From: Schmidtea polychroa
Taxonomy: Eukaryota
NCBI GenBank assembly: GCA_044892525.1
Contig: CM097885.1
Location: 147,064,001-147,128,000, forward strand
Length of the DNA: 64,000 bases
Direction: 5' to 3'
Shown: positions 1 through 64,000 of the stretch, one piece after another
How positions within the stretch are numbered: position 1 is the first letter of the stretch
Layout of the letters: each line of letters opens with the position of its first letter
Notes under the pieces: generated by a model
What the model was told of the DNA's origin: nothing
Database searches by the model: none
The model's input: only the letters and a program-made list of their open reading frames with translations
Made by a program: the position numbers and the translations under genes

Positions 1-1
1 A

Positions 2-403
2 GAAATAACTGAACAGCAAAATAATGATAAAAGGGATGGAGAAATATTAATTATTCCTGCTGAACCTGAAGTTACACAAGTACCAGTATCTGTTTCAGAT
101 GAGTTAGATTTAGCAATACAAAAATGCCAAGCTGCCGCAGTTCCTATTAATGCGGATAATTTCAATTCGTTAAACAAAGAATTCCAAATTTACGAAGCCA
201 CCGGAATAAAATCTAGAAATTTGGATTTACTATATAATGCTCTTCTAACAGTGAAACCAACGTCAACGGAGAGTGAAAGAGTATTTTCAACATCCGGAAT
301 TGTGTTGTCAAAACTAAGGACAAGAATGAAAGATGAATCAATTAATGCTATTGTATTTTTAAAGAGTTGGTTTCAGTGTTCAGTCTCATTAATAAATGAA
401 TAA
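2..403 (+). CDS. hAT transposase C-terminus (dimerisation domain), 5'-partial
   Basis: Frame open from base 2; ends with LLTVKPTSTESERVFSTSG...LRTRMKDESINAIVFLK, the hAT dimerisation-domain signature (PxTSxxxERxFS). Confidence 0.85.
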   Translation, partial: EITEQQNNDKRDGEILIIPAEPEVTQVPVSVSDELDLAIQKCQAAAVPINADNFNSLNKEFQIYEATGIKSRNLDLLYNALLTVKPTSTESERVFSTSGIVLSKLRTRMKDESINAIVFLKSWFQCSVSLINE

Positions 404-1067
404 TATTTTCTTTTTTTATTGTTTTTTTTAATTTCATGTTTTTAGCACATTCTCGAATTATTCGCATTATTCGAATTATTCGAATAATTCAATATTTACT
501 ATTCGTATATTCGAATATCTGAAAACCACGAATAGTGTTAAACCATAATTTAGACTGTGATATAAATGTCTGTTTTTAATAAACATTGTACGTTTCGTTT
601 TGTAGTTATTATTCAACACATAATTTTGACATATTAAATATATAATAATTATAATAATGATAATTATGATAATGACAGTGGAGTTGTCAAAATATTGCAA
701 TAATAAATTTCAGAAAATAGTGTTCTTTTATTTATTTGTAAGAATTACTATTGTTATTTATTAGTTTATTTAAATAATTAAACCAAATGATTTTTAAAAT
801 AAATTTAAATTTATAATTCGGTCGTAGATAAAATAAAATATTTTGGCCTTATGAAATATTGAATTTAATTTTCGGGTTATGATTATGAACATTTTTAATG
901 GAATTTTTAAGTTAAAATTTATTATTTTGAAAATCATTTTAATGATCAGATTACTTTCTTAAATTTTTGATATTTCATCGATGCTTTAAAATTCTGTTTA
1001 TTTTAATTGCTATTCAAGCCTTTCTTGTTAGATTTTGTTGGGCTATTGAGTTGGTGATAATTTTAAA

Positions 1068-2401
1068 TGTTACTCTGACTCCAAACGTGTCTTTATGCGA
1101 TTCACAAATAATACTTGAGAACAGAAATCTTTATTGATAATCACAAATCAACTTTCACTTGACACTGACAATAAATTCAACACTGCTTGGTGACTATACA
1201 ATGCTTATTACAACACTCGGTGACTATACAATGCTTATTACAACACTCGGTGAGGAATAGCACTTGTGTATAACACCGGATTAAAAGATCACAAATTACT
1301 GATTGGTTTCTAAACTGGAATTTTGAGCTGGTTGTTTTCCTTGACTTTCTTCACAACTTTATTCAAATAATCAAATAACTTCTTTTCGTTTCATTTTTCA
1401 ACTAATTCTTTTCTTCAAGTCTTCTCCAATAATTATTTTCCACAATTATTTCCTTTAAAATTATTTTTGGCAATCGTTTGTCCAACAACGTTTCGTCCAA
1501 CATCTAATTTTCTCCAGCAATTTTATCTCTCAAATCGTCTCTTAAATCGTATCTCAAATCGTCTTCCAAATTGTCTCAATGTCGCGTCACTTTTGTCTCT
1601 AATTTTATTCTCCTCTCATGTCCACTAGTTTTCCTTTATATAGTTCGCTTCTCTTGTGGCACTCCAGATAATCAAGTGTTTTTCCATTTTCCTTCTCATG
1701 CTTTTCCCGACTGTTCCATTTTTTTCTCTGACAGCTGTCAAGTTGTTTTCCGTTTTTCCCTTTTTTGTTTGATGGCCTTCTACCATCAATTCTGTTATCA
1801 CTGGCAAGCTGTCGAGATAAGGATATTGTTGTTTTCCTTTTTCCCCGATTTCAAAATTCCTTTTCCTTTTTGTACTAATTAATTAGAACTGACCTTGATT
1901 TTTATTTTCCTTTTTGATTCCTTTTATTTCTTTTATCTTTCTCATTTTTAATTTCTTTTCACTTCCGTTTTCTTTTCTATAGATTGTCCCGTTTGTCATG
2001 TCGATCTTCCCTCAGGTAATTTTATTTATTTATTTGTAAATTGTTATTTAGGTATCCTCAACAATTTTAAAAAATTACTGATTTCTTTTTTTATAAATAT
2101 TTTCTAAAGTTTTCTTTTTTTGATTGTTTCCTATATTTATGATCCCGCATATAATTTTCACATCTGTAATAAATTTACAGAAATATCACAAAGATTCATT
2201 CTCATACTTTTTAGCAGTTCTTTTTAAAGTAAAATTAATTCTCCTGGGGTTCCGTTTTTTTATATTTCTAAATGTTTTCATCCCAGACATTAGTTGTTAC
2301 TTTTGATTTTTCTCGTTTAAAATATATTTTTATTATTTTAGTTTTTGACAATTGATAAACAGTTTTTATTTAATATTGACCTTATTTCACAGGGAGTAAC
2401 A
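1068..2401. repeat. LTR-like repeat / possible solo LTR
   Basis: Begins TGTTACTC and ends GAGTAACA (8-bp inverted termini). Internal 30-bp tandem duplication at 1189-1248. Shares a CTGACTCC end motif and pyrimidine-rich body with 10101-11586 and ~21250-22220. No clean TSD. Confidence 0.35.
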
Positions 2402-4531
2402 AATTGCATAGTTTTCAAATTCTACATTAATCTTGGAGAATTTTCTCTAAAAAACTTTGTTGGGACTACCCGGGACAATGTATGCATAACAATTTTTAAA
2501 ATAATTATTCAGTAAAAAAAGACAATAATAAAACAATAATATTTTTGGTAAGTTTATATAAACAACAAAAATAACTAACGCGTTAATAGTATAAATATTT
2601 CAACAATTCATAATATCTTCGACAGTATCTTCATAATTTTGGATTTTTATGCTGTTTTTTTCTAATATTTTTGTATCACTATAATAAACTAATTAAAGTT
2701 TATTAGAGAGCAGTGGTTGCCAAACATTTATGGACCCAGGCGCTCTATTTCAAAATATTGGTCCACCTAAAGCAGTTAAATTTGTTTCAAAATATGATAA
2801 TAAATTAAACACGTAATTTAAATTCAGACAATTTAAGTAACAAAGTCTGTTAAAAATAAACTTATCATTAAAATAGTTAATGGGATGGATGAACTTGTTG
2901 TTCATTACACGAATTCTCAAATTTCGCAATCAAACTGCATACAAATACCCTCATTTCCCGTTCCACATTATTTTTCGGATTATATTTACCCTTTATGATA
3001 TAAATGTAACAATTATAGATATTAAAAAATGAGACTTTTATCTTATGGACTTAATTTTTTAACATCAAATATTAGCAAATTTGATTTTCTAAATCACCAT
3101 TTAAACCAATTTTGTTGCAATTGTTAAACTTAAAATTTTTAAATTCAAATTTTACACGAGTCTTACTTAAAATTCTTTTTAATTTTTACCAATTTAATAA
3201 ATTCATTACAATTAAATTTTCTACTTTTCTTGGCTTATTAAAGCATGAAAATAACCACTTGCCTTATATTTTGCAACATTTTCATGACAATCGTTTCTCT
3301 ATTTCATTTTCTTTTTCGACTAATATAAACGACTTTTTTTGTCGTTATTCTGTAAGTATTTTCATACAATTTTTCTATCCTGTTTATAATTTTAATATCA
3401 AATAATATGTAAATTTTTAATATTTTTTGTAAACTTATTTATCTAGTTTTCAACGGCTTTTTATATTTCTTCAATTCAAATTTAAAAGCTTAACTTTAAT
3501 TTTTTAAAAATTTAATAATTCAAGAAAATGTGTTTTTAAAAAAATTCTAATAGAAATAATTCATGTCAAAATTAAAACTTAAAAATTTTGAAAAATCAAT
3601 AAAACTTTTAAATAAACTACTAGTATGAAATAAATTAATTAATTTAAATAATATTTTTATAATGAAAAAATAATGATATTGACTGATAATTTTAGAAAAC
3701 TTTCTACTACTGATTATTATTGATAACTAAAAACATTTCAATGATATTTTTTTTAATTTATATATGAAGTCCGATTTTTCTTTTGAATGGCTTTAGAGAA
3801 ACTTTACAATTTCCTATTAAATAGTATTTAAAAAGTCAATCCTAAAATTAATTTTAATAATTTAAGTAAATAAATAGATTTTATTATGATTTCGATATTA
3901 TTATATTTCGTAAATATTTATTTGTAAATATTTAATTGTTAGAAAGGATGTTTTCAAATAATTTTACCATTAACTTCTCTTTGTTTTTATGGTATCCGGA
4001 CGTTTCATCACAAGATTGTTCATCAAGAGGACAGTTCATGATATATTAATTTGTTTTGGATATATCTTACTATACGTATTACTATGTTAAAATAAAGTAA
4101 ATAGCCAAATTAATAGAAATTGCAAAGAAAAACCTCCATCCCGTTGATGAACCATCCTGTGACGAACAGTTCTCTTGATTAACAGCCCGGCAATGAAAAG
4201 TCTTAGAATCGTTTTTATACGGAGATAACATCAAATTCTTCGATAATTCATTACACCTAAATAAAATTACATTTTTGTATGTGTTTTACTTCCTGTGACT
4301 TTTAATGGTGGTACCATACGTTGGGTATGGGTCTAGGTTGTTCCATAAATGTTATTTTCGGTACTTTCCGGTTATCTCAACCTCATCAAAAACGACCAGT
4401 CCCCATGTGACATGTACACTATGGTAATTTTGTGAATAGTTACCAAATTTCATAATTATGTGTTTTAATTTTTAAATTTTTAAGCCAAAAAATAGGTGTA
4501 TCGTTTAAGATACAGTGGACATTATCCATTT

Positions 4532-6266
4532 TCTTAGTATACATTGAAAATAAATGTAGGTTTGCTATAGTACTTCTAAATATTTATTTCAAAGATAATT
4601 CAGCTACTTATTATTTTTGAATTATGATGGTAATTTTAAAAACATTCTTGTTAGATGTAAGACACAAATTTAAATTACATTTAGTGCAAAACATTTTTGT
4701 TTAACCTGAATAATTGGGAAATTTTCATCTTCCAATGATGAGTTGAATCCAATCTTGTATCTCTAAGCGAAGCCAATGATGTGTTAGTGTCTCTCTTTTA
4801 TCTGAAATAAAGGTCATTAAAAATATATTTTTAAAAATTTTCAGCGATCTTTATTTTTCTAAAAATTGTCTAAAATAGAATTATTATAGAAATCTATCTC
4901 AGCGGTGCATTTCGATGAATCAAAAGTTTGTATGTGTTTTTTAGTATGTGTTGTGTTTGTGTGCAGTTTTTTATTTTTCTTCCACTTTTCAGATTTCTAT
5001 AGTACACCTAATTCCACATGTTAAAAGTCTCTATAATACATGTTGGTGTGTTCATCAGTTGATGACTCACCATTTATGAGAGAGTTTACATTTCATTTTT
5101 TCATTTTCAATTCAATTTTATTTATGGCTTTAAAAGTAAGTTTTTTAAATTTAAGTATATTTTAAGGCTTGAATTTTGATTTCATATAATTATGAGATCA
5201 TTATTCAAGCTCTTAAATATTACTTGTAATCAGCATTTATAATATATTGATAATTAAATTTCAGGTGCTTTTTTAGGTATTTTATGATATGTTATGAATT
5301 TGGAATTATTTCAATAAAATGTAAGTTATATATATTTTTAACTAAAAAGAAATAAAATAATCACCAAACACATTTATTTTTTTAAGAAATAATGGTTCCA
5401 ATCGATATTTTGGAGATTCCCAGTAATCTTCCAAAATCTTTATAATTTTCTCCATTTTCATATGCATTGATGAGACGGATTTTGTCATTTTCTGAAATTC
5501 TTTGAAAATATTATTTTTTTAAAATAAGTTATTAAAATTTACGATTTTAGAATTTTTTTCTTCAATTCCAAAGATGTCGATGTAACTTGTTGAATATCTT
5601 CACACAAAGGCGTTTGACTAGAAATATCTGATATGCTGTAAAATATTTTAATTATTTGTAATTAAATAAAAAAATTCTTACATTGTCAGATCTTCACCTT
5701 CGCAAAATGGAAATGTCTCCAAAGAAATATCTGAAAATCTAAAGAAATATTAACTTCAAAAATATTTTATAAATAGATCTTACGATGTTTTGTCGTCCAT
5801 TTCTCGAAAACTCAAAGTTGAGTTGTCAGATTCAAAATCCAAATTTTTTTCAGTCATGAATTTTAATAATTTTAAATTAATGATATGTTAACAGTATGTT
5901 AATGACTCTCTACTTTCGGAATAAAAAAAGCTATATTAAATTTGCGTGTATTTTATATTATGTGTGCTGTGTTTGTATGTAAAATTATTTTTCTGTCACT
6001 TTCTCAATTTCTATAATAAAACATTGAACATTCGGAACATTAAATTTTTGCACACAGGTAAGTTTGTGTGTTGCTATAATATAATTTTATCGATTTTTTT
6101 AGATTATAGAAACTTTTATATTCCGGATTTAGGTGTATAATATGTATAAGATGTATCTTAGTATACAATGAAAATAAATGTAGGTTTGCTATAGTACTTC
6201 TAAATATTTATTTCAAAGATAATTCAGCTACTTATTATTTTTTAATTATGATGGTAATTTTAAAAA
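4532..6266 (+). repeat. 111-bp direct repeat pair (4532-4642 and 6156-6266)
   Basis: TCTTAGTATAC...GATGGTAATTTTAAAAA occurs twice with only a few mismatches. Confidence 0.85.
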
Positions 6267-6379
6267 TATTTTTGTTAGATCAATCAAAGTAAGTATGTAT
6301 ATTTCTATAATGTAAGATTATTGATTTTTTTATTAAATATAAGAAACGGTTCTCAGTGGCGTTTGGTGTACACGGCCAC

Positions 6380-7560
6380 ACTTTTTAGTCTGGACAGTAT
6401 TGAAAGAAAATAGCGTGTCAACTATTTCACAAACTGAAATCAATCAATTTCATATGTTTGTGATGCTGCTGGTTTCCATTGATTGACTTATACAAGATCC
6501 ATGCGTTACCGCATATCCAACAAATGAAATAAAATCCTGTTTGCACATTTTTGACTTTTCATCTTATCTTTTGTTGTCCCGTTAGACTGTCAATTAAGTC
6601 CATGCCATCCATATGGTGAATTCCTTAAGTTCTCAAATATAATAAAAGAGGAAGGGTTCTAAAATAGTTGTCAATGAATATAATGTAGTTTTCATAGCGT
6701 GTAGCACTTCTCAAACTAATCTTACAAGAATATTGGCGGAAGTTTTTAAATCAGTTTCATCTTGAATGGGGTTTTCAGTCTGGTCAGTACAAATCTGAAA
6801 TTTGTATGCAAATCCCATCGTGTCACATAAATTGAAAAGCTTAAAACACCACTTCTTGGGTTTACTTAACAAATACTGCTTCATGAAATGTCCAATACTT
6901 GTTATTTGTTACTTTTGTTATTTATATGAAGACACTAACCGATTTTTTCAAACCGGGCTTTGGGCATTTGCTATATTTTAAAGTTTACGCAACGGTTATT
7001 TTTATCTACCCAATAGTGCCGTACATTTGGAACATTATAATATGTCATGTAAAACAGAATGCCAATGAACTTGTACAAATTAAATATATCAAATTGGAGC
7101 GAGTCGTTTTCTCCTGAATATTTTTTCGTTTCTTCTACAATCAATCTTTGACTCAGGAATAAATATGACTATACTTGAAACGGAATTTGAAATTCTTTCA
7201 AATTTTCCGGAATACTACTGTTCCCTCGGAATTTGATGTCTTCTTATTACATCAAATCTCAGAAATCTTTACAGGATCGTCGTTATAAGATCAACTACGA
7301 CATTTCGAAATTCATACGGAAATGAGAATGATGAATCAGGATTTGATATTAGCGATTGTTCAGAAATACTGGATGGAACTTATTCAATTATGGTTGAGAC
7401 ATTAATTTTACTTTCTGGAACATCATCATTGTTAACGATGTATTCAATGTTAGACAGATTTTCTTGTATGTTCTGTGAATGCATGGGAAAACTTGTATTG
7501 GAAAATTCGTCAATCAAATTTTAATCTTCCGTCATTGTACGATCATTAATTTTGATCACA
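6380..7560 (-). pseudogene. piggyBac-like transposase remnant
   Basis: Minus strand at ~6800-6895 reads GHFMKQYLLSKPKKWCFKLFNLCDTMGFAYKFQI, resembling the piggyBac KQYxPxKPxKWGxKxFxLCD motif. Many stops; boundaries approximate. Confidence 0.6.
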
Positions 7561-8234
7561 GTTGCCATATCTGGTAGGCAAAATCGGCAAATCGTAACAA
7601 TTTACAAACTAATGTGTTCAGAATACGCAGTGTCTAAAAAGATACAACTATTTGCACACAATGAACAACTTACTCAAAATATTTTATAAAAATATGAATG
7701 TTGCCTTTTTTAATATTGCTGGTTTAATCTATATTTTTTGATGATCTCTATTTTGATTAGTTTTGACGATATTATCACACAATATCGATGTTTTGACTAT
7801 TTTATTAAAAATTAGAATGTGAACTTTAAACATTAATTTCTTCGAATATTAAAACTACGATTAACTCATATATGACATTCCAAATAGAATGAAGTTAGCT
7901 GCGCTTCATAAAATTGGTTTGCGCAGTAAACTTTGAATATTTACATAAAAATATAGATTTAAACAGTTGTATCTTTTAAGATACCGGGGTTATTTAAGGG
8001 CTAAGGGTTAATTTTAATCTTTTGGTATGTTAAGAAATTATATATATAGAATATATATATATATATATAAGACTATTTTTTCCCAATTTCACCACGAATA
8101 TTTTTTGCCATTGAATTTATTAAAAAGAGTGCTTGAAGACTATAAATCAGTAATATATCGATGTTTTTTGATACTCAGGAATTCACTTGAAAAAGGCAGT
8201 GCCGAAAATTCGTTTTCTCGGGTTGGCACTGTTT

Positions 8235-9650
8235 TTAATTTTTTGAATTCATTGTATAATATTGCTGCACAAGTAGATCTTCATATTGATTTCCTTCATC
8301 AACCAGGACAACTTCCACTGCTTCTTCACTGTCACTTTCAGTATCAGTATAAAGTCTTCTATAAATTGACACAGGAACGGTTTTCAATGTCTTATGTGAA
8401 ATAGCTGGGAAATAGATACTTTGTTCGAAGGAAGGATTATGAAGATGCTGGATCAATCCTGTCACTTCGTTTTGTCTTCGACTAAGGAAACGATCAGTTA
8501 AACTTTGTGCCAGAGCATTGCTAAGTATGTTGTTTTTGTCCTTTAGTATATTCAAAATGAATATAAATGATGACTCTGCTTTCAACAAAGACGAATCTTC
8601 GGAGAAAAGCTCTTTAATGACGATTTCTAAAGGTTTCAACACATCTACAATTAGTTTTATTTCGTTCCATTCAATATCAAACAAAAGAATCTTCAATGCT
8701 GGATGAATGCAATCTTTTAACTTAAGAAATCTTGTCAACATATGAAGGATACTATTCAATCTTGTCTTCACTTCCAAAATGAGATTTAAGTGTTTTCGAT
8801 TACATTTGTGAATTACAAAGTCTTGTAAATAATCGTTTTTAATTGGTGACTTCCTAAATTTGTGACAGATTTGACGTATTTTCTTTATCAAAAAATCGTA
8901 ATTGCTGTGAAGTTCACGTTCGATATTCGGCTGGGTAATTTCAACAACATTTTCTTCTTGTTCCTCAACATTATCTGCAGTTGCATATGCTTCAATATTT
9001 TCATTTGAATGGGCTGATTCGAAACAATTTTTATATAAAACATCACAAATACTCAAATTTATTCCATGTGCAAAACATTGCATTACAGATGCGCCATCAG
9101 TAGTATATGTTACAATATCTCTGTTTAAAACAAGATTAAATTCTTTAATCTTATCTTCACTATGTCAATTGCAGCCAAACTATCCAATGATGCTTTAATT
9201 CGTACAAGGCCTAAATTCTAGTAAATATTTAATCCATGTACATTTATATTCACTTATCTTCTGTTCCGTTTTGAAGTATATTCGGCAATAGTCAGAGAAT
9301 ATCGCTTACCTTACCTAAACAGGAATGGGAAATAGGAATCTGTTTATTGTACTTATTTTTGTGCAAATTATTTTGAATAAATTTGCTCCCAGCTATTGCT
9401 CTGAAGCTTAAACCATCTTTACAAGCCAATTAAGGGCTTTCTTCATCAATTGAGTTTAATTTTATTAAATCTTCAAGAGTTTTTTTTGTGGAAGCTACAA
9501 CACTTTCAAAATCTATACCATGAACAGCTTTAAAATGTTTTATTAGGCCTTAGGTTGAACTACCTGAACAGATAAGCTTATTTTTGCATTTCTTGCATTT
9601 AGCATAGCTATTTGATAGCCTATCTAAATGCTCCCAAACAACAGATTTAT
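8235..9650 (-). pseudogene. hAT (BED-finger, ZBED1/Ac-like) transposase, disrupted and 3'-truncated
   Basis: BED finger VWEHL...AKCKKCKNKL...LIKHFKAVH at ~9510-9645 with an internal stop. ORF 8235-9083 carries CFAHGINL (hAT CxxH motif) and LEVKTRLNS (TRWNS-like). Lacks the dimerisation domain. Confidence 0.8.
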
Positions 9651-10100
9651 ATAACTTGGTAATTGATAATTGAAAATTGATTATAAGGAATTCCAATAAT
9701 TGACATAACGATTAATTATTAATATCATAAAGATATTTGGGTCACCGGCAATTAGAGTCACATTTAATTATCACTGTTTGAAATGAAGAGTTTGTGGGTA
9801 ATAAATTGCAAAATACAAGAATCTTAAAAACGTTTCATTTTCTATTTCCATTGATCAAAATTAAAATTTTCGAAGTATATGTAGAAACCGGGAAATATTC
9901 TTCAGTGCTTGTAACCCAACTTGAAATTCGGAACCGGGAAATTCCTGGGAATTTAAATCCGGGTCTCCACCATTATATATATATATATATTGCATTTTAA
10001 GGAAACGCAAAATTTTTATTTGAAATTTTATGCACGATAATTTTTCTCGTGACTCATTTGTGAGTGAATTTCATACTTTTTATATGTAATTCTGTATAAT

Positions 10101-11586
10101 TGTTGGGTTTAAGAAGTTGGATAGTTTCTGACTCCTCATGTCCTTTCCACTCAAATAAGAAAAACCCAACACAAAACAACTTTATTCAATCTTTATCACA
10201 ATTACAAGTAGTCACTCAATTTGCACTTTTCTTTCGTCGACAATCGTTATCGAAAATAGTTTGCCCAAAGAGTAATCACATTTCTGGAACAATAAGTTAT
10301 AATGTTCCTTAGATTTATTTGAATTATTTGCTCTATAATTCACTTTGAGTTCATAAGTCCACGCTATTTTTGTTTCTTCGACCAACTGGCAACTCGTCTC
10401 TTTTCAGCTTTTCATTTTATACTTTCTAAAAGCATTATCATTATTCCATTAATTCCTCCAGGGCTTACCGACATTATCGGCTTTTACTAAACCGTTATTT
10501 TAAACCTTGTGAGGATTACCGTTATTCCTCTAACGTGTCGGTTACCCGTTATTCTAATCTTCTTGGAGGGATTATTTGTTATCCTACTCATTTCCTTCTT
10601 ACACGGCTGCTCGTCGAATTCGCTTCTCTTTCTAATTATTCAGGCCTTAGTGCGCTTCGAGGTTTCCTCACCGCTCGGGTTTCACGTTGTTTCGGGCTTC
10701 TCATTACCTGGGGCTTTCCATTAGCGATTGATTATTTTTTAATTAGTTTGTTATTTTATTATTACTTTTTCTAGGAACCTCTTTACTAAATTTTTATTAT
10801 AGTTTCTGGATTTATCTCATGATTTCGTGTTCCATCATACCCATTTCCCCCGATTGATATTAATTTTGTCATTTTATTAATTTTTTAATTATTTTGCACT
10901 TTTGTTATTTCGGTGTTTTTATTGACTTTTATTCTACTTCCGTTTTATTTTGTGCTTTTTTACATTACTCCAACATAATTCTGTAATTTTTATTGTATTT
11001 TATTAAATGTTCGAAGGCATAATTTTGATTTTTGGCAGGTAAATAATTTTATATATCTATTTTTTGACTTTTAAGGAATTTATGCGTCAAATTTTTTCGA
11101 GTCCCCAGCCCAATGCACATTACATACAAGAGGATAATATCAATCGACCTATACATAACACTAAGGATTCTCCTCGCCAAAGTCCAGTGGACAGATCGAT
11201 CTGAACAAATTAAATTTTTACGAGCACTATAATTTCAAGTTTGATTTAATCGTGTTATTTCTGATCTTGGGTAATATTTTAACATGAAGAAATTTGAATG
11301 CAACAGATTGAGAAAACTTGACAAAATTTTGACTTGATAGTATCGGCTTAATGCTGCATTAATTATAAAATCATAAACTCTCCTATCGAGAAAACGTGAC
11401 TGATGTTCGACACATGAGTATCGATCACGAGCCATGAATAAGAGTCATAGTGTATAAGACCGAAATTGACAAGCACTAGAACAATAGTTTAAAAATAAAT
11501 AGTTTCAACAACTAAAACGAATAATTAATGAATAAGGAGTTTCAATTATCGGTATCTAGTAGATAACCCAAAATTATAACCCAACA
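10101..11586. repeat. LTR-like repeat / possible solo LTR
   Basis: TGTTGGGTT...AACCCAACA inverted termini. Shares CTGACTCC and GCTCGGGTTT/TTCCATTAGC motifs with ~21250-22220. No TSD found. Confidence 0.3.
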
Positions 11587-11672
11587 TTCTATCAGATTTG
11601 TCAGAAGTTGATGAATCACACAACGTAAATTGCTGAATTTGTTTTTAGAGATATTTTAGTGTTGGTGAAGTT

Positions 11673-12172
11673 AGTAGGGTATTGTGTGGACCCGGGAACA
11701 AAGACATATGACGTCATCGATGACGTCACAAAGACATATGACGTCATATCCCCGGGGAGGGTTTTTTTTTAATTTTTTTTTTAATTTTTTTTAAAATTTT
11801 TTTTTTAAATTTTTTTTTTAATTTTTTTTAAAAAAAAAATATATTACGTTGCGGTATTTTAAAATTTATATTACGTTGCGGTATTTTAAAATTTATTATA
11901 TTTTAATTATTAAATATATTACGTTGCGGTATTTTAAAAACTTATTTTGACGGTTAAGTTGACAAAATAAAATTATTATTACACACAATATAGTCTATCA
12001 GACAAGATTTTCTGTCACACACACAAGGTATAAAAAATATTATTAGTGTCCACACACGCAACAAGTTAGTGTTCTCATCGATAGCTATTGATATATTATT
12101 ATTATTAATCTATATACTCCGAGTCTATCCGACAAAATATTCTGTCCCCTTATGGGTACTGCTCACAAAGGT
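11673..12172 (+). repeat. Left terminal inverted repeat of the Polinton
   Basis: Reverse complement of ~19075-19512. Contains TGACGTCA x3 and ATATTACGTTGCGGTATTTTAAAA x3. Confidence 0.92.
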
Positions 12173-12260
12173 AAAGGTCACAAAGGTAAAGGTCGCAAAT
12201 GTACTGCTAAAAAATATTCAAGACAAAACTTTAACAAAGAAATTATACTTTAAATATACA

Positions 12261-12617
12261 CTAAAATTTATTAACACATTCACATTCATCATCTCCACAG
12301 TTCATAACATTTTCAACAACATGATCTATACAATCCCTATATACACACGGTTCAGTATCCGTAAATTCCTCCATAGGTTCATCAATTTCTTGAATGCTTT
12401 CCTCATCATCTTGAGCGTTTCCTTCATCTGTTTCATCAAATCCCGAATCTTCACTCTCTGCTACTTAGTCTATATTTAATGCGTTTGTAACAGATAATAT
12501 ATCCTCAATTTTCACACCAGATATTTCTGCTAATTTTTCCAATAAAAAGTTTATTATAAATTCTAAATATTAAATAATTAACTAATCATATTAACCTTTT
12601 TCTGCAGTCATTTTCAT
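12261..12617 (-). pseudogene. Small acidic Cys-tailed protein, probably spliced, with one premature stop
   Basis: ATG at 12617. A GT...AG intron at 12595-12563 (33 nt) restores a 108-codon frame: MKMTAEKEFIINFLLEKLAEISG...ESEDSGFDETDEGNAQDDEE...CGDDECECVNKF. In-frame TAA at 12465-12467. The intron is unusually short. Confidence 0.45.
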
Positions 12618-12744
12618 CACTTTAAAACTATATTATAAGTTTGTTTATAGATTTTCTTTGTTAAATTTGCATGTCATTTGCATTAATGTTGCAATTAATA
12701 AAGAGAAAAAACAAATATGACTAATACATTTATTAAATATAACA

Positions 12745-13155
12745 TTAAAATAGTTGTGAAAGTCTAGCAGACATAATTTTCCAAATAGGAGAATATACAT
12801 CATTATTATCAACTTTATATCCTTGGATTGCAATTGTTATATACCAATTTTCGTTTTCTTTGAAACCGATTTCATCAAAGGAATCATAAAATCTTGCATA
12901 TCTGTTGTTGAACCATGCATGTTGATTACAAGATAGATTTCGTTTGAAAACCCCATCAATAGATTTAATATCTATCATTGAAAGCGTGCCGGATAAGAAT
13001 TGAAATTTAGTTGGAATTAGCTTGATCGGTGACGCCAATTTCATATTGATTTCTTCTTTTAAAAAATAGATTTTATAGTTGTAGAACATTTGAACTGGTT
13101 GTACAAGTTCTGGAACAACTTTTGGCTTTTCAGTGCTTGAAATTTTCTTTGTCAT
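12745..13155 (-). CDS. Polinton hypothetical protein (136 aa), possible OB-fold ssDNA-binding protein
   Basis: Intact ATG ORF with a TATAAAAA box ~35 nt upstream. The C-terminal beta-rich segment YITIAIQGYKV...YSPIWKIMSA is reminiscent of viral SSBs (inference only). Confidence 0.7.
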   Translation of the reverse strand: MTKKISSTEKPKVVPELVQPVQMFYNYKIYFLKEEINMKLASPIKLIPTKFQFLSGTLSMIDIKSIDGVFKRNLSCNQHAWFNNRYARFYDSFDEIGFKENENWYITIAIQGYKVDNNDVYSPIWKIMSARLSQLF

Positions 13156-13414
13156 CGTGAATTATGATTAAAATGAAATGGTACAGGGTTTTTATACCTA
13201 TGACTATTGTTTATCAACCAATCAGATTGCTGTATGTCTTTGTTTAAATTGCATGTCATTTGCATTAATGTTGCATTAATGTTTTTTATTATAAATATTG
13301 TTTTTTATTATTATTTCTAATATTACTTATATTATTACTATTTCTATTACTATTATTATTATTTCTATTTCTATTATTTCGATTTACAAAAACAAAACAA
13401 TTCAACATAAAAAT

Positions 13415-13824
13415 TTATTTTGATACAATCTGACTCGAGTGGTGATTTCTCAGAGTCTTCACCAAACACCATTCAACATATTGTTGATAACGGAAATTGC
13501 AACAGCTACATCCGAAAATGCAAGGAGCCTCTGCTTTCATTTCTTTCATCACCCTTCCTATCTTGATATCCCATAGAAAGGTGTTTATTATATCGAATAT
13601 CCAGATTCGTGTTTGGTTGTAAATTAAATCTGGAATGATAGCTGGATCTCTATCTTGTAGAATCTCATTTAATTCTGGATAATAGAAGCATAATCTTTGC
13701 AGGATAATTGATTGATATTCATCTGTAAATAATATATATATTAATGTAATAATAAAAATTTAAAATTACCATAATGTTCATGCTCTTTCATTGAGGTGAT
13801 TGCGGAACTTTGTATGTTGTACAT
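13415..13824 (-). CDS. Spliced 120-aa Cys-motif protein (two exons: 13824-13770 and 13722-13415)
   Basis: A 47-nt GT...AG intron (13769-13723) joins MYNIQSSAITSMKEHEHY-D-EYQSIILQRLCFYYP...PCIFGCSCCNFRY...VSK*. A homologue with an intron at the same place lies at ~38225-38584. Missed by the ORF track. Confidence 0.8.
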
Positions 13825-13935
13825 TTTTGTTGAATAAATGACAACTAAACCGAAAACATTTTGTTATAAATAATCATCAGCCAATTAGATTTCGTCCAAT
13901 CAGATCAATTGCATTGAATTTGCAATGATAAATAA

Positions 13936-14400
13936 TTAATTAAGTGATAATAAAAAATCTAAAAATTCATTTCCTTCAATTATTGATTTAATTTCAGATA
14001 TGATATTATCAACTATACATTTGTAATCAATATTTTTTATTCCAAGAATTACTATCTTACCGCTAGCGAATATATTTACACACATAGGGTTATATTTTAT
14101 ATATCTCAAAGCTGGAAATAATTCTGGTTCGTAAAAGCATGGTATTAATTTAGCCAATTCATTTAAATTACAAGAAAAACCTATATCGGAAGTTAGAGTT
14201 ATCGATTGTATTTCTAAATCATAAACATTATATTCACTAGCTTTGATTATTTCCTTACACCCCATAATTCTACATTTACCAGTTTTGAAATATATTATTG
14301 GATATTTTTTACTTTTATTGATAAGTTGTTGTGGTTTCCCCATTGGAAATACCATTTTTGATACATCAGCTTTTGCCCTGTAATTTATATTTGAAAGCAT
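13936..14400 (-). CDS. TBP: TATA-box-binding-protein (TBP)-like protein, 154 aa
   Basis: YEPELFPAL and IFASGKIVILG match TBP repeat 2 (YEPELFPGL / IFxSGKxVxTG). IIYFKTGKCRIMGCK matches repeat 1, which is shortened. Confidence 0.9.
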   Translation of the reverse strand: MLSNINYRAKADVSKMVFPMGKPQQLINKSKKYPIIYFKTGKCRIMGCKEIIKASEYNVYDLEIQSITLTSDIGFSCNLNELAKLIPCFYEPELFPALRYIKYNPMCVNIFASGKIVILGIKNIDYKCIVDNIISEIKSIIEGNEFLDFLLSLN

Positions 14401-14503
14401 TTTAATGAAATAATTATAAAAACTCAGTTATATATAGTTATTTTAAAAGGAGTTCATTTAAATTATCAATATAAACAATAATTATATAGTTTAAATTTAA
14501 AAA

Positions 14504-15142
14504 ATGGAATTACGAAATGATGCAGTATACCAAATCGTTGGTCCAAGTGGTAGCGGAAAAACATTATTTGTTTGTAAATTACTAAAATCAAATTTGTTCA
14601 AAACAAAATTCAACAATATTTATTGGCATAGGGGCGCCGATGAAGAACATGGATTGACACAATCAAGTTTCTGTCAGTTGAAAAACATGAAAATAGTAAA
14701 GGGCTTTGATAAAAACTGGTCAAGTCGTTTGAAGAGAGATGATGTCATCATTATCGATGATTTGTATCAAGAAGCCAATAAAGAAAAGGATTTTAATAAT
14801 TTATTCACAAAAATCAGCAGACATGTTGGTGTTACAGTTATTTTCATAACACAAAATCTATTTCATCAAGGTGGTGCACATCGAACACGTAATTTAAATG
14901 TACAATATCTAGTTATTTTCAAGAATCCTAGAGATGCAACTGTCATTGATTTTCTTGGACGACAAGCATACCCTAATAACCGTAATTTTCTTATCAATGC
15001 ATTTCAAGATGCTACGAAAATACCTCATGGGTATATATTTCTCGATTTCACACAACAATGTCCTGATGATATACGGGTAAAAACAGAAATTTTCAACCCA
15101 AAAGGTGCCATGGTTTATAAACAAAGTTCAAAACAAATTTGA
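14504..15142 (+). CDS. A32/FtsK-like DNA packaging ATPase
   Basis: Walker A GPSGSGKT, Walker B IIIDD, plus SRH, FITQN and YLVIFKNPRD motifs typical of Polinton ATPases; intact 212 aa. Confidence 0.93.
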   Translation: MELRNDAVYQIVGPSGSGKTLFVCKLLKSNLFKTKFNNIYWHRGADEEHGLTQSSFCQLKNMKIVKGFDKNWSSRLKRDDVIIIDDLYQEANKEKDFNNLFTKISRHVGVTVIFITQNLFHQGGAHRTRNLNVQYLVIFKNPRDATVIDFLGRQAYPNNRNFLINAFQDATKIPHGYIFLDFTQQCPDDIRVKTEIFNPKGAMVYKQSSKQI

Positions 15143-15155
15143 AAACACATAAATA

Positions 15156-15650
15156 ATGTTTTCAAAAACAAGGATATCGAGTAAAAAACAACCAAAAGTT
15201 CCACCAACAACTAGTTATACTCCATCTAAAGAACTTATTACAGAAAACTTTCCTGCAATGAATCTTATTTCGAAAAATCCTAAACCTAAACCTAAAAGTA
15301 AAACCACTAAGAAAGTAAAAGTTGTTAAAAATCATCGGAGTTTCCCGTTTTTCAATAAATTGTTAAAGGCACCAAGTATGAAAAGAAACAGTATTTTGCA
15401 ATCTTTTCCAAATTATGTTGTCGATGATTTACTCGATATTATACTTAAAGTAGTCAAAGGCAAGATCAAAATCAGTAAATCTAAAAAGCAATTATTGAGT
15501 AAACATAGGAAACCTTTGCTATCATTAGTAAATAATAAAAATCGTCAACAAATGAGAAAAATTATATATAAACAACAAGGGGGATTTATCGGTGCATTGA
15601 TACCTTTAGCAATATCATTATTAGGTGGAATAATAGGAAGTCGATCATAA
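15156..15650 (+). CDS. Basic, core-like virion protein with an adenovirus pX-like hydrophobic tail
   Basis: K/R-rich 164-aa ORF ending KQQGG-FIGALIPLAISLLGGIIGSRS (GG cleavage-like site followed by an amphipathic segment). Confidence 0.7.
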   Translation: MFSKTRISSKKQPKVPPTTSYTPSKELITENFPAMNLISKNPKPKPKSKTTKKVKVVKNHRSFPFFNKLLKAPSMKRNSILQSFPNYVVDDLLDIILKVVKGKIKISKSKKQLLSKHRKPLLSLVNNKNRQQMRKIIYKQQGGFIGALIPLAISLLGGIIGSRS

Positions 15651-15653
15651 ACA

Positions 15654-15881
15654 ATGGGTGCTAATCCTTCATTACCAGACATTAAATTTAATATTAAATC
15701 TTCTTGTTGTAATGGAGAAGATTTGGACGAACCCCGAAGACGAAGCCGGTTTTGGTGGAGTGGAAAAATTAAGGAAAAGAGTTCCGAATTCGAAAAAGGA
15801 AACCCAGAAGTGGTTATCAGACCAGCTTGCGTACAGTTTGAACCAACCAATGCAGAAACGATTCCCAACAAGAGTATATAA
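15654..15881 (+). CDS. Small putative myristoylated protein overlapping the integrase 5' end
   Basis: ATG 4 nt after the upstream stop; MGANPS fits MGxxxS; SSCC motif; overlaps integrase in another frame from 15712. Confidence 0.5.
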   Translation: MGANPSLPDIKFNIKSSCCNGEDLDEPRRRSRFWWSGKIKEKSSEFEKGNPEVVIRPACVQFEPTNAETIPNKSI

Positions 15882-16290
15882 AACACATGGAATAAATGAT
15901 TTATGGCAAATGGATTTGATGGAGATGATACCCTATTCGAAAATTAACAATGGGTATAAATATATTTTAACATGTATTGATGTATTCAGTCGGTTTGCCC
16001 GAGCAATACCCGTCAAGGCAAAATCTGCAGATGAAATGTCTAAAGCTGTTAATGATTTATTTAAAGATGGACATCCTAATAACTTGNNNNNNNNNNNNNN
16101 NNNNNNNNNNNNNNNNNNNNNNNNNNNNNNNNNNNNNNNNNNNNNNNNNNNNNNNNNNNNNNNNNNNNNNNNNNNNNNNNNNNNNNNNNNNNNNNNNNNN
16201 NNNNNNNNNNNNNNNNNNNNNNNNNNNNNNNNNAACAGTAAAGTCAAGCAAATCCTCAATAAATTGAAAATAAACCATTATCGGAAATGT
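15712..16290 (+). pseudogene. Retroviral-type (rve) integrase, 3'-truncated
   Basis: MEKIWTNPEDEAGFGGVEKL N-terminus, WQMDL (first catalytic Asp), YILTCIDVFSRFARAIP. The second Asp falls in an N gap. The frame breaks after KINHY, before the catalytic Glu region. Confidence 0.88.
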
Positions 16291-16489
16291 CAATCAAAGC
16301 CTTTTCGTTATAAGTAAGAACATTTATATTATAACCTGGATTTTGTTGTTCAAATTTACTTATATTTGATAGTTTCATCGGCATATCATTAGGATCAAAT
16401 TTAATTTCAGAAAGATTGTATGAATTAGGGCGATTTCTATATTGCCTATTTATACTATCATATTTAATAATTGACAAGAAACTATACAA
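16280..16489 (-). pseudogene. Inverted fragment of the Polinton PolB N-terminal region
   Basis: DMPMKLSNISKFEQQNPGYNINVLTY resembles the FPxKLxDIxKFEKxN...INV segment found N-terminal in Polinton polymerases, but lies antisense to the polymerase body. Confidence 0.6.
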
Positions 16490-16539
16490 AAAACAGAAGT
16501 GGTCATTATTAACTACATTAATGAGACAGCTTAAGTTTC

Positions 16540-18383
16540 TTAAAGATTCTTTTTGCTAAGATTGACTCATTAACTGTTAAATTTATAGACTCTTATCAAT
16601 TTGTCAGCGAGTCTTTAAATAATGCTGTCAAAACTTTATCATCTTTACCCTTGACCGAATCAGAATTTCAGGGTACCATAATAACTGCAAAGGGGATTTT
16701 TCCTTATGATGCCGCAACTTCATTAGAGGTTTTACATAACACTCGTCAGTTACCTCCTATTTGGAAAGATGTGACTCCCGCTGAATATGAGACAGCTCAG
16801 CGAATTTGGGTTGAAACTTCATGTACTTCACTTTTCGATTACATGATGGTTTATTTAAAACTTGATGTTTTCCTTTTAGCCGATTTTTTCCAGCAATTTA
16901 GAGCTAAGTCCATTGCTCATAACCGACTAGAGCCATTAAATTTCTTAGGGATTCCAGGTATGTCTTGGAATTCAGCCTTATTAACTTTAAACTCTCCAAT
17001 TGAGTTCCTCACCGATATGGAGATGTATAACTTTTTCGAGGGCGGTATCCGTGGCGGACTAACTTTTGTAAATAAACATTATGTAAAAACAGACCCGAAT
17101 ACCGCTTTGCTTTACATAGATATAAATAATTTATACGGTTGGGCTTTAAGTCAACCATTACCTTGCAGTGACTTTGAATGGGTTACTGATGATAATTTAT
17201 TAAATAATATAATTGTTGAATGCACAACGGTAGATTTAGATCTGCTTGATTATGGTTATACCATATAAGTGGATTTAGAAATACCGATGTCAATTCACGA
17301 CAAACTGGACGATCTTCCCGTTGCCGCTGAAAAGATGTGTGTACCGGGTTCGAAAATAGAGAAGCTGTTGCTTACACACAGCCCCAAGAGGAACTATGTT
17401 CTTCATTGGAGGCTTCTACAAATATTTATTAAATTAGGTGTTAAAATATCAAAAACACATAGAGCAATTAAATTTAAACAAGATAAAATTTTCAAAAATT
17501 ATATTAATTATTAAACAACAGTCTTTACGGCAAGACTGTTGAAAATCTTAAAAAACGTATTAATTTACGTCTGTGTAATTCTTCACAGAGATTATTAACA
17601 TTCTGTTCGAAACCGACTTTTCGTAAATCCACGAAAATCGATGATGACTTGATTTCGGTTTTATTGAGGAAGGACATAGTGTGTTTGAATAGACCTAGTT
17701 ACATTGGTCAAACCGTACTTGATTTATCCAAACTCAGGATGTACCAGCTGCAGTATGAAGAGTTGCAAAAATATCGCGACGAATTCAACTGCGAAATTAA
17801 TATCGTTGCTGGAGACACAGATTCCTTCTTCTTGGAAATTAAACATTGTAGACTTGACATTCTTTTACCTGCGATGATTAGATATCAATTATTAGATACT
17901 TCGAATTATGACCCAAATCATCCTTTATATAGTAGGAACTTTGATTCTGTCATTGGTAAATTCAAAGACGAGAATAAAGGGTTATTATATAAAGATTGGG
18001 TGTTCTTGAGACCTAAATGTTACAGTTTGATGGGTGTTGAGGAAAGTATGAAGGCTAAGGGGATAAGTATGAAAGATACTGGACTAACACATCAGTCGTA
18101 TCTAGATTGTTATTTAAATGATAAAATATACACAGTCCCTCAGTTTAGAATAACGTCAAAAAATCACCAACTTTTTAGTATTAAAAATAATAAAAGAGCC
18201 TTGACATGTAGAGATGATAAGCGAAATTGGGTGGATAAAAATCAAAGTTTGGCATATGGCCATTATAGGGGCGGTGACACCGATATATTTATAGATTCAA
18301 CGGAAGCTATCTCAGCAGATGATACAGATGATTTCCATGATCCAGCAGATGATAATTATTTTGGACATGATTATTTTCGATGA
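16540..18383 (+). pseudogene. Protein-primed family B DNA polymerase (pPolB), fragmented by stops/frameshifts
   Basis: FIDSYQF, KGIFPYD, YLKLDVFLLAD, GIRGG, YIDINNLYG, DTDS, GKFKDE, LRPKCYS, KAKGI and DDKR motifs in order across ORFs 16651-17268, 17269-17514 and 17649-18383. Confidence 0.93.
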
Positions 18384-18833
18384 TGTGTTTAAATTATTTA
18401 ATAAATGTATTAGTCATATTGTCTTGAATATTTTTTAACAGTAACTTTGTGAACAATTTTTATACATTGTGTGTAATAATAATATGTTAAAGTTTCGTTA
18501 GTTACCTTTATGACCTTTACCCAGTGTGTTAATAAATTTTAGTGTATATTTAAAGTATAATTTCTTTGTTAACATTAACAAAGAAATTATACTTTAAATA
18601 TACACTAAAATTTATTAACACACTGGGTAAAGGTCATAAAGGTAACTAACGAAACTTTAACATATTATTATTACACACAATGTATAAAAATTGTTCACAA
18701 AGTTACTGTTAAAAAATATTCAAGACAATATGACTAATACATTTATTAAATAATTTAAACACATCATCGAAAATAATCATGTCCAAAATAATTATCATCT
18801 GCTGGATCATGGAAATCATCTGTATCATCTGCT
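18314..18833. repeat. 520-bp perfect palindrome (259-bp arms, 2-nt spacer at 18573-18574)
   Basis: AGCAGATGATACAG... is mirrored exactly by ...CTGTATCATCTGCT; lies next to an N gap. Confidence 0.9.
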
Positions 18834-19074
18834 TGAATATTTGTGACCTTTACCTTTGTGACCTTTACNNNNNNNNNNNNNNNNNNNNNNNNNNNNNNNN
18901 NNNNNNNNNNNNNNNNNNNNNNNNNNNNNNNNNNNNNNNNNNNNNNNNNNNNNNNNNNNNNNNNNNNNNNNNNNNNNNNNNNNNNNNNNNNNNNNNNNNN
19001 NNNNNNNNNNNNNNNNNNTTACATTGTTTAATAATATCATTGTACCCTTGCGAGTTGTTGAGCGTGACCAGTAC

Positions 19075-19512
19075 CCTTGTGAGCAGTACCCATAAGGGGA
19101 CAGAATATTTTGTCGGATAGAGTCGGAGTATATAGATTAATAATAATAATATATCAATAGCTATCGATGAGAACACTAACTTGTTGCGTGTGTGGACACT
19201 AATAATATTTTTTATATCTTGTGTGTGTGACAGAATATCTTGTCTGATAGACTATATTGTGTGTAATAATAATTTTGTCAACTTAACCGTCAAAATAAGT
19301 TTTTAAAATACCGCAACGTAATATAGTTAATAATTAAAATGTAATAAATTTTAAAATACCGCAACGTAATATAAATTTTAAAATACCGCAACGTAATATA
19401 TTTTTAAAAAAATTAAAAAAACCCTCCCCCGGGGGGTATGGCGTCATATGTCTTTGTGACGTCATCGATGACGTCATATGTCTTTGTTCCCGGGTCCACA
19501 CAATACCCTACT
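19075..19512 (-). repeat. Right terminal inverted repeat of the Polinton
   Basis: Reverse complement of the left TIR with shorter poly-T/A tracts; followed by TSD GAAGTT. Confidence 0.92.
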
Positions 19513-21249
19513 GAAGTTTTATATTTCTAAGGGGAAACGTAGAGAATAATCGATATTCGTTGAATTACCGTTTTTTTTATTAAAATCAGATTGACGAGCC
19601 ATTAATTTGATTTGAATATATTATCATGTAAGATTTATTTACTTAATCTGACAGTAATTTGGGATGATTTATCGGTAGTATCCATTGAGTTTGATGCCAT
19701 TTATACAGTATAGTTCGTTTTGATGTTATAATTAAATTTTTGACAATTAATGGAACTAATTTCAGCAAAGCTATTTAGTCCGTGATTTTACAAACAAGAT
19801 TTTCAATTTATAAATATAATGAAGGTGTAGCGTCAACAAAATTAATTTCGATTATCGGAATAATAGGGTCAAGCGTAATTTATTAAAATTTTAAACATGA
19901 TAATAATTTGTAGATAAACTAAAATTACGATAAATGGGAGCTTTAATGAAATTGTTAAGCCTGTTTAACTGATTAATTTAAAACATTTGGTCGATGATGA
20001 TATGCAATGTTTTCGTCTAAGTTAGGGAACAAATGATGCTCATTTGCAAGTCAAAAATATTTGTGTATTTCTTTTGTGTATGATAAAAATTTAAATGGAT
20101 TATTTAGATCTGATTCTCTTAAAATTCTTATATTTTCCGTTGAGCATTAAACGACAGCAGGAACTGTAAAGTAAATCGAAATGTTGGCATATTATAGTTC
20201 ACAAGAGTCAGCTCTCATTTTACTAACATTCGCCCATTCGACACATTACCAACGTTGTTCATCCAACTGGTGTCTATCGGTATGGAGCCATTGTATTCTA
20301 GGTTACACTGGAAACAGGCCAACGGGGCATAATTTTAGTTACTTGTAACCAACCAAAGCTAACTTATTACTTGGAAAATAATAATATTTCAATAAGTTAA
20401 TTAAAGTGTTTTTATTGTGAAATATCAATTTTTGAACTTTTGGAACGTAAAATTCAATTCAGACGGTACTTCATGTCATCTATTTGTTGCACTTGTTCAA
20501 AGGTTGACAAAATATTCACTTGAAACAGTTATTACTCACCACAAACAATATTTAGACAAATAAATAAAAAGTACGGTTAAAATTTTTAAATTTTCATAAC
20601 GTTCAATTTGTTACAAAACATTAATGAATTTTAATCTATGAGAAAAATTATTATTTGTTTCGATTCATTTCTCTCGGGAAATTTGTTTTTCATAATAAAA
20701 AATGTTTTACTGAAAATTTAAAATTTTCATTTATTACGATGTTCATTTTGTTTCCAGCACTCACTAATGTCACGTTATCCCTATAATTTTCATTTCTCTC
20801 TCAAATAATTGCTAATAATAATGGTCAACAGCGCGATTAAGTTCTCGTACGATGTTTCCTAGAATAATTAAAAATTTTTTATTGGAATAAGAAATGATTT
20901 AATATTTTGATAGATGTCATTGATTTAGCAGAAAAAAAGCGGGTTTGAATAATTTTTGTATTTATCAAATTGAAAAAAACAAAATAAATTTAATGAAAAA
21001 TTTGGAGATATAAAATTCGTNNNNNNNNNNNNNNNNNNNNNNNNNNNNNNNNNNNNNNNNNNNNNNNNNNNNNNNNNNNNNNNNNNNNNNNNNNNNNNNN
21101 NNNNNNNNNNNNNNNNNNNNNNNNNNNNNNNNNNNNNNNNNNNNNNNNNNNNNNNNNNNNNNNNNNNNNNNNNNNNNNNNNNNNNNNNNNNNNNNNNNNN
21201 NNNNNNNNNNNNNNNNNNNNNNNNNNNNNNNNNNNNNNNNNNNCAAGTC

Positions 21250-22218
21250 GGTTCTCTCTGACTCCTAGTGTTCTTTAAATCAAAACAATGAACGACCCAA
21301 CGTATATTGAAACAACAGGTTCACAATTTATCACCACGCTACAATTACTAATCAAAGTTTTATACGATTCTCCGCTCGGCGTTGATGCTTTGCAAACAAA
21401 TAATATTCACCTTTTAGTCCTTGGCTCTCGTTTTCCTCGGTTTCGGTTTGGTTTGATTCCTTTTTACCTTTCCGTATTCTTAATTCTATTTCTTCTTTTC
21501 CCTACTTTCCCTAATTCGTTTACCAACTTTTCCTACGCTCTGATTCTTCGAACCCTAGCTGAGGCAGAATGCCGATTTGCTCTGATTTTCCTCCTCGAAA
21601 TCAGGATGACAAATGGTTATTGCTAAGCCAATCTTTCGTTTGACATTTGCTCCTACGTATTTGCTTCGGCTGTCACCCATAATGGTCCAACGAATCCAGA
21701 TAATTAATAGCCCTACCGGTCTTCCTACGCGCGCTATCTTCTCCTTACTCTTTTCCCATTAATCATTGTGTCAAGCTAATGGGCCCAAATCTTCCTTCTG
21801 TTTGCTTTTCTTCTTGTTTACCCAGCTCGGGTTTCTTTTATCTCTCGAGTTCTCCATTGGCTCGGGTTTCCCATTAGCTCGGGTTTTCCATTAGCCAATT
21901 AATTAATTAATTAACGTTTTCTGTTTTCATACATTTGAATGTTTTTCGACCCTTCCTAACCATTTTCTAATAAATCCCTAATCATCATCTTGTTGAACAT
22001 TAGCTAATCTATACCTGTCCCGTTTTTCCCATTCGATTTCGATGATTTTTCCATTTATTGATTTTTCTCGGATTTCCGGATTCTTGCCTTTCGTAATTGC
22101 TTTTGGCATTTTCTAATACTGTTTCCATCACACTTTCCTTTACTATTGATTCTGTGCGCGATCCCGCTTTTATTTGTCTTTTTAATTTTTAATTTTTAAT
22201 TTTAATTTACAGACCTCA

Positions 22219-22220
<2 letters not shown>
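21250..22220. repeat. LTR-like repeat related to 10101-11586
   Basis: CTCTGACTCC start, repeated GCTCGGGTTT and TTCCATTAGC motifs; left end at an N gap; boundaries approximate. Confidence 0.3.
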
Positions 22221-22254
<34 letters not shown>

Positions 22255-23259
22255 CAAGCTGGAAGTGGGGCTCTTTGACATTTTTTTGTGGCTCAATAAA
22301 TTATTAAGTTGTAACTGAAATTTATTTAATGTAACTCAAATTTTTCCTTATTTCACTTAGCAACTTTTTAAGTACAGTTAAGTTGTAAAATTAATTTTAA
22401 TATAATTTTTAGATTTTCGTGCACATGTTTTTGAAGCAATTTTTAAATGCAATAAATGAAATATTGATATTTTTTTATTTAATAAATTTATTGAAAGGTA
22501 AGAAATTAAAACCAATGCTTTAGTTATTAATAAAATTTAATTTTGCATTTAAATTTAAGTTTGCATTGATAATTTTGCGATTTTCGAACATGGCTCTCCA
22601 ACCAAAACTTTTAGCACCTCTGATATATAGCATCGACATTACGTTAAATAGTTTAGAATAAATCAATAATGACATTAACAAGTTACATTGCAAGAAATTT
22701 TTATAATCTTACTTGCGAGGCAACTTCCATCTAGTTGTTCGAATAATTGCACATTTAAATCACTACTTAATTTTAATATTTTTAAAAGATAGTACATCAA
22801 TAAAAATAAAATTAATAAAAATCAATAATCGCGCAATGACCTTGAAAGGATCCTTCTGTTACTTATCAGTGTATGTGGAAACTAATGGTGGCGCCGGGGG
22901 CTTACATCTACTTAAAAACATGAATTTTCGGGACTCTCGCGATCATTTTGCATAATCTGAATTTTATGAAATTAAAAAATTTTAAATGAATAATAATAAC
23001 AATAAGAATTCAATTAAAATACGAATTTTCTTTCTAAAATATTTTCCAATCATTTACATATGAAAATATATTATTAGGGCGTTCACTTAATTTTAAAGCT
23101 TTAAATATCAAATATTTGTGAAGAAATATTTTCGTTAATTTACATGTTATTGACAATCACGCTTTAACACAGATATTTAACAGACATTTTAAGAAATGTT
23201 TTTTTGAATTTTCGTTAATAAAAACTATTTTTTCGTTAAGAAAAACTATTTTTTATTAA

Positions 23260-23720
23260 TTAGTAAATTGCACGGAATTCCTGGAAATAATCCGCAATGA
23301 AGAATACGTCCTATTTCAGGTAATTTAACATTTTGTTGCTATTTCACTGAGTTCGAATTTGTTGAGCAGTAGCATATTCATCTCCAGATACAGAATCCCA
23401 GATAGAAGACAATTCAAAAGTTGATTCAAGGACCTAAACGATGTATCAAAGTCATAAGGAAAGATATCCTTGGAACTAACAATTGCGCCATCCAAAGCAG
23501 AAGTTAATAACTTTTACCAGTGATGAATTGACAAACTGCATGCTGTCAATAAGCATTGTCAATATACGCGATGAGAGAGATAAATATTTCAGTAGTAGTC
23601 GGAATAATATTTAATTCCCAAGAAGGAAAACTATTCAGACCATACTTCAAAATATGATGGAGATCATAACCCTCAAAATGTCAAATACAACACGTAACTA
23701 TTTCTGAATTCTTTGAGAAA
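23260..23720 (+). pseudogene. Possible Helitron helicase remnant
   Basis: FKDLNDVSKS...LTIAPSKAEVNNF resembles the Helitron PIF1-helicase segment (xPDL...AILAPxNxxVxxIN); heavily decayed. Confidence 0.3.
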
Positions 23721-24408
23721 CATTACAATTCCTATACACAGTACCGAGATACTTACCTCACGAGTGAGAATCGCTTATGGGGTTATAATTTAATTCACTT
23801 AAATAATTAGCGTATGTAATATCGTGGTTCCTTTTTGTATGAATTACACTACATTTTAAAAGGGCTAAAACGCTATATATAACACATTTTGTTTGTGTTT
23901 TGAATATTTACTACGGTATTTTAAGAAATTTAAACCGTTGGTAGTAGAATATAAGTATGGTCATCTAACTTATTTATCTTTGAAAATTTGTTATTATGAA
24001 ATCTAGTTCTTTGATTTTAACCATCTCTTATCTAATACCTAAATAATTGATTTTTTTTGATTTTATTATTTAATTTACTTAGCCTTCAATTAGAAAATTA
24101 TCCGAGTAAACTTGGGCACTATTAGAAAAAAATTGTTTCTAATTTCCCATTTTTCGCAAACCGTTTGAGAATTGTGAATTGAATGGTAGATTTGAATTAA
24201 ATTTTCCTTTTCCACATCAAATCTTAGATTTTTTTTACCTTAAAATCAATTTAAATTTCAACTTCGTCGTCAATACTGACCAAATCACCTACTTGAATAT
24301 TATTTGAAAGAACATCATCTCCGTCATTTCTTATAATAATTTGATCCATTTTAATAATTTTAGAGAAATCTTAATACCCAATACTAACAGGTCTTTTGAT
24401 TTATTATA

Positions 24409-24493
<85 letters not shown>

Positions 24494-24876
24494 GGATTCT
24501 CATCCGTTACAACATTAATATCTGGTTCCAAATCACTAAATAATTCAATAAATTTTATTCAATAAATTTTACACTCAAAAACTTGTCTTTTCTTGGTTTT
24601 GTTATTTAAACAAATTTCAATTTTTCTTTTAAAATATTTTTCAATAAAAATATTTTTTAAATTTAATAAAATTTCTAATTAAATCTTTACGAATCTATCA
24701 ACTTCCTCATATCCCCCTCCTTAAAAAATTTTTTAAGTTTTTCCACATATCTTTCAATCATTTTACCATTCTCGTTTCTTAAGATATATCGTCTGTCATG
24801 CACTTTCTCGATCACTTTATATGGTCACTCATAGCTGTCGTGGCTTTTGTTGCGCGTTTCTAATTTTACTCCGACG

Positions 24877-25560
24877 TCAAATTTCCTCCTTCTTTGTTCT
24901 TCTTGTTCTTCCTTTACCTGATTTTCTTTCGACCCGTACCATTTTTCCCTGCAAGTCTTTTTTTTCAAAAACTATCTCTGCCGGGCTTTTTCCTGTCGTT
25001 TTTTGTTTGGTTGCATTTAATGTAAATGCGACTTCTGGTAGTATCTCGGCCCAATCCGTCTTATTTCTATCTCGTAAAGTAGTATTTATCAGTTCTCGTA
25101 TTGTCCTGAATTGCCTTTCTATCTGTCCATTTGTTTGGTGATGGTATGGACTCAAAAGCCATAACTTAATGTCAAGTTTCTTTGTGAATTCTCTCATCAT
25201 TCCTGATTCAAACGCTTTCCCACAATCAACTCTTATCTCCTTTGGGCATCCAAATATTAAAATCCATTTTTCTAAAATCGTTTTCTTTATTGATTCCTCG
25301 TCTTGTCTTGACATAGCTGTCAAGACTTGATACTTACTATACTGGTCTATTATACCCAATTTATACTTTTTACGTCCTCTTGTTTCTTGCATTGGTCCAC
25401 ATATATCCACGATATATCCTGTTTTTTTACTGGTTCCTTCGTTATAATTGTTATAGCCTTGGTGTTTTGAGAAGTCTCCTGAATCTGACTCTACAGTTTT
25501 TTTCCAATATATCTATCTTGCATATAATCAGCTATCTTCTTGACTCTAGCATAACACAAT
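24877..25560 (-). pseudogene. Gypsy integrase
   Basis: DICGP, IIDQYSKY, RVDCGKAFES, SPYHHQTNGQIERQFRT (DDE core). Confidence 0.85.
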
Positions 25561-25734
25561 AGTCTATGTATTTCCTTTATGGTTTCTTGTATCTCGTTTT
25601 CTGGTATCATCGTTTTCTTTCGTAATTCTTCTTCCAAATTTATTTGTTGATTGTTGCTTCTACTTTCTTCTCTAGTAATCTAGTTTTTATCTTTCCTTTC
25701 TTAGCTTCTTCGTGAGCCATTTGGAAATATGGAA

Positions 25735-26640
25735 GGAGCCACCTGGTGATGCAGCAATTCCAAACGGCATTCTATTGAAACAGTATTGCCCTTTCTTTGT
25801 TGAGAAGGCTGTTTTCTCTTGCTCTTCTTCGTCTAACCGCATTTGGTAATATGCATTACCAAGATCGATTGAGTTAAATAAATGGAACATCCTAACAAAT
25901 CTAACATCTCGTCTATGTTTGGCATTGGGAATGCCTGCCTCTCTGTTACTGCATTCAGCTGTCTGAAATCCAAGCATAGCCTAATCTTTGTTCTCTTTTT
26001 TCTATACGCAGAATAACGGCGTGTTTCATGGGAAGTTGCATTTCCGTATAATTCCATTTTCGTATAAATTTTGTATTGCTTCTTCAATTTTTGTTTCCAA
26101 ATTCAACGGTTGACGATATGGTTTTAGGGGTATTGGTTAATCTCTTGTAATTATCTTATGTTTTACTAAATGCGTTCGACCCACATCCCTTTTATCTGCC
26201 ATAAACACGTTTCCACTGTTCGTTATTATTTCCTTTAATTTACTATTCTCGTTAATCTTTAGATGTTCCAACGCTCGCGTCAATCGTTCTTCATCCTTTA
26301 TTTGTCTGCCGAATTTTGCTTCAATGTTACAAATATAGTTCTTGTCTTTTTCACTATATTCGATATCTTTCTTTTTTGCCAGTCTATATCCAAATGATTC
26401 TTGTAATTCTACTCCTCCAATCACCTCTGGTGTCACTTTCTCCGCCACAATGAATCTAACTTCCTTGGAAATATCTCCGATAGTTACTTTAACCTTTGTC
26501 TCTATCGTACTTTCGTTTGCACATCATAACTTATCGTCGTTTCTCATCAATTGTTGTCCTCGTAACTAGTTAAAACAGTTAACACTCATTACATTTATTC
26601 GTGCTCCGGTATCTAATAAACAGTCGAAAATTTCCCCATT
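25735..26640 (-). pseudogene. Gypsy protease and truncated reverse transcriptase
   Basis: FDCLLDTGARINVMS near 26590-26635; LCLDFRQLNAVT, AFPMPNIDEML, IDLGNAYYQ, FCFNRMPFGIA-like segment, then an abrupt junction at ~25735. Confidence 0.8.
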
Positions 26641-26896
26641 CATCATTACTGTTACACTAGTTCTTCCCTGTAGGTTGTTATACACAATTTCTACCTCCTG
26701 CCCCGTTTCAATTGTTCCAATTCTTTCCACTTTTCTCTCCTTAGGAACCTGTATACTTTCTCACTTAACCTTCCTACATTCTCCCACTTTTCTACCCCTT
26801 GAGGATATCCCATCCACTTTCCTGTTAGTATATGGCTCCAACCAACTCCTCTACTGGTGGAGCCCTGTTGTTTAGGTACGTCCTAATAAATTATCT

Positions 26897-27828
26897 TCAT
26901 TTGTCTCTACGCACGATTCCATTAATCCGTCTGTATCTGTTTCCTGTTGGTCTTTGTTTCTCTATCGTTTTCTTGTAACTCGACTTTGTATAACATTCTT
27001 CAGATCTCTGACCATTTTTGTTGCATCTTTTACACCGTATTTCTTGACATAACCATCTTATATAACCTTTCTCACAACCAAAACATCTTGGCACTTCTTT
27101 ATCTGGACAATTATTACTTATATATCCCCTTCTGCACTCTATCTTACTTTTTACTGGACAGTCTATTTTCGTGTGGCCTATTTTGTGCCTTATCCAGCAC
27201 TCTAGTTTTTCTCGTTACCTGCCTTATTCTTTTCATCTTTCTGCGTGTACTGTCATCTTCTTTGTGGATCCTAATAGACCACTCTTGAATTACTTTTCAT
27301 AGCGTTTATCTGATCTCTCTGTTTGCCCACTTTATCCATCAGAATTAATGTTTCCTTTATCTCCTCTGTGCTTTTTATCTTCCGCAATATTACGTCTTTC
27401 TCAACTTCTTTATTCTCAGCACATACTATCAACATCTTTGCTATTATTTTCTCTTTGGTGAATTCTTTATTCTCAACCAACCTGTCGACAAGCTCCTCCA
27501 CTTTTTTAAAATATGTTTCAATCTCTTCGCCTCTTCTTTTACAATTCAATAAACTTTCCATATCCTTTATTACGTCTCTTTCGTAATCAAATGCCATTCG
27601 TAAACTGGCTTGAAATCCTTCTCCTTTTTTAACTGTCTTTGCATATTTCTCCAATAGATCCTCGTCGATCATATATGCAGTCAATCTTTCCTGTTCTTTT
27701 TTATTGATGCCTTTAGCATCGAAATAAATCTCGCATCTTCTAATGAATTTTTCCAAGTCATCACCTTGACAAAGCACCCTTGGCAACAATCTTTCATTAA
27801 TCGCGTCGGTGTTTACCGCTGCCACCAT
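26897..27828 (-). pseudogene. Gypsy gag with degenerate zinc knuckles
   Basis: ATG at 27828-27826 in frame with ORF 27271-27870; CFGCEKGYIRWLC and CKRCNKNGQRSEEC in 26897-27094. Confidence 0.75.
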
Positions 27829-30148
27829 ATTAGGATTCTCATCCGTTACAACATTAATATCTGGTTCCAAATCACTAAATAATTAAAGAAATTTTATTCA
27901 AGAAATTTTACACTCAACAACTTGTTTTTTCTTATTTTTGTTATTTAAACAAATTTCGATTTTTTTTTAATATTTTTCGATAAAATTATTTTTTAAATTT
28001 AACAAAGTTTCTAATTAAATCTTTAAGAATCTTTCAACTTCCTCGTCATCATTATTTTTGGTGATCGTTAGCTGTATGCTCACTGCAAACTATGTGGTAT
28101 TTTCCATTTATTAATATTATAATTATGGCTAATCACGCTTTAACACAGATGTTTAGCAAACATCTATATGTTACTTTTTCAATAAATTGGAAATTTTCAG
28201 TAATTTCAGTAATTTTCAGTAATTTCATATATTTGTGTAGACCATTCGGTAATATTATTGTTGAACAAAAAATGTGGGTTGTGATCAAAATGGGAAACAC
28301 CAAGTAAACATCATAAAAGAGATATTATAACGCCAAAAATAGAAAAGACGAAAGTAAAGTAAATTAATAACAAAAGCAAGAATATATAGAACAAAACAAA
28401 CAAACATAACACATGTTAGATGACAGTCGCAGGCCGATTAGCACATTTGTCCTAACAAGCAATTATGGGACTGGGCAGAATAAATTTAGAGTAAATGTGT
28501 ACAGTGAGAATCAATAAAAGCCAGTTGAATTATCAAAAAAATCATACAATCCAATTGAGAGCCAAAAAAATTAACCAAATCCCATCAATAATCTATGTGA
28601 CTTAATTATCCTTGGTGACTTAATTCAATTCTATTTTATTATGACAATTTAATTTTATTTGTCTGTGTCGAAAATGTATTATTGTATTCATATGGTGGTA
28701 GTGTGACAATTCAATTTCAGTCAATTGGTGATCAAATGTGACTTAATTATTTTTATTTATCTTATAGATTTATATTTTATGGTGTAAATAATGGTTAATC
28801 TTTTAATTTTATATATTGTAAATAATTGAGTTTTTATAATTTAGAGACGGAAATTACTTTAATCAAAAATTTGTTAAAATAACAAAATAAATTTTTAAAA
28901 TACAAAAAAAACAAAACAAATATGGAGAAATTCTTTTAAGAAAACACATGGAGGAATTGAAAAATAAATAAAGAGTTCCTTTCAAAACAAATAAAAGGCT
29001 TTTAATATTGAATCTATAACTTTTAAATAAATAATTTTAAAAGCAAAAATAAAAACAAATAAATTTAATTTGGTATAAATAGGGCCAGTAAATTCAGTTC
29101 AATCACCCCAAAAAATTAAGTCGTAAGCAGACTAGTAAATTTTGGAAGGAAATCCTTTGAAAACTTTTAAATTAGGACAGTACAAAATATAAAAGAATTT
29201 TAGTTGATACACAATAAATTTTTTTTGCATAAATAATAAAACAAGCACATACTGTCAAACAACACAAAAATACACACACGCATCTATCTGATAAATTAAA
29301 GTCATTCAACAATAAAAGCTTTTCATTTAAGGTGAATATTATTTTATTTAAATAAACATTTATAACCGGNNNNNNNNNNNNNNNNNNNNNNNNNNNNNNN
29401 NNNNNNNNNNNNNNNNNNNNNNNNNNNNNNNNNNNNNNNNNNNNNNNNNNNNNNNNNNNNNNNNNNNNNNNNNNNNNNNNNNNNNNNNNNNNNNNNNNNN
29501 NNNNNNNNNNNNNNNNNNNNNNNATCTCAAATAGTGAGACCTCAACACACAAATAACATATAGAAAGTAAACAAAGTCATATTAATGGCAATAAAAGAAA
29601 CGAGGAACTGGAAATGAAAAGATTTCCACAAAAACACTAGAATATTCTATAAAAATGGTGAATTCAAATCTGGTGCTGACATGAGCAACAACTAAATATA
29701 ACAATAAAATTTAGAAAATTAAATCATAAAAAAATAATAAAAAAAACTTGAATATTAAAAGAAAGAGGAATGATAAAATAAAACTATTAGAAATAGCATA
29801 AAATATTCTCAAAAATGGCCATATCCATCAAGGTAGCGAATTTAATTAAAATTAAATAAAATATTAAAATTAGAAAATGAGATAAATCATAAATAATAAA
29901 AGCTCGCCATCAAAATTGATAAAAATTGAGATAAAAATTAAATATAGTTAAAATAATTCGAATTTTTTTTTATTGTATCAGTGCACACACACAAAAATTA
30001 TGATATATAAGTAGACGCATTTCCGTTTTAAATCAGTAATTTTGGGGCGATCAAATTTTATTTAATTGATCTATAGTACAGTCAGACTATATATATATAT
30101 ATATATATAATATAAAATTAGACTAATTTTTGGTAATAAGAAACTAAG

Positions 30149-30226
30149 AGATCCTCGTCGATCATACATGCAGTCAATCTTTCCTGTTCTTTTTTATTGA
30201 TGCCTTTAGCATCGAAATAAATCTCG
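30149..30226 (+). repeat. 78-bp isolated copy of the Gypsy gag segment 27656-27733
   Basis: Near-identical AGATCCTCGTCGATCATA...CGAAATAAATCTCG. Confidence 0.85.
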
Positions 30227-30559
30227 AAATAAATACCTTAATGACCAGTGGCCTATAGGTAACTAACAAATAAGCTACGAATTGACAACTTCTCGACATG
30301 TTTGAATAGAATAGTACAGAAATCTATTGATTTAGATGAAGAAAACTATATGTGTTGAGCAATTTAAATGTCGAGATTTTATTACAGAAAAATCGTTCGT
30401 AAAAGTATATTTTGTAATTTAATTACATTTACTTAATTTTTAATTATTACCATAATTTCTCATAAAATATCGATTGTTCAAAATATCTTAGCTTAAATCC
30501 CTGAGACCATCAAAAGACATAGACTTTTTGAACGAGAGTCTAACTCTAGTACAAAGGTT

Positions 30560-33390
30560 TTACAGACCTTAAATTACTTTGGTTCTTTATAACGAGAACC
30601 TAAATCTAATACAAAAATTCTTGGGTCCTAAAAACACTGGTGTTTTAGCAAGAGTTGAATTTCGTATACAAAAATTCCCAGAGGTCAAAAATATCCCATC
30701 ACTACAGTATGATTTTGAAAAAAAATCTGTACCCCTCTGGAGCAATGAAAAACCCTGTAGCTCACTGGAGTATAAGAGCGGGTAGGGGTACTGTCGCAGG
30801 AGCTAACATCTTCCTACTCATTTCTTTTTCTAAAACCATTGATCAATATATATTGATTTAAACATTTATATAAATATTTAACAAAATATTGATCAGCAGC
30901 TTTAGAAGAATAATTTAAATAAGTGAAATCGAAAAAGTATAAAAGAAAATATTTACTATACTTAATTTTAGTGTGAAAGAATATAATATTTATTACAGGT
31001 TAATCGAAATGTATGTCTGTATAAATAAATTGTATAAATAATAGAAATAATTAGAAATAATATTCAAACTGTGAGATAGAAATTTCAATAAATTTAAAAA
31101 TAAAAATTATCAAAAACTGTAAAAATTTAAATTTATAAAAATATAAAATTTAGTAATGTTATTAAAAAAAATTTAACAAACAACTTAACAAACAAATTTT
31201 TTATGTAAAAACGAATGATTCAATAAACTACATAAATAAACGTCTTACATTCACAAAGTCATTTATTTAATTATTAATAGGTTTAATTTATTATTTTTTC
31301 ACATACAATATGAAATATAAATATTTTGTTATTTATTAAAATATTAAAATCTTGGTGGTTAATAATAAGAATAAATAAATAAATAAAAATAACAAATAAT
31401 CGAATAACAAAAATAAAAATATCACATACAGCACACCTACCACATAGACCTCTGGCCTACCTCGAATCCCATAGATCCCCGAGAAGCACCCCTGTAATCA
31501 ATCGCCTTCACTTTGAGTTTCTATTCCAGGCTTCCATTTTTTCGACTCGCAAGTCACGGTGATCAATTGCGATGGTATGGCTTTGTGCAAAAATCTCCCG
31601 ATCCTGTAATATAAATAAGCTCAAGATTTACAAACTTCCCACTCTGACATCAATCGCAACAAACTCGATTTATTCCACCAACACTCGTTCACTCATCATA
31701 CCTGGGAATTATCCAGGCTTGTCCTCCAAGCATTCCAACATTGTGTTGTGAAATAGGTTGTGCCGAAAATTCGTGAATTTTAAAAAAAACATCGAAATCT
31801 TTAATAATTCATAGTCAAAAATTTTTATTAATATTTATATTATTATTAATAATAAATTAATATTTATTATTTCATTTTGAAAAGTTATATTCAAATTCCC
31901 AGACAAAAATATTATTTGATTTCTAATGTATATTATAACTTTGATTATTTACTTTAAAAAAAGTCAGCAAAACTTGTACATTATATTCGGCAAGCACTCA
32001 AGCGCGTCCGACTTTCTTTTAAGTCTCTCTTTTTTTGTCGCCTATTTGATAAACTTGCCTCTCTAAAACCCGGCATTTAACAACATGACAAAGATTTAAA
32101 CTAAGATTTATTTATTTACATTGAACCAAAGGATCCGTTCCGGTTTTTGGGAATGCACACTTTGCCATGAACCCAAAACCGCGCTCACTCTGCCTTCCCT
32201 GGCCTGTTCTTCACCTTACTGCTATGTTTGCGTGTTTTATTCTGATGCATTTCATCGCGTTACTTAAGGATGAGTATGCGGTCAATCTTTTGCATAACAA
32301 TTGTTTTATTTCAAAAAATTTATTTATTTGTAGATTTTAAGAAATAATATCATTAAAACTCTACTTTTCTCTTATTTTACTATATTTTAAATATTTTTTA
32401 AAATATTTATGCATTTTAAAACACAGTTATTATACATTTAAATTTAGTGCAAACTTTATCCACTATTTCATATTATTTTATTGAAACATTTTTATTATTA
32501 TTTATGAAAAAATGAAATAAATTTCCATTAAAAACTAGTTCAAAAAAATTTGCAATCAAATTTTATTATATTAGCTTTTCTCAGATGATAGCGTTTTTAG
32601 AAAATATATTACATTAAATATTTTCATTTTTAAAATTATTACTTTAATTTACTTAATTTTAAATTTTATTTATTTCAAAATTATTACTTATTTATTTTAA
32701 TTTCCCAGACGACATCAAAATATGTTAAATTAATTTACTTTTTAAAATTACAATATTCTAATTTAAATTGCATTACATTATTGCAATACATTATCTTAAT
32801 TTACTTTTTTAATTAATATAAACTTAATTTCTCAGTCGATAGCACTTCTTAAAATTTAGTACTTATTTAGTACTTAATTTTGAATACTTTTTTTACTTTA
32901 ATTTAAAATTAATTCTTTAATTTAAATATAATACCATCATTTCTCAGAAGTCATCGTTTCTTAAAAATAACTTACCATAAATTACGGTACAAAATACCGC
33001 CTAATTATAGTGATACATATTGACATAAAAACATTTCGTCACTGCAGCAAAAGTTTTTTTTATCTTTTTTCTATAAATTTATTTTTATTGTTAAAAAACT
33101 AGCTAGAGTTTTTTAATTGAAGAACCTAAATCGAATACAAAAAAATCCTGGGACACAAATATACTTTGGCTTTTTAGCGAGAGCTAGATTTTATATACAA
33201 AATAATACAAAATAACATAGCGTGATTTTGAAAAAAAATCCTGTAGCCCCCTGGAGCAATTAAAGAAATCCTGTATCCTTTTGGAGCAATTGAAAAAAAA
33301 CCTTTAGCAAAATACAGCAATTGAATAAACCCTGTAACCCTTTGTAGCAGTGGGAAAACTATGAGGTCCACTGGAGCACTAGTGGGACAG
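30560..33390 (+). repeat. Dispersed repeat pair (~30560-30800 and ~33100-33390) with internal ~30-bp subrepeats
   Basis: Both contain GAACCTAAATCxAATACAAAAA and units like AAAxCCTGTAGCCCCCTGGAGCAAT; probably a MITE family. Confidence 0.6.
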
Positions 33391-36300
33391 GAAGGGGAAT
33401 ATTGCTTCAAAAATATTGACTTCAAAATTATAAGAAATTATTTAATTAAATAATAATATTTATTTCAATGAAAATAAATGTTAATTGAATTAATATCAGT
33501 AGACAAATTTGAGAAATAATTTCAAAATTTCATCAAAATAATAACCATAAAAATTTACTTTCATTTATAAATATTTAAAATATAGAAATATAATTACTAT
33601 TTATTGTATTTTGTGTAATATAATTCCCTTTAATAATGAAAGAGTACACTTTGCTCGGAGAAATTGCAAATTATAAACATTTATAGCAAATTTAAAATAA
33701 TTGCAAAATTGAACGATTAATAAATCAAGTTTGTTTTAATTTGTGATTTTATAAAAGTAAAAAATATTATGATTTACTGTCTTTTTCCTTTTATGAAGCT
33801 TCAAATGTGCTTAAAATTTATAGATATAAATAATTGCAATTCTACATAATAGAAATGTTTATAAATTAACTGGGAGTTAAACATTTTATTTATAATTAAA
33901 ATCAATTAAACCAAGAAATTTGTTTTATTGTGATTTTAGATCATGTTTCTTATTAAATTCCATTTTAATCCTTTTGTTTGTGCAATATAAAGAGCTTTCA
34001 TAATTTTGGCATTGGTGTCCTGGATACTATTTTAATGCTATCAATGCATTTCTCAAACGCTTTAAGTACAATTTCTTATATAAAATAAATTATTTATTAT
34101 TCATTTATGCTGGGTTGTCAGCCGTATAAATTTGATATATAGTATAACAATTAATTTTTTCCGGTGTACATGATTTTAGAAAATAATATTAAAATGTAGA
34201 AATGTTTTTTTATCAATTTGTTAATACAGTAAAACCTCGATCATACGAAATATTGGGATATCAGAATTAGGTTCTAATTATCGAGGTTTCAAATTATAAG
34301 AATTAACGAATATATATAAATTTTTGTTGACATGATATTTTTTTTTGTCAATTACCAAATGTTTTTTAGATGTTAGATTTATATTAAGAATGAAAATGTT
34401 TGTTTGCTGTGAAGTACCAATGAAGTACCAACTACCAGGTACTAAAAATATCAACAATTAGATATTGACATCTAGTTACTAACAAAAAGGTACCAAATAC
34501 CAGGAACCAACAACTAGTTCCTAACCACTACGAAATAACTCAAACAATATCAATTAAATCACATAAAGAAAATACAAAAAATCAATAATAAACTTTATTA
34601 AATATGAATCATCTAAGATCTGCATTTAAGACAATAAATATTTTCAAAAAAATCTAGTAAATAATTTATTTAGATTAAATAAATAAATTGAAATAAAATA
34701 ATTTTAACTAAAATGAAGACGAAGAATTGAATGAATTACAAGAAATTAAAGATTACAAAGTTTATTAGTGATTTTATCTTATTTCTTTACCTGATTGTTT
34801 GTTGAATTTATTACTATGATTATTATTATTTTTATTCACAAAAATTTATTTCATTTAAATTTGCATAAAAACCATCTTTGAAAATCATTACATTAAAATT
34901 TGCTTCTAAATTTACCTTTGAAAAAAATTTGAATTAAAATTTTATCCTTGTAAATTATTGCATCAAAAATTTCATTAATTTTTTAAATTTCTCAGAAAAC
35001 TTCAATTCTTAAAAATATCCTACAGTAATTTTAAATTATTACTCTAATTTACTTTAATTTACTTTAATTTCTCAGAAGACATCGTTTCTTGAAAATATAC
35101 TACTATTTTAAATTATTTTACTTACTTAAAAATTATTATTTATTTACATGAAATTCCCAGAAGACGTCATTTCTTAAAAATATCTTAAATTAATTTACTT
35201 CTTTTTAAAATTATTACTTTACTTATTTAAAAATAAGTACTTTAATTTCTCAGGTTCCCTAATTTAATGCCAAAAAAACACTTTACATTCCTTTAAAATT
35301 GTTACTTTACTTATTCAAAAATTACTTTAATTTATTTTAATTTATTTATTTACTTTAATTTTTCAGAAGACGTCGATTCTTCAAAATATGTTACATTCAA
35401 AACATTACTTATTTAAAAATTATTAGGATTATACCTATCTTCTTATCTACCTACTTATTCTATATGATAGAATATTGAAGAAGTAAAAATGTATTAACTT
35501 TTCATCAATGCAATGTATTTTTAAAATTGTGCTAAAAATATGAAAAAATATATAAATGATATTATAATTATTTAAAATATGAATTGATATATTAAAATAT
35601 ATAGTACTCAGTAGGTTTGAAAAATGAAAAGGAAAGAGCTAATCAAGATGTTTTCCTATCATCCATTTTAATGAACACATTTTTCAAATTAACTGTTTAA
35701 TATTTGATAATACAGAAAGAAAGTGCAGATAGTATAACTAGTTTGTCTACAACGTTTACTGGATTTCGTAAAGGAATTGTTGCAAATAATAACGTGAAAG
35801 AGGTATTTCGTTTCTTCTCTGAATATGAAACATACAGGGATACTGAATTATGAAAACGTTACATAAATTTGGTTAAGAATTATCCAAATAATTTAAAAAT
35901 GAATTTTTCGACTTGAATTAATTTACATAACTTTTAAAAGGGGAACAGAATACATCAGAGAATGGAATGATCAAAATATTGGATAAGGGTGGACAAACTG
36001 TTAGAGCCTTTCCTTATGTAAAATTACACTCTTACAAACTGAAAAGAAAGGTTATTTTCTACTTACTTTTTACTTATTTTTTCAAATACACACTTAATTA
36101 ATTGAAATGGACAAGTGTAAACCATTCAAATATTGAAAAAAGTAACGTGTCATAATGATGATTGCCAGCATCAAAGATTCCACAAGTGTGACATGAAGCG
36201 CTGTATTGTAGACTACGAAGCCGTGGACGTTTAGTTACAGTAAACGCTTTTATTGCTTTTATATTAAGTTGGTACGAAAATTCGTCTATTTTTTCATTTA

Positions 36301-36727
36301 TTCACTAACCTANNNNNNNNNNNNNNNNNNNNNNNNNNNNNNNNNNNNNNNNNNNNNNNNNNNNNNNNNNNNNNNNNNNNNNNNNNNNNNNNNNNNNNNN
36401 NNNNNNNNNNNNNNNNNNNNNNNNNNNNNNNNNNNNNNNNNNNNNNNNNNNNNNNNNNNNNNNNNNNNNNNNNNNNNNNNNNNNNNNNNNNNNNNNNGAC
36501 AGTGATTTATAAATATTAAATAAAAAATTTTCATTAAAATAAATTTAGGACTAATGTTTATATTTAGCTTCAATTATTCATGTAGGAAAAATAGAAGATA
36601 TTTCATATATTTACATAAACTCTCTCATTCTATACGATGGATTAATATTGAAATATTAACCAATCACAATCGCCTGTGAATCCTTTAATAAACAATGTAA
36701 TTTTTTCTTTCAATATAATATTTCCTA

Positions 36728-37226
36728 ATGATGCATGAATCAAACGATCTGATTTTCATTGATCAATCCGCAAATTCATCACCGAAAAAATTCTTCAAAC
36801 AACAACAATGTCAAATAATCTATCCAAAAGAAGTTCCGAAAATTTCATTGTCAATTCCTGAGCAGCATTCGTATTTTCCTACAAGACATTCTGTCAGTTT
36901 TGAAATACCAAAAATTCGATTGGAGAACATGGCGAATAAAGTTTCATGTCATTCTGACGAAACCGACAACGGATCCAGACGATTCAGTGATTTGAGTAGT
37001 GGCTTGAAAACCAGTTCAAGGAATATCAAGCCAGTGCATCTCGTGAAGCAGGAAGCAATCTGTGAGTCTCAAGCAGCCTCGAAGGAAAGTCTTCGACTAA
37101 TTAAATCTATGAATAACAGTCCAAATCTCTCTGGGTCGATTATTGAGTTTTACAAAAAGAAATTCTCATTAACTGGCATTGATGCCATTAGTTTGGATTA
37201 TATGCGAGCAAATGGAAATCTTCGAG
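36728..37226 (+). CDS. Probable host-gene coding exon, product unknown
   Basis: ATG ORF with balanced composition (Ser-rich, SLTGIDAISLDYMRANGNLR) ending at a canonical donor CGAG|GTATTT; no transposon motif. Confidence 0.55.
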
Positions 37227-38224
37227 GTATTTATTAAAAGTATTTATTAATTGTTCGCAACTTATATATTCACAATGCATTTTTTTAAATTTTTAAATAC
37301 GTTTATAAATGTTAAAATTAAATTAAGAAATTATTTTTTAAATAATTTTATAAAGTTTATATTTAAATTAACAGGTTTTTGTCATCAAAAGAAAAATAAT
37401 AATAAAATTAATAAATATAAAATGGTGTTTTTGATCAATTGTTGACAAAACAACAAATTTAATTAAAAATTTTATTAATATATTGTTTAATTTAAATATT
37501 TCTCATTATTAATTATTAAAATTACTTTGTGAAAATCAATAATAATTTGTTTGACTTTTTATGCAAAATTCAAATTTATTTTTTATGTACATTATAAAAT
37601 TTGATATTTTTGAGAAAATTTCAGTGAATTTCAAACTCTTTTTTTTCATTTTTGTAGTATTTTTTGCTTTTCGTCAAGATAAGTGCTTCTCAGATATTAT
37701 CGGCCTACTTGAGTAAAGCTTATTATTATGAAATCCACTAGTTTCTTTCATAACTTACATTTGAAAATAAGTTGTTTTAAAGCCAAAAGTGAGCACCAAT
37801 GCCGAATTGAGTCATATTCTAAAAAAGCAGCGCCTTGCATGAAAAAACCAATATGGATAAAAGATTTTTATTAAATTAACAACAAAAATTAAAAAAAGAC
37901 TAGTCTAAAACTTCAAGACTGCTTAAATGTTATGAGAGTCTTCCTCATAAGTTTAGAAGAAAAGTGGCAGTATGATACGCATAGGTCTTTTGCATGTATA
38001 AAATTATTTGAATTCCAACCACATTAAAAATTGGTTTGTCCAGAATATAAAGTTCTTTTTTTTCGCTTTAGTAGTTTCAGTTTTCAATTTTATATTTATA
38101 GTCATCATGTAATTGCTGGCTCTTAGTAGTTCTTATACCATTTTGAGTTATTATTATTATCAGTCACCTATATAAAATAAAATAAAAATAATTAACACAA
38201 AACTAATCTGTCTTTGAAAAGTGA

Positions 38225-38584
38225 TGAGATTTCACGAGGGCCCATTTCACGATTCGTTGTTAACGATTCGCGCAGCAACTGCACCTGATGATGCATGGGT
38301 ATTTTGTTTCGAGTTCCTTCGTGCTCCTATTTATTTTCACGTCCCATAGGAACTGGCTTACAATATTGTAAATCCAGATTCTGGTTCTATTGTTGACCAG
38401 GTCGGGAATCATTGTTTCTGGCCGATCTCTCATTAGGTCAGTCATGTCGGGATAATAAAAATGCAAACTCTCCACAGTAACTGCAACATATTCGTCTGAA
38501 AATAAAATATTAAAAATGAAAATAATAAATTTAAATTTACCAGTGTTCGATCTCGTTTCCGATAGGAGTAGTTATGTTATACAT
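38225..38584 (-). pseudogene. Homologue of the spliced 120-aa Cys-motif gene
   Basis: MYNI... exon, GT-AG intron 38540-38497, then DEYVAVTVESLHFYYPDM...IPDLVNNRTRIWIYNIVSQFLWDVKI...PCIIRCSCC. Exon 1 is one base out of phase. Confidence 0.8.
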
Positions 38585-38639
38585 TTTAAAAATGACATTA
38601 AATGAAGAAACATATTTTTAAACATATTTCAACCAATTA

Positions 38640-39066
38640 GATATTGGCAAATAGATAGATTTCATTTTGAATGCTAGTAACAAATCCTTATACTTCAAAT
38701 TTATCAATCCTAGCAACTCTATTTTCCACTAGCAAACACGTTAACACACATGAGATTATATTTTTAAAGTCTCAAAGCACAAAATAATTCTGGTTCGAAC
38801 ATATAATTGCACTTTCTTGACATGTTGTATTAATTGATATCCACATCCATAGTTACCACAATTGATTGGATTTTAATATTATTTATTTGATATTGTAACT
38901 TATTAACATCCAAAGATTTCTTACATCCCATTATTCTGCATTTACTGGGTTTGAAAAATATTATCGGGTGTTTTGCGCTTCTATCAACAATTCGCTGTGG
39001 TTTTCCATTTAGGAACTTCATTTTAGATACATCAAAATTTCCATTATAATCTATATTTGATAACAT
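38640..39066 (-). pseudogene. TBP: TBP-like pseudogene
   Basis: MLSNIDYNGNFDVSKMKFLNGKPQ...KCRIMGCK (31/49 identical to the first copy by manual count); FEPELFCAL and VNVFASGK in a shifted frame. Confidence 0.85.
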
Positions 39067-39168
39067 TATTAAATTAATTATGAAAAATTAATCTTTATAC
39101 AAAATCTTTAGAAAGAGTTCATTAAAATCTTTATTATAAACAAAAAACTATATTTATTAAACGTAATA

Positions 39169-39625
39169 ATGGAATCAAGAAATGATGCGGTATACTAAAT
39201 CGTTGGCCCAAGCGGTAGCGGAAAAGGTTTGTTTGTTTGTAAGGTATTACATTCTCAATTATCCAAATCAAAATTGAACAAGATTTATTAGGATCAGGTG
39301 CAAATGAAGAATATGGATTGACTTAAGATAATTTCTGTAAGTTGAAAAATATGAAAATAGTAAAGGGGTTGGATAAAAACTGGTCAAGTCGGTTAAAGAA
39401 AGACGATGCCATCATTATCGATAACTTATATCAAGAAGCTAATAAAGAAAAGATTTTTAATAATTTATTTGCTAAAATCAGTAGACAACTTTATCATAAC
39501 TTATCATACACGTGTTGGTGTTATTTTGATTTTTATAACTCAAAATCTATTTTATTTGGGTGTCACACTTCGGACACTTAATTTAAATGTTCATTATTTA
39601 ATTGTTTCAAAAATCCTGGAGATGC
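39169..39625 (+). pseudogene. Packaging ATPase pseudogene
   Basis: MESRNDAVY*IVGPSGSGK; KNWSSRLKKDDAIIIDNLYQEANKEK; FITQNLF; 3'-deleted. Confidence 0.88.
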
Positions 39626-40249
39626 AACCAATTTTGTATATTGATCGGCCATCAACCCAGGAGGTAATTGAATGTTGGGCATTTTAAGAGAGTCTAAATA
39701 ATATTGAGTTTTAAATTAACGGTTTGCGAACTGAATATTTGGATTTGAACGATCTTTATTAACTGTTCAAGTCAATGTAATAGATAAAGATAAAGAATTT
39801 TTGGGTGATAAAAATGCTGCGATAACAAATTATTTCTTGTTTCATACACTTTAAAAAGATGCAGTTCTTTTATTTCATAATATCAAGATTGAAGGTGGAA
39901 ACAATAAATACATTCACACAGCATTAAAAGAAACTATGGTAAATTATAATTCCGATATTAAAAATTCATTTTTTATTCTTATGGGCTATGCGGCAGCAGA
40001 TGATGAAATGAAAAAGTGAATTAAAGACTCAAAGGTTTTCACCGTGTTCATTATTATAACTCAAATTTATGGATCAACCGAAATATTTACTTATTAAAGT
40101 TAATGTACACATCAGGTTGAAAATATTTGATTCTGAATTATCACTAACTAGTTCTGCTGGTCAACAAATATGCCAAGTAGTTGATGAAAAATTACCAGTA
40201 AGAAGAGTTCGTGTAGATCCCTCAGTATTCGCTGGTAATCAAATAGATC

Positions 40250-40423
40250 CAGTGCTCGAAGTGAGGCGGGATAGCCGGGATATTATCCCGGCATTGATTA
40301 TGTAGGCGGAATTGCATCCCGGCACTTCATTTCATATAATCTATAGGTTTATCCCGGTACTTATTTCATTTTATAGGCACACAAATACTGCAATTAAGGT
40401 CACACATAGTACATCCATTAATG

Positions 40424-40474
<51 letters not shown>

Positions 40475-41077
40475 TTTATTCTCTATTCTCTATTCAATTA
40501 AGAATTTCCCAAGCAGCAGTAATGGATAGGTAGGTATATTCTCTTATTTATTTTAGTTAAACCAGCAAGTTGTTTGTTGAGTTATTTATACTGCGACCCC
40601 CTCTATATATAATGTGTGCATGATTTCACATGCAGAGAGTTGTTATAATTAACGTGATAAGAAAACATATATGTGCTACGCAGATATACATACACATGCA
40701 CCTATTGACAATCACAATATGTAAGAGATAGGACCGCTTCAATGCCTTTATCGTACTTCTTATCCACTGTATATAGTATGAGTTTTGATGTATTAAAGGT
40801 GTGTGTGTGAAAGTGTAGGCATGAGTTTCTTGTCACGGGCACTGCGTAGCTTACACAAAATTGTTTGACACCCCCCCCACATTAAAACAGGTACACCCCC
40901 TGAAACTTATGATTAAATGGGTAGACACCTCCCCCCACCCCCCAAAAAAAAATTTGTTGGACACCCCCCCCCAAAGTTTTGCAACACCCCAACTGAAAAT
41001 TTCTGCATAAAAGCCTGGAATCCCGGGCGCCACAGCATGCCTATCCCGGCACATATTTTGTTCCACTTCGAGCACTA
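40250..41077. mobile_element. hAT-type MITE
   Basis: TIRs CAGTGCTCGAAGTG / CACTTCGAGCACTA; exact 8-bp TSD AATAGATC; internal (TA)n. Confidence 0.9.
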
Positions 41078-41322
41078 AATAGATCTTAATTATAAGAATT
41101 CTATTTATTCACTGAAGACAAAGGACATTGTATAATTTAGAATTCCCAAAGGTTCCTCTTCATTCTATAAGGATTCCTAACTTTATTCTGATAACATTTT
41201 AATCTGACATTCAATATAATAGATCGTGCACTACTTAAAGTTCAATATTCAAAAACTGATGTAACATCTTTAACTTTATCGAAAAATGACTGATTACATA
41301 TCAATAAATTATTATATAGACT

Positions 41323-41594
41323 CAGGCCCGGTTTTAAGCGTAGGCAACGTCGGTGTACGCCGACGGCGGCACTTTTTGAAGACCGCATTTTCTAATTTTT
41401 TTTGTCAATTCCAACAAGACAGTTTTTTTATAAACTGAATATTGTTTTATTTATCGTATTAAAATACAAATATATGTATTAGATATTCAGTGTTTTTCTA
41501 TTTTTCTTCAATTTAAAAATTACAGCATTTTTTATTTTTGCGGTGGCATATTCGCATCTCGCTTACACACAGAAAACTCCTAGAACCGGCACTG
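41323..41594. mobile_element. hAT-type MITE
   Basis: CAGGCCCGGTT...AACCGGCACTG imperfect TIRs; 8-bp TSD TATAGACT / TATAGATT. Confidence 0.75.
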
Positions 41595-41737
41595 TATAGA
41601 TTTATAACAATAATTATTAAAATATATAGAAAAATTAATGGGAATGATAATTATTATCATTTATCAATATATAATTCATTTTATAATTATTTCTGTATTA
41701 AAATTGAGTTAAATATAATAATATTAAAAATAATAAA

Positions 41738-41771
<34 letters not shown>

Positions 41772-44522
41772 TCACAAAATCATTACTACTTGAATGGAAA
41801 TCAAAGACAATATAATATTCACGATAGAATTAGAGATGCAGTTTGTCAATCCATCTCCTGTAAAAGTTATTAAGACTCTTTCCGATCTGGCTTTAACTTC
41901 TGATTTTGATGGTGCAATTTTTATTGGACTCCCGGTATGTCATGGGTTTGTGATTAGGCGCCAGTCATATTTAGACTGCTATAATNNNNNNNNNNNNNNN
42001 NNNNNNNNNNNNNNNNNNNNNNNNNNNNNNNNNNNNNNNNNNNNNNNNNNNNNNNNNNNNNNNNNNNNNNNNNNNNNNNNNNNNNNNNNNNNNNNNNNNN
42101 NNNNNNNNNNNNNNNNNNNNNNNNNNNNNNNNNNNNNNNNNNNNNNNNNNNNNNNNNNNNNNNNNNNNNNNNNNNNNNNNNNNNNNNNNNNNNNNNNNNN
42201 NNNNNNNNNNNNNNNNNNNNNNNNNNNNNNNAAACTTAAATATTTATTAGATACGACGAAAAATCTTTATAAAGAAATATACGATTCCTAATCCAGTGAT
42301 TATTTTCATAAATATTTTATATTTTCGAATATTTTCCATCCATTTACTTGATTTTGTGTCATTTTGAATCAAGATTTTTGTCATCATTTTTATTTACCCT
42401 TTTGGAAAATTTTGATTCTATTGCCTGAATAATAATGTTAATACTATTTAAAATATAAAATACCTCTACAGACAACTTAAAATTCTGAAAATTTACGCGA
42501 AAAAACAATGAAAATGATGAAAAATTAACCACTTTTATTTGACCTACATAAAAACTGAAATATTTGTGAAAATATCTTGAAAATCGTGAAAAATCATAAA
42601 ACTTGTCTTACATACACTTTCAGGGGAAAATTCCTCAGTAGCGGTGGCCAATCCATGTAGTTTCAAAATTTTCAATTTATGTCAATTTTTCCATGTCAGA
42701 AAAATGTTCTTTTCTCCGATTTGGAATTAATCTATATTTATATAACGAAGACAACTTATAGGTCATTTTTAAAATATTTTTGGCAAATTCTAAAAATGTA
42801 ACCTTGAAAGAACATCACTGACAATCTTCTCTGAGATAAACAATTGTTGGTGTTTACGGAGTCAAAAAATGAGATGACAACTGGAAGGAAGATGTTAATG
42901 CGAGTTTCATCACACAGTAGTAAGAAGGGATTGTCAATAACAATTAAGATGAATATCGTATGGACTTCTAAAAACCACCACACGACTATTTCGAAACGAC
43001 AGATCACCCGTGATACAGGTCATGTTGGTAATGTGATAAGTCGGCGAAAACTACAAAGCAGATGAGCCCCTTTACTCCCCTGTAGACTTTCTCTATGGGT
43101 TCAACACTGCTACTAGAAGGGTTTACGTTGAAAAATCCTACCGCTCATGCGTCCTTTCGACTTCGTCTAAGTCTGATTACCTAATTTGAAATCACCTTTT
43201 TTTTGAAATGTCATTTTTGGCCTCTACCAATGGTTCGTTCAATTTTAATTCCCCGACGGGCTCTATGATCTACGGCAGGACGACTGGTGGAGTTGACAAA
43301 TCAATCCCCACCGGGCCGGCATTATTGGCCGAGAGAGCGGCTTTGGTGGCCTGCTTGGTCCGTTTTCATTTTGTTCTTTCAGCGCAAGAGAGCTCTTCGC
43401 CCTTAGGGCGGACAGGCATTTGCTGAACCCGTGGCTTTTCTACTTGCTGTTCTGTGATGTCAGTCAATACAGGGTTAGAAGGTGGCGGCAATAAAAATGC
43501 ATATTGAATTGTAACTGCTTGCAATTTCTTTTTTATAAAGTAATTATTTCTTATCAATTACTTATTGGGTGCACCAAAATTCAACATTCCAACACAATCA
43601 TGGCAACCCTAAACAATTAATTTAATTGGTATTTCAAAACTCCATAGCTTATTGTGAAAATGGCATTATGAGCTCAAAATATCTCCAAACATAGATAATA
43701 ATAAAACATGTGCAAATTTCAGGACGCTATAGGAAAGATCTCATCTTATAATTACAATAAAAATAATTATATTGTTATATTTATTTTTTATTAATTGCTA
43801 TTGATTTCTATTATTTCTGTGTGAATCAATAGCAAGTCTTAGTTATGTCATTGATAGAAATAACACAGACATTATTTATAGCTTACATTAATAATAATAT
43901 GGTAACGATAGTAACATAGCATCAGCATATGGGAATTGTACAGTCGTAGAATAAAACAAATGTATATTTGATTGTTTAATCACAAGGCAAAAATATTCGC
44001 TACGCCTAAGAAAAACAAATCAAATTAGCGTTACATAATAAAAGGAGTTGCACTTGTGTTGTTTTCTTGGAAATATGAAATTTTGTACATATCTTTTGTC
44101 ATCAACCATTTAATCATACATCATAAAAAACATTCGGCTTTTTTTCAAAAACTTTTGCAGATTTTTTACCTCAACACTTGATAGTTAGAAACTGAAATAA
44201 TAAGTAAAATAAAATGATATTTCTGAATGAATAATTATTATAATCAACAATAAATTTACTTTATATACAAACTTGTAGTGGTAACCTCATTTTATAACTT
44301 GATTTCCTTTTATAAGGATGTTTGAAAAACGATATTTGCTAAGCATTTGAGGTTTGGTCATTCAATTTGATAAAGAAGACATTAGGTGAAATAAGAATAT
44401 TCGACATCATTTGAAAGAATATTCATGTGGTTTATCATTAAATTGTTCTTCATTGACAAAATTTAAATTTTTTCATAAAACTTTAGGCGTAAATGGATTA
44501 AACAATAATTACAATTACAATA

Positions 44523-45065
44523 TCTAATATATAAAGATGAAAGTTTGTTTGTTTGTTTTATATAGAATTCCCCACTGTTGGACCTAGGGTGCTGAAATTT
44601 TGCATGTGGCCCTCCTTTGACTTTAGACAGGTCATAGGCTATGTTTCAATCGCAGATGACCACACCTAGGGTACCTAAGTCGGATTGTTTGGCTGTCTGG
44701 TCGGCAATTTACCATATAAATAATAATTTAATATATGCTTGCTACTTGCAGTTGAAAGTAATATAATTTTGTCAAAAGTTTTCAAAGCAGAATTCAAACA
44801 TTGAGAATTTGAATTCTATTTGATTAGTGAACCAGTTTGCAATTGGAAAAATATTGTCAGTTATTTTTCGATTTAAATTGGAGCGCGTTTTCGATTTTAC
44901 AAATTGAAATTTATTTTGAAAGCTTTTCTTATTGTGAATTAAACATGGAATTGAACCTGTTATAAAATTAATACTGGAACGTATTAACATCATTAAACAA
45001 ATAATTAATTAAAATGAATTATTATAATAAATGTATATTCGGGCGAAGCTGGGTACAACAGCTAG
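44523..45065 (+). mobile_element. Non-autonomous Helitron
   Basis: A|TCTAATATATAAA 5' end, (GTTT)n, GC-rich subterminal CGGGCGAAGCTGGG and CTAG|T 3' end (AT target). Confidence 0.8.
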
Positions 45066-47499
45066 TTTTTTATATTTCGTGATTAATCTGGTAAATAATT
45101 GATAATAATTGTTTAATAATTGTTAGTAGAAATTTGTTAATATACATATTAATGAAAAAATACAAGATTACGATTAAAAATGGCACTTTTCAATTAAAAT
45201 CTGTTCCATAAAAACCGCTCTCTTTAATACATTTTGTTTCTCAATTTTCCCATACACTGTGTACATAAAGTCCGCGTGCAATTAAAATACCTGTTGCCGT
45301 GTAACTATATGTAATTTAAAGATTCTCTAAATAATAAAAGAAAGAAAAATTTTATTTTGATTTTTTTTTCATTTCCATTTCAAGACTTAAATTTGTTCTG
45401 AGACCTGTGTCTGTTCACCTTTTCATGGCTATTCTGCAGTTTTAAAATATGGATAAACGGAATTAAATTTTTTAATAATGCAACAAATTTATATGTGATA
45501 CAGACTGCATGAATTCCGTGTATTGAGAAATATGGAATGAAAGAGCAAACAGCATCCAAGGTAAAAACGAAAGACAAACTAAAAAATGATGAGATGATTG
45601 CTCAAATCCAAATTGACAACAAGGTGTGAAATCTAACATGAAAGTTTAAATGAAAATTAGCTATTAAAATTATGTAATTAATGGCTCCTATCATTTAAGG
45701 CATATTTGATATGGCTGGATCAAATTACTACTTTTTTATATTTACCTATAAAAAAATTAATTTCTTTGCATTTATTGAATATTTTTGATAATTGATCGAT
45801 TCACGTTAAATTTTATTTATTTTTATTATTTACCCTTCCCATTGAGATTGAATATTTAATTCAACCTTTCTAGTTAATGAAACCTGATTTCAAAAATTAT
45901 TTTAAAATTTGTTTTCGTTTTTCGACTCGGAATGACAATGTGTAAAAATCTGATTTTTTTTATTGCCAACAATTTAAACTAAGCAATTATTTTGATGAAT
46001 TACCATCCTGATCCTCGGACTTCTTTAAAGCATTTAATATTTTTTTATTTTTTAATTAATTTTGTGTATCAATTTAAATGATTTATGGTTATCAGAACTC
46101 GTTATAACAATTTGTCATTTATTTATCTCACCATAAACATTCATTCCCATCATCTCTCCTAGGAACTTATTCATTTTTATATTTAATTTATCAGTTTATC
46201 TTTTATCTTTTTTACCATGTCTTCTTTTAATTTTCTATATCTTCATTTCTATTTTAGAATTTTTATCAAAATTTTCTTTAAAACTATTTTAAAAAATGCC
46301 AAATACTACAAATATATAGGAGATAAGAAATCACTAGAAATCACTTAATTTTATATTAAAAATATTTATTGAAAAAGAAATTAATTTTGCTTCATTTAAT
46401 TTTTAAACACATTAATTGAATTTAAAAAGTTTAAAAACTCAAAAAACCAATATACTTCAAATAAACAAAGTTAAGGTTATTATAAAAATTAATAATCCAA
46501 GATTTTATTTTAATAATAAAAATCATTATAATGGAAAGAGTAATTATTTTATTTTATTAAATTTTGCTAGAATTGTAGAGAAAATTGTGAATAAATTCGT
46601 TAGTCATTTTTATCCATATAATTCAGAATGCTTTCATATTCTGTATAAATAAATTGAAAGTAATTTAAGATTTTAATTAAAAGGAAGTAATTAACATGAT
46701 CAAATCTTGAACTAATTTTACTTGATATAATAGCTTTATAAATGTCACAAATTCAATTTGAAAAAATTTGCTTGAAATGATATTTCATTTATCAGTATTC
46801 AGATCCGGTTATAAACATTGGGTAAAGATATAGACCAAACCAATGATGCAAAATCTTTTATTATAGCTGCATTTAATTTGGTGTTCTAGTCGGAGACGGT
46901 ATAACAAAAATAAATATATTTTTTCAATGTTTCAACAGCTTTTTATTTTTATAAATAATTATATAGGCATAATAAGTTTTCAATGTAATCCAGAATGCAA
47001 TGTTGTTTTACCACTCGATACTCGTTGAGTATCGAATGAGTGAATACTTGCGAAAAGGGAGCGTTATAATCGACAAGTATTCGTGTGGGTTCGCGAACTA
47101 CCGTTAACTGGCATGTGTCCGACTTAATTTTAGGGCCCTATTTTTTGTTCATAATAAATCTTTATGATGATAATAACTCTTGTTAACTTGATTTTAGTCT
47201 AAGATTATAATAACATGAAAAGAAAGTTTGACCGATATTCCTCGCACTGGACGTCTCCTCTCTCGCATTTTTTCTAATGTTGCCACGACTTCTATGGATG
47301 TGGTACTTGTAATCCCTGTCTCAGCGCTAGTAAGTGTTAAAGTTCTAAGCGTAACGTCTGCAGGCGTGCAGAGAGATTGTTAACATTAATGACTGAAAAT
47401 ATTGAAATGAAATTGCAAAAAATTTCGGCGAAATTGAATGGTTGAAAGAAAATATCGATAATAACCTGAATAAAATATTCTTTAAATGCATAAATGGAG

Positions 47500-48070
47500 T
47501 CATGGTGACAACTGATACAATGACCTGAATTCCAGAGGATAAGAAATCTAAGTTTATCATAGAGTATCGTAAAAAACTTTGTCATGCTGTTGCTAAGAAA
47601 GTCAAAATGTATATATCAAACAATTTTAAAATAAAAGATTTAGAACAATCTGTTTTTAATAATGTACAAACTTGTGAAATTTATCAAAAAAGAAAAGTTG
47701 ATACAATAAGAATTAAAGATAAATAATAATATTTACAAGCGATTCTAATTTTTTCGAGAGAATTTACATGGATTTTGTTGGTCCATTACAACCAGCAATA
47801 AGAGGTGAACGATACGCTTTATTGAATTATTGACCATCACAGCAATTTATTTCCCTAAATGCGGTTAAAACACAGTAGCTCGAATACTCAAAGAAGAGTA
47901 GATAATAAAATTCGGTGTCTCAAGAATAATTAATTGTGACAAAGGCATTTGAATCAAAAATAGTAAAAGGGTTGCAGAAGACCTCATCAATAAAATAAAA
48001 TATTCAAGTCCATACCATCATTCAGCAAATGGAAAGATTGAGAAAGAGTTCCGAACTATTAGAGAAATTA
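47500..48070 (+). pseudogene. Gypsy integrase remnant
   Basis: PEDKKSKFIIEY..KLCHA, VQTCEIYQK (HHCC-like), MDFVGPL, SSPYHHSANGKIEKEFRTIRE across several frames. Confidence 0.75.
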
Positions 48071-49402
48071 CAAAATATCAGTGGTATCCAGAAGGCTTGA
48101 GCAGAAATCTGGCCTTATTTTAATTGTAGTTTAAGTACTTATGCTCTGGTCTATATGGCTTTAATCTGCGCTATTCGGTTGACTTATACTATTGATGAAT
48201 TTTATATTTCTTGCAACTCTCTTACCTTTTATTGTAATTTGTTAGGAGTTAAAGTTAATATTATGTTAAATGTTCACTACTCATAGCCCACTGGACATTA
48301 AGGGAACGAACTCTTAGTGTCCTATAATAGATAAAATAGTGTAGTTTAAATATTGAATTTAGGTTTGTCGCCTAAGTACCCTATGAGTTCATTACAATCA
48401 CAATAAAATGAATTATTGACTTGATGATTTCGTTTCAATGAAAACAGGAAAACAAAAATTATAACATTAAAAATTCCTCACAAAAAACTTCAGTTTTCAC
48501 AATTGTAGATTGAAAAGTTTGGTCTACCCAAAATTTCAACATCAAATTATGACTGAAATGCGTTAGTATTTATAGTCTGATTTTGGTGTGCGAGTATGTG
48601 TGCGTGTACTGATTCACTAAAACAAATTTGAATTATTTTAATACTTATTAATTTTGAATTTTAATTTTTGTCAATTTCGATGACGATTTTTTATTTTATT
48701 TCTGATTTTTATTTTTTATTTAGTTTTAACTAATTTCGCCCCTTTGATGGATATGGCTTTTTTCTAGAATATTATATGCTATTTTTAATAGTTTCAATAT
48801 ATGATTCCTATTTTTTTTAATTTTTAAGTTATTTTCCTAATATTTTTTAATGATCTTACTTTCGAAATTTTATTTTTGGTTTTATTTTTGATGTCAGGGC
48901 CATGTTTGATTTCGCTATTTTTCAAAGAATGTTCTAGCGTTTTTTTATCATTTTTACTATAGTTTTAATTTTTAATTTGTTTTTAACGTTATTTTGTGGA
49001 AATCTTTTCATTTCGAGTTCCTACTTTCCTTTATCACCGTTAATTCGAATATGTTTACTTTCTGTTATTTGTCTATGCTATATCTATATTTGTTTCGTGA
49101 TTTACTTCCTTCTACTTCTAGGTGTGTCTAAAATCAGTTTTTTGTCCAATAATATACTTTTTTATTTTTCTGCTAATAGGATTAATAATCCGTAAACCCC
49201 ACTTGCAGATTATTGTGTAAAAAATTAGAAATTGGTAGATATATTTATAAATTATAAAAAGTTTAAAAGATTAAATATAATATGTACATGAATTAAATAG
49301 TGTGCATTGATTGCAAATAAGTACCAGGAACTAGGTCAACAAAGCCCTTATATGAGGCGGAACATTTCAATGAGTAACATGATATGTTGTAACTTGTACA
49401 AG

Positions 49403-52400
49403 CAGCGCCGGCTCTAGCATTAGTAGCGCCCCGATGCGAAACTCATTTTAGACGCCCATTTATTTTATTGGTTTTTTGGAATTAACTTAATTTAATTGGC
49501 AATATTAAATTTGTAATAAAAACATTAAAAAATTAATAATAATTCTTTTCCAAGTGAAATACAGGTTTTATTTTGTTTATATATTTTTTTATTTTATTGA
49601 AACAATATTATAATATACAAAAATTACATAACATACATATATTTTGTATAAAAATTGACAAAACTCTTATTCTAGATATTTACTTTTCTAGCTTTTAAAC
49701 TGGCAAATTCATCAATTAAATTATGTATATCTAATTTGTCACATATATCACTTTCAATCGATATCATTGCTAAACCAACTAATCTTTCTTGTGAAATTGT
49801 TGATCTTAAATAATTTTTAATTAGTTTAAGCTTCGAAAAAGATCGTTCTCCGCTAGCAACTGAAACTGGTAAAGTTAAAAATATTTTAATAGCAATTACA
49901 AAATTGGGAAAAATGGAATCCAGTAGATTTTTATATATATATTGCAAGATGTTTAGTGGGTTTTCAAAGTCTTTCAAAAATTCCTTTGCTATTTTTATTT
50001 CATTAAATAATTCTGTTGCAGATATATCTTTTTTCTCGCCATCGGTTAGCATTATTTCTAAATCAGAACAATGTTTTTTTAATGTATTATCATCCATTTT
50101 GTTAATTTCTTTTATATTATGTATAAATTCAAATTTTTCACTATATTTTGTGAAAAGATTAAACCTTTCTTTTAAAGAATTGATAGTAATATCTAAAATT
50201 GGCAGAAAAAATGATATTTTATATTTAAGTATCGGATCAACTGGCGTTTCGTCTACAGATTCATAACCAAAAATTTTTTTCTTTCTTCTTCGTAACGTAT
50301 TATCTTTGAATTTCGCAGGTATTTCTAAATCAGCTGCTATATTTTCTGCCGTTTGAAGAATAAGACTAAAATTTTCATCGGATCTATATTCTTCAATAAA
50401 TTTAATAAGACTATTTAACGCAACTGAAGAAACATTTAAGTTTTGATTTGGATTTTGGAGCAGTTTACTAACAACGTTAACTTTACTTAAAACATCGTAC
50501 CAAATAACCACTGAACATATAAATTCATACTCTTTTATTTTGAAAGCCACAGCCTTAGCTTCATGCTTTGTATTATTATCTATTTCTAGGTTTTCATAAA
50601 TGTCAACTAAAGCATCTAAAATTTCAGCTATTTCAAACCTAAGTGGACGAAGGGCATCGACTCTTGATTCCCACCTGGTGGCTGACAAAGGTTTTACTGT
50701 AATTTTAGTATTTTTTTTAAGAACTCCCATCGTTTTGTTGAAGCGCTAAAGAAATTATAAATTGTTTGAATAGTGGAAAAGAAACTAAATGATTCTGTGT
50801 TAATTTTGGCTGCATATTTCACTATTAAATTAAGTGTATGTGCAGCACATGGGACGAAAAATGCACGAGAATTCAAATTTAAAATACGTTTTTGGACCCC
50901 ATTATTTTTCCCATGCATATTTGCGCCATTATCGTAACCTTGTCCACGTAGATCATTAATATTCAAACCTAAATCTTTAATGTTGTCAATAAGATAAGTT
51001 GCTAAACCTTTTCCTGTGGAGTCAGATACTTTTAAAAATCCCAAAAAATGTTCGCTTATTGCAACTTCATTATTTTCATCTTTATTGACAAATCTGGCTA
51101 TAAATGTCATTTGTTCGTTATGACTAATATCAGGAGTGCAATCTAATATTAGAGAAAAATATTTGGCATTAATTATCATTTGAATAATATTTTGCAAAAT
51201 TTTCGAAGAGATCAACGATATTATTTCATTTTGTATAGTTTTGCCTAAATAATGAACTGTTTGTGTCTCCTTTTTTTGTATCTTTGCTAAATGATTTGCT
51301 ATTACTATGTCAAATTTAGAAAAAAGTTCTACAAATTTTAAAAAGTTACCGTTATTTTTTTCATAGATAGTATCTGACGAGCCACGCAGAGACAGACATT
51401 GTCTGGCAAGATATTTTATGATTTCGACAATTCTCTCCAAAACAGCGTACCAATGTTTCTTTTCAACTGCGTATACTTTTACGAGTTCAGCATCTATTGT
51501 AGTTAAGTTGTTCATTTTCTTTTTTAATTGAGTCCACTTTAAAAAACAATTAACATGTAATGTACTAACTTCATGAGCTGCAAGTGTTTTTGACAAATTT
51601 ATCCAGCAACTAAAACCATTTATAATCAAATGCTGGTTTCCTTCTATTTGATTTATAAACAATTTACAACAAAAACAGAAAACACGGTTTGCTGAACTTG
51701 AATAAACTAACCATGATCTTGGTATAATTTCATTATTAGGTAATTTACGATTGTAATAATAATTAGTAAAACTTCGTCCATCATCATCACGGCGATAAAC
51801 TTCTTTCCTTATTTGCATTGGTCCTTGCTCAATAATAATTTTTCTAATTTTATCATTAATAAATTTAGGCCAAGTTGCGGGATCAATTGAATGAAAATCA
51901 GCACTATTACTTATAGTTTCAGTTAAATGTATGGTTTGAAGCTCTTTGTTAGATGAAGATGTTATTTCTGTTTGTAAATTTATAGATTGTGTCTCATTAG
52001 TGGCATTATTTCTAACTTCACCATTTGTGCTATCCTCTGGAATAATCTGATCATCCGTTAACTTTATTGTAGGTATTGTCAAATTTGCTTTTTTTAAATA
52101 TTGGTTAAGGCTTCCCTGATTTTTTTGTTCCTCCAACTCTCTCTTCGCCTTTCGTTTTCGATTTTCACACCCGGATAATTTTGTCTTTGAATTCATATTT
52201 TATGATATAGGTAAGCTAATAAAAATTTTTTTTATTAAAAAAATATAAATTTTAGAAGTAAAGATAAAAATAATTAAATAATACCTACCACCGTACAATG
52301 ATTCAATTCCGCAAAATAACTAATGTACTGAAACAAAACACTTTTTTACTATTAAACTGTACTGAACACTTTTTTATTTTACTATTAAAATTTTAATATT

Positions 52401-52805
52401 AAATTTTTTTTTTATTAGCGAAAAAAGTTTACCAAATAACAACTGAACTGATTGAAAACTGAATAGAACTGGTAGACTTTTAAAATAATTTTTTTTAGCA
52501 TTAATTTTTTTAATCGAAATAACTAAACCGAATATAGCAGGCCGTTTCAAAATAAATTTATGCATGTATAATTTATTTTGTTTTGCGAAATAATTAAACA
52601 ATTCTTAAACACTTCGAAAACTAGTAGGCCAGTAGTTTTTCAAGGAAATTTTATTTAAAAAAAAAAAAAAATTATTAAAAAAAAATTTGTTAATGGTTTT
52701 TTTGTTAAATATTAAAAAGAAACTAAAATTCTAAATTTTTTAGCGCCCTTTCCGAGAGGCGCCCCGATGCTTTGCATCCACCGCTTCCAACTAAAGCCGG
52801 CCCTG
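49403..52805 (-). mobile_element. Near-intact hAT transposon (ZMYM1-like/DUF4371-type)
   Basis: TIRs CAGCGCCGGCTCTAG / CTAAAGCCGGCCCTG; exact 8-bp TSD TGTACAAG; subterminal GCGCCCCGATGC at both ends. Confidence 0.93.
49672..52196 (-). CDS. hAT transposase (~840 aa) with a single frameshift near 50720
   Basis: TTF-type finger (WLVYS...FCFCCKLF), LILDCTPDISHNEQ, GQGYDNGANM, PCAAHTLNL, ATRWESR, LPVSVASGERSFSKLKLIKNYLRS; two overlapping ORFs joined by one indel. Confidence 0.9.
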
Positions 52806-53959
52806 TGTACAAGTAAGGACTAAGGAAGAAAATTGAAAAAATGTTTAATTATTATGTTAATAAAGTTTTAACCAATATACTCACTAAGTTTTATTTTTTT
52901 AATTTTAACTAAGTGTCTGTTTTTATTAGAAAAAAACTGATGGTAAATTTCTTTTTCCAGAATAACTTTTTATAACATGCAGTATTAAATATGGAGAAGG
53001 GTTGCAAATTGTTAAATTCATTGCAAATTGTTAAATTCGTTGCTACTAGTAACTATCAGTAAAATTGCCAAATAGATAAAGTAGCTGTAACAAACAATGA
53101 CGAAGAGGTTTAATTTTGAAAAAAAACAAAGTTTATAATATAGACATAATATGATACTATGAATTTATTAATATTAATAATATATAGAGAATCATTAACA
53201 TCTATTCATATTTTATTAATTTTTATTGTGAATTAATAAAATATTTAATTCTATATTTATTGATTTTAGTTAAATAGAATAAAAACAAAACACTGATTTA
53301 TTTTCCACAGATATAATGTTTTAGTTTAAAATCTTTATACTAAATAACACACAAACATGCATATAATGTAAAAACATAAAACTTCACAAATACAGCAAGT
53401 ATTATTGAAAATCTATATTTAGTAAAATAAATAAAATGTCAAAAATGTTATTCATAAATATCAAAAATATGTAAAATCTATTGCAAAAATCAAAAAAAAA
53501 TAAGTGTACACAAATGAAGTTCTCAGATAAATAGCCGCAAATGTTCTATTAAAATTTTACTTTATGAAGGCAGTGCCGAAAATTCGTGAGTATCAAAAAA
53601 CATCGATATAATTCTGATTTATAGTCTTCAAGTTCTCTTTTTACTAAATTTAATTGTAACGTTTAAAATTTTCCATTTACTTACCGGAATTCGAACTTGG
53701 CTATTATTAAAGAAAATCATTTTATACACAAGAGCACATAATTTTTATTTATTAATTCTCAATTTTTAAAATTTTCCACATTACCATATTTTTGAATTTT
53801 TCATTATTTTCCTTAGAATAATTATGAATTCAATGAGTTTGTGATTGCATGCAATGTAAATGAAATTTGAAATGTCTTATACATGGTAAGGCTAAATGAT
53901 TCCTTGACTCTCAAAAAATAATAAAGTTAGTGGAACCAAATCCTTTATTATCATCAATA

Positions 53960-54030
53960 CAGGTGTAGAATTTACTTCTTAACATAATTTCCATTAACAC
54001 CGATACACTTTCTCCAACGGCCCATCATTG
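53960..54030 (-). pseudogene. Mariner transposase C-terminal remnant
   Basis: GRWRKCIGVNGNYVK resembles the mariner end motif RWxKCxxxNGxY. Confidence 0.45.
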
Positions 54031-56965
54031 ACTTGAAAGCTTTCCTCTTTGCTACTTAACACATAATTTCCTGATTCCCAATTGATCCAGCATAACTTAT
54101 TTTGTTTTCTTGTAAACAATTAATTTCAGAGGCTAATTTACTTTAGTGATTTTTTTTATTTTTTGACAATTTCTTTCAAGTTTGCAATATTTTCATAAAT
54201 ATTTATAGTTGTCCAACTTCTTAGACGGTTAAAAACAATTTTTCCAGTTATATATTGAGAGAGCCTATTTTTCATATGTTTCTTCAATCTACCGAATAAT
54301 TTCTTTTCTTTATAATTTACTTTCTTTAATAGCAAAAATTGAATAATGCTTGGTCAATCCTGAGGTAAATTATCGCAATTCTGTGCGCGTTGTTTTGAAA
54401 TTGTATTTATCTATGTGTGCGCCCACAGATGCGGACGATGTGTTTTGAATTGCTTTTCGATTTGATAAAATTGATTCTGGGTTTTTTCATTTAATTAATT
54501 GATTTTTGTTTGAAAAGTGATTTTGATGATTTTTCAAATTGTGATTAAAAAAAAGGTTTTGAACCTTGAAAATTTATTTCAATTACTTCAAAAATTACTT
54601 TAATGGAATTAGTTAAAAAGAAATTTCTTGCAGAATAAAATGATTATATGATGAAATATGGAGCTTATTTACGGGATTTAATTGTAAAATGTGAAGATTC
54701 ACAACAATTAGAATTGGAAAGTGATAACAATCAAATAAATATTGACATAAAAGGTTTAATTGAACACTGAAACTGCGAAGACAATGAAATTCAAACTAAT
54801 GATGATATTTCAAGAAATAGCCCAGTAAAACCTGAAAAAATTGCATCTGAAACTGTATTTTCTGAAATAGAAGAGACAGGAGAAGATTTATTAAAATAGA
54901 TCAATGGATTACTGAACCAGCTAATGAAGCAGAAAAGTATTTGAAATCGATTATTAAAAATATATCAGAAACGCTACAAAACTAAATCGAAGTTCTAATT
55001 CACGACGATTTTTTAAAAATATATACATTCATTTTTAAAAATATTACTATAATTTACTTTAAATTATTTCTTAAATTTAGTTATTTACTTTTATTTACTT
55101 TAATTTAATAAATTTTAAATTATTATTTATTTCAAAATTATTTCTTATTTACTTTAATTTGTCAGACGACATTGTTTCTTAAAATTTGTTACATTAATGT
55201 AAGTTTTAAAATTACATTAACCTAATTTTAAAAACATTACTTTTATTTACTTTTTTAATTAATATGAATTATATTAATATGAACTTCTTAAAAATCAAAT
55301 ACTTATTTTAAATTATTACCCTAATTTAAAATACTTTATTTTAAATTACTAATTTAATTTAAATATAATACCATCATTTCTCAGAAGTCAGACATTTCTT
55401 AAAAAAAACTTACTATAAATTACTGTACCAAATACCCCCTCATTATAGTGCTTCAAAAACATGCAGTACTGCACAAAGGCTTTTCTTTAAGAAATTAGGC
55501 TTATTGTTTAAGAAAAATTACTTTTATTTTTAATCATTTTTTGAAAATTAAATTTTAAGGATTTTAATCGAGGCAAAAAACTCTCTGACTATAGCGTGAG
55601 TTTCAGATTGACATTCAACAAAAAATAATAATTTATAAAACTAATTTTAAAATTAAAAATAAATATTAATTGTAAAACAAATAATTAATTAAAAATGAAT
55701 ATTAAAATTAATTTATTCCATTTATAAAATTATAAAAAAAAACTACCTAATCATAACATAAATTAATTTAATTGCTTCAATAAAAAACAAAATTTTAAAT
55801 AATTTAACATCCCCAAAAGAATTTCAATCCAAATATAAAATGGGGCATAGTCCTATTAATACTCTACTTATTTAATTATATATTTTTATATATTTCTGCT
55901 TGTATTTTTTTGAATTTTAATATAAGTTTTGAAATATTTGAAAATCAGAAAAAATTTCATTTTTTGTTAATAATTAAATAAAAATAGATCAATATAATAT
56001 AAAAAACTTTTAATTTTAATAAAAGCAAATACAATTTATCATATGCTTTTCCATTTTCTTATTTCATTACTGATTAAACATTTTCATGATTTTCCTATAA
56101 TTAATTTAATAAATATTTACATTCTAATTTATGTGCTTTTTGTAGAAATGATAAATTCAATTAAATCACATTACTAAATTTTTTTATCAATTAATTCTGC
56201 TGTCTATCTTAATATAAATTATTATTTTAATTAAATGTCTCAAGACAAATCTTGAGAAACAAATTTTAAGTTACTCATTAACCAAAACTCGAAATTTGAG
56301 TAAATTATTTAAAAAAAAATGAAATTATTTAAGATATTAAAAGCTCTTTTTCGTAGAAATATTTTCAAAATTATTAAAATCCATCTAAAATTGTGATAAT
56401 AACATTAAATTTATTATTTTATAGAAATTTTTATTTAAGGTTGACAAATAATTTTATTTCTATGTTGAAAAATATAATAATGATTATACGATGAAACAAA
56501 ATGTGCATAACATAAATTCTTCTTTTAGTTACTTCATAAACTTAATTTAATTAAACAAATTTAACTTTTAATATATATCAAACTAAATGTTAAAGTAAAA
56601 CAAAGTAATTTTTAGACTATTCTATTTAGAAAAAAACTAAATAAACTGAAAAGGATTTATTGAATTCAAAAAAAAATTTATAAATATATTTTAAAGAATT
56701 TTTCTAAATAATTTCAGCTACAAATAATCACATATTAACATTGAGTGTGATCAAAATTAATATTTGCAAAAAATCCAAGAGATTAATCTAAAATTATATA
56801 GTAAAATGAAAATAATCCTTTTGAATCAACGCGAATAATTTAAATTGGAAATAAATATCTATATGAAATTTGAAAAATTATATTCTAATTCAAATTAAAG
56901 ATTTAATTTAAAATGATTTACAAAAGAGAAAAATATTTATTTAATTCTACAAGGTTTTCTCTTTC

Positions 56966-56966
<1 letters not shown>

Positions 56967-57053
<87 letters not shown>
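56967..57053 (+). repeat. (TAA)n microsatellite
   Basis: Pure TAA run. Similar runs occur at ~24405-24491 (TTA) and ~41735-41770; (TA)n at ~22221-22250 and ~40427-40470. Confidence 0.95.
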
Positions 57054-57054
<1 letters not shown>

Positions 57055-57532
57055 TGTTTACAGAAAACATTAAGACCAAGAAGCTGGTTTCCTTTATTAA
57101 CTTTAGAAATATAATCCAACACAACTGTTATCATTTCATCTGTGAAGTCATCATAATATTGTTTCAACCATTCTTTGTTTTAGTCACTGATTGATCGTAT
57201 ATTGAATTCAAAACATAATTGTTCAACACTTTTGCTAGCAACCATTTGAATTGTGTTTATCCTTTTAAGAGCTCGATTAAATAGAATATCATATCCCTTC
57301 TTTTCGGCAGTTCCATATTCTGCTTTATTATTCTTTGACATGAAACGATGAACAAAACTATTAGTGGCATTTGACTCAAAATCTAAGGTTTGAATTGTAA
57401 TTCTAAACGGAGTTCCAGCATCATATATACTATATTACATAGCACTATCTTTTGCAGCAATTATTCTGTCAATACTGGGTCTAATAGAAGTGTCATAATA
57501 TTCACCAGATGATTTAATAACATTTTCCAACG
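57055..57532 (-). pseudogene. Decayed paralogue of the 191-aa cassette protein
   Basis: MPNPKES...GYDILFNRALKRINTIQMVASKSVEQL...; two in-frame stops; upstream hairpin at 57655-57704. Confidence 0.7.
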
Positions 57533-58814
57533 ATTCTTTTGGATTCGGCATTCCAAAAATTCACCAAAATAACCCATTCAAACAAATATTCTGCCACTCT
57601 ATTAATCAAAAATTACAAACTAATTAAAATAAAAATTACCACATACCTATTGCTCGCGTCTGTGTGCGCACATCCATATTACCATAAGTCTGCACACAGA
57701 CGAGACAACACTCAACAAACAAACTGCCAGTCAGAGGTAAATGCCATTCTCCCTCTCACTGGTCGAAACAGATAGTCCTTATCAAGGACTATCTTACAGT
57801 CGAAACATTTTTCATTAAATACATTATTTGCAGCAAAAGGCTTAAATTAACATTTTATTATTTTAATTAATAAATGCTGCTACCAAGAAATCATCACTTT
57901 ATACCAGTCGTTCTCAAACTTTTTTGTTCACGACCCAAATTTTTGACATTTCATGCCAAAAATTTTATTGCGACCCACATGACAAAGATTAATTTTAAAA
58001 TAAATGTTTATTTAATGAGATGAATGTAGTTGCTTAAGTTCAAGTATTTTTGACATCCTTGGTGAATAATTTTTACTCAAACATATTCGAAGATCGTTTG
58101 AAATATTGAGTTGGTTTCTTTGCTTTGTCTTTATTTGAACCAATGAGATGGATGGATAGAAATAAAAGAACTAAAATTCCATGAAATTGAAAAGGGCTAT
58201 CTTATAGTCAAAAATTTCTTCATTTCTATTAAATATATTATTCGCAGCGAAAGTCTTAAATNNNNNNNNNNNNNNNNNNNNNNNNNNNNNNNNNNNNNNN
58301 NNNNNNNNNNNNNNNNNNNNNNNNNNNNNNNNNNNNNNNNNNNNNNNNNNNNNNNNNNNNNNNNNNNNNNNNNNNNNNNNNNNNNNNNNNNNNNNNNNNN
58401 NNNNNNNNNNNNNNNNNNNATTTAAGACTTTCGCTGCGAATAATATATTTAATAGAAATGAAGAAATTTTTGACTATAAGATAGCCCTTTTCAATTTCAT
58501 GGAATTTTAGTTCTTTTATTTTCCAAAATGCTATTTGATCTTCTCTTTTATTTAAGTTTTCTTACTTCTCATTGTGATTAATTGTCGATAATCGCGTCTG
58601 TGTGCGCTTTGAACTGGTTTATGGAGGTTTTTTTGTGTGCGCACACAGACGCGGACAATTGTGAAAATTGTCAGTTTTTTTTGATTGGATGGAATTTTAT
58701 TTTTTGTGTGTTTTTTTGCTGGATTCGAATTATTGTTGGAGTTATGTTTTCTGGAATTGTGGTTTTAAAGAATGGATTTATAATTTTGATTTGAATTTTC
58801 GGCCTTAGTGAAAT

Positions 58815-59390
58815 ATGGAAGATGATGAATGTTTGATATGTCGTTTTTCAATGGGCAATATGGCGAAGAGATGTCTTTTCATCAGTGAAACTTGTACATG
58901 TGATCGTGGCTCAGCAAGATCGTTGCAAATTATTAATAGAAGTTTTTCAAAACGATTGGAAATCAACGATTTGATTTCTGTAAATCATGAAATGACAGAA
59001 GAGGAATTCCAAGATATTATATTTCCCCAAAGGTTTAAAAATATTCGGAAATTATCTGAAACCATTTATGACATGAGCGATAAAAAGATAAACTTGCTAA
59101 CTTATGAATATGATATTCTGTTCAATCGAGCTCTTAAAAAGATCAACACAACTCCAATGTTTATTAGCCGAAGTGTTGAACAATTATCCAATGTTTCAAA
59201 TTCAATCATGGCTCAATCTCAAGTTATTGGACACGATAAATGGTTTAACAAACAATGGTTTTGTACAGATAAAGCGTGTGATATTAATTACAAAGAAATT
59301 CTTCTGATATGTCTTAGACGTAAACATGGTAGCAGAGCGTGGTTCCCTTCAGGGGGCTACGCACCAATGTTTCAGTGGATTTCAGGGTGA
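58815..59390 (+). CDS. Unknown 191-aa protein inside the 5' LTR-like segment
   Basis: Intact ATG ORF with N-terminal CxxC...CxC; the ~30-aa core YDILFNRALKKINTTPMFISRSVEQL is conserved in 57055-57532. Confidence 0.75.
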   Translation: MEDDECLICRFSMGNMAKRCLFISETCTCDRGSARSLQIINRSFSKRLEINDLISVNHEMTEEEFQDIIFPQRFKNIRKLSETIYDMSDKKINLLTYEYDILFNRALKKINTTPMFISRSVEQLSNVSNSIMAQSQVIGHDKWFNKQWFCTDKACDINYKEILLICLRRKHGSRAWFPSGGYAPMFQWISG

Positions 59391-59666
59391 TTTGAACATT
59401 TTATTTGCATGTCATTTAAATTTTATTTGCATTTATTTGAATTTCATTTGCATTTATTTGAATTTTATTTGCATTTCTGTAAAATTAATCATCCTCCCTT
59501 CCCTATCGAGCGTTGGAAAGTGCTGCTATGGGCCCCTGCACTCTTTTAAAGGAGGTCACTATGGAACAGTGTAAAGAAAAAGAAAATAAAAAGCTCAGCG
59601 TTTTTGCGAGCTACGTCAAGGGTGAGGGCGAGCGGGGTAATGGGTTTTGTGTCTCGATTGAAAAGT

Positions 59667-59901
59667 ATGAATTAAATATTTGTCAGAACTCTTAGTGGTA
59701 AGACAATTACTCTTGACGTTGAATGGAATGACACGATTGAAAAAATAAAAGGAAAAATTCAGGACAAAGAAGGAATTCGTGTAAATTATCAAATGTTAGT
59801 CTACGCAGGAAAGCAATTAGAAAATAAAAGAATATTGAAGGTAGGTAGTTCGAAGGTAGGTAGTAGGTTCGACACTTCATTTGTCACTCAGGCTGTGCGG
59901 G
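59667..59901 (+). pseudogene. Ubiquitin-like domain fused to BEL Gag
   Basis: [56 protein letters not shown]...[11 protein letters not shown], clearly ubiquitin-like. One stop and one small duplication/frameshift; the last segment is in frame with Gag. Confidence 0.88.
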
Positions 59902-62513
59902 GACAATGACGAAGAGATTTTAGAAGAAGGACTGTGGAAAAAGAGAATGAAGAAAGGAAAATTAACGAGATTGAGAAACAAGATTCTCAATGATATACAT
60001 GGGAAGGAAGTTAGCGAATGGTTGGAGGAATATGAAGATCAAAAGGAGAGTCTAGATGAAGAATTAGGGGATCTGAGAACGATCAGTAAAAAATTGCAAA
60101 GATTGGACATCACTACAATCTTAGATAAAGACCTGTAAGAGATCGAGGAAAAACATCAAATGATTGGGGCACTGATGGAAAGAAAAGCAAATCAATCTTT
60201 TATGGAAGAGAAGGAAAATGTGAATGATAATACAATCAAGAAAAATAATTCAGTGCATAAAAGAAAACTGGAAAGTCTACAGAAAATTACAATACGTCTT
60301 TGAAGGTAAGATGAAAGAGTACGAACCATTGAAAGCAGCTTTTACGGGGTGTGTTGACGAAGCGGAAGGTGATAGGTTGAAAAGATGTTTCACCTGCACA
60401 AGTACCTTCACGGAGAGCCATTGAAGTTAATTGAAAATCTAGGATATTCGGATTAGGCCTATAAAATGGCAAAAGAGAAGTTGGATAGGCGATATGGTGG
60501 GGATGAAAGGATATATTTATCAATGTTAGAGGAGATGGACAAGTTCAGGCTAATTCGAGAAGGAGATTTGAAGGATCTAGACTTATATTTGTTGGATTAT
60601 TAGAAGCAGTCGACGTTCGATTCAAATCCACTGGGAAAGAATCCGAGTTAAAAACTGGATATCTGTTTCAAAAGTGTTTGGGCAAGTTAACGACGAATCT
60701 TGTGTATAAATGGAAGAAAGACAAAATTGAAAAGGAATTGCGGAAGACAATAGAGGATTTGAGAAGATGGATACAACAAGAAGCGGAGATCCTAAGGTCC
60801 ACTAACGAGGTCGTGTATGGGACTCAACCGAGCACCAGGACTTATGATGGGCCAAGAGTAGAAGGAGTGTCTAGAGGAAGAGAAAGCCTCAATCCAGGAG
60901 GTCGGACGCATTTTACGAGGCAACCAGATGGCAGAGTTAAAAGTGGAACTGTCATACAGGCAAATAACTCTAACTTCTATAGATCAGAGTGTGTACATTG
61001 TGGTGGTCAACATTACCTAGACCAGTGTGACAAGTTCAAGCAACTCACAATTTCTAAAAGGAAGAAAGTCATCGAAGAAAAGAAACTGTGCGGGAATTGC
61101 TTCAAAAGAAATCACATGGCCAAGGAATGTTGTAAAGAATCTTTCTGCAAGGTTACCGGATGTAAGCAAAGACACGACGAATTATTAAATGAAAGACAAA
61201 TCAGTAAGGAGAGTGAAAAAGGTAACAACACGATGTTGACCCAGAAAGGGATGAACGAGAAAAACCTAAGACCTTACCTTAGTTTAAGAACAATTCCAAT
61301 CTACCTGGAAAATGGGAACAAGAAAATAAAAGTCAATGCACTGTTAGATGATGCAAGCTCAGTAAGCTACATCAATCTAAGAATTTTAAAGGAGCTTGGG
61401 TTAAAAGGGGTTGAAAAGAGGACACCGATAGGGGTTATCGGCGGTAATGTCCAACAAATGATGGCTACTCCAGTGACCATGGAGTTAATTAGTAATGACG
61501 GCCGATTGACGAAAAACTTCAACGCATTGGCCGTAAAAATTATCACAGGAGAAATGAAGGTAGTAAATTGGGCAAGAGAAAAACATAAGTGGACTCACCT
61601 GAAGGGCATCCATTTTCCGATGCTAGGCGAAAGACAGGCAGTTGAAGTGTTAATTGGCGCTGATTATTTAACGCTTCAACGAGCACTCAAAGAAATCGAT
61701 GGTAAGTTGGATGAACCGATTGCCCGTTTAGCTCCACTTGGCTGGACATGTGTTGGAAGAACCTCGGTGGGAAGAACTTGGAATCATCAAAGCAATTTCA
61801 TAAGAACGTTCTTTGGTAATTGCGATGATTTGCAAAAACAAATGGAACGATTTTGGGAGATTGATGAAAGTGGCTTAAAGGAAAATGGTAGCAGAGCGTC
61901 AATGAGGACTGTTCAGAGTTATTTTGCGGGAACTGAAATGTTAAATGACGAGTTACGTGCATTTCGGGGAATTGAGGACACGCAACTCGACGGGAGTAAG
62001 GCATCTAATGAAGAGCAAGGAGCTCAGAGTCATATAGATGGGCAAATATTCAATTCTCGAGGAACTAACGAATTAGTTAACGTTATTACAATCACACAAA
62101 GTATTCAAGGAAAAATGAATACAGGGGAAAAGCAAGATGAGGCTTGCCGGGCTGGTGAGATCATAAAATTATCTGAAGATAAAATTGTGAAACCGAAGAC
62201 AACGGAAGTGTTGAGTAATTGGGAAAAAGGCAAACCAGCATCAGAGGATCTAACGCCCGAGGCGGCAGTTAATGATATTCAGGTCGACGAAAGGGAAGTT
62301 AATCGACTAAAGGAAGAACGTGATAATGATCAAGGGGCCAAAGAAGTTTTAGATTTAACAGAAAAATTGAACGAATCATCGAACAGTTTCAAACAACAAG
62401 GATCACTGGAACTCGTTTGCACGCCTCTAAAGATGCACATGAAAGACAAGGTGCCGATTATGGAATTGAAACACGAAGCAATCAAAGAACGACTTTTTAG
62501 GATGCGCTTATAA
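59902..62513 (+). pseudogene. BEL/Pao Gag-protease polyprotein, disrupted
   Basis: KKGKLTRLRNKI N-terminus; FEGKMKEYEPLKAAF...AKEKLDRRYG; CVHCGGQHYLDQC, CGNCFKRNHMAKEC, CKVTGCKQRH; VNALLDDASS. Confidence 0.88.
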
Positions 62514-63049
62514 GAACATTAAGTGAAAACTGGTCACTAAATGAAATGCAACAGGGAAAAGTGTGGAATATCGAATTGGCGAAAAATGGAGAAAGAATAA
62601 TGGAGATATTACACCTAAACAAACTGAACAGGAGCAGCTGCTTGGACGAGTATGGCGATGGTTGGTGGAGAATCCACAATGATGTTTCAAAAAAGGTACG
62701 TGGTGCGGCGGATTATATAATACAAAGATGGGTGTGTGAGGGTTATTGGAGATTGACACCAAGGTGTCAATGGAAGGGGGATGATTAATTGTCGATTCTC
62801 GCGCCTGTGTGAGCTTTTTCCTTGGTTGATTGGAATTGTGTGCGCACACAGACGCGGACTATTGTGAATATTATTTTTAAGTTTATTTGATCGAGGTCAG
62901 AGTTTTTTGATTGTACCGGTTTTTGATTGTTAGAGTTAGTGAGTTTGGATCGATTGGAATCTTGAGTTTTCGAATTTTTTGAATTCCTGTGTTTTTTGCA
63001 AAATATATGATTAAATATAATTCTGGGTTTTTCCTCAAATAATGATTGA

Positions 63050-63488
63050 ATGTTTCTCATATTATTCGTCATGTTCCTGTTGGAAATACTACAAACGAAA
63101 CTGATAGTTCCTTTTTTATGGCTCCAAGAGATCCTGATAACTTTAATGGTGTTTTGGCCAACTAATATCAAATTTATTTGGTGGATTGCTGTCGCAGGAT
63201 TTTAGATCCGATTCGTCAGATTACATGTTTTCAGATCAAAGTTTTGACAAGTGTGTAACGAGTATTAAGAATCAATTTGAACAAAGTGGTACTCCACTAG
63301 TAAATGAGGCAGATATTGGGAAATTACCAGTCAAGAAAATCACCGCAGCTAATGATACAGGTTTCAGTTGTCTGTCAGATTATGAGGTGGCCGATGAAGT
63401 GTACGAGTTGCTCCGTCGAGAAACGCGGACGATTACTAAGACGATACTAAGAACCAAGCTTCAAATGACAATTAAACACATTGGTTAA
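63050..63488 (+). pseudogene. Unknown ORF inside the 3' LTR-like segment
   Basis: Coding-like frames NVSHIIRHVPVG...VLAN and LLSQDFRSD...KHIG separated by a frameshift; downstream of the conserved hairpin. Confidence 0.4.
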
Positions 63489-63736
63489 AAATAATAATAT
63501 CCAGAAAACTGAAGAAAACGAGAACTATAAACTACACTTAAACTTCAATGAAATCCTACACAGAAAAAAGATTTTATTAAAAAAATTTTAATTTTAAATT
63601 CTTCAGAAAAAAATAAGTTTATTATTATTTTTAACCAATGAGAAGTAAAAAGGGAAATAAAAGAAAAGATCAAATAGCATTTTGGAAAATAGAAGAAGCT
63701 GAATTCCATGAAATTGAAAAGGGTTATCTTATAGCC

Positions 63737-64000
63737 TAGTGATTCTCAACCTTTTTCATTGCGGCACACTTTTAACGATTTAAAATTTTGGGCACACAAA
63801 GAAAAAGAATAGTTTAAAAATTATTTACTTACCTATAACACACTGCGTAAAATAGTTTATGATAAAAATTTTAAATGTGCGAAATAAAATAATATGTACA
63901 AAAAAATAACAAAACGTTTATTAAGGAATAATTACAAGTTCATAATAAGAATACTTTTAATGCGAAATTTGAGCTTGATGTTTTTTGATAATTTCTTCTA
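63737..64000 (+). mobile_element. hAT-type MITE, 5' part
   Basis: TAGTGATTCTCAACCTTTT...GCGGCACAC start; a similar CAGTCGTTCTCAAAC start lies at 57905 and CAGTGGTTGCCAAAC at 2711. Confidence 0.55.

Follow-up and report, generated by a model that had tools for sequence, protein, structure and literature searches.

The analysed window is a 64,000-nt stretch of the Schmidtea polychroa assembly GCA_044892525.1 (contig CM097885.1, forward-strand positions 147,064,001 to 147,128,000), with 27-30% GC, seven N-runs and a single Rfam match, mir-753 at 5158-5219 (81 bits against 62). It uses the standard genetic code, since the ciliate code only inflates ORFs everywhere. Position 13936-14400 on the minus strand is an intact ORF of 154 aa with an ATG start and no internal stop, which contains the three TBP-like peptide stretches on which a sequence-only reading had based its claim of a Polinton-encoded TATA-binding protein. 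The ORF lies within a 7,840 bp Polinton/adintovirus-like element (11673-19512), and remnants of a second, older element are found at about 38.7-41.3 kb. The features are as follows.

11667-11672, no strand: left target-site duplication (TSD) GAAGTT
11673-12181, no strand: left terminal inverted repeat (TIR) with three TGACGTCA palindromes and repeated 25-nt units
12745-13155, minus: ORF X, 136 aa, function unknown
13490-13702, minus: ORF Y remnant downstream of TBP
13936-14400, minus: mini-TBP gene, 154 aa, intact
14428-14436, minus: TATA-like box in the TBP gene's own upstream region, 34-36 nt before its ATG, with an Inr-like TCAT nearer the ATG
14470-14477, plus: TATAAACA box 34 nt before the ATPase ATG
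14504-15142, plus: packaging ATPase (Pox_A32/FtsK-HerA type), 212 aa, intact
15116-15123, plus: TATAAACA box inside the ATPase 3′ end, 40 nt before the next ORF
15156-15650, plus: 164-aa ORF with a C-terminal hydrophobic tail
15658-16317, plus: integrase (rve) gene crossed by an N-run
16304-18383, plus: protein-primed PolB remnant, broken
18314-18833, no strand: perfect 259-nt palindrome abutting an N-run, probably an assembly artefact
19064-19512, no strand: right TIR
19513-19518, no strand: right TSD GAAGTT
38722-39066, minus: second, decayed mini-TBP copy, 50% identical, with 2 stops and the 3′ part missing
39135-39142, plus: TATAAACA box 34 nt before the decayed ATPase of copy 2
39169-39636, plus: decayed ATPase of copy 2, with at least 1 frameshift and the 3′ part missing, head-to-head with the TBP remnant
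39619-41250, plus: decayed MCP-like gene of copy 2, in several pieces over 2 frames

The inverted repeats of the first element are about 450-510 nt long and 90-99% complementary, both termini begin with the same 17 bases, and both are flanked by the identical 6-bp direct repeat, which is far beyond chance. The ATPase (Pox_A32, 2.7e-07) starts 103 nt from the TBP gene on the other strand, so that the two genes are arranged head-to-head, and it is 60-76% identical to the ATPases of related loci. ORF X gave no Pfam hit but is homologous to the gene that neighbours TBP in two other loci (tblastn E 9e-16 to 6e-18), and the 164-aa ORF is homologous to the small gene that follows the ATPase in relatives (E 2e-25 to 2e-29). 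ORF Y is conserved in both window copies (49% identical over 71 aa to 38263-38475) but absent from L016, a copy elsewhere that is 98% identical over the TBP-ATPase segment. The integrase was recognized from the part before the N-run (rve, 3.5e-07) and PolB by DNA_pol_B_2 (1.3e-12) and by tblastn with the PolB of relatives. As assembled, however, this copy is defective. It has no capsid or protease genes, and the PolB lacks its N-terminal part and contains at least one in-frame stop and at least two frame changes, leaving about 650 of at least 1150 codons. PolB also points the opposite way from relatives which, together with two N-runs and the perfect palindrome (100% complementary, 2-nt spacer), suggests that the assembly may be unreliable here.

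That the ORF encodes a TBP homologue is supported by Pfam, by profile-profile comparison and by structure search. Pfam detects one TBP repeat (PF00352, E 8e-15, 54.9 bits against a cut-off of 22.9, residues 62-125), and all 35 PDB sequence hits are TBPs, the best being that of Methanococcus jannaschii (2z8u, 5.9e-17). Residues 61-140 match both repeats of each TBP, repeat 2 better than repeat 1. A search of 5.8 billion proteins returned 76 relatives, nearly all of 144-170 aa and with a precomputed TBP domain, all from ENA, Logan, JGI or MGnify assemblies and none from NCBI or UniRef. An exhaustive search of representatives gave 1148 hits at E<=1e-3 and 104 at E<=1e-10. Family members match the query full length in one stretch, while canonical TBPs match as two stretches against its second half. 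The protein belongs to a distinct family of about 145-165-aa 'mini-TBPs'. In an alignment of 68 sequences, 37-58% identical to the window protein, 16 columns are invariant (N6, Y7, P23, F38, R44, M46, G47, E91, E93, F95, P105, C107, N109, F111, K115 and G120), with P92 at 67/68 and L94 at 65/68. Between lineages synonymous sites are saturated, which makes dN/dS barely usable; it is 0.13-0.45 where computable.

Profile-profile comparison with 23 canonical two-repeat TBPs (hhalign, 99.8%, E 2e-29) aligns query residues 26-138 to TBP positions 41-176, with the last strands of repeat 1 aligned, helix 2 of repeat 1 missing, and repeat 2 aligned throughout. Single-sequence AF2 gave an unusable model (pLDDT 31), but with the family alignment the model is confident (pLDDT 96.0, pTM 0.84). 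In this model, strands at 2-10, 25-28, 35-38 and 42-48 have no helix between them and are followed by a complete repeat, with a strand at 60-72, a helix at 79-85, strands at 88-90, 97-100, 107-111 and 115-121, and a long helix at 127-153. A Foldseek search of the PDB returned TBPs as the top 44 hits (E 1.6e-9 to 1.7e-6, TMq 0.59-0.72), the next hit having E 0.015. The protein thus has a 'one-and-a-half repeat' build of 154 aa, compared to a core of about 180 aa in canonical TBPs (e.g. 2z8u, 1mp9 and 1vol), in which the sheet looks complete but the helical layer over the first half is absent. The four phenylalanine positions that kink the DNA in canonical TBP are kept (F18 60/68, with Y in 5 more; F38, F95 and F111 each 68/68), although the equivalence of F18 rests on its position in the model only. 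Several strand residues are invariant but non-canonical (R44, M46, S66 and N109). The stretch E-P-E-L-F-P of the second repeat, which in canonical TBP probably forms the C-terminal stirrup contacting TFIIB, is shared letter for letter with long two-repeat hits, whereas short archaeal-type hits mostly have Q in place of L. On the other hand, PDB E-values rank archaeal and microsporidian TBPs first without a clear gap, and do not decide whether the gene is of archaeal-like or eukaryotic origin.

Linkage of the mini-TBP gene to Polinton genes was seen in all 7 distinct contig contexts from ENA and JGI samples, as well as in the second decayed copy of this window. Contigs found through the TBP protein carry Pox_A32-type ATPase, rve integrase (some with a chromodomain), an MCP-like gene of about 410 aa, adenain (Peptidase_C5, 3.5e-09), PF03175-type PolB, and Bcl-2 and RING genes. 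Two arrangements occur, with TBP either near the ATPase or after the protease. Pfam gave nothing for the MCP-like protein or for the proteins of about 326-345 aa, and the designation 'MCP-like' rests on size and position only. Among 80 JGI loci found with the family alignment, 14 of the 16 that are at least 5 kb long carry at least one hallmark gene, and all five loci of at least 12 kb carry ATPase, integrase, PolB and the MCP-like gene. In the reverse direction, three long contigs chosen only through ATPase homologues all have a TBP gene upstream of the ATPase, one of them broken, and TRAF-MATH genes lie nearby in loci L097 and L099. The combination of adenain, PF03175-type PolB, integrase and animal-type accessory genes in relatives sharing 60-76% identical ATPases with the window element agrees with Adintoviridae as proposed in PMC8502044, whereas TBP is not among the hallmark genes described for Polinton/Maverick elements or adintoviruses. 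No relatives of TBP or ATPase were found in 2.9 million IMG/VR viral contigs.

A surprising finding concerns the upstream regions of genes in these elements. Comparison of the sequences upstream of the ATPase in six lineages showed a shared TATAAACA about 35 nt before the ATG. Without prior choice, this word is the most frequent 8-mer in the 70 nt upstream of 113 called genes from eight lineages (33 regions against 2.7 expected), all the next-ranked words overlapping it. Whole-locus counts are 58 against 10.6 expected (sd 3.2), and in the seven related loci 50 of the 54 exact copies lie on the strand of the gene array. Of 57 occurrences within 120 nt of a start, 31 lie 32-42 nt before the ATG, often inside the preceding coding sequence. 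Following the fixed TATAAAC, the next two positions are A in 26/31 and A in 21/31, while the 5′ flank is not conserved. The observation was replicated in 36 independent JGI loci (115 against 23.6 expected, Poisson P about 2e-41), with 43 of 93 copies at 30-39 nt before the first ATG of an ORF. In the most distant TBP subgroup the top upstream 7-mer is still the core ATAAACA (32 against 2.8 expected), here preceded by T or C and peaking at 35-49 nt. Notably, the word is unevenly distributed among gene classes: it is present upstream of 19/32 ATPase and 8/16 MCP-like genes, 1/8 adenain genes and 1/12 genes for the ~330-380-aa virion-module protein ('p345'), but of 0/18 integrase, 0/7 PolB, 0/3 Bcl-2 and RING, and 0/41 plus 0/8 TBP genes. 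Both window copies have the box 34 nt before their ATPase ATG, but the window as a whole is not significantly enriched (13 against 10.3 expected), the signal being confined to the elements. TBP genes instead carry TCATAA about 8 nt before the ATG (21/50 against 2.1 expected) and AGTATA about 41 nt before it (15/50 against 1.5 expected), an ordinary TATA-plus-initiator geometry. A literature search for the 8-mer returned only unrelated primer sequences.

These data confirm the gene identification of the sequence-only reading and support its interpretation of a small integrating DNA virus lineage with its own core-promoter factor. It had left open whether such a factor would redirect host Pol II to viral genes or act as a decoy; this remains inferential, but the promoter-motif data favour the former. 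In the model we prefer, the mini-TBP is made early from a host-type promoter and then binds the ATAAACA-type box through its β-sheet saddle, kinking the DNA with the four conserved phenylalanines. Given the probable orientation of TBP on DNA, the canonical second repeat would sit on the 5′ half of the box, and the remodelled N-terminal half, with family-invariant N6, Y7, R44 and M46, would read the unusual 3′ half. The protein would nucleate host Pol II initiation, probably through TFIIB at the conserved C-terminal stirrup, while lacking the helical surface of repeat 1 that TFIIA and negative regulators are likely to use in canonical TBP. The result would be a virus-specific switch for morphogenesis genes. 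In the absence of expression, transcript-start or binding data, and as TBP-less Polinton clades could not be sampled for co-variation of gene and box, we consider this model about as likely as not. It should also be noted that the box still resembles an ordinary TATA box which host TBP might read, that its first base varies between T and C in the distant subgroup, and that about 40-50% of ATPase and MCP-like genes lack the exact word within 70 nt. Moreover, a box 35 nt before the ATG implies very short leaders if initiation occurs about 30 nt downstream of it. The copy in this window is probably inert, because its element is defective as assembled.

The closest working analogy is the vTBP of β- and γ-herpesviruses (BcRF1/ORF24/UL87), where a nuclear DNA virus without its own polymerase uses a TBP-fold protein and a variant TATA-type box to switch on late genes (PMC4893493). 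This is a resemblance of mechanism and not of membership. The herpesvirus proteins are several-fold larger (the models matched have 440-1005 residues), show no sequence similarity and act with five other viral proteins (PMC7498053), and the structural matches to U58, ORF75 and BcRF1 models are weak (E 4e-3 to 1.5e-2). In contrast, the 154-aa protein still scores as a true TBP by sequence. Better structural matches among predicted viral structures (BFVD) are the TBP-like proteins of large DNA viruses (Nucleocytoviricota), such as those of Heterosigma akashiwo virus and Terrestrivirus and the asfarvirus B263R homologue (E 1e-7 to 1e-4). Those proteins are larger (about 190-500 aa), at most 22% identical, and serve viruses that encode their own RNA polymerase, while the elements here have no polymerase gene among those identified, many called genes being without a Pfam hit.

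An alternative, which we consider unlikely, is that the mini-TBP is a decoy or host shut-off factor that occupies host TATA boxes or titrates TFIIB. Without the repeat-1 helices it could not support normal TFIID/TFIIA-dependent initiation and would damp host transcription, the element's own boxes being read by host TBP. The loss of both helices, the retention of the phenylalanines and the stirrup stretch, and the ordinary-looking TATA-type word within the box would be compatible with such a role. However, a decoy does not explain why the box is so uniform, why it is restricted to morphogenesis-type genes or why it is not found at TBP, integrase or PolB, and the invariant, non-canonical R44 and M46 in the DNA-side strands of the first half suggest a changed rather than a generic specificity. 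Only slightly less plausible is that the box is read by host TBP or by a host sequence-specific factor, for example a forkhead-type protein whose core site the invariant ATAAACA appears to resemble. The mini-TBP would then have a different DNA-bending task, such as acting at the terminal repeats in replication, integration or packaging. The TIRs indeed hold AT-rich repeated units and TGACGTCA palindromes, and the gene often sits beside the packaging ATPase. Yet strict sense orientation and a fixed distance to the ATG are properties of a core-promoter element and not of an enhancer site, in another subgroup the gene sits after the protease, and the family's closest relatives are bona fide transcription TBPs with the stirrup stretch kept.

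It is improbable, though conceivable for the window copy alone, that the ORF is merely an accidental survivor in a dead element. The missing capsid and protease genes and the broken PolB are in line with this, and since the TIR identity and the 98% identical segment of L016 indicate a young insertion, an intact 465-nt ORF needs no selection to explain it. However, the N-runs and the palindrome make the apparent deletion uncertain, and purifying selection and linkage at the family level show a function in the element lineage. Finally, helper-dependent promoters, with the uniform box matching the late promoter of a larger co-infecting virus, are very unlikely: although a short word upstream of most small genes may recall virophages and polinton-like viruses, and large-virus TBPs are the best viral structural matches, no relatives were found among the IMG/VR contigs, the elements are integrated with TSDs in an animal-like genome and carry Bcl-2, RING and TRAF-MATH genes, and no helper virus is known for them.

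The existence of a TBP-like gene in such elements is already on record, but only as a 'TBP' label in the gene maps of MELD viruses (Starrett et al. 2021, PMC8502044, Fig. 5 legend), which also lists TRAF. Literature searches combining these elements with TBP or TATA terms found only that paper and its preprint. It gives no description of the truncated architecture, family size, linkage statistics or promoters, and the word 'promoter' does not occur in it. Novelty is therefore reduced but not removed, since the family, its truncated build, its general linkage and the two classes of upstream region are not described there. A more far-reaching view, tentative and somewhat less likely than not, is that a clade of small (about 15-25 kb), polymerase-less, integrating DNA viruses of invertebrates runs a two-stage transcription programme with its own minimal basal factor. 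This factor, of shifted box specificity, would switch on each morphogenesis gene from its own mini-promoter while escaping the host regulators that dock on the missing helices. It would be the smallest known virus-encoded core-promoter factor and a convergent counterpart of the herpesvirus vTBP that is still a true TBP homologue.

Polintons and adintoviruses are thought to rely wholly on host transcription, and nothing is known about how they order their gene expression. A conserved element-encoded TBP, together with a uniform box restricted to packaging and capsid-type genes, gives a concrete and testable model of an early/late switch in these viruses. The box is also a practical marker for annotating genes and their starts in this clade. 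The protein itself is a natural 'minimal TBP' that keeps the DNA saddle and the C-terminal stirrup but lacks the helical layer of repeat 1, which makes it informative about which TBP surfaces are needed for initiation.

In addition to the element genes, the following features were noted in the window:

5158-5219 (+), match to the mir-753 precursor family
11700-11750 and 11840-11900, mirrored in 19300-19480, palindromes and repeated units in the TIRs
13490-13702 (-) and 38263-38475 (-), small Cys-rich ORF downstream of TBP
18314-18833, perfect palindrome
24880-27882 (-), 49675-52199 (-), 60507-62510 (+) and about 23 kb, other mobile elements

The match to mir-753 in Rfam is strong (81.2 bits against a gathering score of 62), in a sequence of 27-30% GC. 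Other mobile elements fill the window: an LTR retrotransposon (gag-like, RT and rve pieces), a hAT transposase (DUF4371 plus hAT dimerisation domain, in two ORFs), a 668-aa ORF with only weak, sub-threshold matches to aspartyl-protease families (DUF1758, Asp_protease_2), and one more short PolB-like fragment near 23 kb.

Within the element, the TIRs carry three TGACGTCA palindromes (CRE/ATF-like) near the tip, and repeated units of about 25 nt containing ACGTTGCGG flanked by AT-rich words, which may be replication, packaging or enhancer signals. The perfect 259-nt palindrome with its 2-nt spacer is formed by the PolB 3′ end and its inverted copy, and lies directly before the N-run 18869-19018. 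PolB also points the opposite way from relatives. A fold-back or orientation artefact of the assembly seems likely.

The small Cys-rich ORF is conserved between the two element copies in this window (49% over 71 aa), but we found no homologue in any of the loci retrieved, and a short GT..AG intron may precede it. Notably, the 98% identical contig L016 (ENA ERZ2272329), a copy from another sample, lacks the whole 668-bp segment 13256-13923. Compared with window 12889-14726, this copy is 93-98% identical and spans ATPase start, TBP and ORF X (the 136-aa ORF of unknown function). There the TBP was called as only 109 aa, so that copy is probably damaged upstream.

Relatives carry Bcl-2, RING (zf-C3HC4_3) and TRAF-MATH genes beside TBP, as observed in four related loci, listed here by locus handle:

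L005, 8091-8576 and 10662-11075
L015, 448-900
L097, 7923-8912
L099, 854-1858 and 5476-6447

This arrangement looks like an accessory 'early' block without the ATAAACA box.

In the alignment of the mini-TBP family, three cysteines, at residues 43, 48 and 107 of the window protein, are almost invariant (66/68, 61/68 and 68/68, respectively) while being absent from the canonical TBP consensus. They could represent a disulfide, a metal site or core packing that replaces the lost helices. Comparison of the ATPase and TBP alignments showed that across the same lineages the ATPase is 60-76% identical while the TBP is only 40-55% identical, i.e. outside its invariant positions TBP evolves much faster.

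Follow-up and report, generated by a model that had tools for sequence, protein, structure and literature searches.

A decayed, capsid-encoding Polinton/Maverick copy with its own compact TBP, likely a viral late-promoter factor

The locus at approximately 38147..42483 (plus strand) of the window, the whole 64,000-nucleotide stretch of Schmidtea polychroa DNA that was analysed, is best read, with a probability of about 0.6, as the decayed remains of a Polinton/Maverick from a capsid-encoding lineage with its own compact TBP, a protein that probably serves as a late-promoter factor of the virus. Linkage, selection, the modelled fold, a strand- and position-specific motif (TATAAACA) and the absence of this word in front of the TBP gene itself together make the late-promoter reading likely. 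The findings bear on the timing of capsid gene expression in Polintons and on whether these elements still act as viruses.

The relic, here called copy 2, is an old copy with three deletions, in which a spliced gene, a TBP gene, an ATPase gene, a capsid gene and scraps of PolB remain; the limits of the initial annotation, 38225..41985, were too narrow. Leftmost is a broken Cys-rich gene of no known family (38212..38584, minus strand), followed by a broken TBP-like gene (38658..39066, minus strand) with two stops in 38722-39066 and frame breaks beyond. The word TATAAACA stands at 39135..39142 (plus strand), 34 nt upstream of the start of a broken A32-type packaging ATPase gene (39169..39629, plus strand), of which only amino acids 1-146 are left. 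A deletion of some 3.3 kb truncates the gene and has removed the rest of the ATPase, the pVII-like ORF, the integrase, the penton and PZ. Beyond the capsid gene, the protein-primed PolB has collapsed to three scraps in natural order (41836..41985, plus strand), which are amino acids 743-771 (E 7e-8), 860-867 and 1257-1267 of a related natural PolB. A probable right-arm remnant at 42234..42483 is indicated indirectly by DNA matches of 73-78% to loci that either follow the end of a PolB gene or resemble the arms of elements. Paired TIRs and a target duplication were sought for copy 2 and none were recovered; its left end is lost and its right arm decayed. Membership in a mobilised family of deleted elements is rejected, because the deletion junction is spanned by none of the other matches among the 39 listed. 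Copy 2 is dead, and it did not spread in its deleted form.

The capsid match that had been suspected downstream of the ATPase is real. Two broken pieces on the plus strand, 39631..40245 (amino acids ~26-241) and 41079..41287 (~239-316, after which the gene is deleted), are colinear with a natural capsid frame of 427 amino acids, with 60-74% identity in the main pieces and a best bit score of 112; 50 shuffles never exceeded 21.2, and the reversed protein scored 20.8. Within the gene lies MITE 1 (40250..41077), with hAT-type ends and the 8-bp duplication AATAGATC; MITE 2 (41323..41594) has an 8-bp duplication with one mismatch, and each is a dispersed repeat bounded by terminal inverted repeats, with an 8-bp target duplication at its flanks. 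The capsid gene had earlier been read through both insertions, and for MITE 1 this holds. Since the match ends at 41287 (the DNA match at 41296), before MITE 2, only one MITE interrupts the gene and capsid sequence beyond MITE 2 is rejected. The stretch 41836-41985 is not capsid and consists of the PolB scraps, and the peptide RQSYLDCYN, tentatively ascribed to PolB before, does belong there.

Pfam and PDB sequence searches with the capsid protein gave no match, and fold prediction recognised it: the model from natural relatives is a double jelly-roll (pLDDT 92.1; Z 27.6, rmsd 3.1, 352 residues aligned to a PBCV-1 capsid chain), and the top 16 entries of the structure search are all viral capsid or scaffold proteins. 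The label "virus" is used here for gene content alone. A separate matter is whether the lineage now moves only as an intragenomic transposon that makes no particles, which appears rather unlikely. Both window copies are without whole capsid modules, as would then be expected, but the capsid dN/dS is 0.06-0.15 in 15 of 15 family pairs, and the mosaic exchange of modules between families fits co-infection or co-replication.

Polintons/Mavericks are defined by long TIRs that begin with AG and by a 6-bp target duplication. Copy 1 (11673..19512, plus strand), a young, internally deleted family-A element without remaining capsid genes, has TIRs of the form AGTAG...CTACT, with 6 differences in the 213 nt of the TIR core, and the 6-bp target duplication GAAGTT. 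It carries an open TBP-like gene of 154 amino acids (13936..14400, minus strand; PF00352, E 8e-15) and an A32-type ATPase gene (14504..15142, plus strand), with TATAAACA at 14470, 15116 and 15567. Its PolB matches PF03175 (E 1e-12) and has relatives with frames of 1,350-1,390 amino acids; full-length PolB, when searched for the N-terminal OTU domain and PolB class of Adintoviruses (Alpha/Beta), gave only a weak endonuclease VII match at E<=1e-3, and the PF03175 match comes from a fragment. Further Polinton/Maverick characters are matches to PF04665 (E 3e-7) and PF00770 (E 7e-7 and 5e-6). The RVE integrase (PF00665, E 2.5e-7, slightly below the curated threshold, with a hint of a chromodomain) is gone from copy 2, and the protease gene is deleted from both window copies. 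A conserved ORF of 320-360 amino acids upstream of PZ and the capsid gene has no Pfam match; by position and resemblance we take it to be a putative single jelly-roll penton. Searches of Pfam, PDB and the Atlas with orfA gave no match. The order spliced gene (minus), TBP (minus) and ATPase (plus) recurs in copy 2, as the initial annotation had noticed, about 24.7 kb from copy 1, with amino acid identities of 49%, 50% and 55% (E 3e-33, 4e-32 and 8e-31), respectively.

The association of TBP with a capsid-encoding polintovirus, which had been proposed for the ancestor of the two window copies, can be observed directly, for present-day copies contain both genes. This linkage was seen in 9 of the 10 loci fetched for family A and 8 of the 9 for family B, in all five further allele types sampled, in 10 of 62 metagenome contigs and in 5 of 5 contigs over 7 kb. 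The TBP-bearing metagenome elements are distant, with capsid proteins only 30-59% identical. The TBP gene is under purifying selection: dN/dS between the window copies is 0.37 (bootstrap 0.18-0.64), not near 1, and it is 0.16-0.36 in every one of the 21 pairs that seven alleles form, with all pN/pS intervals below 1. Among the matches listed, 150 of 150 and 149 of 149 are stop-free within the match. The locus of copy 2 is valuable as evidence of long maintenance.

The first 49 residues of the two window TBPs are identical at 31 positions, as reported before. That they represent distinct subfamilies is supported, but the figure of 31/49 makes their split look older than it is. Between families A and B, identity is 95-98% for ATPase, integrase, protease and capsid and only 60% for TBP, from which it follows that the TBP alleles have been swapped or diverge faster; post-insertion decay adds to the divergence of the TBP of copy 2. 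In a quick tree without bootstrap this TBP is sister to the family B/F alleles (SH-aLRT 99), and the element TBPs form a clade that excludes six TBPs of the host and four cellular ones (SH-aLRT 99). Several divergent paralogues of TBP, intronless in some cases, exist in the host, which would suit a recently captured host gene carried along as a functionless passenger. This deserves next to no credence, and is rejected, since dN/dS is well below 1 in every allele pair, the clade is separate from the host TBPs, and TBP is present in the distant metagenome elements. As a side observation, which is only suggestive, database matches to TBP and to capsid have equal longest-contig sizes (20066, 22064, 10087, 5485 and 5852).

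The 154-residue TBP of copy 1 is entirely TBP core and is modelled as a two-repeat saddle with pLDDT 95.6; against human TBP the model scores Z 12.6, with an rmsd of 2.5 over 142 residues. In the model, the first repeat is about 30 residues shorter than in cellular TBPs, helix 1 is absent and helix 2 is reduced to four residues. Residues E91, E93, F38, F95, F111, R44, M46 and N109 are invariant in 66 of 66 proteins and, among 108 more distant ones, conserved in 96-107, counts that are inflated by the way in which homologues were collected. Three of the four intercalating phenylalanines are present (F38, F95 and F111), the first-repeat stirrup position being K, P, S or T by manual alignment, and the R196-equivalent is lost. 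The most invariant new residues (N6, R44, M46, S66, T68, R99 and N109) map, by a partly provisional numbering, to the DNA-facing sheet and not to the outer surface. In yeast TBP, the specificity at position 2 is set by I194, V203 and L205, according to PMC1636458; their counterparts in the viral TBP are R99, C107 and N109.

The word TATAAACA occurs 55 times in sense and 0 times in antisense orientation in ten morphogenesis arms, which are related and not independent, when 5.6 occurrences are expected. In eight PolB frames it is found 2 times versus 2.2 expected, and the host background is 0.42 per arm length. CA directly follows TATAAA in 55 of 109 cases. YATAAACR lies upstream of 16 of 19 ATPase starts (at 32-37 nt in 15 of them), 8 of 10 pVII-like starts and 7 of 9 capsid starts, and upstream of 0 of 23 TBP, 1 of 9 orfA and 0 of 5 PolB starts. 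Few starts of other genes, some of them uncertain, have the word within 80 nt (PZ 1/10, penton 1/8, protease 2/5, integrase 3/10). One word is common to TBP alleles that are only 53-67% identical. A TBP-less control Polinton was sought in the genome with a distant capsid protein, and every element examined had TBP; a viral contig collection searched with TBP, capsid and ATPase gave no match.

In the mechanism that we propose, TBP and orfA would be expressed first, by host factors acting on ordinary TATA/CCAAT promoters. The viral TBP is then predicted to bind TATAAACA before the packaging, integrase and capsid-module genes, where it would recruit host TFIIB and RNA polymerase II. Its remodelled first repeat may read the C at TATA position 7, and the protein would favour TATAAACA over TATAAAAG. 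The invariant E91 and E93 would bind TFIIB, and loss of the first-repeat helices may free the viral TBP from host TBP regulators. It is possible, and here put forward tentatively, that a widespread clade of 15-kb animal polintoviruses in this way runs a two-step transcription cascade via one minimal gene. Its product, a pared-down TBP whose DNA-reading face has been rebuilt, would take the place of host TBP at TATAAACA, a core promoter private to the elements, and would continue to dock host TFIIB. Herpesvirus vTBP with its TATT late promoters (PMC7498053) is a precedent that supports the viral-TBP reading. Against the late-promoter reading, the residues for position-2 specificity are changed, yet the 5' half of the motif is still that of an ordinary TATA box; the word is rare near PZ, penton, protease and integrase starts, and a single word serves diverged alleles.

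ATAAACA fits the forkhead consensus. By its title, PDB entry 1qn3 holds wild-type TBP crystallised on the C(-25) variant of the adenovirus TATA box. Host factors could therefore read TATAAACA, and it is conceivable, if unlikely, that host TBP/TFIID or a forkhead factor does so while the viral TBP is a decoy for TFIIB or other host factors, dampening host transcription or defence. A decoy could keep the TFIIB-contact glutamates and lose one intercalating phenylalanine and the R196-equivalent, and it would be in line with binding of the position-7 C variant by host TBP and with TBP alleles that, like penton, diverge or swap faster than the core, as host-facing genes do. It is at odds with new invariant residues on the DNA-facing sheet, as mapped above, and with exclusion of the word upstream of the TBP gene itself. 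Quite improbable is a role in which the protein binds AT-rich DNA otherwise, for instance by bending termini for protein-primed replication, integration or packaging, the word being unrelated. The TBP gene lies near the element end in both gene orders seen, and related folds occur in Rep proteins; these, however, reach a Z of only about 6 (6.3), whereas the best structural matches, with Z of 10.5-12.6, are all TBPs, and both the kept TFIIB-contact residues and the core-promoter distance of the word from start codons speak against such a role.

Polintons/Mavericks as described by Krupovic et al. 2014 (PMC4028283) share with the present elements pPolB, RVE integrase, packaging ATPase, adenovirus-like protease, double jelly-roll capsid protein, TIRs and a length of about 15-16 kb; the present elements add a TBP homologue and a common gene-upstream word, and the words "TBP" and "transcription" are absent from the available text of that paper. 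Adintoviruses/MELD viruses (Starrett et al. 2021, PMC8502044) have the same gene set in animals, with module swapping described. In the available part of that paper, TBP is a label in one figure legend (Fig. 5), without clade, residue analysis or promoter, and "promoter" has 0 occurrences in the text with one supplement. TBP and TATA do not occur in the main text of Jeong et al. 2023 (PMC10748475). A literature search, with subscription papers, Repbase, figures and bioRxiv supplements outside its scope, found no paper on a Polinton TBP clade or promoter. The vTBP of beta- and gammaherpesviruses (KSHV ORF24, EBV BcRF1; PMC7498053) is likewise a viral mimic of TBP, paired with a TATA word of non-canonical sequence upstream of structural genes; in the part of the source available, it is a domain of a large protein, binds Pol II directly, acts in a six-protein complex and reads TATT. 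The Polinton TBP, in contrast, is a stand-alone protein of 144-170 amino acids that retains the TFIIB stirrup, has no vTBP-type Pol II-binding N-terminal domain and would use the word TATAAACA, the claim being only that the two may work alike.

Nucleocytoviruses bring their own RNA polymerase and Polinton-type elements do not. The TBP-like proteins of nucleocytoviruses in BFVD share the TBP fold (E 1e-7 to 1e-3) but only 8-22% identity with the Polinton TBP. With cellular and archaeal TBPs (PF00352) it has in common the two-repeat saddle, the YEPELFP stirrup and three of four intercalating phenylalanines, and it differs from them in its shortened first repeat and in polar residues on the DNA-facing sheet.

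If the elements do run such a cascade, no smaller virus would be known to encode a general transcription factor, and the system would be a parallel to herpesvirus vTBP of independent origin. Mimicry of TBP, so far a matter of large viruses, would then reach down to elements of 15 kb. It would also supply a natural altered-specificity TBP in probably thousands of genomic copies, and a minimal TBP with which to work out the surfaces that initiation requires, and the host genome would hold very many extra TBP-like genes needing silencing. A self-encoded TBP with a matching word is directly testable with one small protein and one 8-mer.

The Cys-rich gene, which has no match in Pfam, is called spliced from the conserved position of a predicted GT..AG intron (38496-38540 in copy 2), the same in copy 1 and in families A, B and F; the contigs examined showed no joint across it. 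In one run, the spliced gene of a related allele had T-tails 11-15 nt past AATAAA at the gene end, a weak hint.

The element to which both copies belong is a Polinton, or polintovirus, by gene content as set out in the sections of PMC4028283 cited here, and it resides in an AT-rich host genome of 781 Mb in four large contigs. Copy 1 (11673-19512), bounded by long inverted repeats beginning AGTAG and a 6-bp duplication, carries orfA, a gene for a Cys-rich product whose intron is predicted (the spliced gene), a homologue of TBP by PF00352 (E 8e-15), an ATPase of the A32 type and a pVII-like ORF, together with a partial integrase and a partial protein-primed PolB; capsid genes are absent from this interval. 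Copy 2 extends from about 38147 to 42483, both limits being approximate, and contains a run of N (41986-42231). The initial annotation had claimed that the order spliced gene, TBP, ATPase is repeated some 25 kb away, and the three genes do recur there, at a distance of 24.7 kb and with 49-55% amino acid identity to copy 1; its count of 31 identities over 49 N-terminal TBP residues is reproduced. Copy 2 is a dead copy with at least three deletion zones, located between ATPase and capsid gene (about 3.3 kb), between capsid gene and PolB, and within PolB, and the first of these junctions is spanned by no other hit among the 39 matches listed.

Capsid remains had been suspected in copy 2, to be read through two MITE insertions, and a capsid match is indeed present: it reaches 112 bits, whereas none of 50 shuffles exceeds 21.2. 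It runs through 39631-40245 and 41079-41287 (residues ~26 to 241 and ~239 to 316 of the natural frame), is interrupted only by the first MITE (40250-41077, duplication AATAGATC), and ends before the second (41323-41594). The capsid region proposed as 39625-41930 is too long: three PolB scraps in natural order occupy 41836-41985, a PolB remnant having also been surmised. When the broken piece is used as query, with its stop written as X, it matches at least 149 other places at 65-69%, many of them 427-aa open frames, and the natural frame lies between PZ, a neighbouring element gene, and an adenovirus-type protease. The 427-aa frame has no Pfam hit and no PDB sequence hit, but its model (112 sequences, pLDDT 92.1) superposes on a PBCV-1 capsid chain with Z 27.6 and rmsd 3.1 over 352 residues, by which predicted fold it is a double jelly-roll.

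That the TBP module is heritable and belongs to a capsid-encoding element, as first proposed from copy 2, is seen directly in present-day copies. For the TBP of copy 1, scoring 150 out of 4,128 candidates gives at least 150 matches at 96-100% identity, and for that of copy 2 there are at least 149 others at 76-78%; none of these matches contains a stop. TBP and capsid gene share one 10-kb stretch at 9/10 fetched family A loci, with PolB in the next stretch, and occur together at 8/9 family B loci; the element spans more than 15 kb. Alleles C to G, five more TBP types, are likewise located in elements that have a capsid gene, and the gene order differs in one of these. In the family of L238-L243 and L248-L249, PolB is reversed and orfA-TBP lies at the opposite end; TBP is kept despite this rearrangement. 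Beyond this genome, 76 database proteins and 62 metagenome contigs are related to the TBP (a profile search gives 61 clusters at E<=1e-30); 28 of the 62 contigs carry another Polinton gene and ten a capsid gene, including all five above 7 kb. Copy 2 belongs to a real, selected and widespread TBP-bearing capsid lineage.

The selection is evident from Nei-Gojobori dN/dS, which between the two window TBPs, where the initial annotation had named a value near 1 as contrary evidence, is 0.37 (0.18-0.64), and between copy 2 and family B 0.19 (0.10-0.34). Among seven TBP alleles it is 0.16-0.36 in 21/21 pairs, with dS often near saturation, and every pN/pS interval is below 1. Capsid and ATPase genes are under tighter constraint than TBP (0.03-0.15); the raised values of copy 2 (for the capsid gene 0.28-0.35 versus families A-C) fit decay after insertion. 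The genomes of families A and B are mosaic: ATPase, integrase, PZ, capsid and protease are 94-98% identical, while TBP (60%), spliced gene (53%), penton (52%) and PolB (54%) have diverged (locus L039 versus L154). From this follows that TBP divergence is no clock for the elements. A rapidly built 38-row tree separates 19 Polinton TBPs from six host and four cellular rows, with SH-aLRT 99 for the dividing branch, and copy 2 clusters with families B and F (SH-aLRT 99).

The Polinton TBP model (66 sequences, pLDDT 95.6) aligns to TBP over 142 residues with Z 12.6 and rmsd 2.5 and spans both repeats of the fold; in its first repeat, helix 1 is absent and helix 2 largely so. Second-repeat residues are mapped by HMMER alignments and first-repeat residues by manual alignment, against yeast numbering. 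E91/E93, which we take to be TFIIB contacts, and three of the four intercalating Phe are invariant in 66/66 sequences. DNA-facing positions carry new near-invariant residues, most of which hold across 108 more distant proteins, while N6, R99 and C107 drop to 62-72. The changed positions include the equivalents of yeast I194, V203 and L205, mutation of which changes TATA specificity, according to the cited part of PMC1636458.

Across ten morphogenesis arms, from four metagenome contigs and six alleles of this genome, the TATA-like word TATAAACA occurs 55 times in sense, compared with an expectation of 5.6, and never in antisense; eight PolB frames contain it twice, against 2.2 expected. Its degenerate form YATAAACR lies within 80 nt of the start of ATPase (16/19), pVII-like (8/10) and capsid (7/9) genes, compared with TBP 0/23, orfA 1/9 and PolB 0/5; PZ (1/10, with the word about 100 nt upstream), penton (1/8), protease (2/5) and integrase (3/10) include some uncertain starts. 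Copy 2 still has the word at 39135. Upstream of several TBP and orfA genes, ordinary TATA and CCAAT words are seen by eye.

These patterns suggest a scheme, to which we assign a probability of roughly 0.6, where the TBP gene would be transcribed early by host factors, its product would bind TATAAACA, the rebuilt first repeat reading the unusual C, and would dock host TFIIB, and the bound protein would then drive the packaging and capsid module. Against the scheme count the fit of TATAAACA to a forkhead site and the crystal structure of host TBP on a C(-25) TATA variant (PDB 1qn3). That the viral TBP is instead a decoy appears unlikely, and an action at the element termini improbable. Also counting against the scheme, no TBP-less Polinton, sought as a control in this genome, was present among the elements examined.

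The herpesvirus vTBP, as presented in the cited part of PMC7498053, is the functional model, although the Polinton TBP is not a member of that group. Our literature search returned no account of a Polinton TBP clade or its promoter word: in the portions at hand, Starrett et al. (PMC8502044) have TBP as a figure-legend label only, and PMC6431247 and, by term search, PMC10748475 do not mention it. Planarian Polintons are reported, in the cited part of PMC8532177, to be piRNA-silenced and de-repressed in differentiation, which would bear on the present elements if the host, treated here as an animal, is a planarian flatworm.

General transcription factors are apparently expanded in the host, which has several divergent TBP paralogues (L179-L187) and 13 listed intronless TFIIB-like frames of 301-310 aa in two clusters (G000:C3 38.2-39.1 Mb and C1 23.8-24.2 Mb; loci L253:4575-5486, L254, L255); TATAAACA was not found upstream of five such frames checked. 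OrfA (12745-13155; L055-L108) is conserved, 115-140 aa long and not assignable to a known family; it sits in tandem or divergent arrangement on 20/62 metagenome TBP contigs and is a candidate TBP partner. A second metagenome gene order (L081, L086, L090-L094, L100, L109) has protease, a conserved 170-aa Cys/His-rich ORF starting 'IDFEAF', which is without a hit in a Pfam search and presumably nuclease-like, and then TBP.

Elsewhere in the window, 23269-23433 (-) holds a third Polinton relic, a PolB scrap with 46% to copy 1, and near-perfect long palindromes at 18314-18833 (259-nt arms) and 58160-58521 (181-nt arms) reflect either fold-back rearrangement or assembly artefact. A 172-aa frame adjoining copy 2 (36719-37237, +), with no Pfam hit and its end close to GT, is probably a host exon. 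There are also an LTR-retrotransposon-like integrase region (24877-27882, -), a hAT transposase split over two frames (49672-52199, -) and, at 60507-62513 (+), a frame of 668 aa that has no match in Pfam.

Follow-up and report, generated by a model that had tools for sequence, protein, structure and literature searches.

The window, a stretch of 64,000 nucleotides from the genome of Schmidtea polychroa (781 Mb, AT-rich, four very large contigs), contains at 58575-63478 an LTR retrotransposon of 4,904 bp with two LTRs, a primer-binding site, a polypurine tract, and a CATTG target-site duplication (Table 1). Gag and protease are present between the LTRs, and no reverse transcriptase (RT), RNase H, or integrase core was found in this copy. 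Two Cys-His boxes in Gag were recognized by pattern and a third by eye. A sequence-only reading of this DNA had proposed that a ubiquitin-like domain (Ubl) is joined to Gag, and this is borne out: the piece at 59676-59906 matches PF00240 (Pfam; E 3e-16), and its tail continues into the Gag helix KKGKLTRLRNKI in the frame of 59860. The same reading correctly described the copy as decayed, with the early stop and small duplication given in Table 1 and an additional stop in Gag at 60136-60138. The window element is thus a decayed, nonautonomous copy of a large, recently active BEL/Pao family.

Table 1. Features of the retrotransposon copy in the window
Feature	Position	Strand	Remarks
Left 5-bp target-site duplication, CATTG	58570..58574	+	
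5' LTR, 752 bp, cargo cluster CL5	58575..59326	+	About 95 bp (80%) common to the 3' LTR, rest unlike
Inverted-repeat motif close to the LTR start, common to family LTRs	58593..58653	+	
LTR-encoded leader frame, ATG at 58815	58812..59390	+	No stop in the final 150 LTR codons or across the primer site; disrupted farther on in this copy
Primer-binding site, in-frame reading GSRAW	59327..59344	+	Presumably matches initiator tRNA-Met
AT-rich linker, primer site to ubiquitin	59345..59666	+	Out of register in this copy
Ubiquitin domain, ends LCGD	59667..59904	+	Early stop at 59673-59675; small duplication near 59838-59866 shifts the frame
Gag N-terminal helices and start of DUF1759	59905..60506	+	Reading frame interrupted by stops and frameshifts
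Gag C-terminal part, Cys-His boxes, aspartic protease	60507..61850	+	DUF1758 weak (E 0.002); DDAS motif
Acidic tail and 3' segment common to nonautonomous copies	61899..62756	+	
Polypurine tract	62772..62781	+	
3' LTR, 697 bp, cargo cluster CL3	62782..63478	+	Zinc-ribbon/RING E3-ligase fragment, which we take to be RNF126/115; 93% to L038
Right 5-bp target-site duplication, CATTG	63479..63483	+	

A DNA search of the genome with the window element returned 440 candidates, of which 40 were scored, and the 39 scored copies besides the window are 90 to 93% identical to it. We also searched the genome with a pattern for the ubiquitin-Gag junction in which five bases of the two glycine codons were left free; Gly-Gly is encoded at 153 of the 165 junctions matched. 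Within a set of 120 ten-kb loci plus the window, the junction is detectable in 119 copies, with the endings LCGG (111 copies), LCGD (the window and 3 others), LCGC (2 copies), and LCGS (2 copies). RT, RNase H, and integrase are all present in 34 of these 119, and many copies have LTR pairs that are 99 to 100% identical. Intact copies of the fusion, for which the sequence-only reading had suggested a search, do occur: single frames of up to ~2,240 codons in sister copies encode ubiquitin, DUF1759, DUF1758, RVT_1, Peptidase_A17, an integrase zinc finger, and DUF5641. The order Gag-PR-RT-RNase H-IN with Pao-type domains in seven long sister open reading frames (Pfam) confirms the BEL/Pao identity that had been proposed, and TG..CA LTRs, a primer site, a polypurine tract, and a short target duplication are found in both the family and the window copy. 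Among 20 loci chosen by their LTR-type cargo (see below) rather than by ubiquitin, 10 have Gag, and all 10 carry the Ubl, one of them partly deleted. The junction counts and these loci together indicate that the Ubl-Gag fusion is a trait of the family and that the G-D ending of the window is a minority variant; the reported change of the C-terminus to LCG-D therefore holds for the window copy and not as the family norm. Tandem or near-identical arrays of family copies were observed at G000:C54, C181, and C1:15.6-16.1 Mb. Contigs of four runs, whose origin from RNA is a guess, cover the stretch, and two of them span the Ubl-Gag join; they are not counted as evidence.

The decay of the window copy is what would be seen if the domain were a one-off, functionless insertion of a processed ubiquitin pseudogene, in which case other family members would lack it. 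At least 165 copies, a second family, and 15 distant relatives carry the Ubl, however, and the changes in it are those of purifying selection rather than of neutral decay (see below), so that this explanation was rejected and retains next to no probability.

The arrangement upstream of the Ubl is best seen in young copies, defined as those with LTR pairs at least 99% identical (n = 54). Their layout is LTR cargo, primer site, linker, ubiquitin ending in LxGG, and Gag-Pol, all in one frame that begins inside the 5' LTR. The Ubl was previously placed at the N-terminus, whereas in young copies it lies ~240 to 430 codons into this frame, and the LTR-encoded host-gene leader upstream of it had been overlooked. 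The LTR interiors of 109 copies fall into 23 clusters, nine of them with multiple members. In the final 150 codons of the LTR, read in the register of Gag, copies with 0 or 1 stop occur in each of the eight largest clusters; the other two sense frames of the same stretch typically have 5 to 21 stops. In 37 of the 54 young copies, the frame has no stop between a point 100 codons within the LTR and the interior of the Ubl. An AATAAA is located 35 or 41 bases ahead of the LTR end in 49 of the 54, which suggests a very short U5, and from this and the open frame we infer a long R region. A transmembrane role was considered for the linker, for which the best 19-residue hydropathy is 1.3 to 2.2 and is not conserved.

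An open frame in the LTR does not by itself require that the LTR be translated. Translation could start at an AUG just ahead of the Ubl, the ubiquitin being a short N-terminal tag that is removed by a deubiquitinase (DUB) and either sets the N-terminus of Gag or helps folding, with the LTR frame left open simply because capture is sense and in frame or because upstream stops are avoided. The window's family does have an in-frame AUG ~8 codons ahead of the Ubl, with out-of-frame AUGs farther upstream, and LTR-captured retrocopies are often sense and in frame according to the accessible part of Tan et al. (PMC5131818). However, the distance from the primer site to the Ubl is divisible by three in 47 of the 54 young copies, over 11 of 17 distinct lengths, versus 9/21 and 12/34 of older or unpaired copies (21/55 in total); the junctions between captured pieces in mosaic leaders are, like the linker, free of stops; and methionine occupies position 1 of the Ubl in only 4 of 12 cases. 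We therefore consider a start directly ahead of the Ubl to be unlikely and favor translation of the leader.

Leader mosaics in the window's family contain pieces of proteasome alpha, of EAP30 (ESCRT-II), and of RING proteins, along with weak zinc-ribbon matches (Pfam). Two cargo clusters and the cargo of the window's 5' LTR gave no convincing Pfam match; the window leader has what we take to be a RINGv-like look, and Pfam gave no support for RINGv in it. The EAP30 cargo is 96 to 97% identical to the host EAP30 gene and the CCT cargo 99% identical to host CCT. Each of these lies inside a single host exon and is thus uninformative on intron loss. Another cargo aligns with one host locus in four separate blocks, at 94 to 100% identity, and two of the gaps between these blocks are GT-AG introns of ~1.5 and 1.65 kb that are missing from the LTR, which indicates that this one cargo was captured via spliced RNA. 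L268 is a candidate host RING gene. The host donor gene for proteasome alpha-1 was not found among the fetched loci, nor was a donor for the window's 5' LTR cargo among 40 scored of 938 candidates, all of which are near full length and resemble LTR copies. Proteasome alpha N-terminal fragments with no Gag nearby were observed at L178-L185 and L211-L217, within 80 PF10584 matches altogether, and are probably solo LTRs. At L272 and L234:1546-2124, one host gene was apparently captured twice, a different part of it by each of the two families.

Selection acts differently on the parts of this frame. Pairwise dN/dS among 48 open copies is 0.37 to 0.44 for the Ubl, for which this measurement had been suggested, and 0.21 to 0.52 for Gag. 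We also contrasted changes seen in a single copy with changes shared by at least 5 copies. The ratio of nonsynonymous to synonymous changes (N/S) falls from 3.2 to 1.3 in the Ubl (P = 0.023) and likewise falls in Gag (P = 0.006 and 0.008), these P values being rough given that the copies are related. The drop is not significant for the proteasome, EAP30, or RING cargo or for the linker (P = 0.44 to 1.0; few changes in EAP30), in tests that for cargo are small, with 10 to 48 copies. CCT cargo departs from this pattern, comparison with the host gene (7 hits) giving 5 shared synonymous and 0 replacement differences. The Ubl and Gag are under purifying selection, and none is detectable on the cargo.

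These results bear on the possibility that the cargo is useful to the element, either as dominant-negative fragments of proteasome, ESCRT, or trafficking proteins released by the ubiquitin or as a decoy that makes silencing by small RNAs costly, both of which are compatible with cleavage. Several donors are indeed proteostasis or trafficking genes, proteasome alpha pieces occur in many mosaics of both families, and EAP30 has been very successful, with 150 matches scored of 328 candidates, nearly all of them fragments. However, no amino acid constraint was detected on three cargos, although these counts bear on the protein and not on a nucleotide-level decoy. The fragments are also truncated, reshuffled, and of mixed function, and an earlier idea of ours that cargo is limited to the ubiquitin-proteasome system was dropped on the evidence of CCT, DEAD helicase, LIM, phosphatase, kinesin, and HSP90 pieces. 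A benefit from the cargo itself thus seems a little less likely even than a start at the AUG next to the Ubl.

The same genome contains a second BEL/Pao family with the same primer site and overlapping cargo, the Gag of which is ~38% identical to that of the window's family. Its Ubls are in tandem, one near-canonical (the first unit in L232-L251 is 71/76 identical to host ubiquitin) and one ending in LGLAGG. All 20 loci fetched by the ubiquitin search (L232-L251) are of this type, and no RT was found in them. Cargo in this family includes Ras, dual-specificity phosphatase, CCT, LIM, and DEAD pieces. At L238:1577-2290, a DEAD-box helicase fragment was observed in the linker, past the primer site, with the frame kept.

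Homologue searches that included the Ubl in the query were dominated by polyubiquitins, and public proteins were searched with Gag-protease only. The best 8 of 120 listed public proteins (33 to 41% identical) have a Ubl, six by HMM and two as N-terminal tails, and none was detected in the remaining 112. A further 143 new representatives yielded seven more carriers (six by HMM and one by tail), which brings the distant public relatives with a ubiquitin-Gag join to 15. Several have host cargo upstream, including kinesin with Sec23/24, TRAF, and HSP90, and two metagenome contigs have the same primer site inside the open reading frame. In an RT-RNase H tree, nine ubiquitin-bearing rows form one side of a branch with an SH-aLRT of 99, the tree being unrooted, made by a quick method, and inclusive of 50 of the 106 relatives lacking ubiquitin; end branches are 0.25 to 0.97, and the relatives in the clade were found by their similarity to the window's family. 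The Ubl-Gag fusion is real, functional-looking, and ancient. It was right to regard it as a trait of a retrotransposon lineage, as at least 165 junction matches, all 10 Gag-bearing loci picked by cargo, and the distant relatives attest.

The residues retained by the Ubl are informative about its role. The family Ubl matches PF00240 with an E value of 5e-22 and is identical to host ubiquitin at 53 of 76 residues; among PDB entries, its 60 best matches are all ubiquitins or engineered variants of ubiquitin. Deubiquitinases require LxGG, the tail arginines serve charging by E1, and the surface around I44 and V70 is bound by ubiquitin receptors such as those of ESCRT; more broadly, conjugation or receptor binding involves the R42/R72/R74 and L8/I44/V70 surfaces. 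We compared 17 Gag-proximal Ubls, of which the full-length ones have 18 to 62 residues identical to host ubiquitin. L73 (17/17), G75 (16/17), and G76 (17/17) are retained, whereas R74 (4/17), R72 (7/17), I44 (2/14), V70 (2/17), and M1 (4/12) are mostly lost. The residue past the tail is never proline (0/17); in 14/17 it is M, S, or G. An LxGG ending followed by a residue other than proline is found at 153/165 junctions in the family and in 16/17 members of the clade; the window copy has GD, and the relative P0242 ends in EG. With M42, V44, S70, and C74, the family does not keep the surfaces for conjugation or receptor binding. The pattern of residues fits a cut site and not a modifier or an ESCRT hook.

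A Ubl that remains attached to Gag uncut, where it would recruit ESCRT or change the stability of the particle, as the sequence-only reading had suggested, is accordingly very improbable. Cleavage by some DUBs could be hampered by R74C in the family and by missing tail arginines in relatives, and four of the 119 copies, including that of the window, end in GD. However, GG is the norm and the di-glycine is the most conserved part of the domain across the clade, so that the fusion is probably cleavable; I44 and V70, through which ESCRT would be recruited, are among the least conserved positions; and the uncut product would bear a variable leader of several hundred residues.

We propose instead that the Ubl is a site at which host deubiquitinases would cut Gag-Pol free of its disposable leader, in the manner of cytopathic pestiviruses, and on the sequence comparisons given here we put the probability of this reading at about 0.7. 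The case rests on the data from across the clade, since 12 non-GG endings in 165 are close to what neutral decay would give within the family alone, and the Cys at position 74 in the family may slow cleavage by some DUBs. Transcription would start near the 5' end of the LTR, placing the cargo in a long R region, and pieces of host mRNA would be picked up when the reverse transcriptase switches templates. Ribosomes would then translate leader, linker, ubiquitin, and Gag(-Pol), and a host DUB would cut after GG, leaving a fixed Gag N-terminus whatever cargo is upstream. A leader made disposable in this way would be subject to selection on its open frame only and not on its protein sequence.

In the pestivirus bovine viral diarrhea virus (BVDV), the captured ubiquitin of strains Osloss, CP1, and CP Rit is a processing signal for host ubiquitin hydrolases (PMC8310069). 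As far as the accessible part of that source goes, foreign sequence stands ahead of a captured, N-terminally truncated ubiquitin there as it does here, and the next protein gains an authentic N-terminus in BVDV, as is proposed for Gag. In contrast to those sporadic, recent events in an RNA virus, the ubiquitin described here is fixed in a deep retrotransposon clade, has diverged down to LxGG, and is tied to ongoing gene capture.

In a broader and more tentative reading, which we hold at somewhat below even odds, the LTR of this deep BEL/Pao clade would be a translated, swappable gene-capture cassette insulated by the ubiquitin cut site. Fragments would be shuffled between families and expressed without cost to Gag-Pol, making the clade a standing exon-shuffling engine in animal genomes, in which some cargos may act on host proteostasis or silencing. 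LTR-mediated retroposition, in which host mRNAs and sometimes several genes are captured by template switching, was described by Tan et al. (2016; PMC5131818). In the available part of that paper, the element is defective and has the retrocopy in place of internal sequence, whereas here the cargo is inside both LTRs, a full Gag-Pol is kept, and cargo is common to families with Gag only ~38% identical. The giant Burro elements of planarians (Arkhipova and Yushenova 2019; PMC6431247) are also LTR elements with captured host domains in the polyprotein, including a Ubi2/SUMO-like motif. From what could be seen of that article, they differ in being Gypsy elements of ~30 kb with fixed accessory domains behind an N-terminal Gag, and neither a cut-site role nor a swappable LTR leader is described in it.

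With known BEL/Pao elements (Belpaoviridae), those described here share the single Gag-PR-RT-RH-IN frame, DUF1759, DUF1758, Peptidase_A17, DUF5641, TG..CA LTRs, and the 5-bp target duplication; the internal ubiquitin and the LTR-encoded host-gene leader set them apart. Planarian families are included in the candidate superfamily Flow in the accessible text of de la Chaux and Wagner (2011; PMC3118150), with BEL1-I_SM, BEL-4-I_NV, and Hydra Flow families as references for the group. The term "ubiquitin" is absent from that article, nine of its supplements, PMC6238403, PMC8556966, PMC5408684, and PMC11410931, which include surveys of molluscs, annelids, and rotifers, and no paper on a ubiquitin-bearing BEL element or on LTR mosaics was found in the freely accessible literature searched. 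If correct, our reading would describe a retroelement whose processing begins with a cut by a host deubiquitinase, an arrangement fixed over a long span of evolution, and would account for how an LTR element continues to capture host genes while keeping its autonomy. The clade also constitutes a natural mutational scan of ubiquitin in which LxGG is kept while the receptor and E1 surfaces are lost. There are also practical consequences for work on this animal: with host-gene fragments present in LTRs by the hundred, gene families can be inflated, read mapping can be confounded, and RNAi can hit the fragments.

The two LTRs of the window element (58575-59326 and 62782-63478) have different cargos and yet belong to one insertion with a matching 5-bp target duplication. 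This is the sole discordant pair among 32 copies listed with a target duplication, and a loose survey of 16 older copies listed gave no clear second case with a matching duplication. It was possibly produced by gene conversion between LTRs, by which cargo could be swapped. Just upstream of the element, at 57180-57720 on the minus strand, is an inverted, diverged LTR-like fragment of the same family. Elsewhere in the window, perfect palindromes at 58160-58521 (centered on a run of N) and 18314-18833, with arms of 181 and 259 bp, are either foldback elements or assembly artifacts. Nested long inverted repeats at 11673-12181 and 19064-19512, ~7.5 kb apart, resemble the ends of DNA transposons, and direct repeats ~3.3 kb apart flank a strongly strand-skewed stretch at 24489-28044 that is possibly another retroelement on the minus strand.
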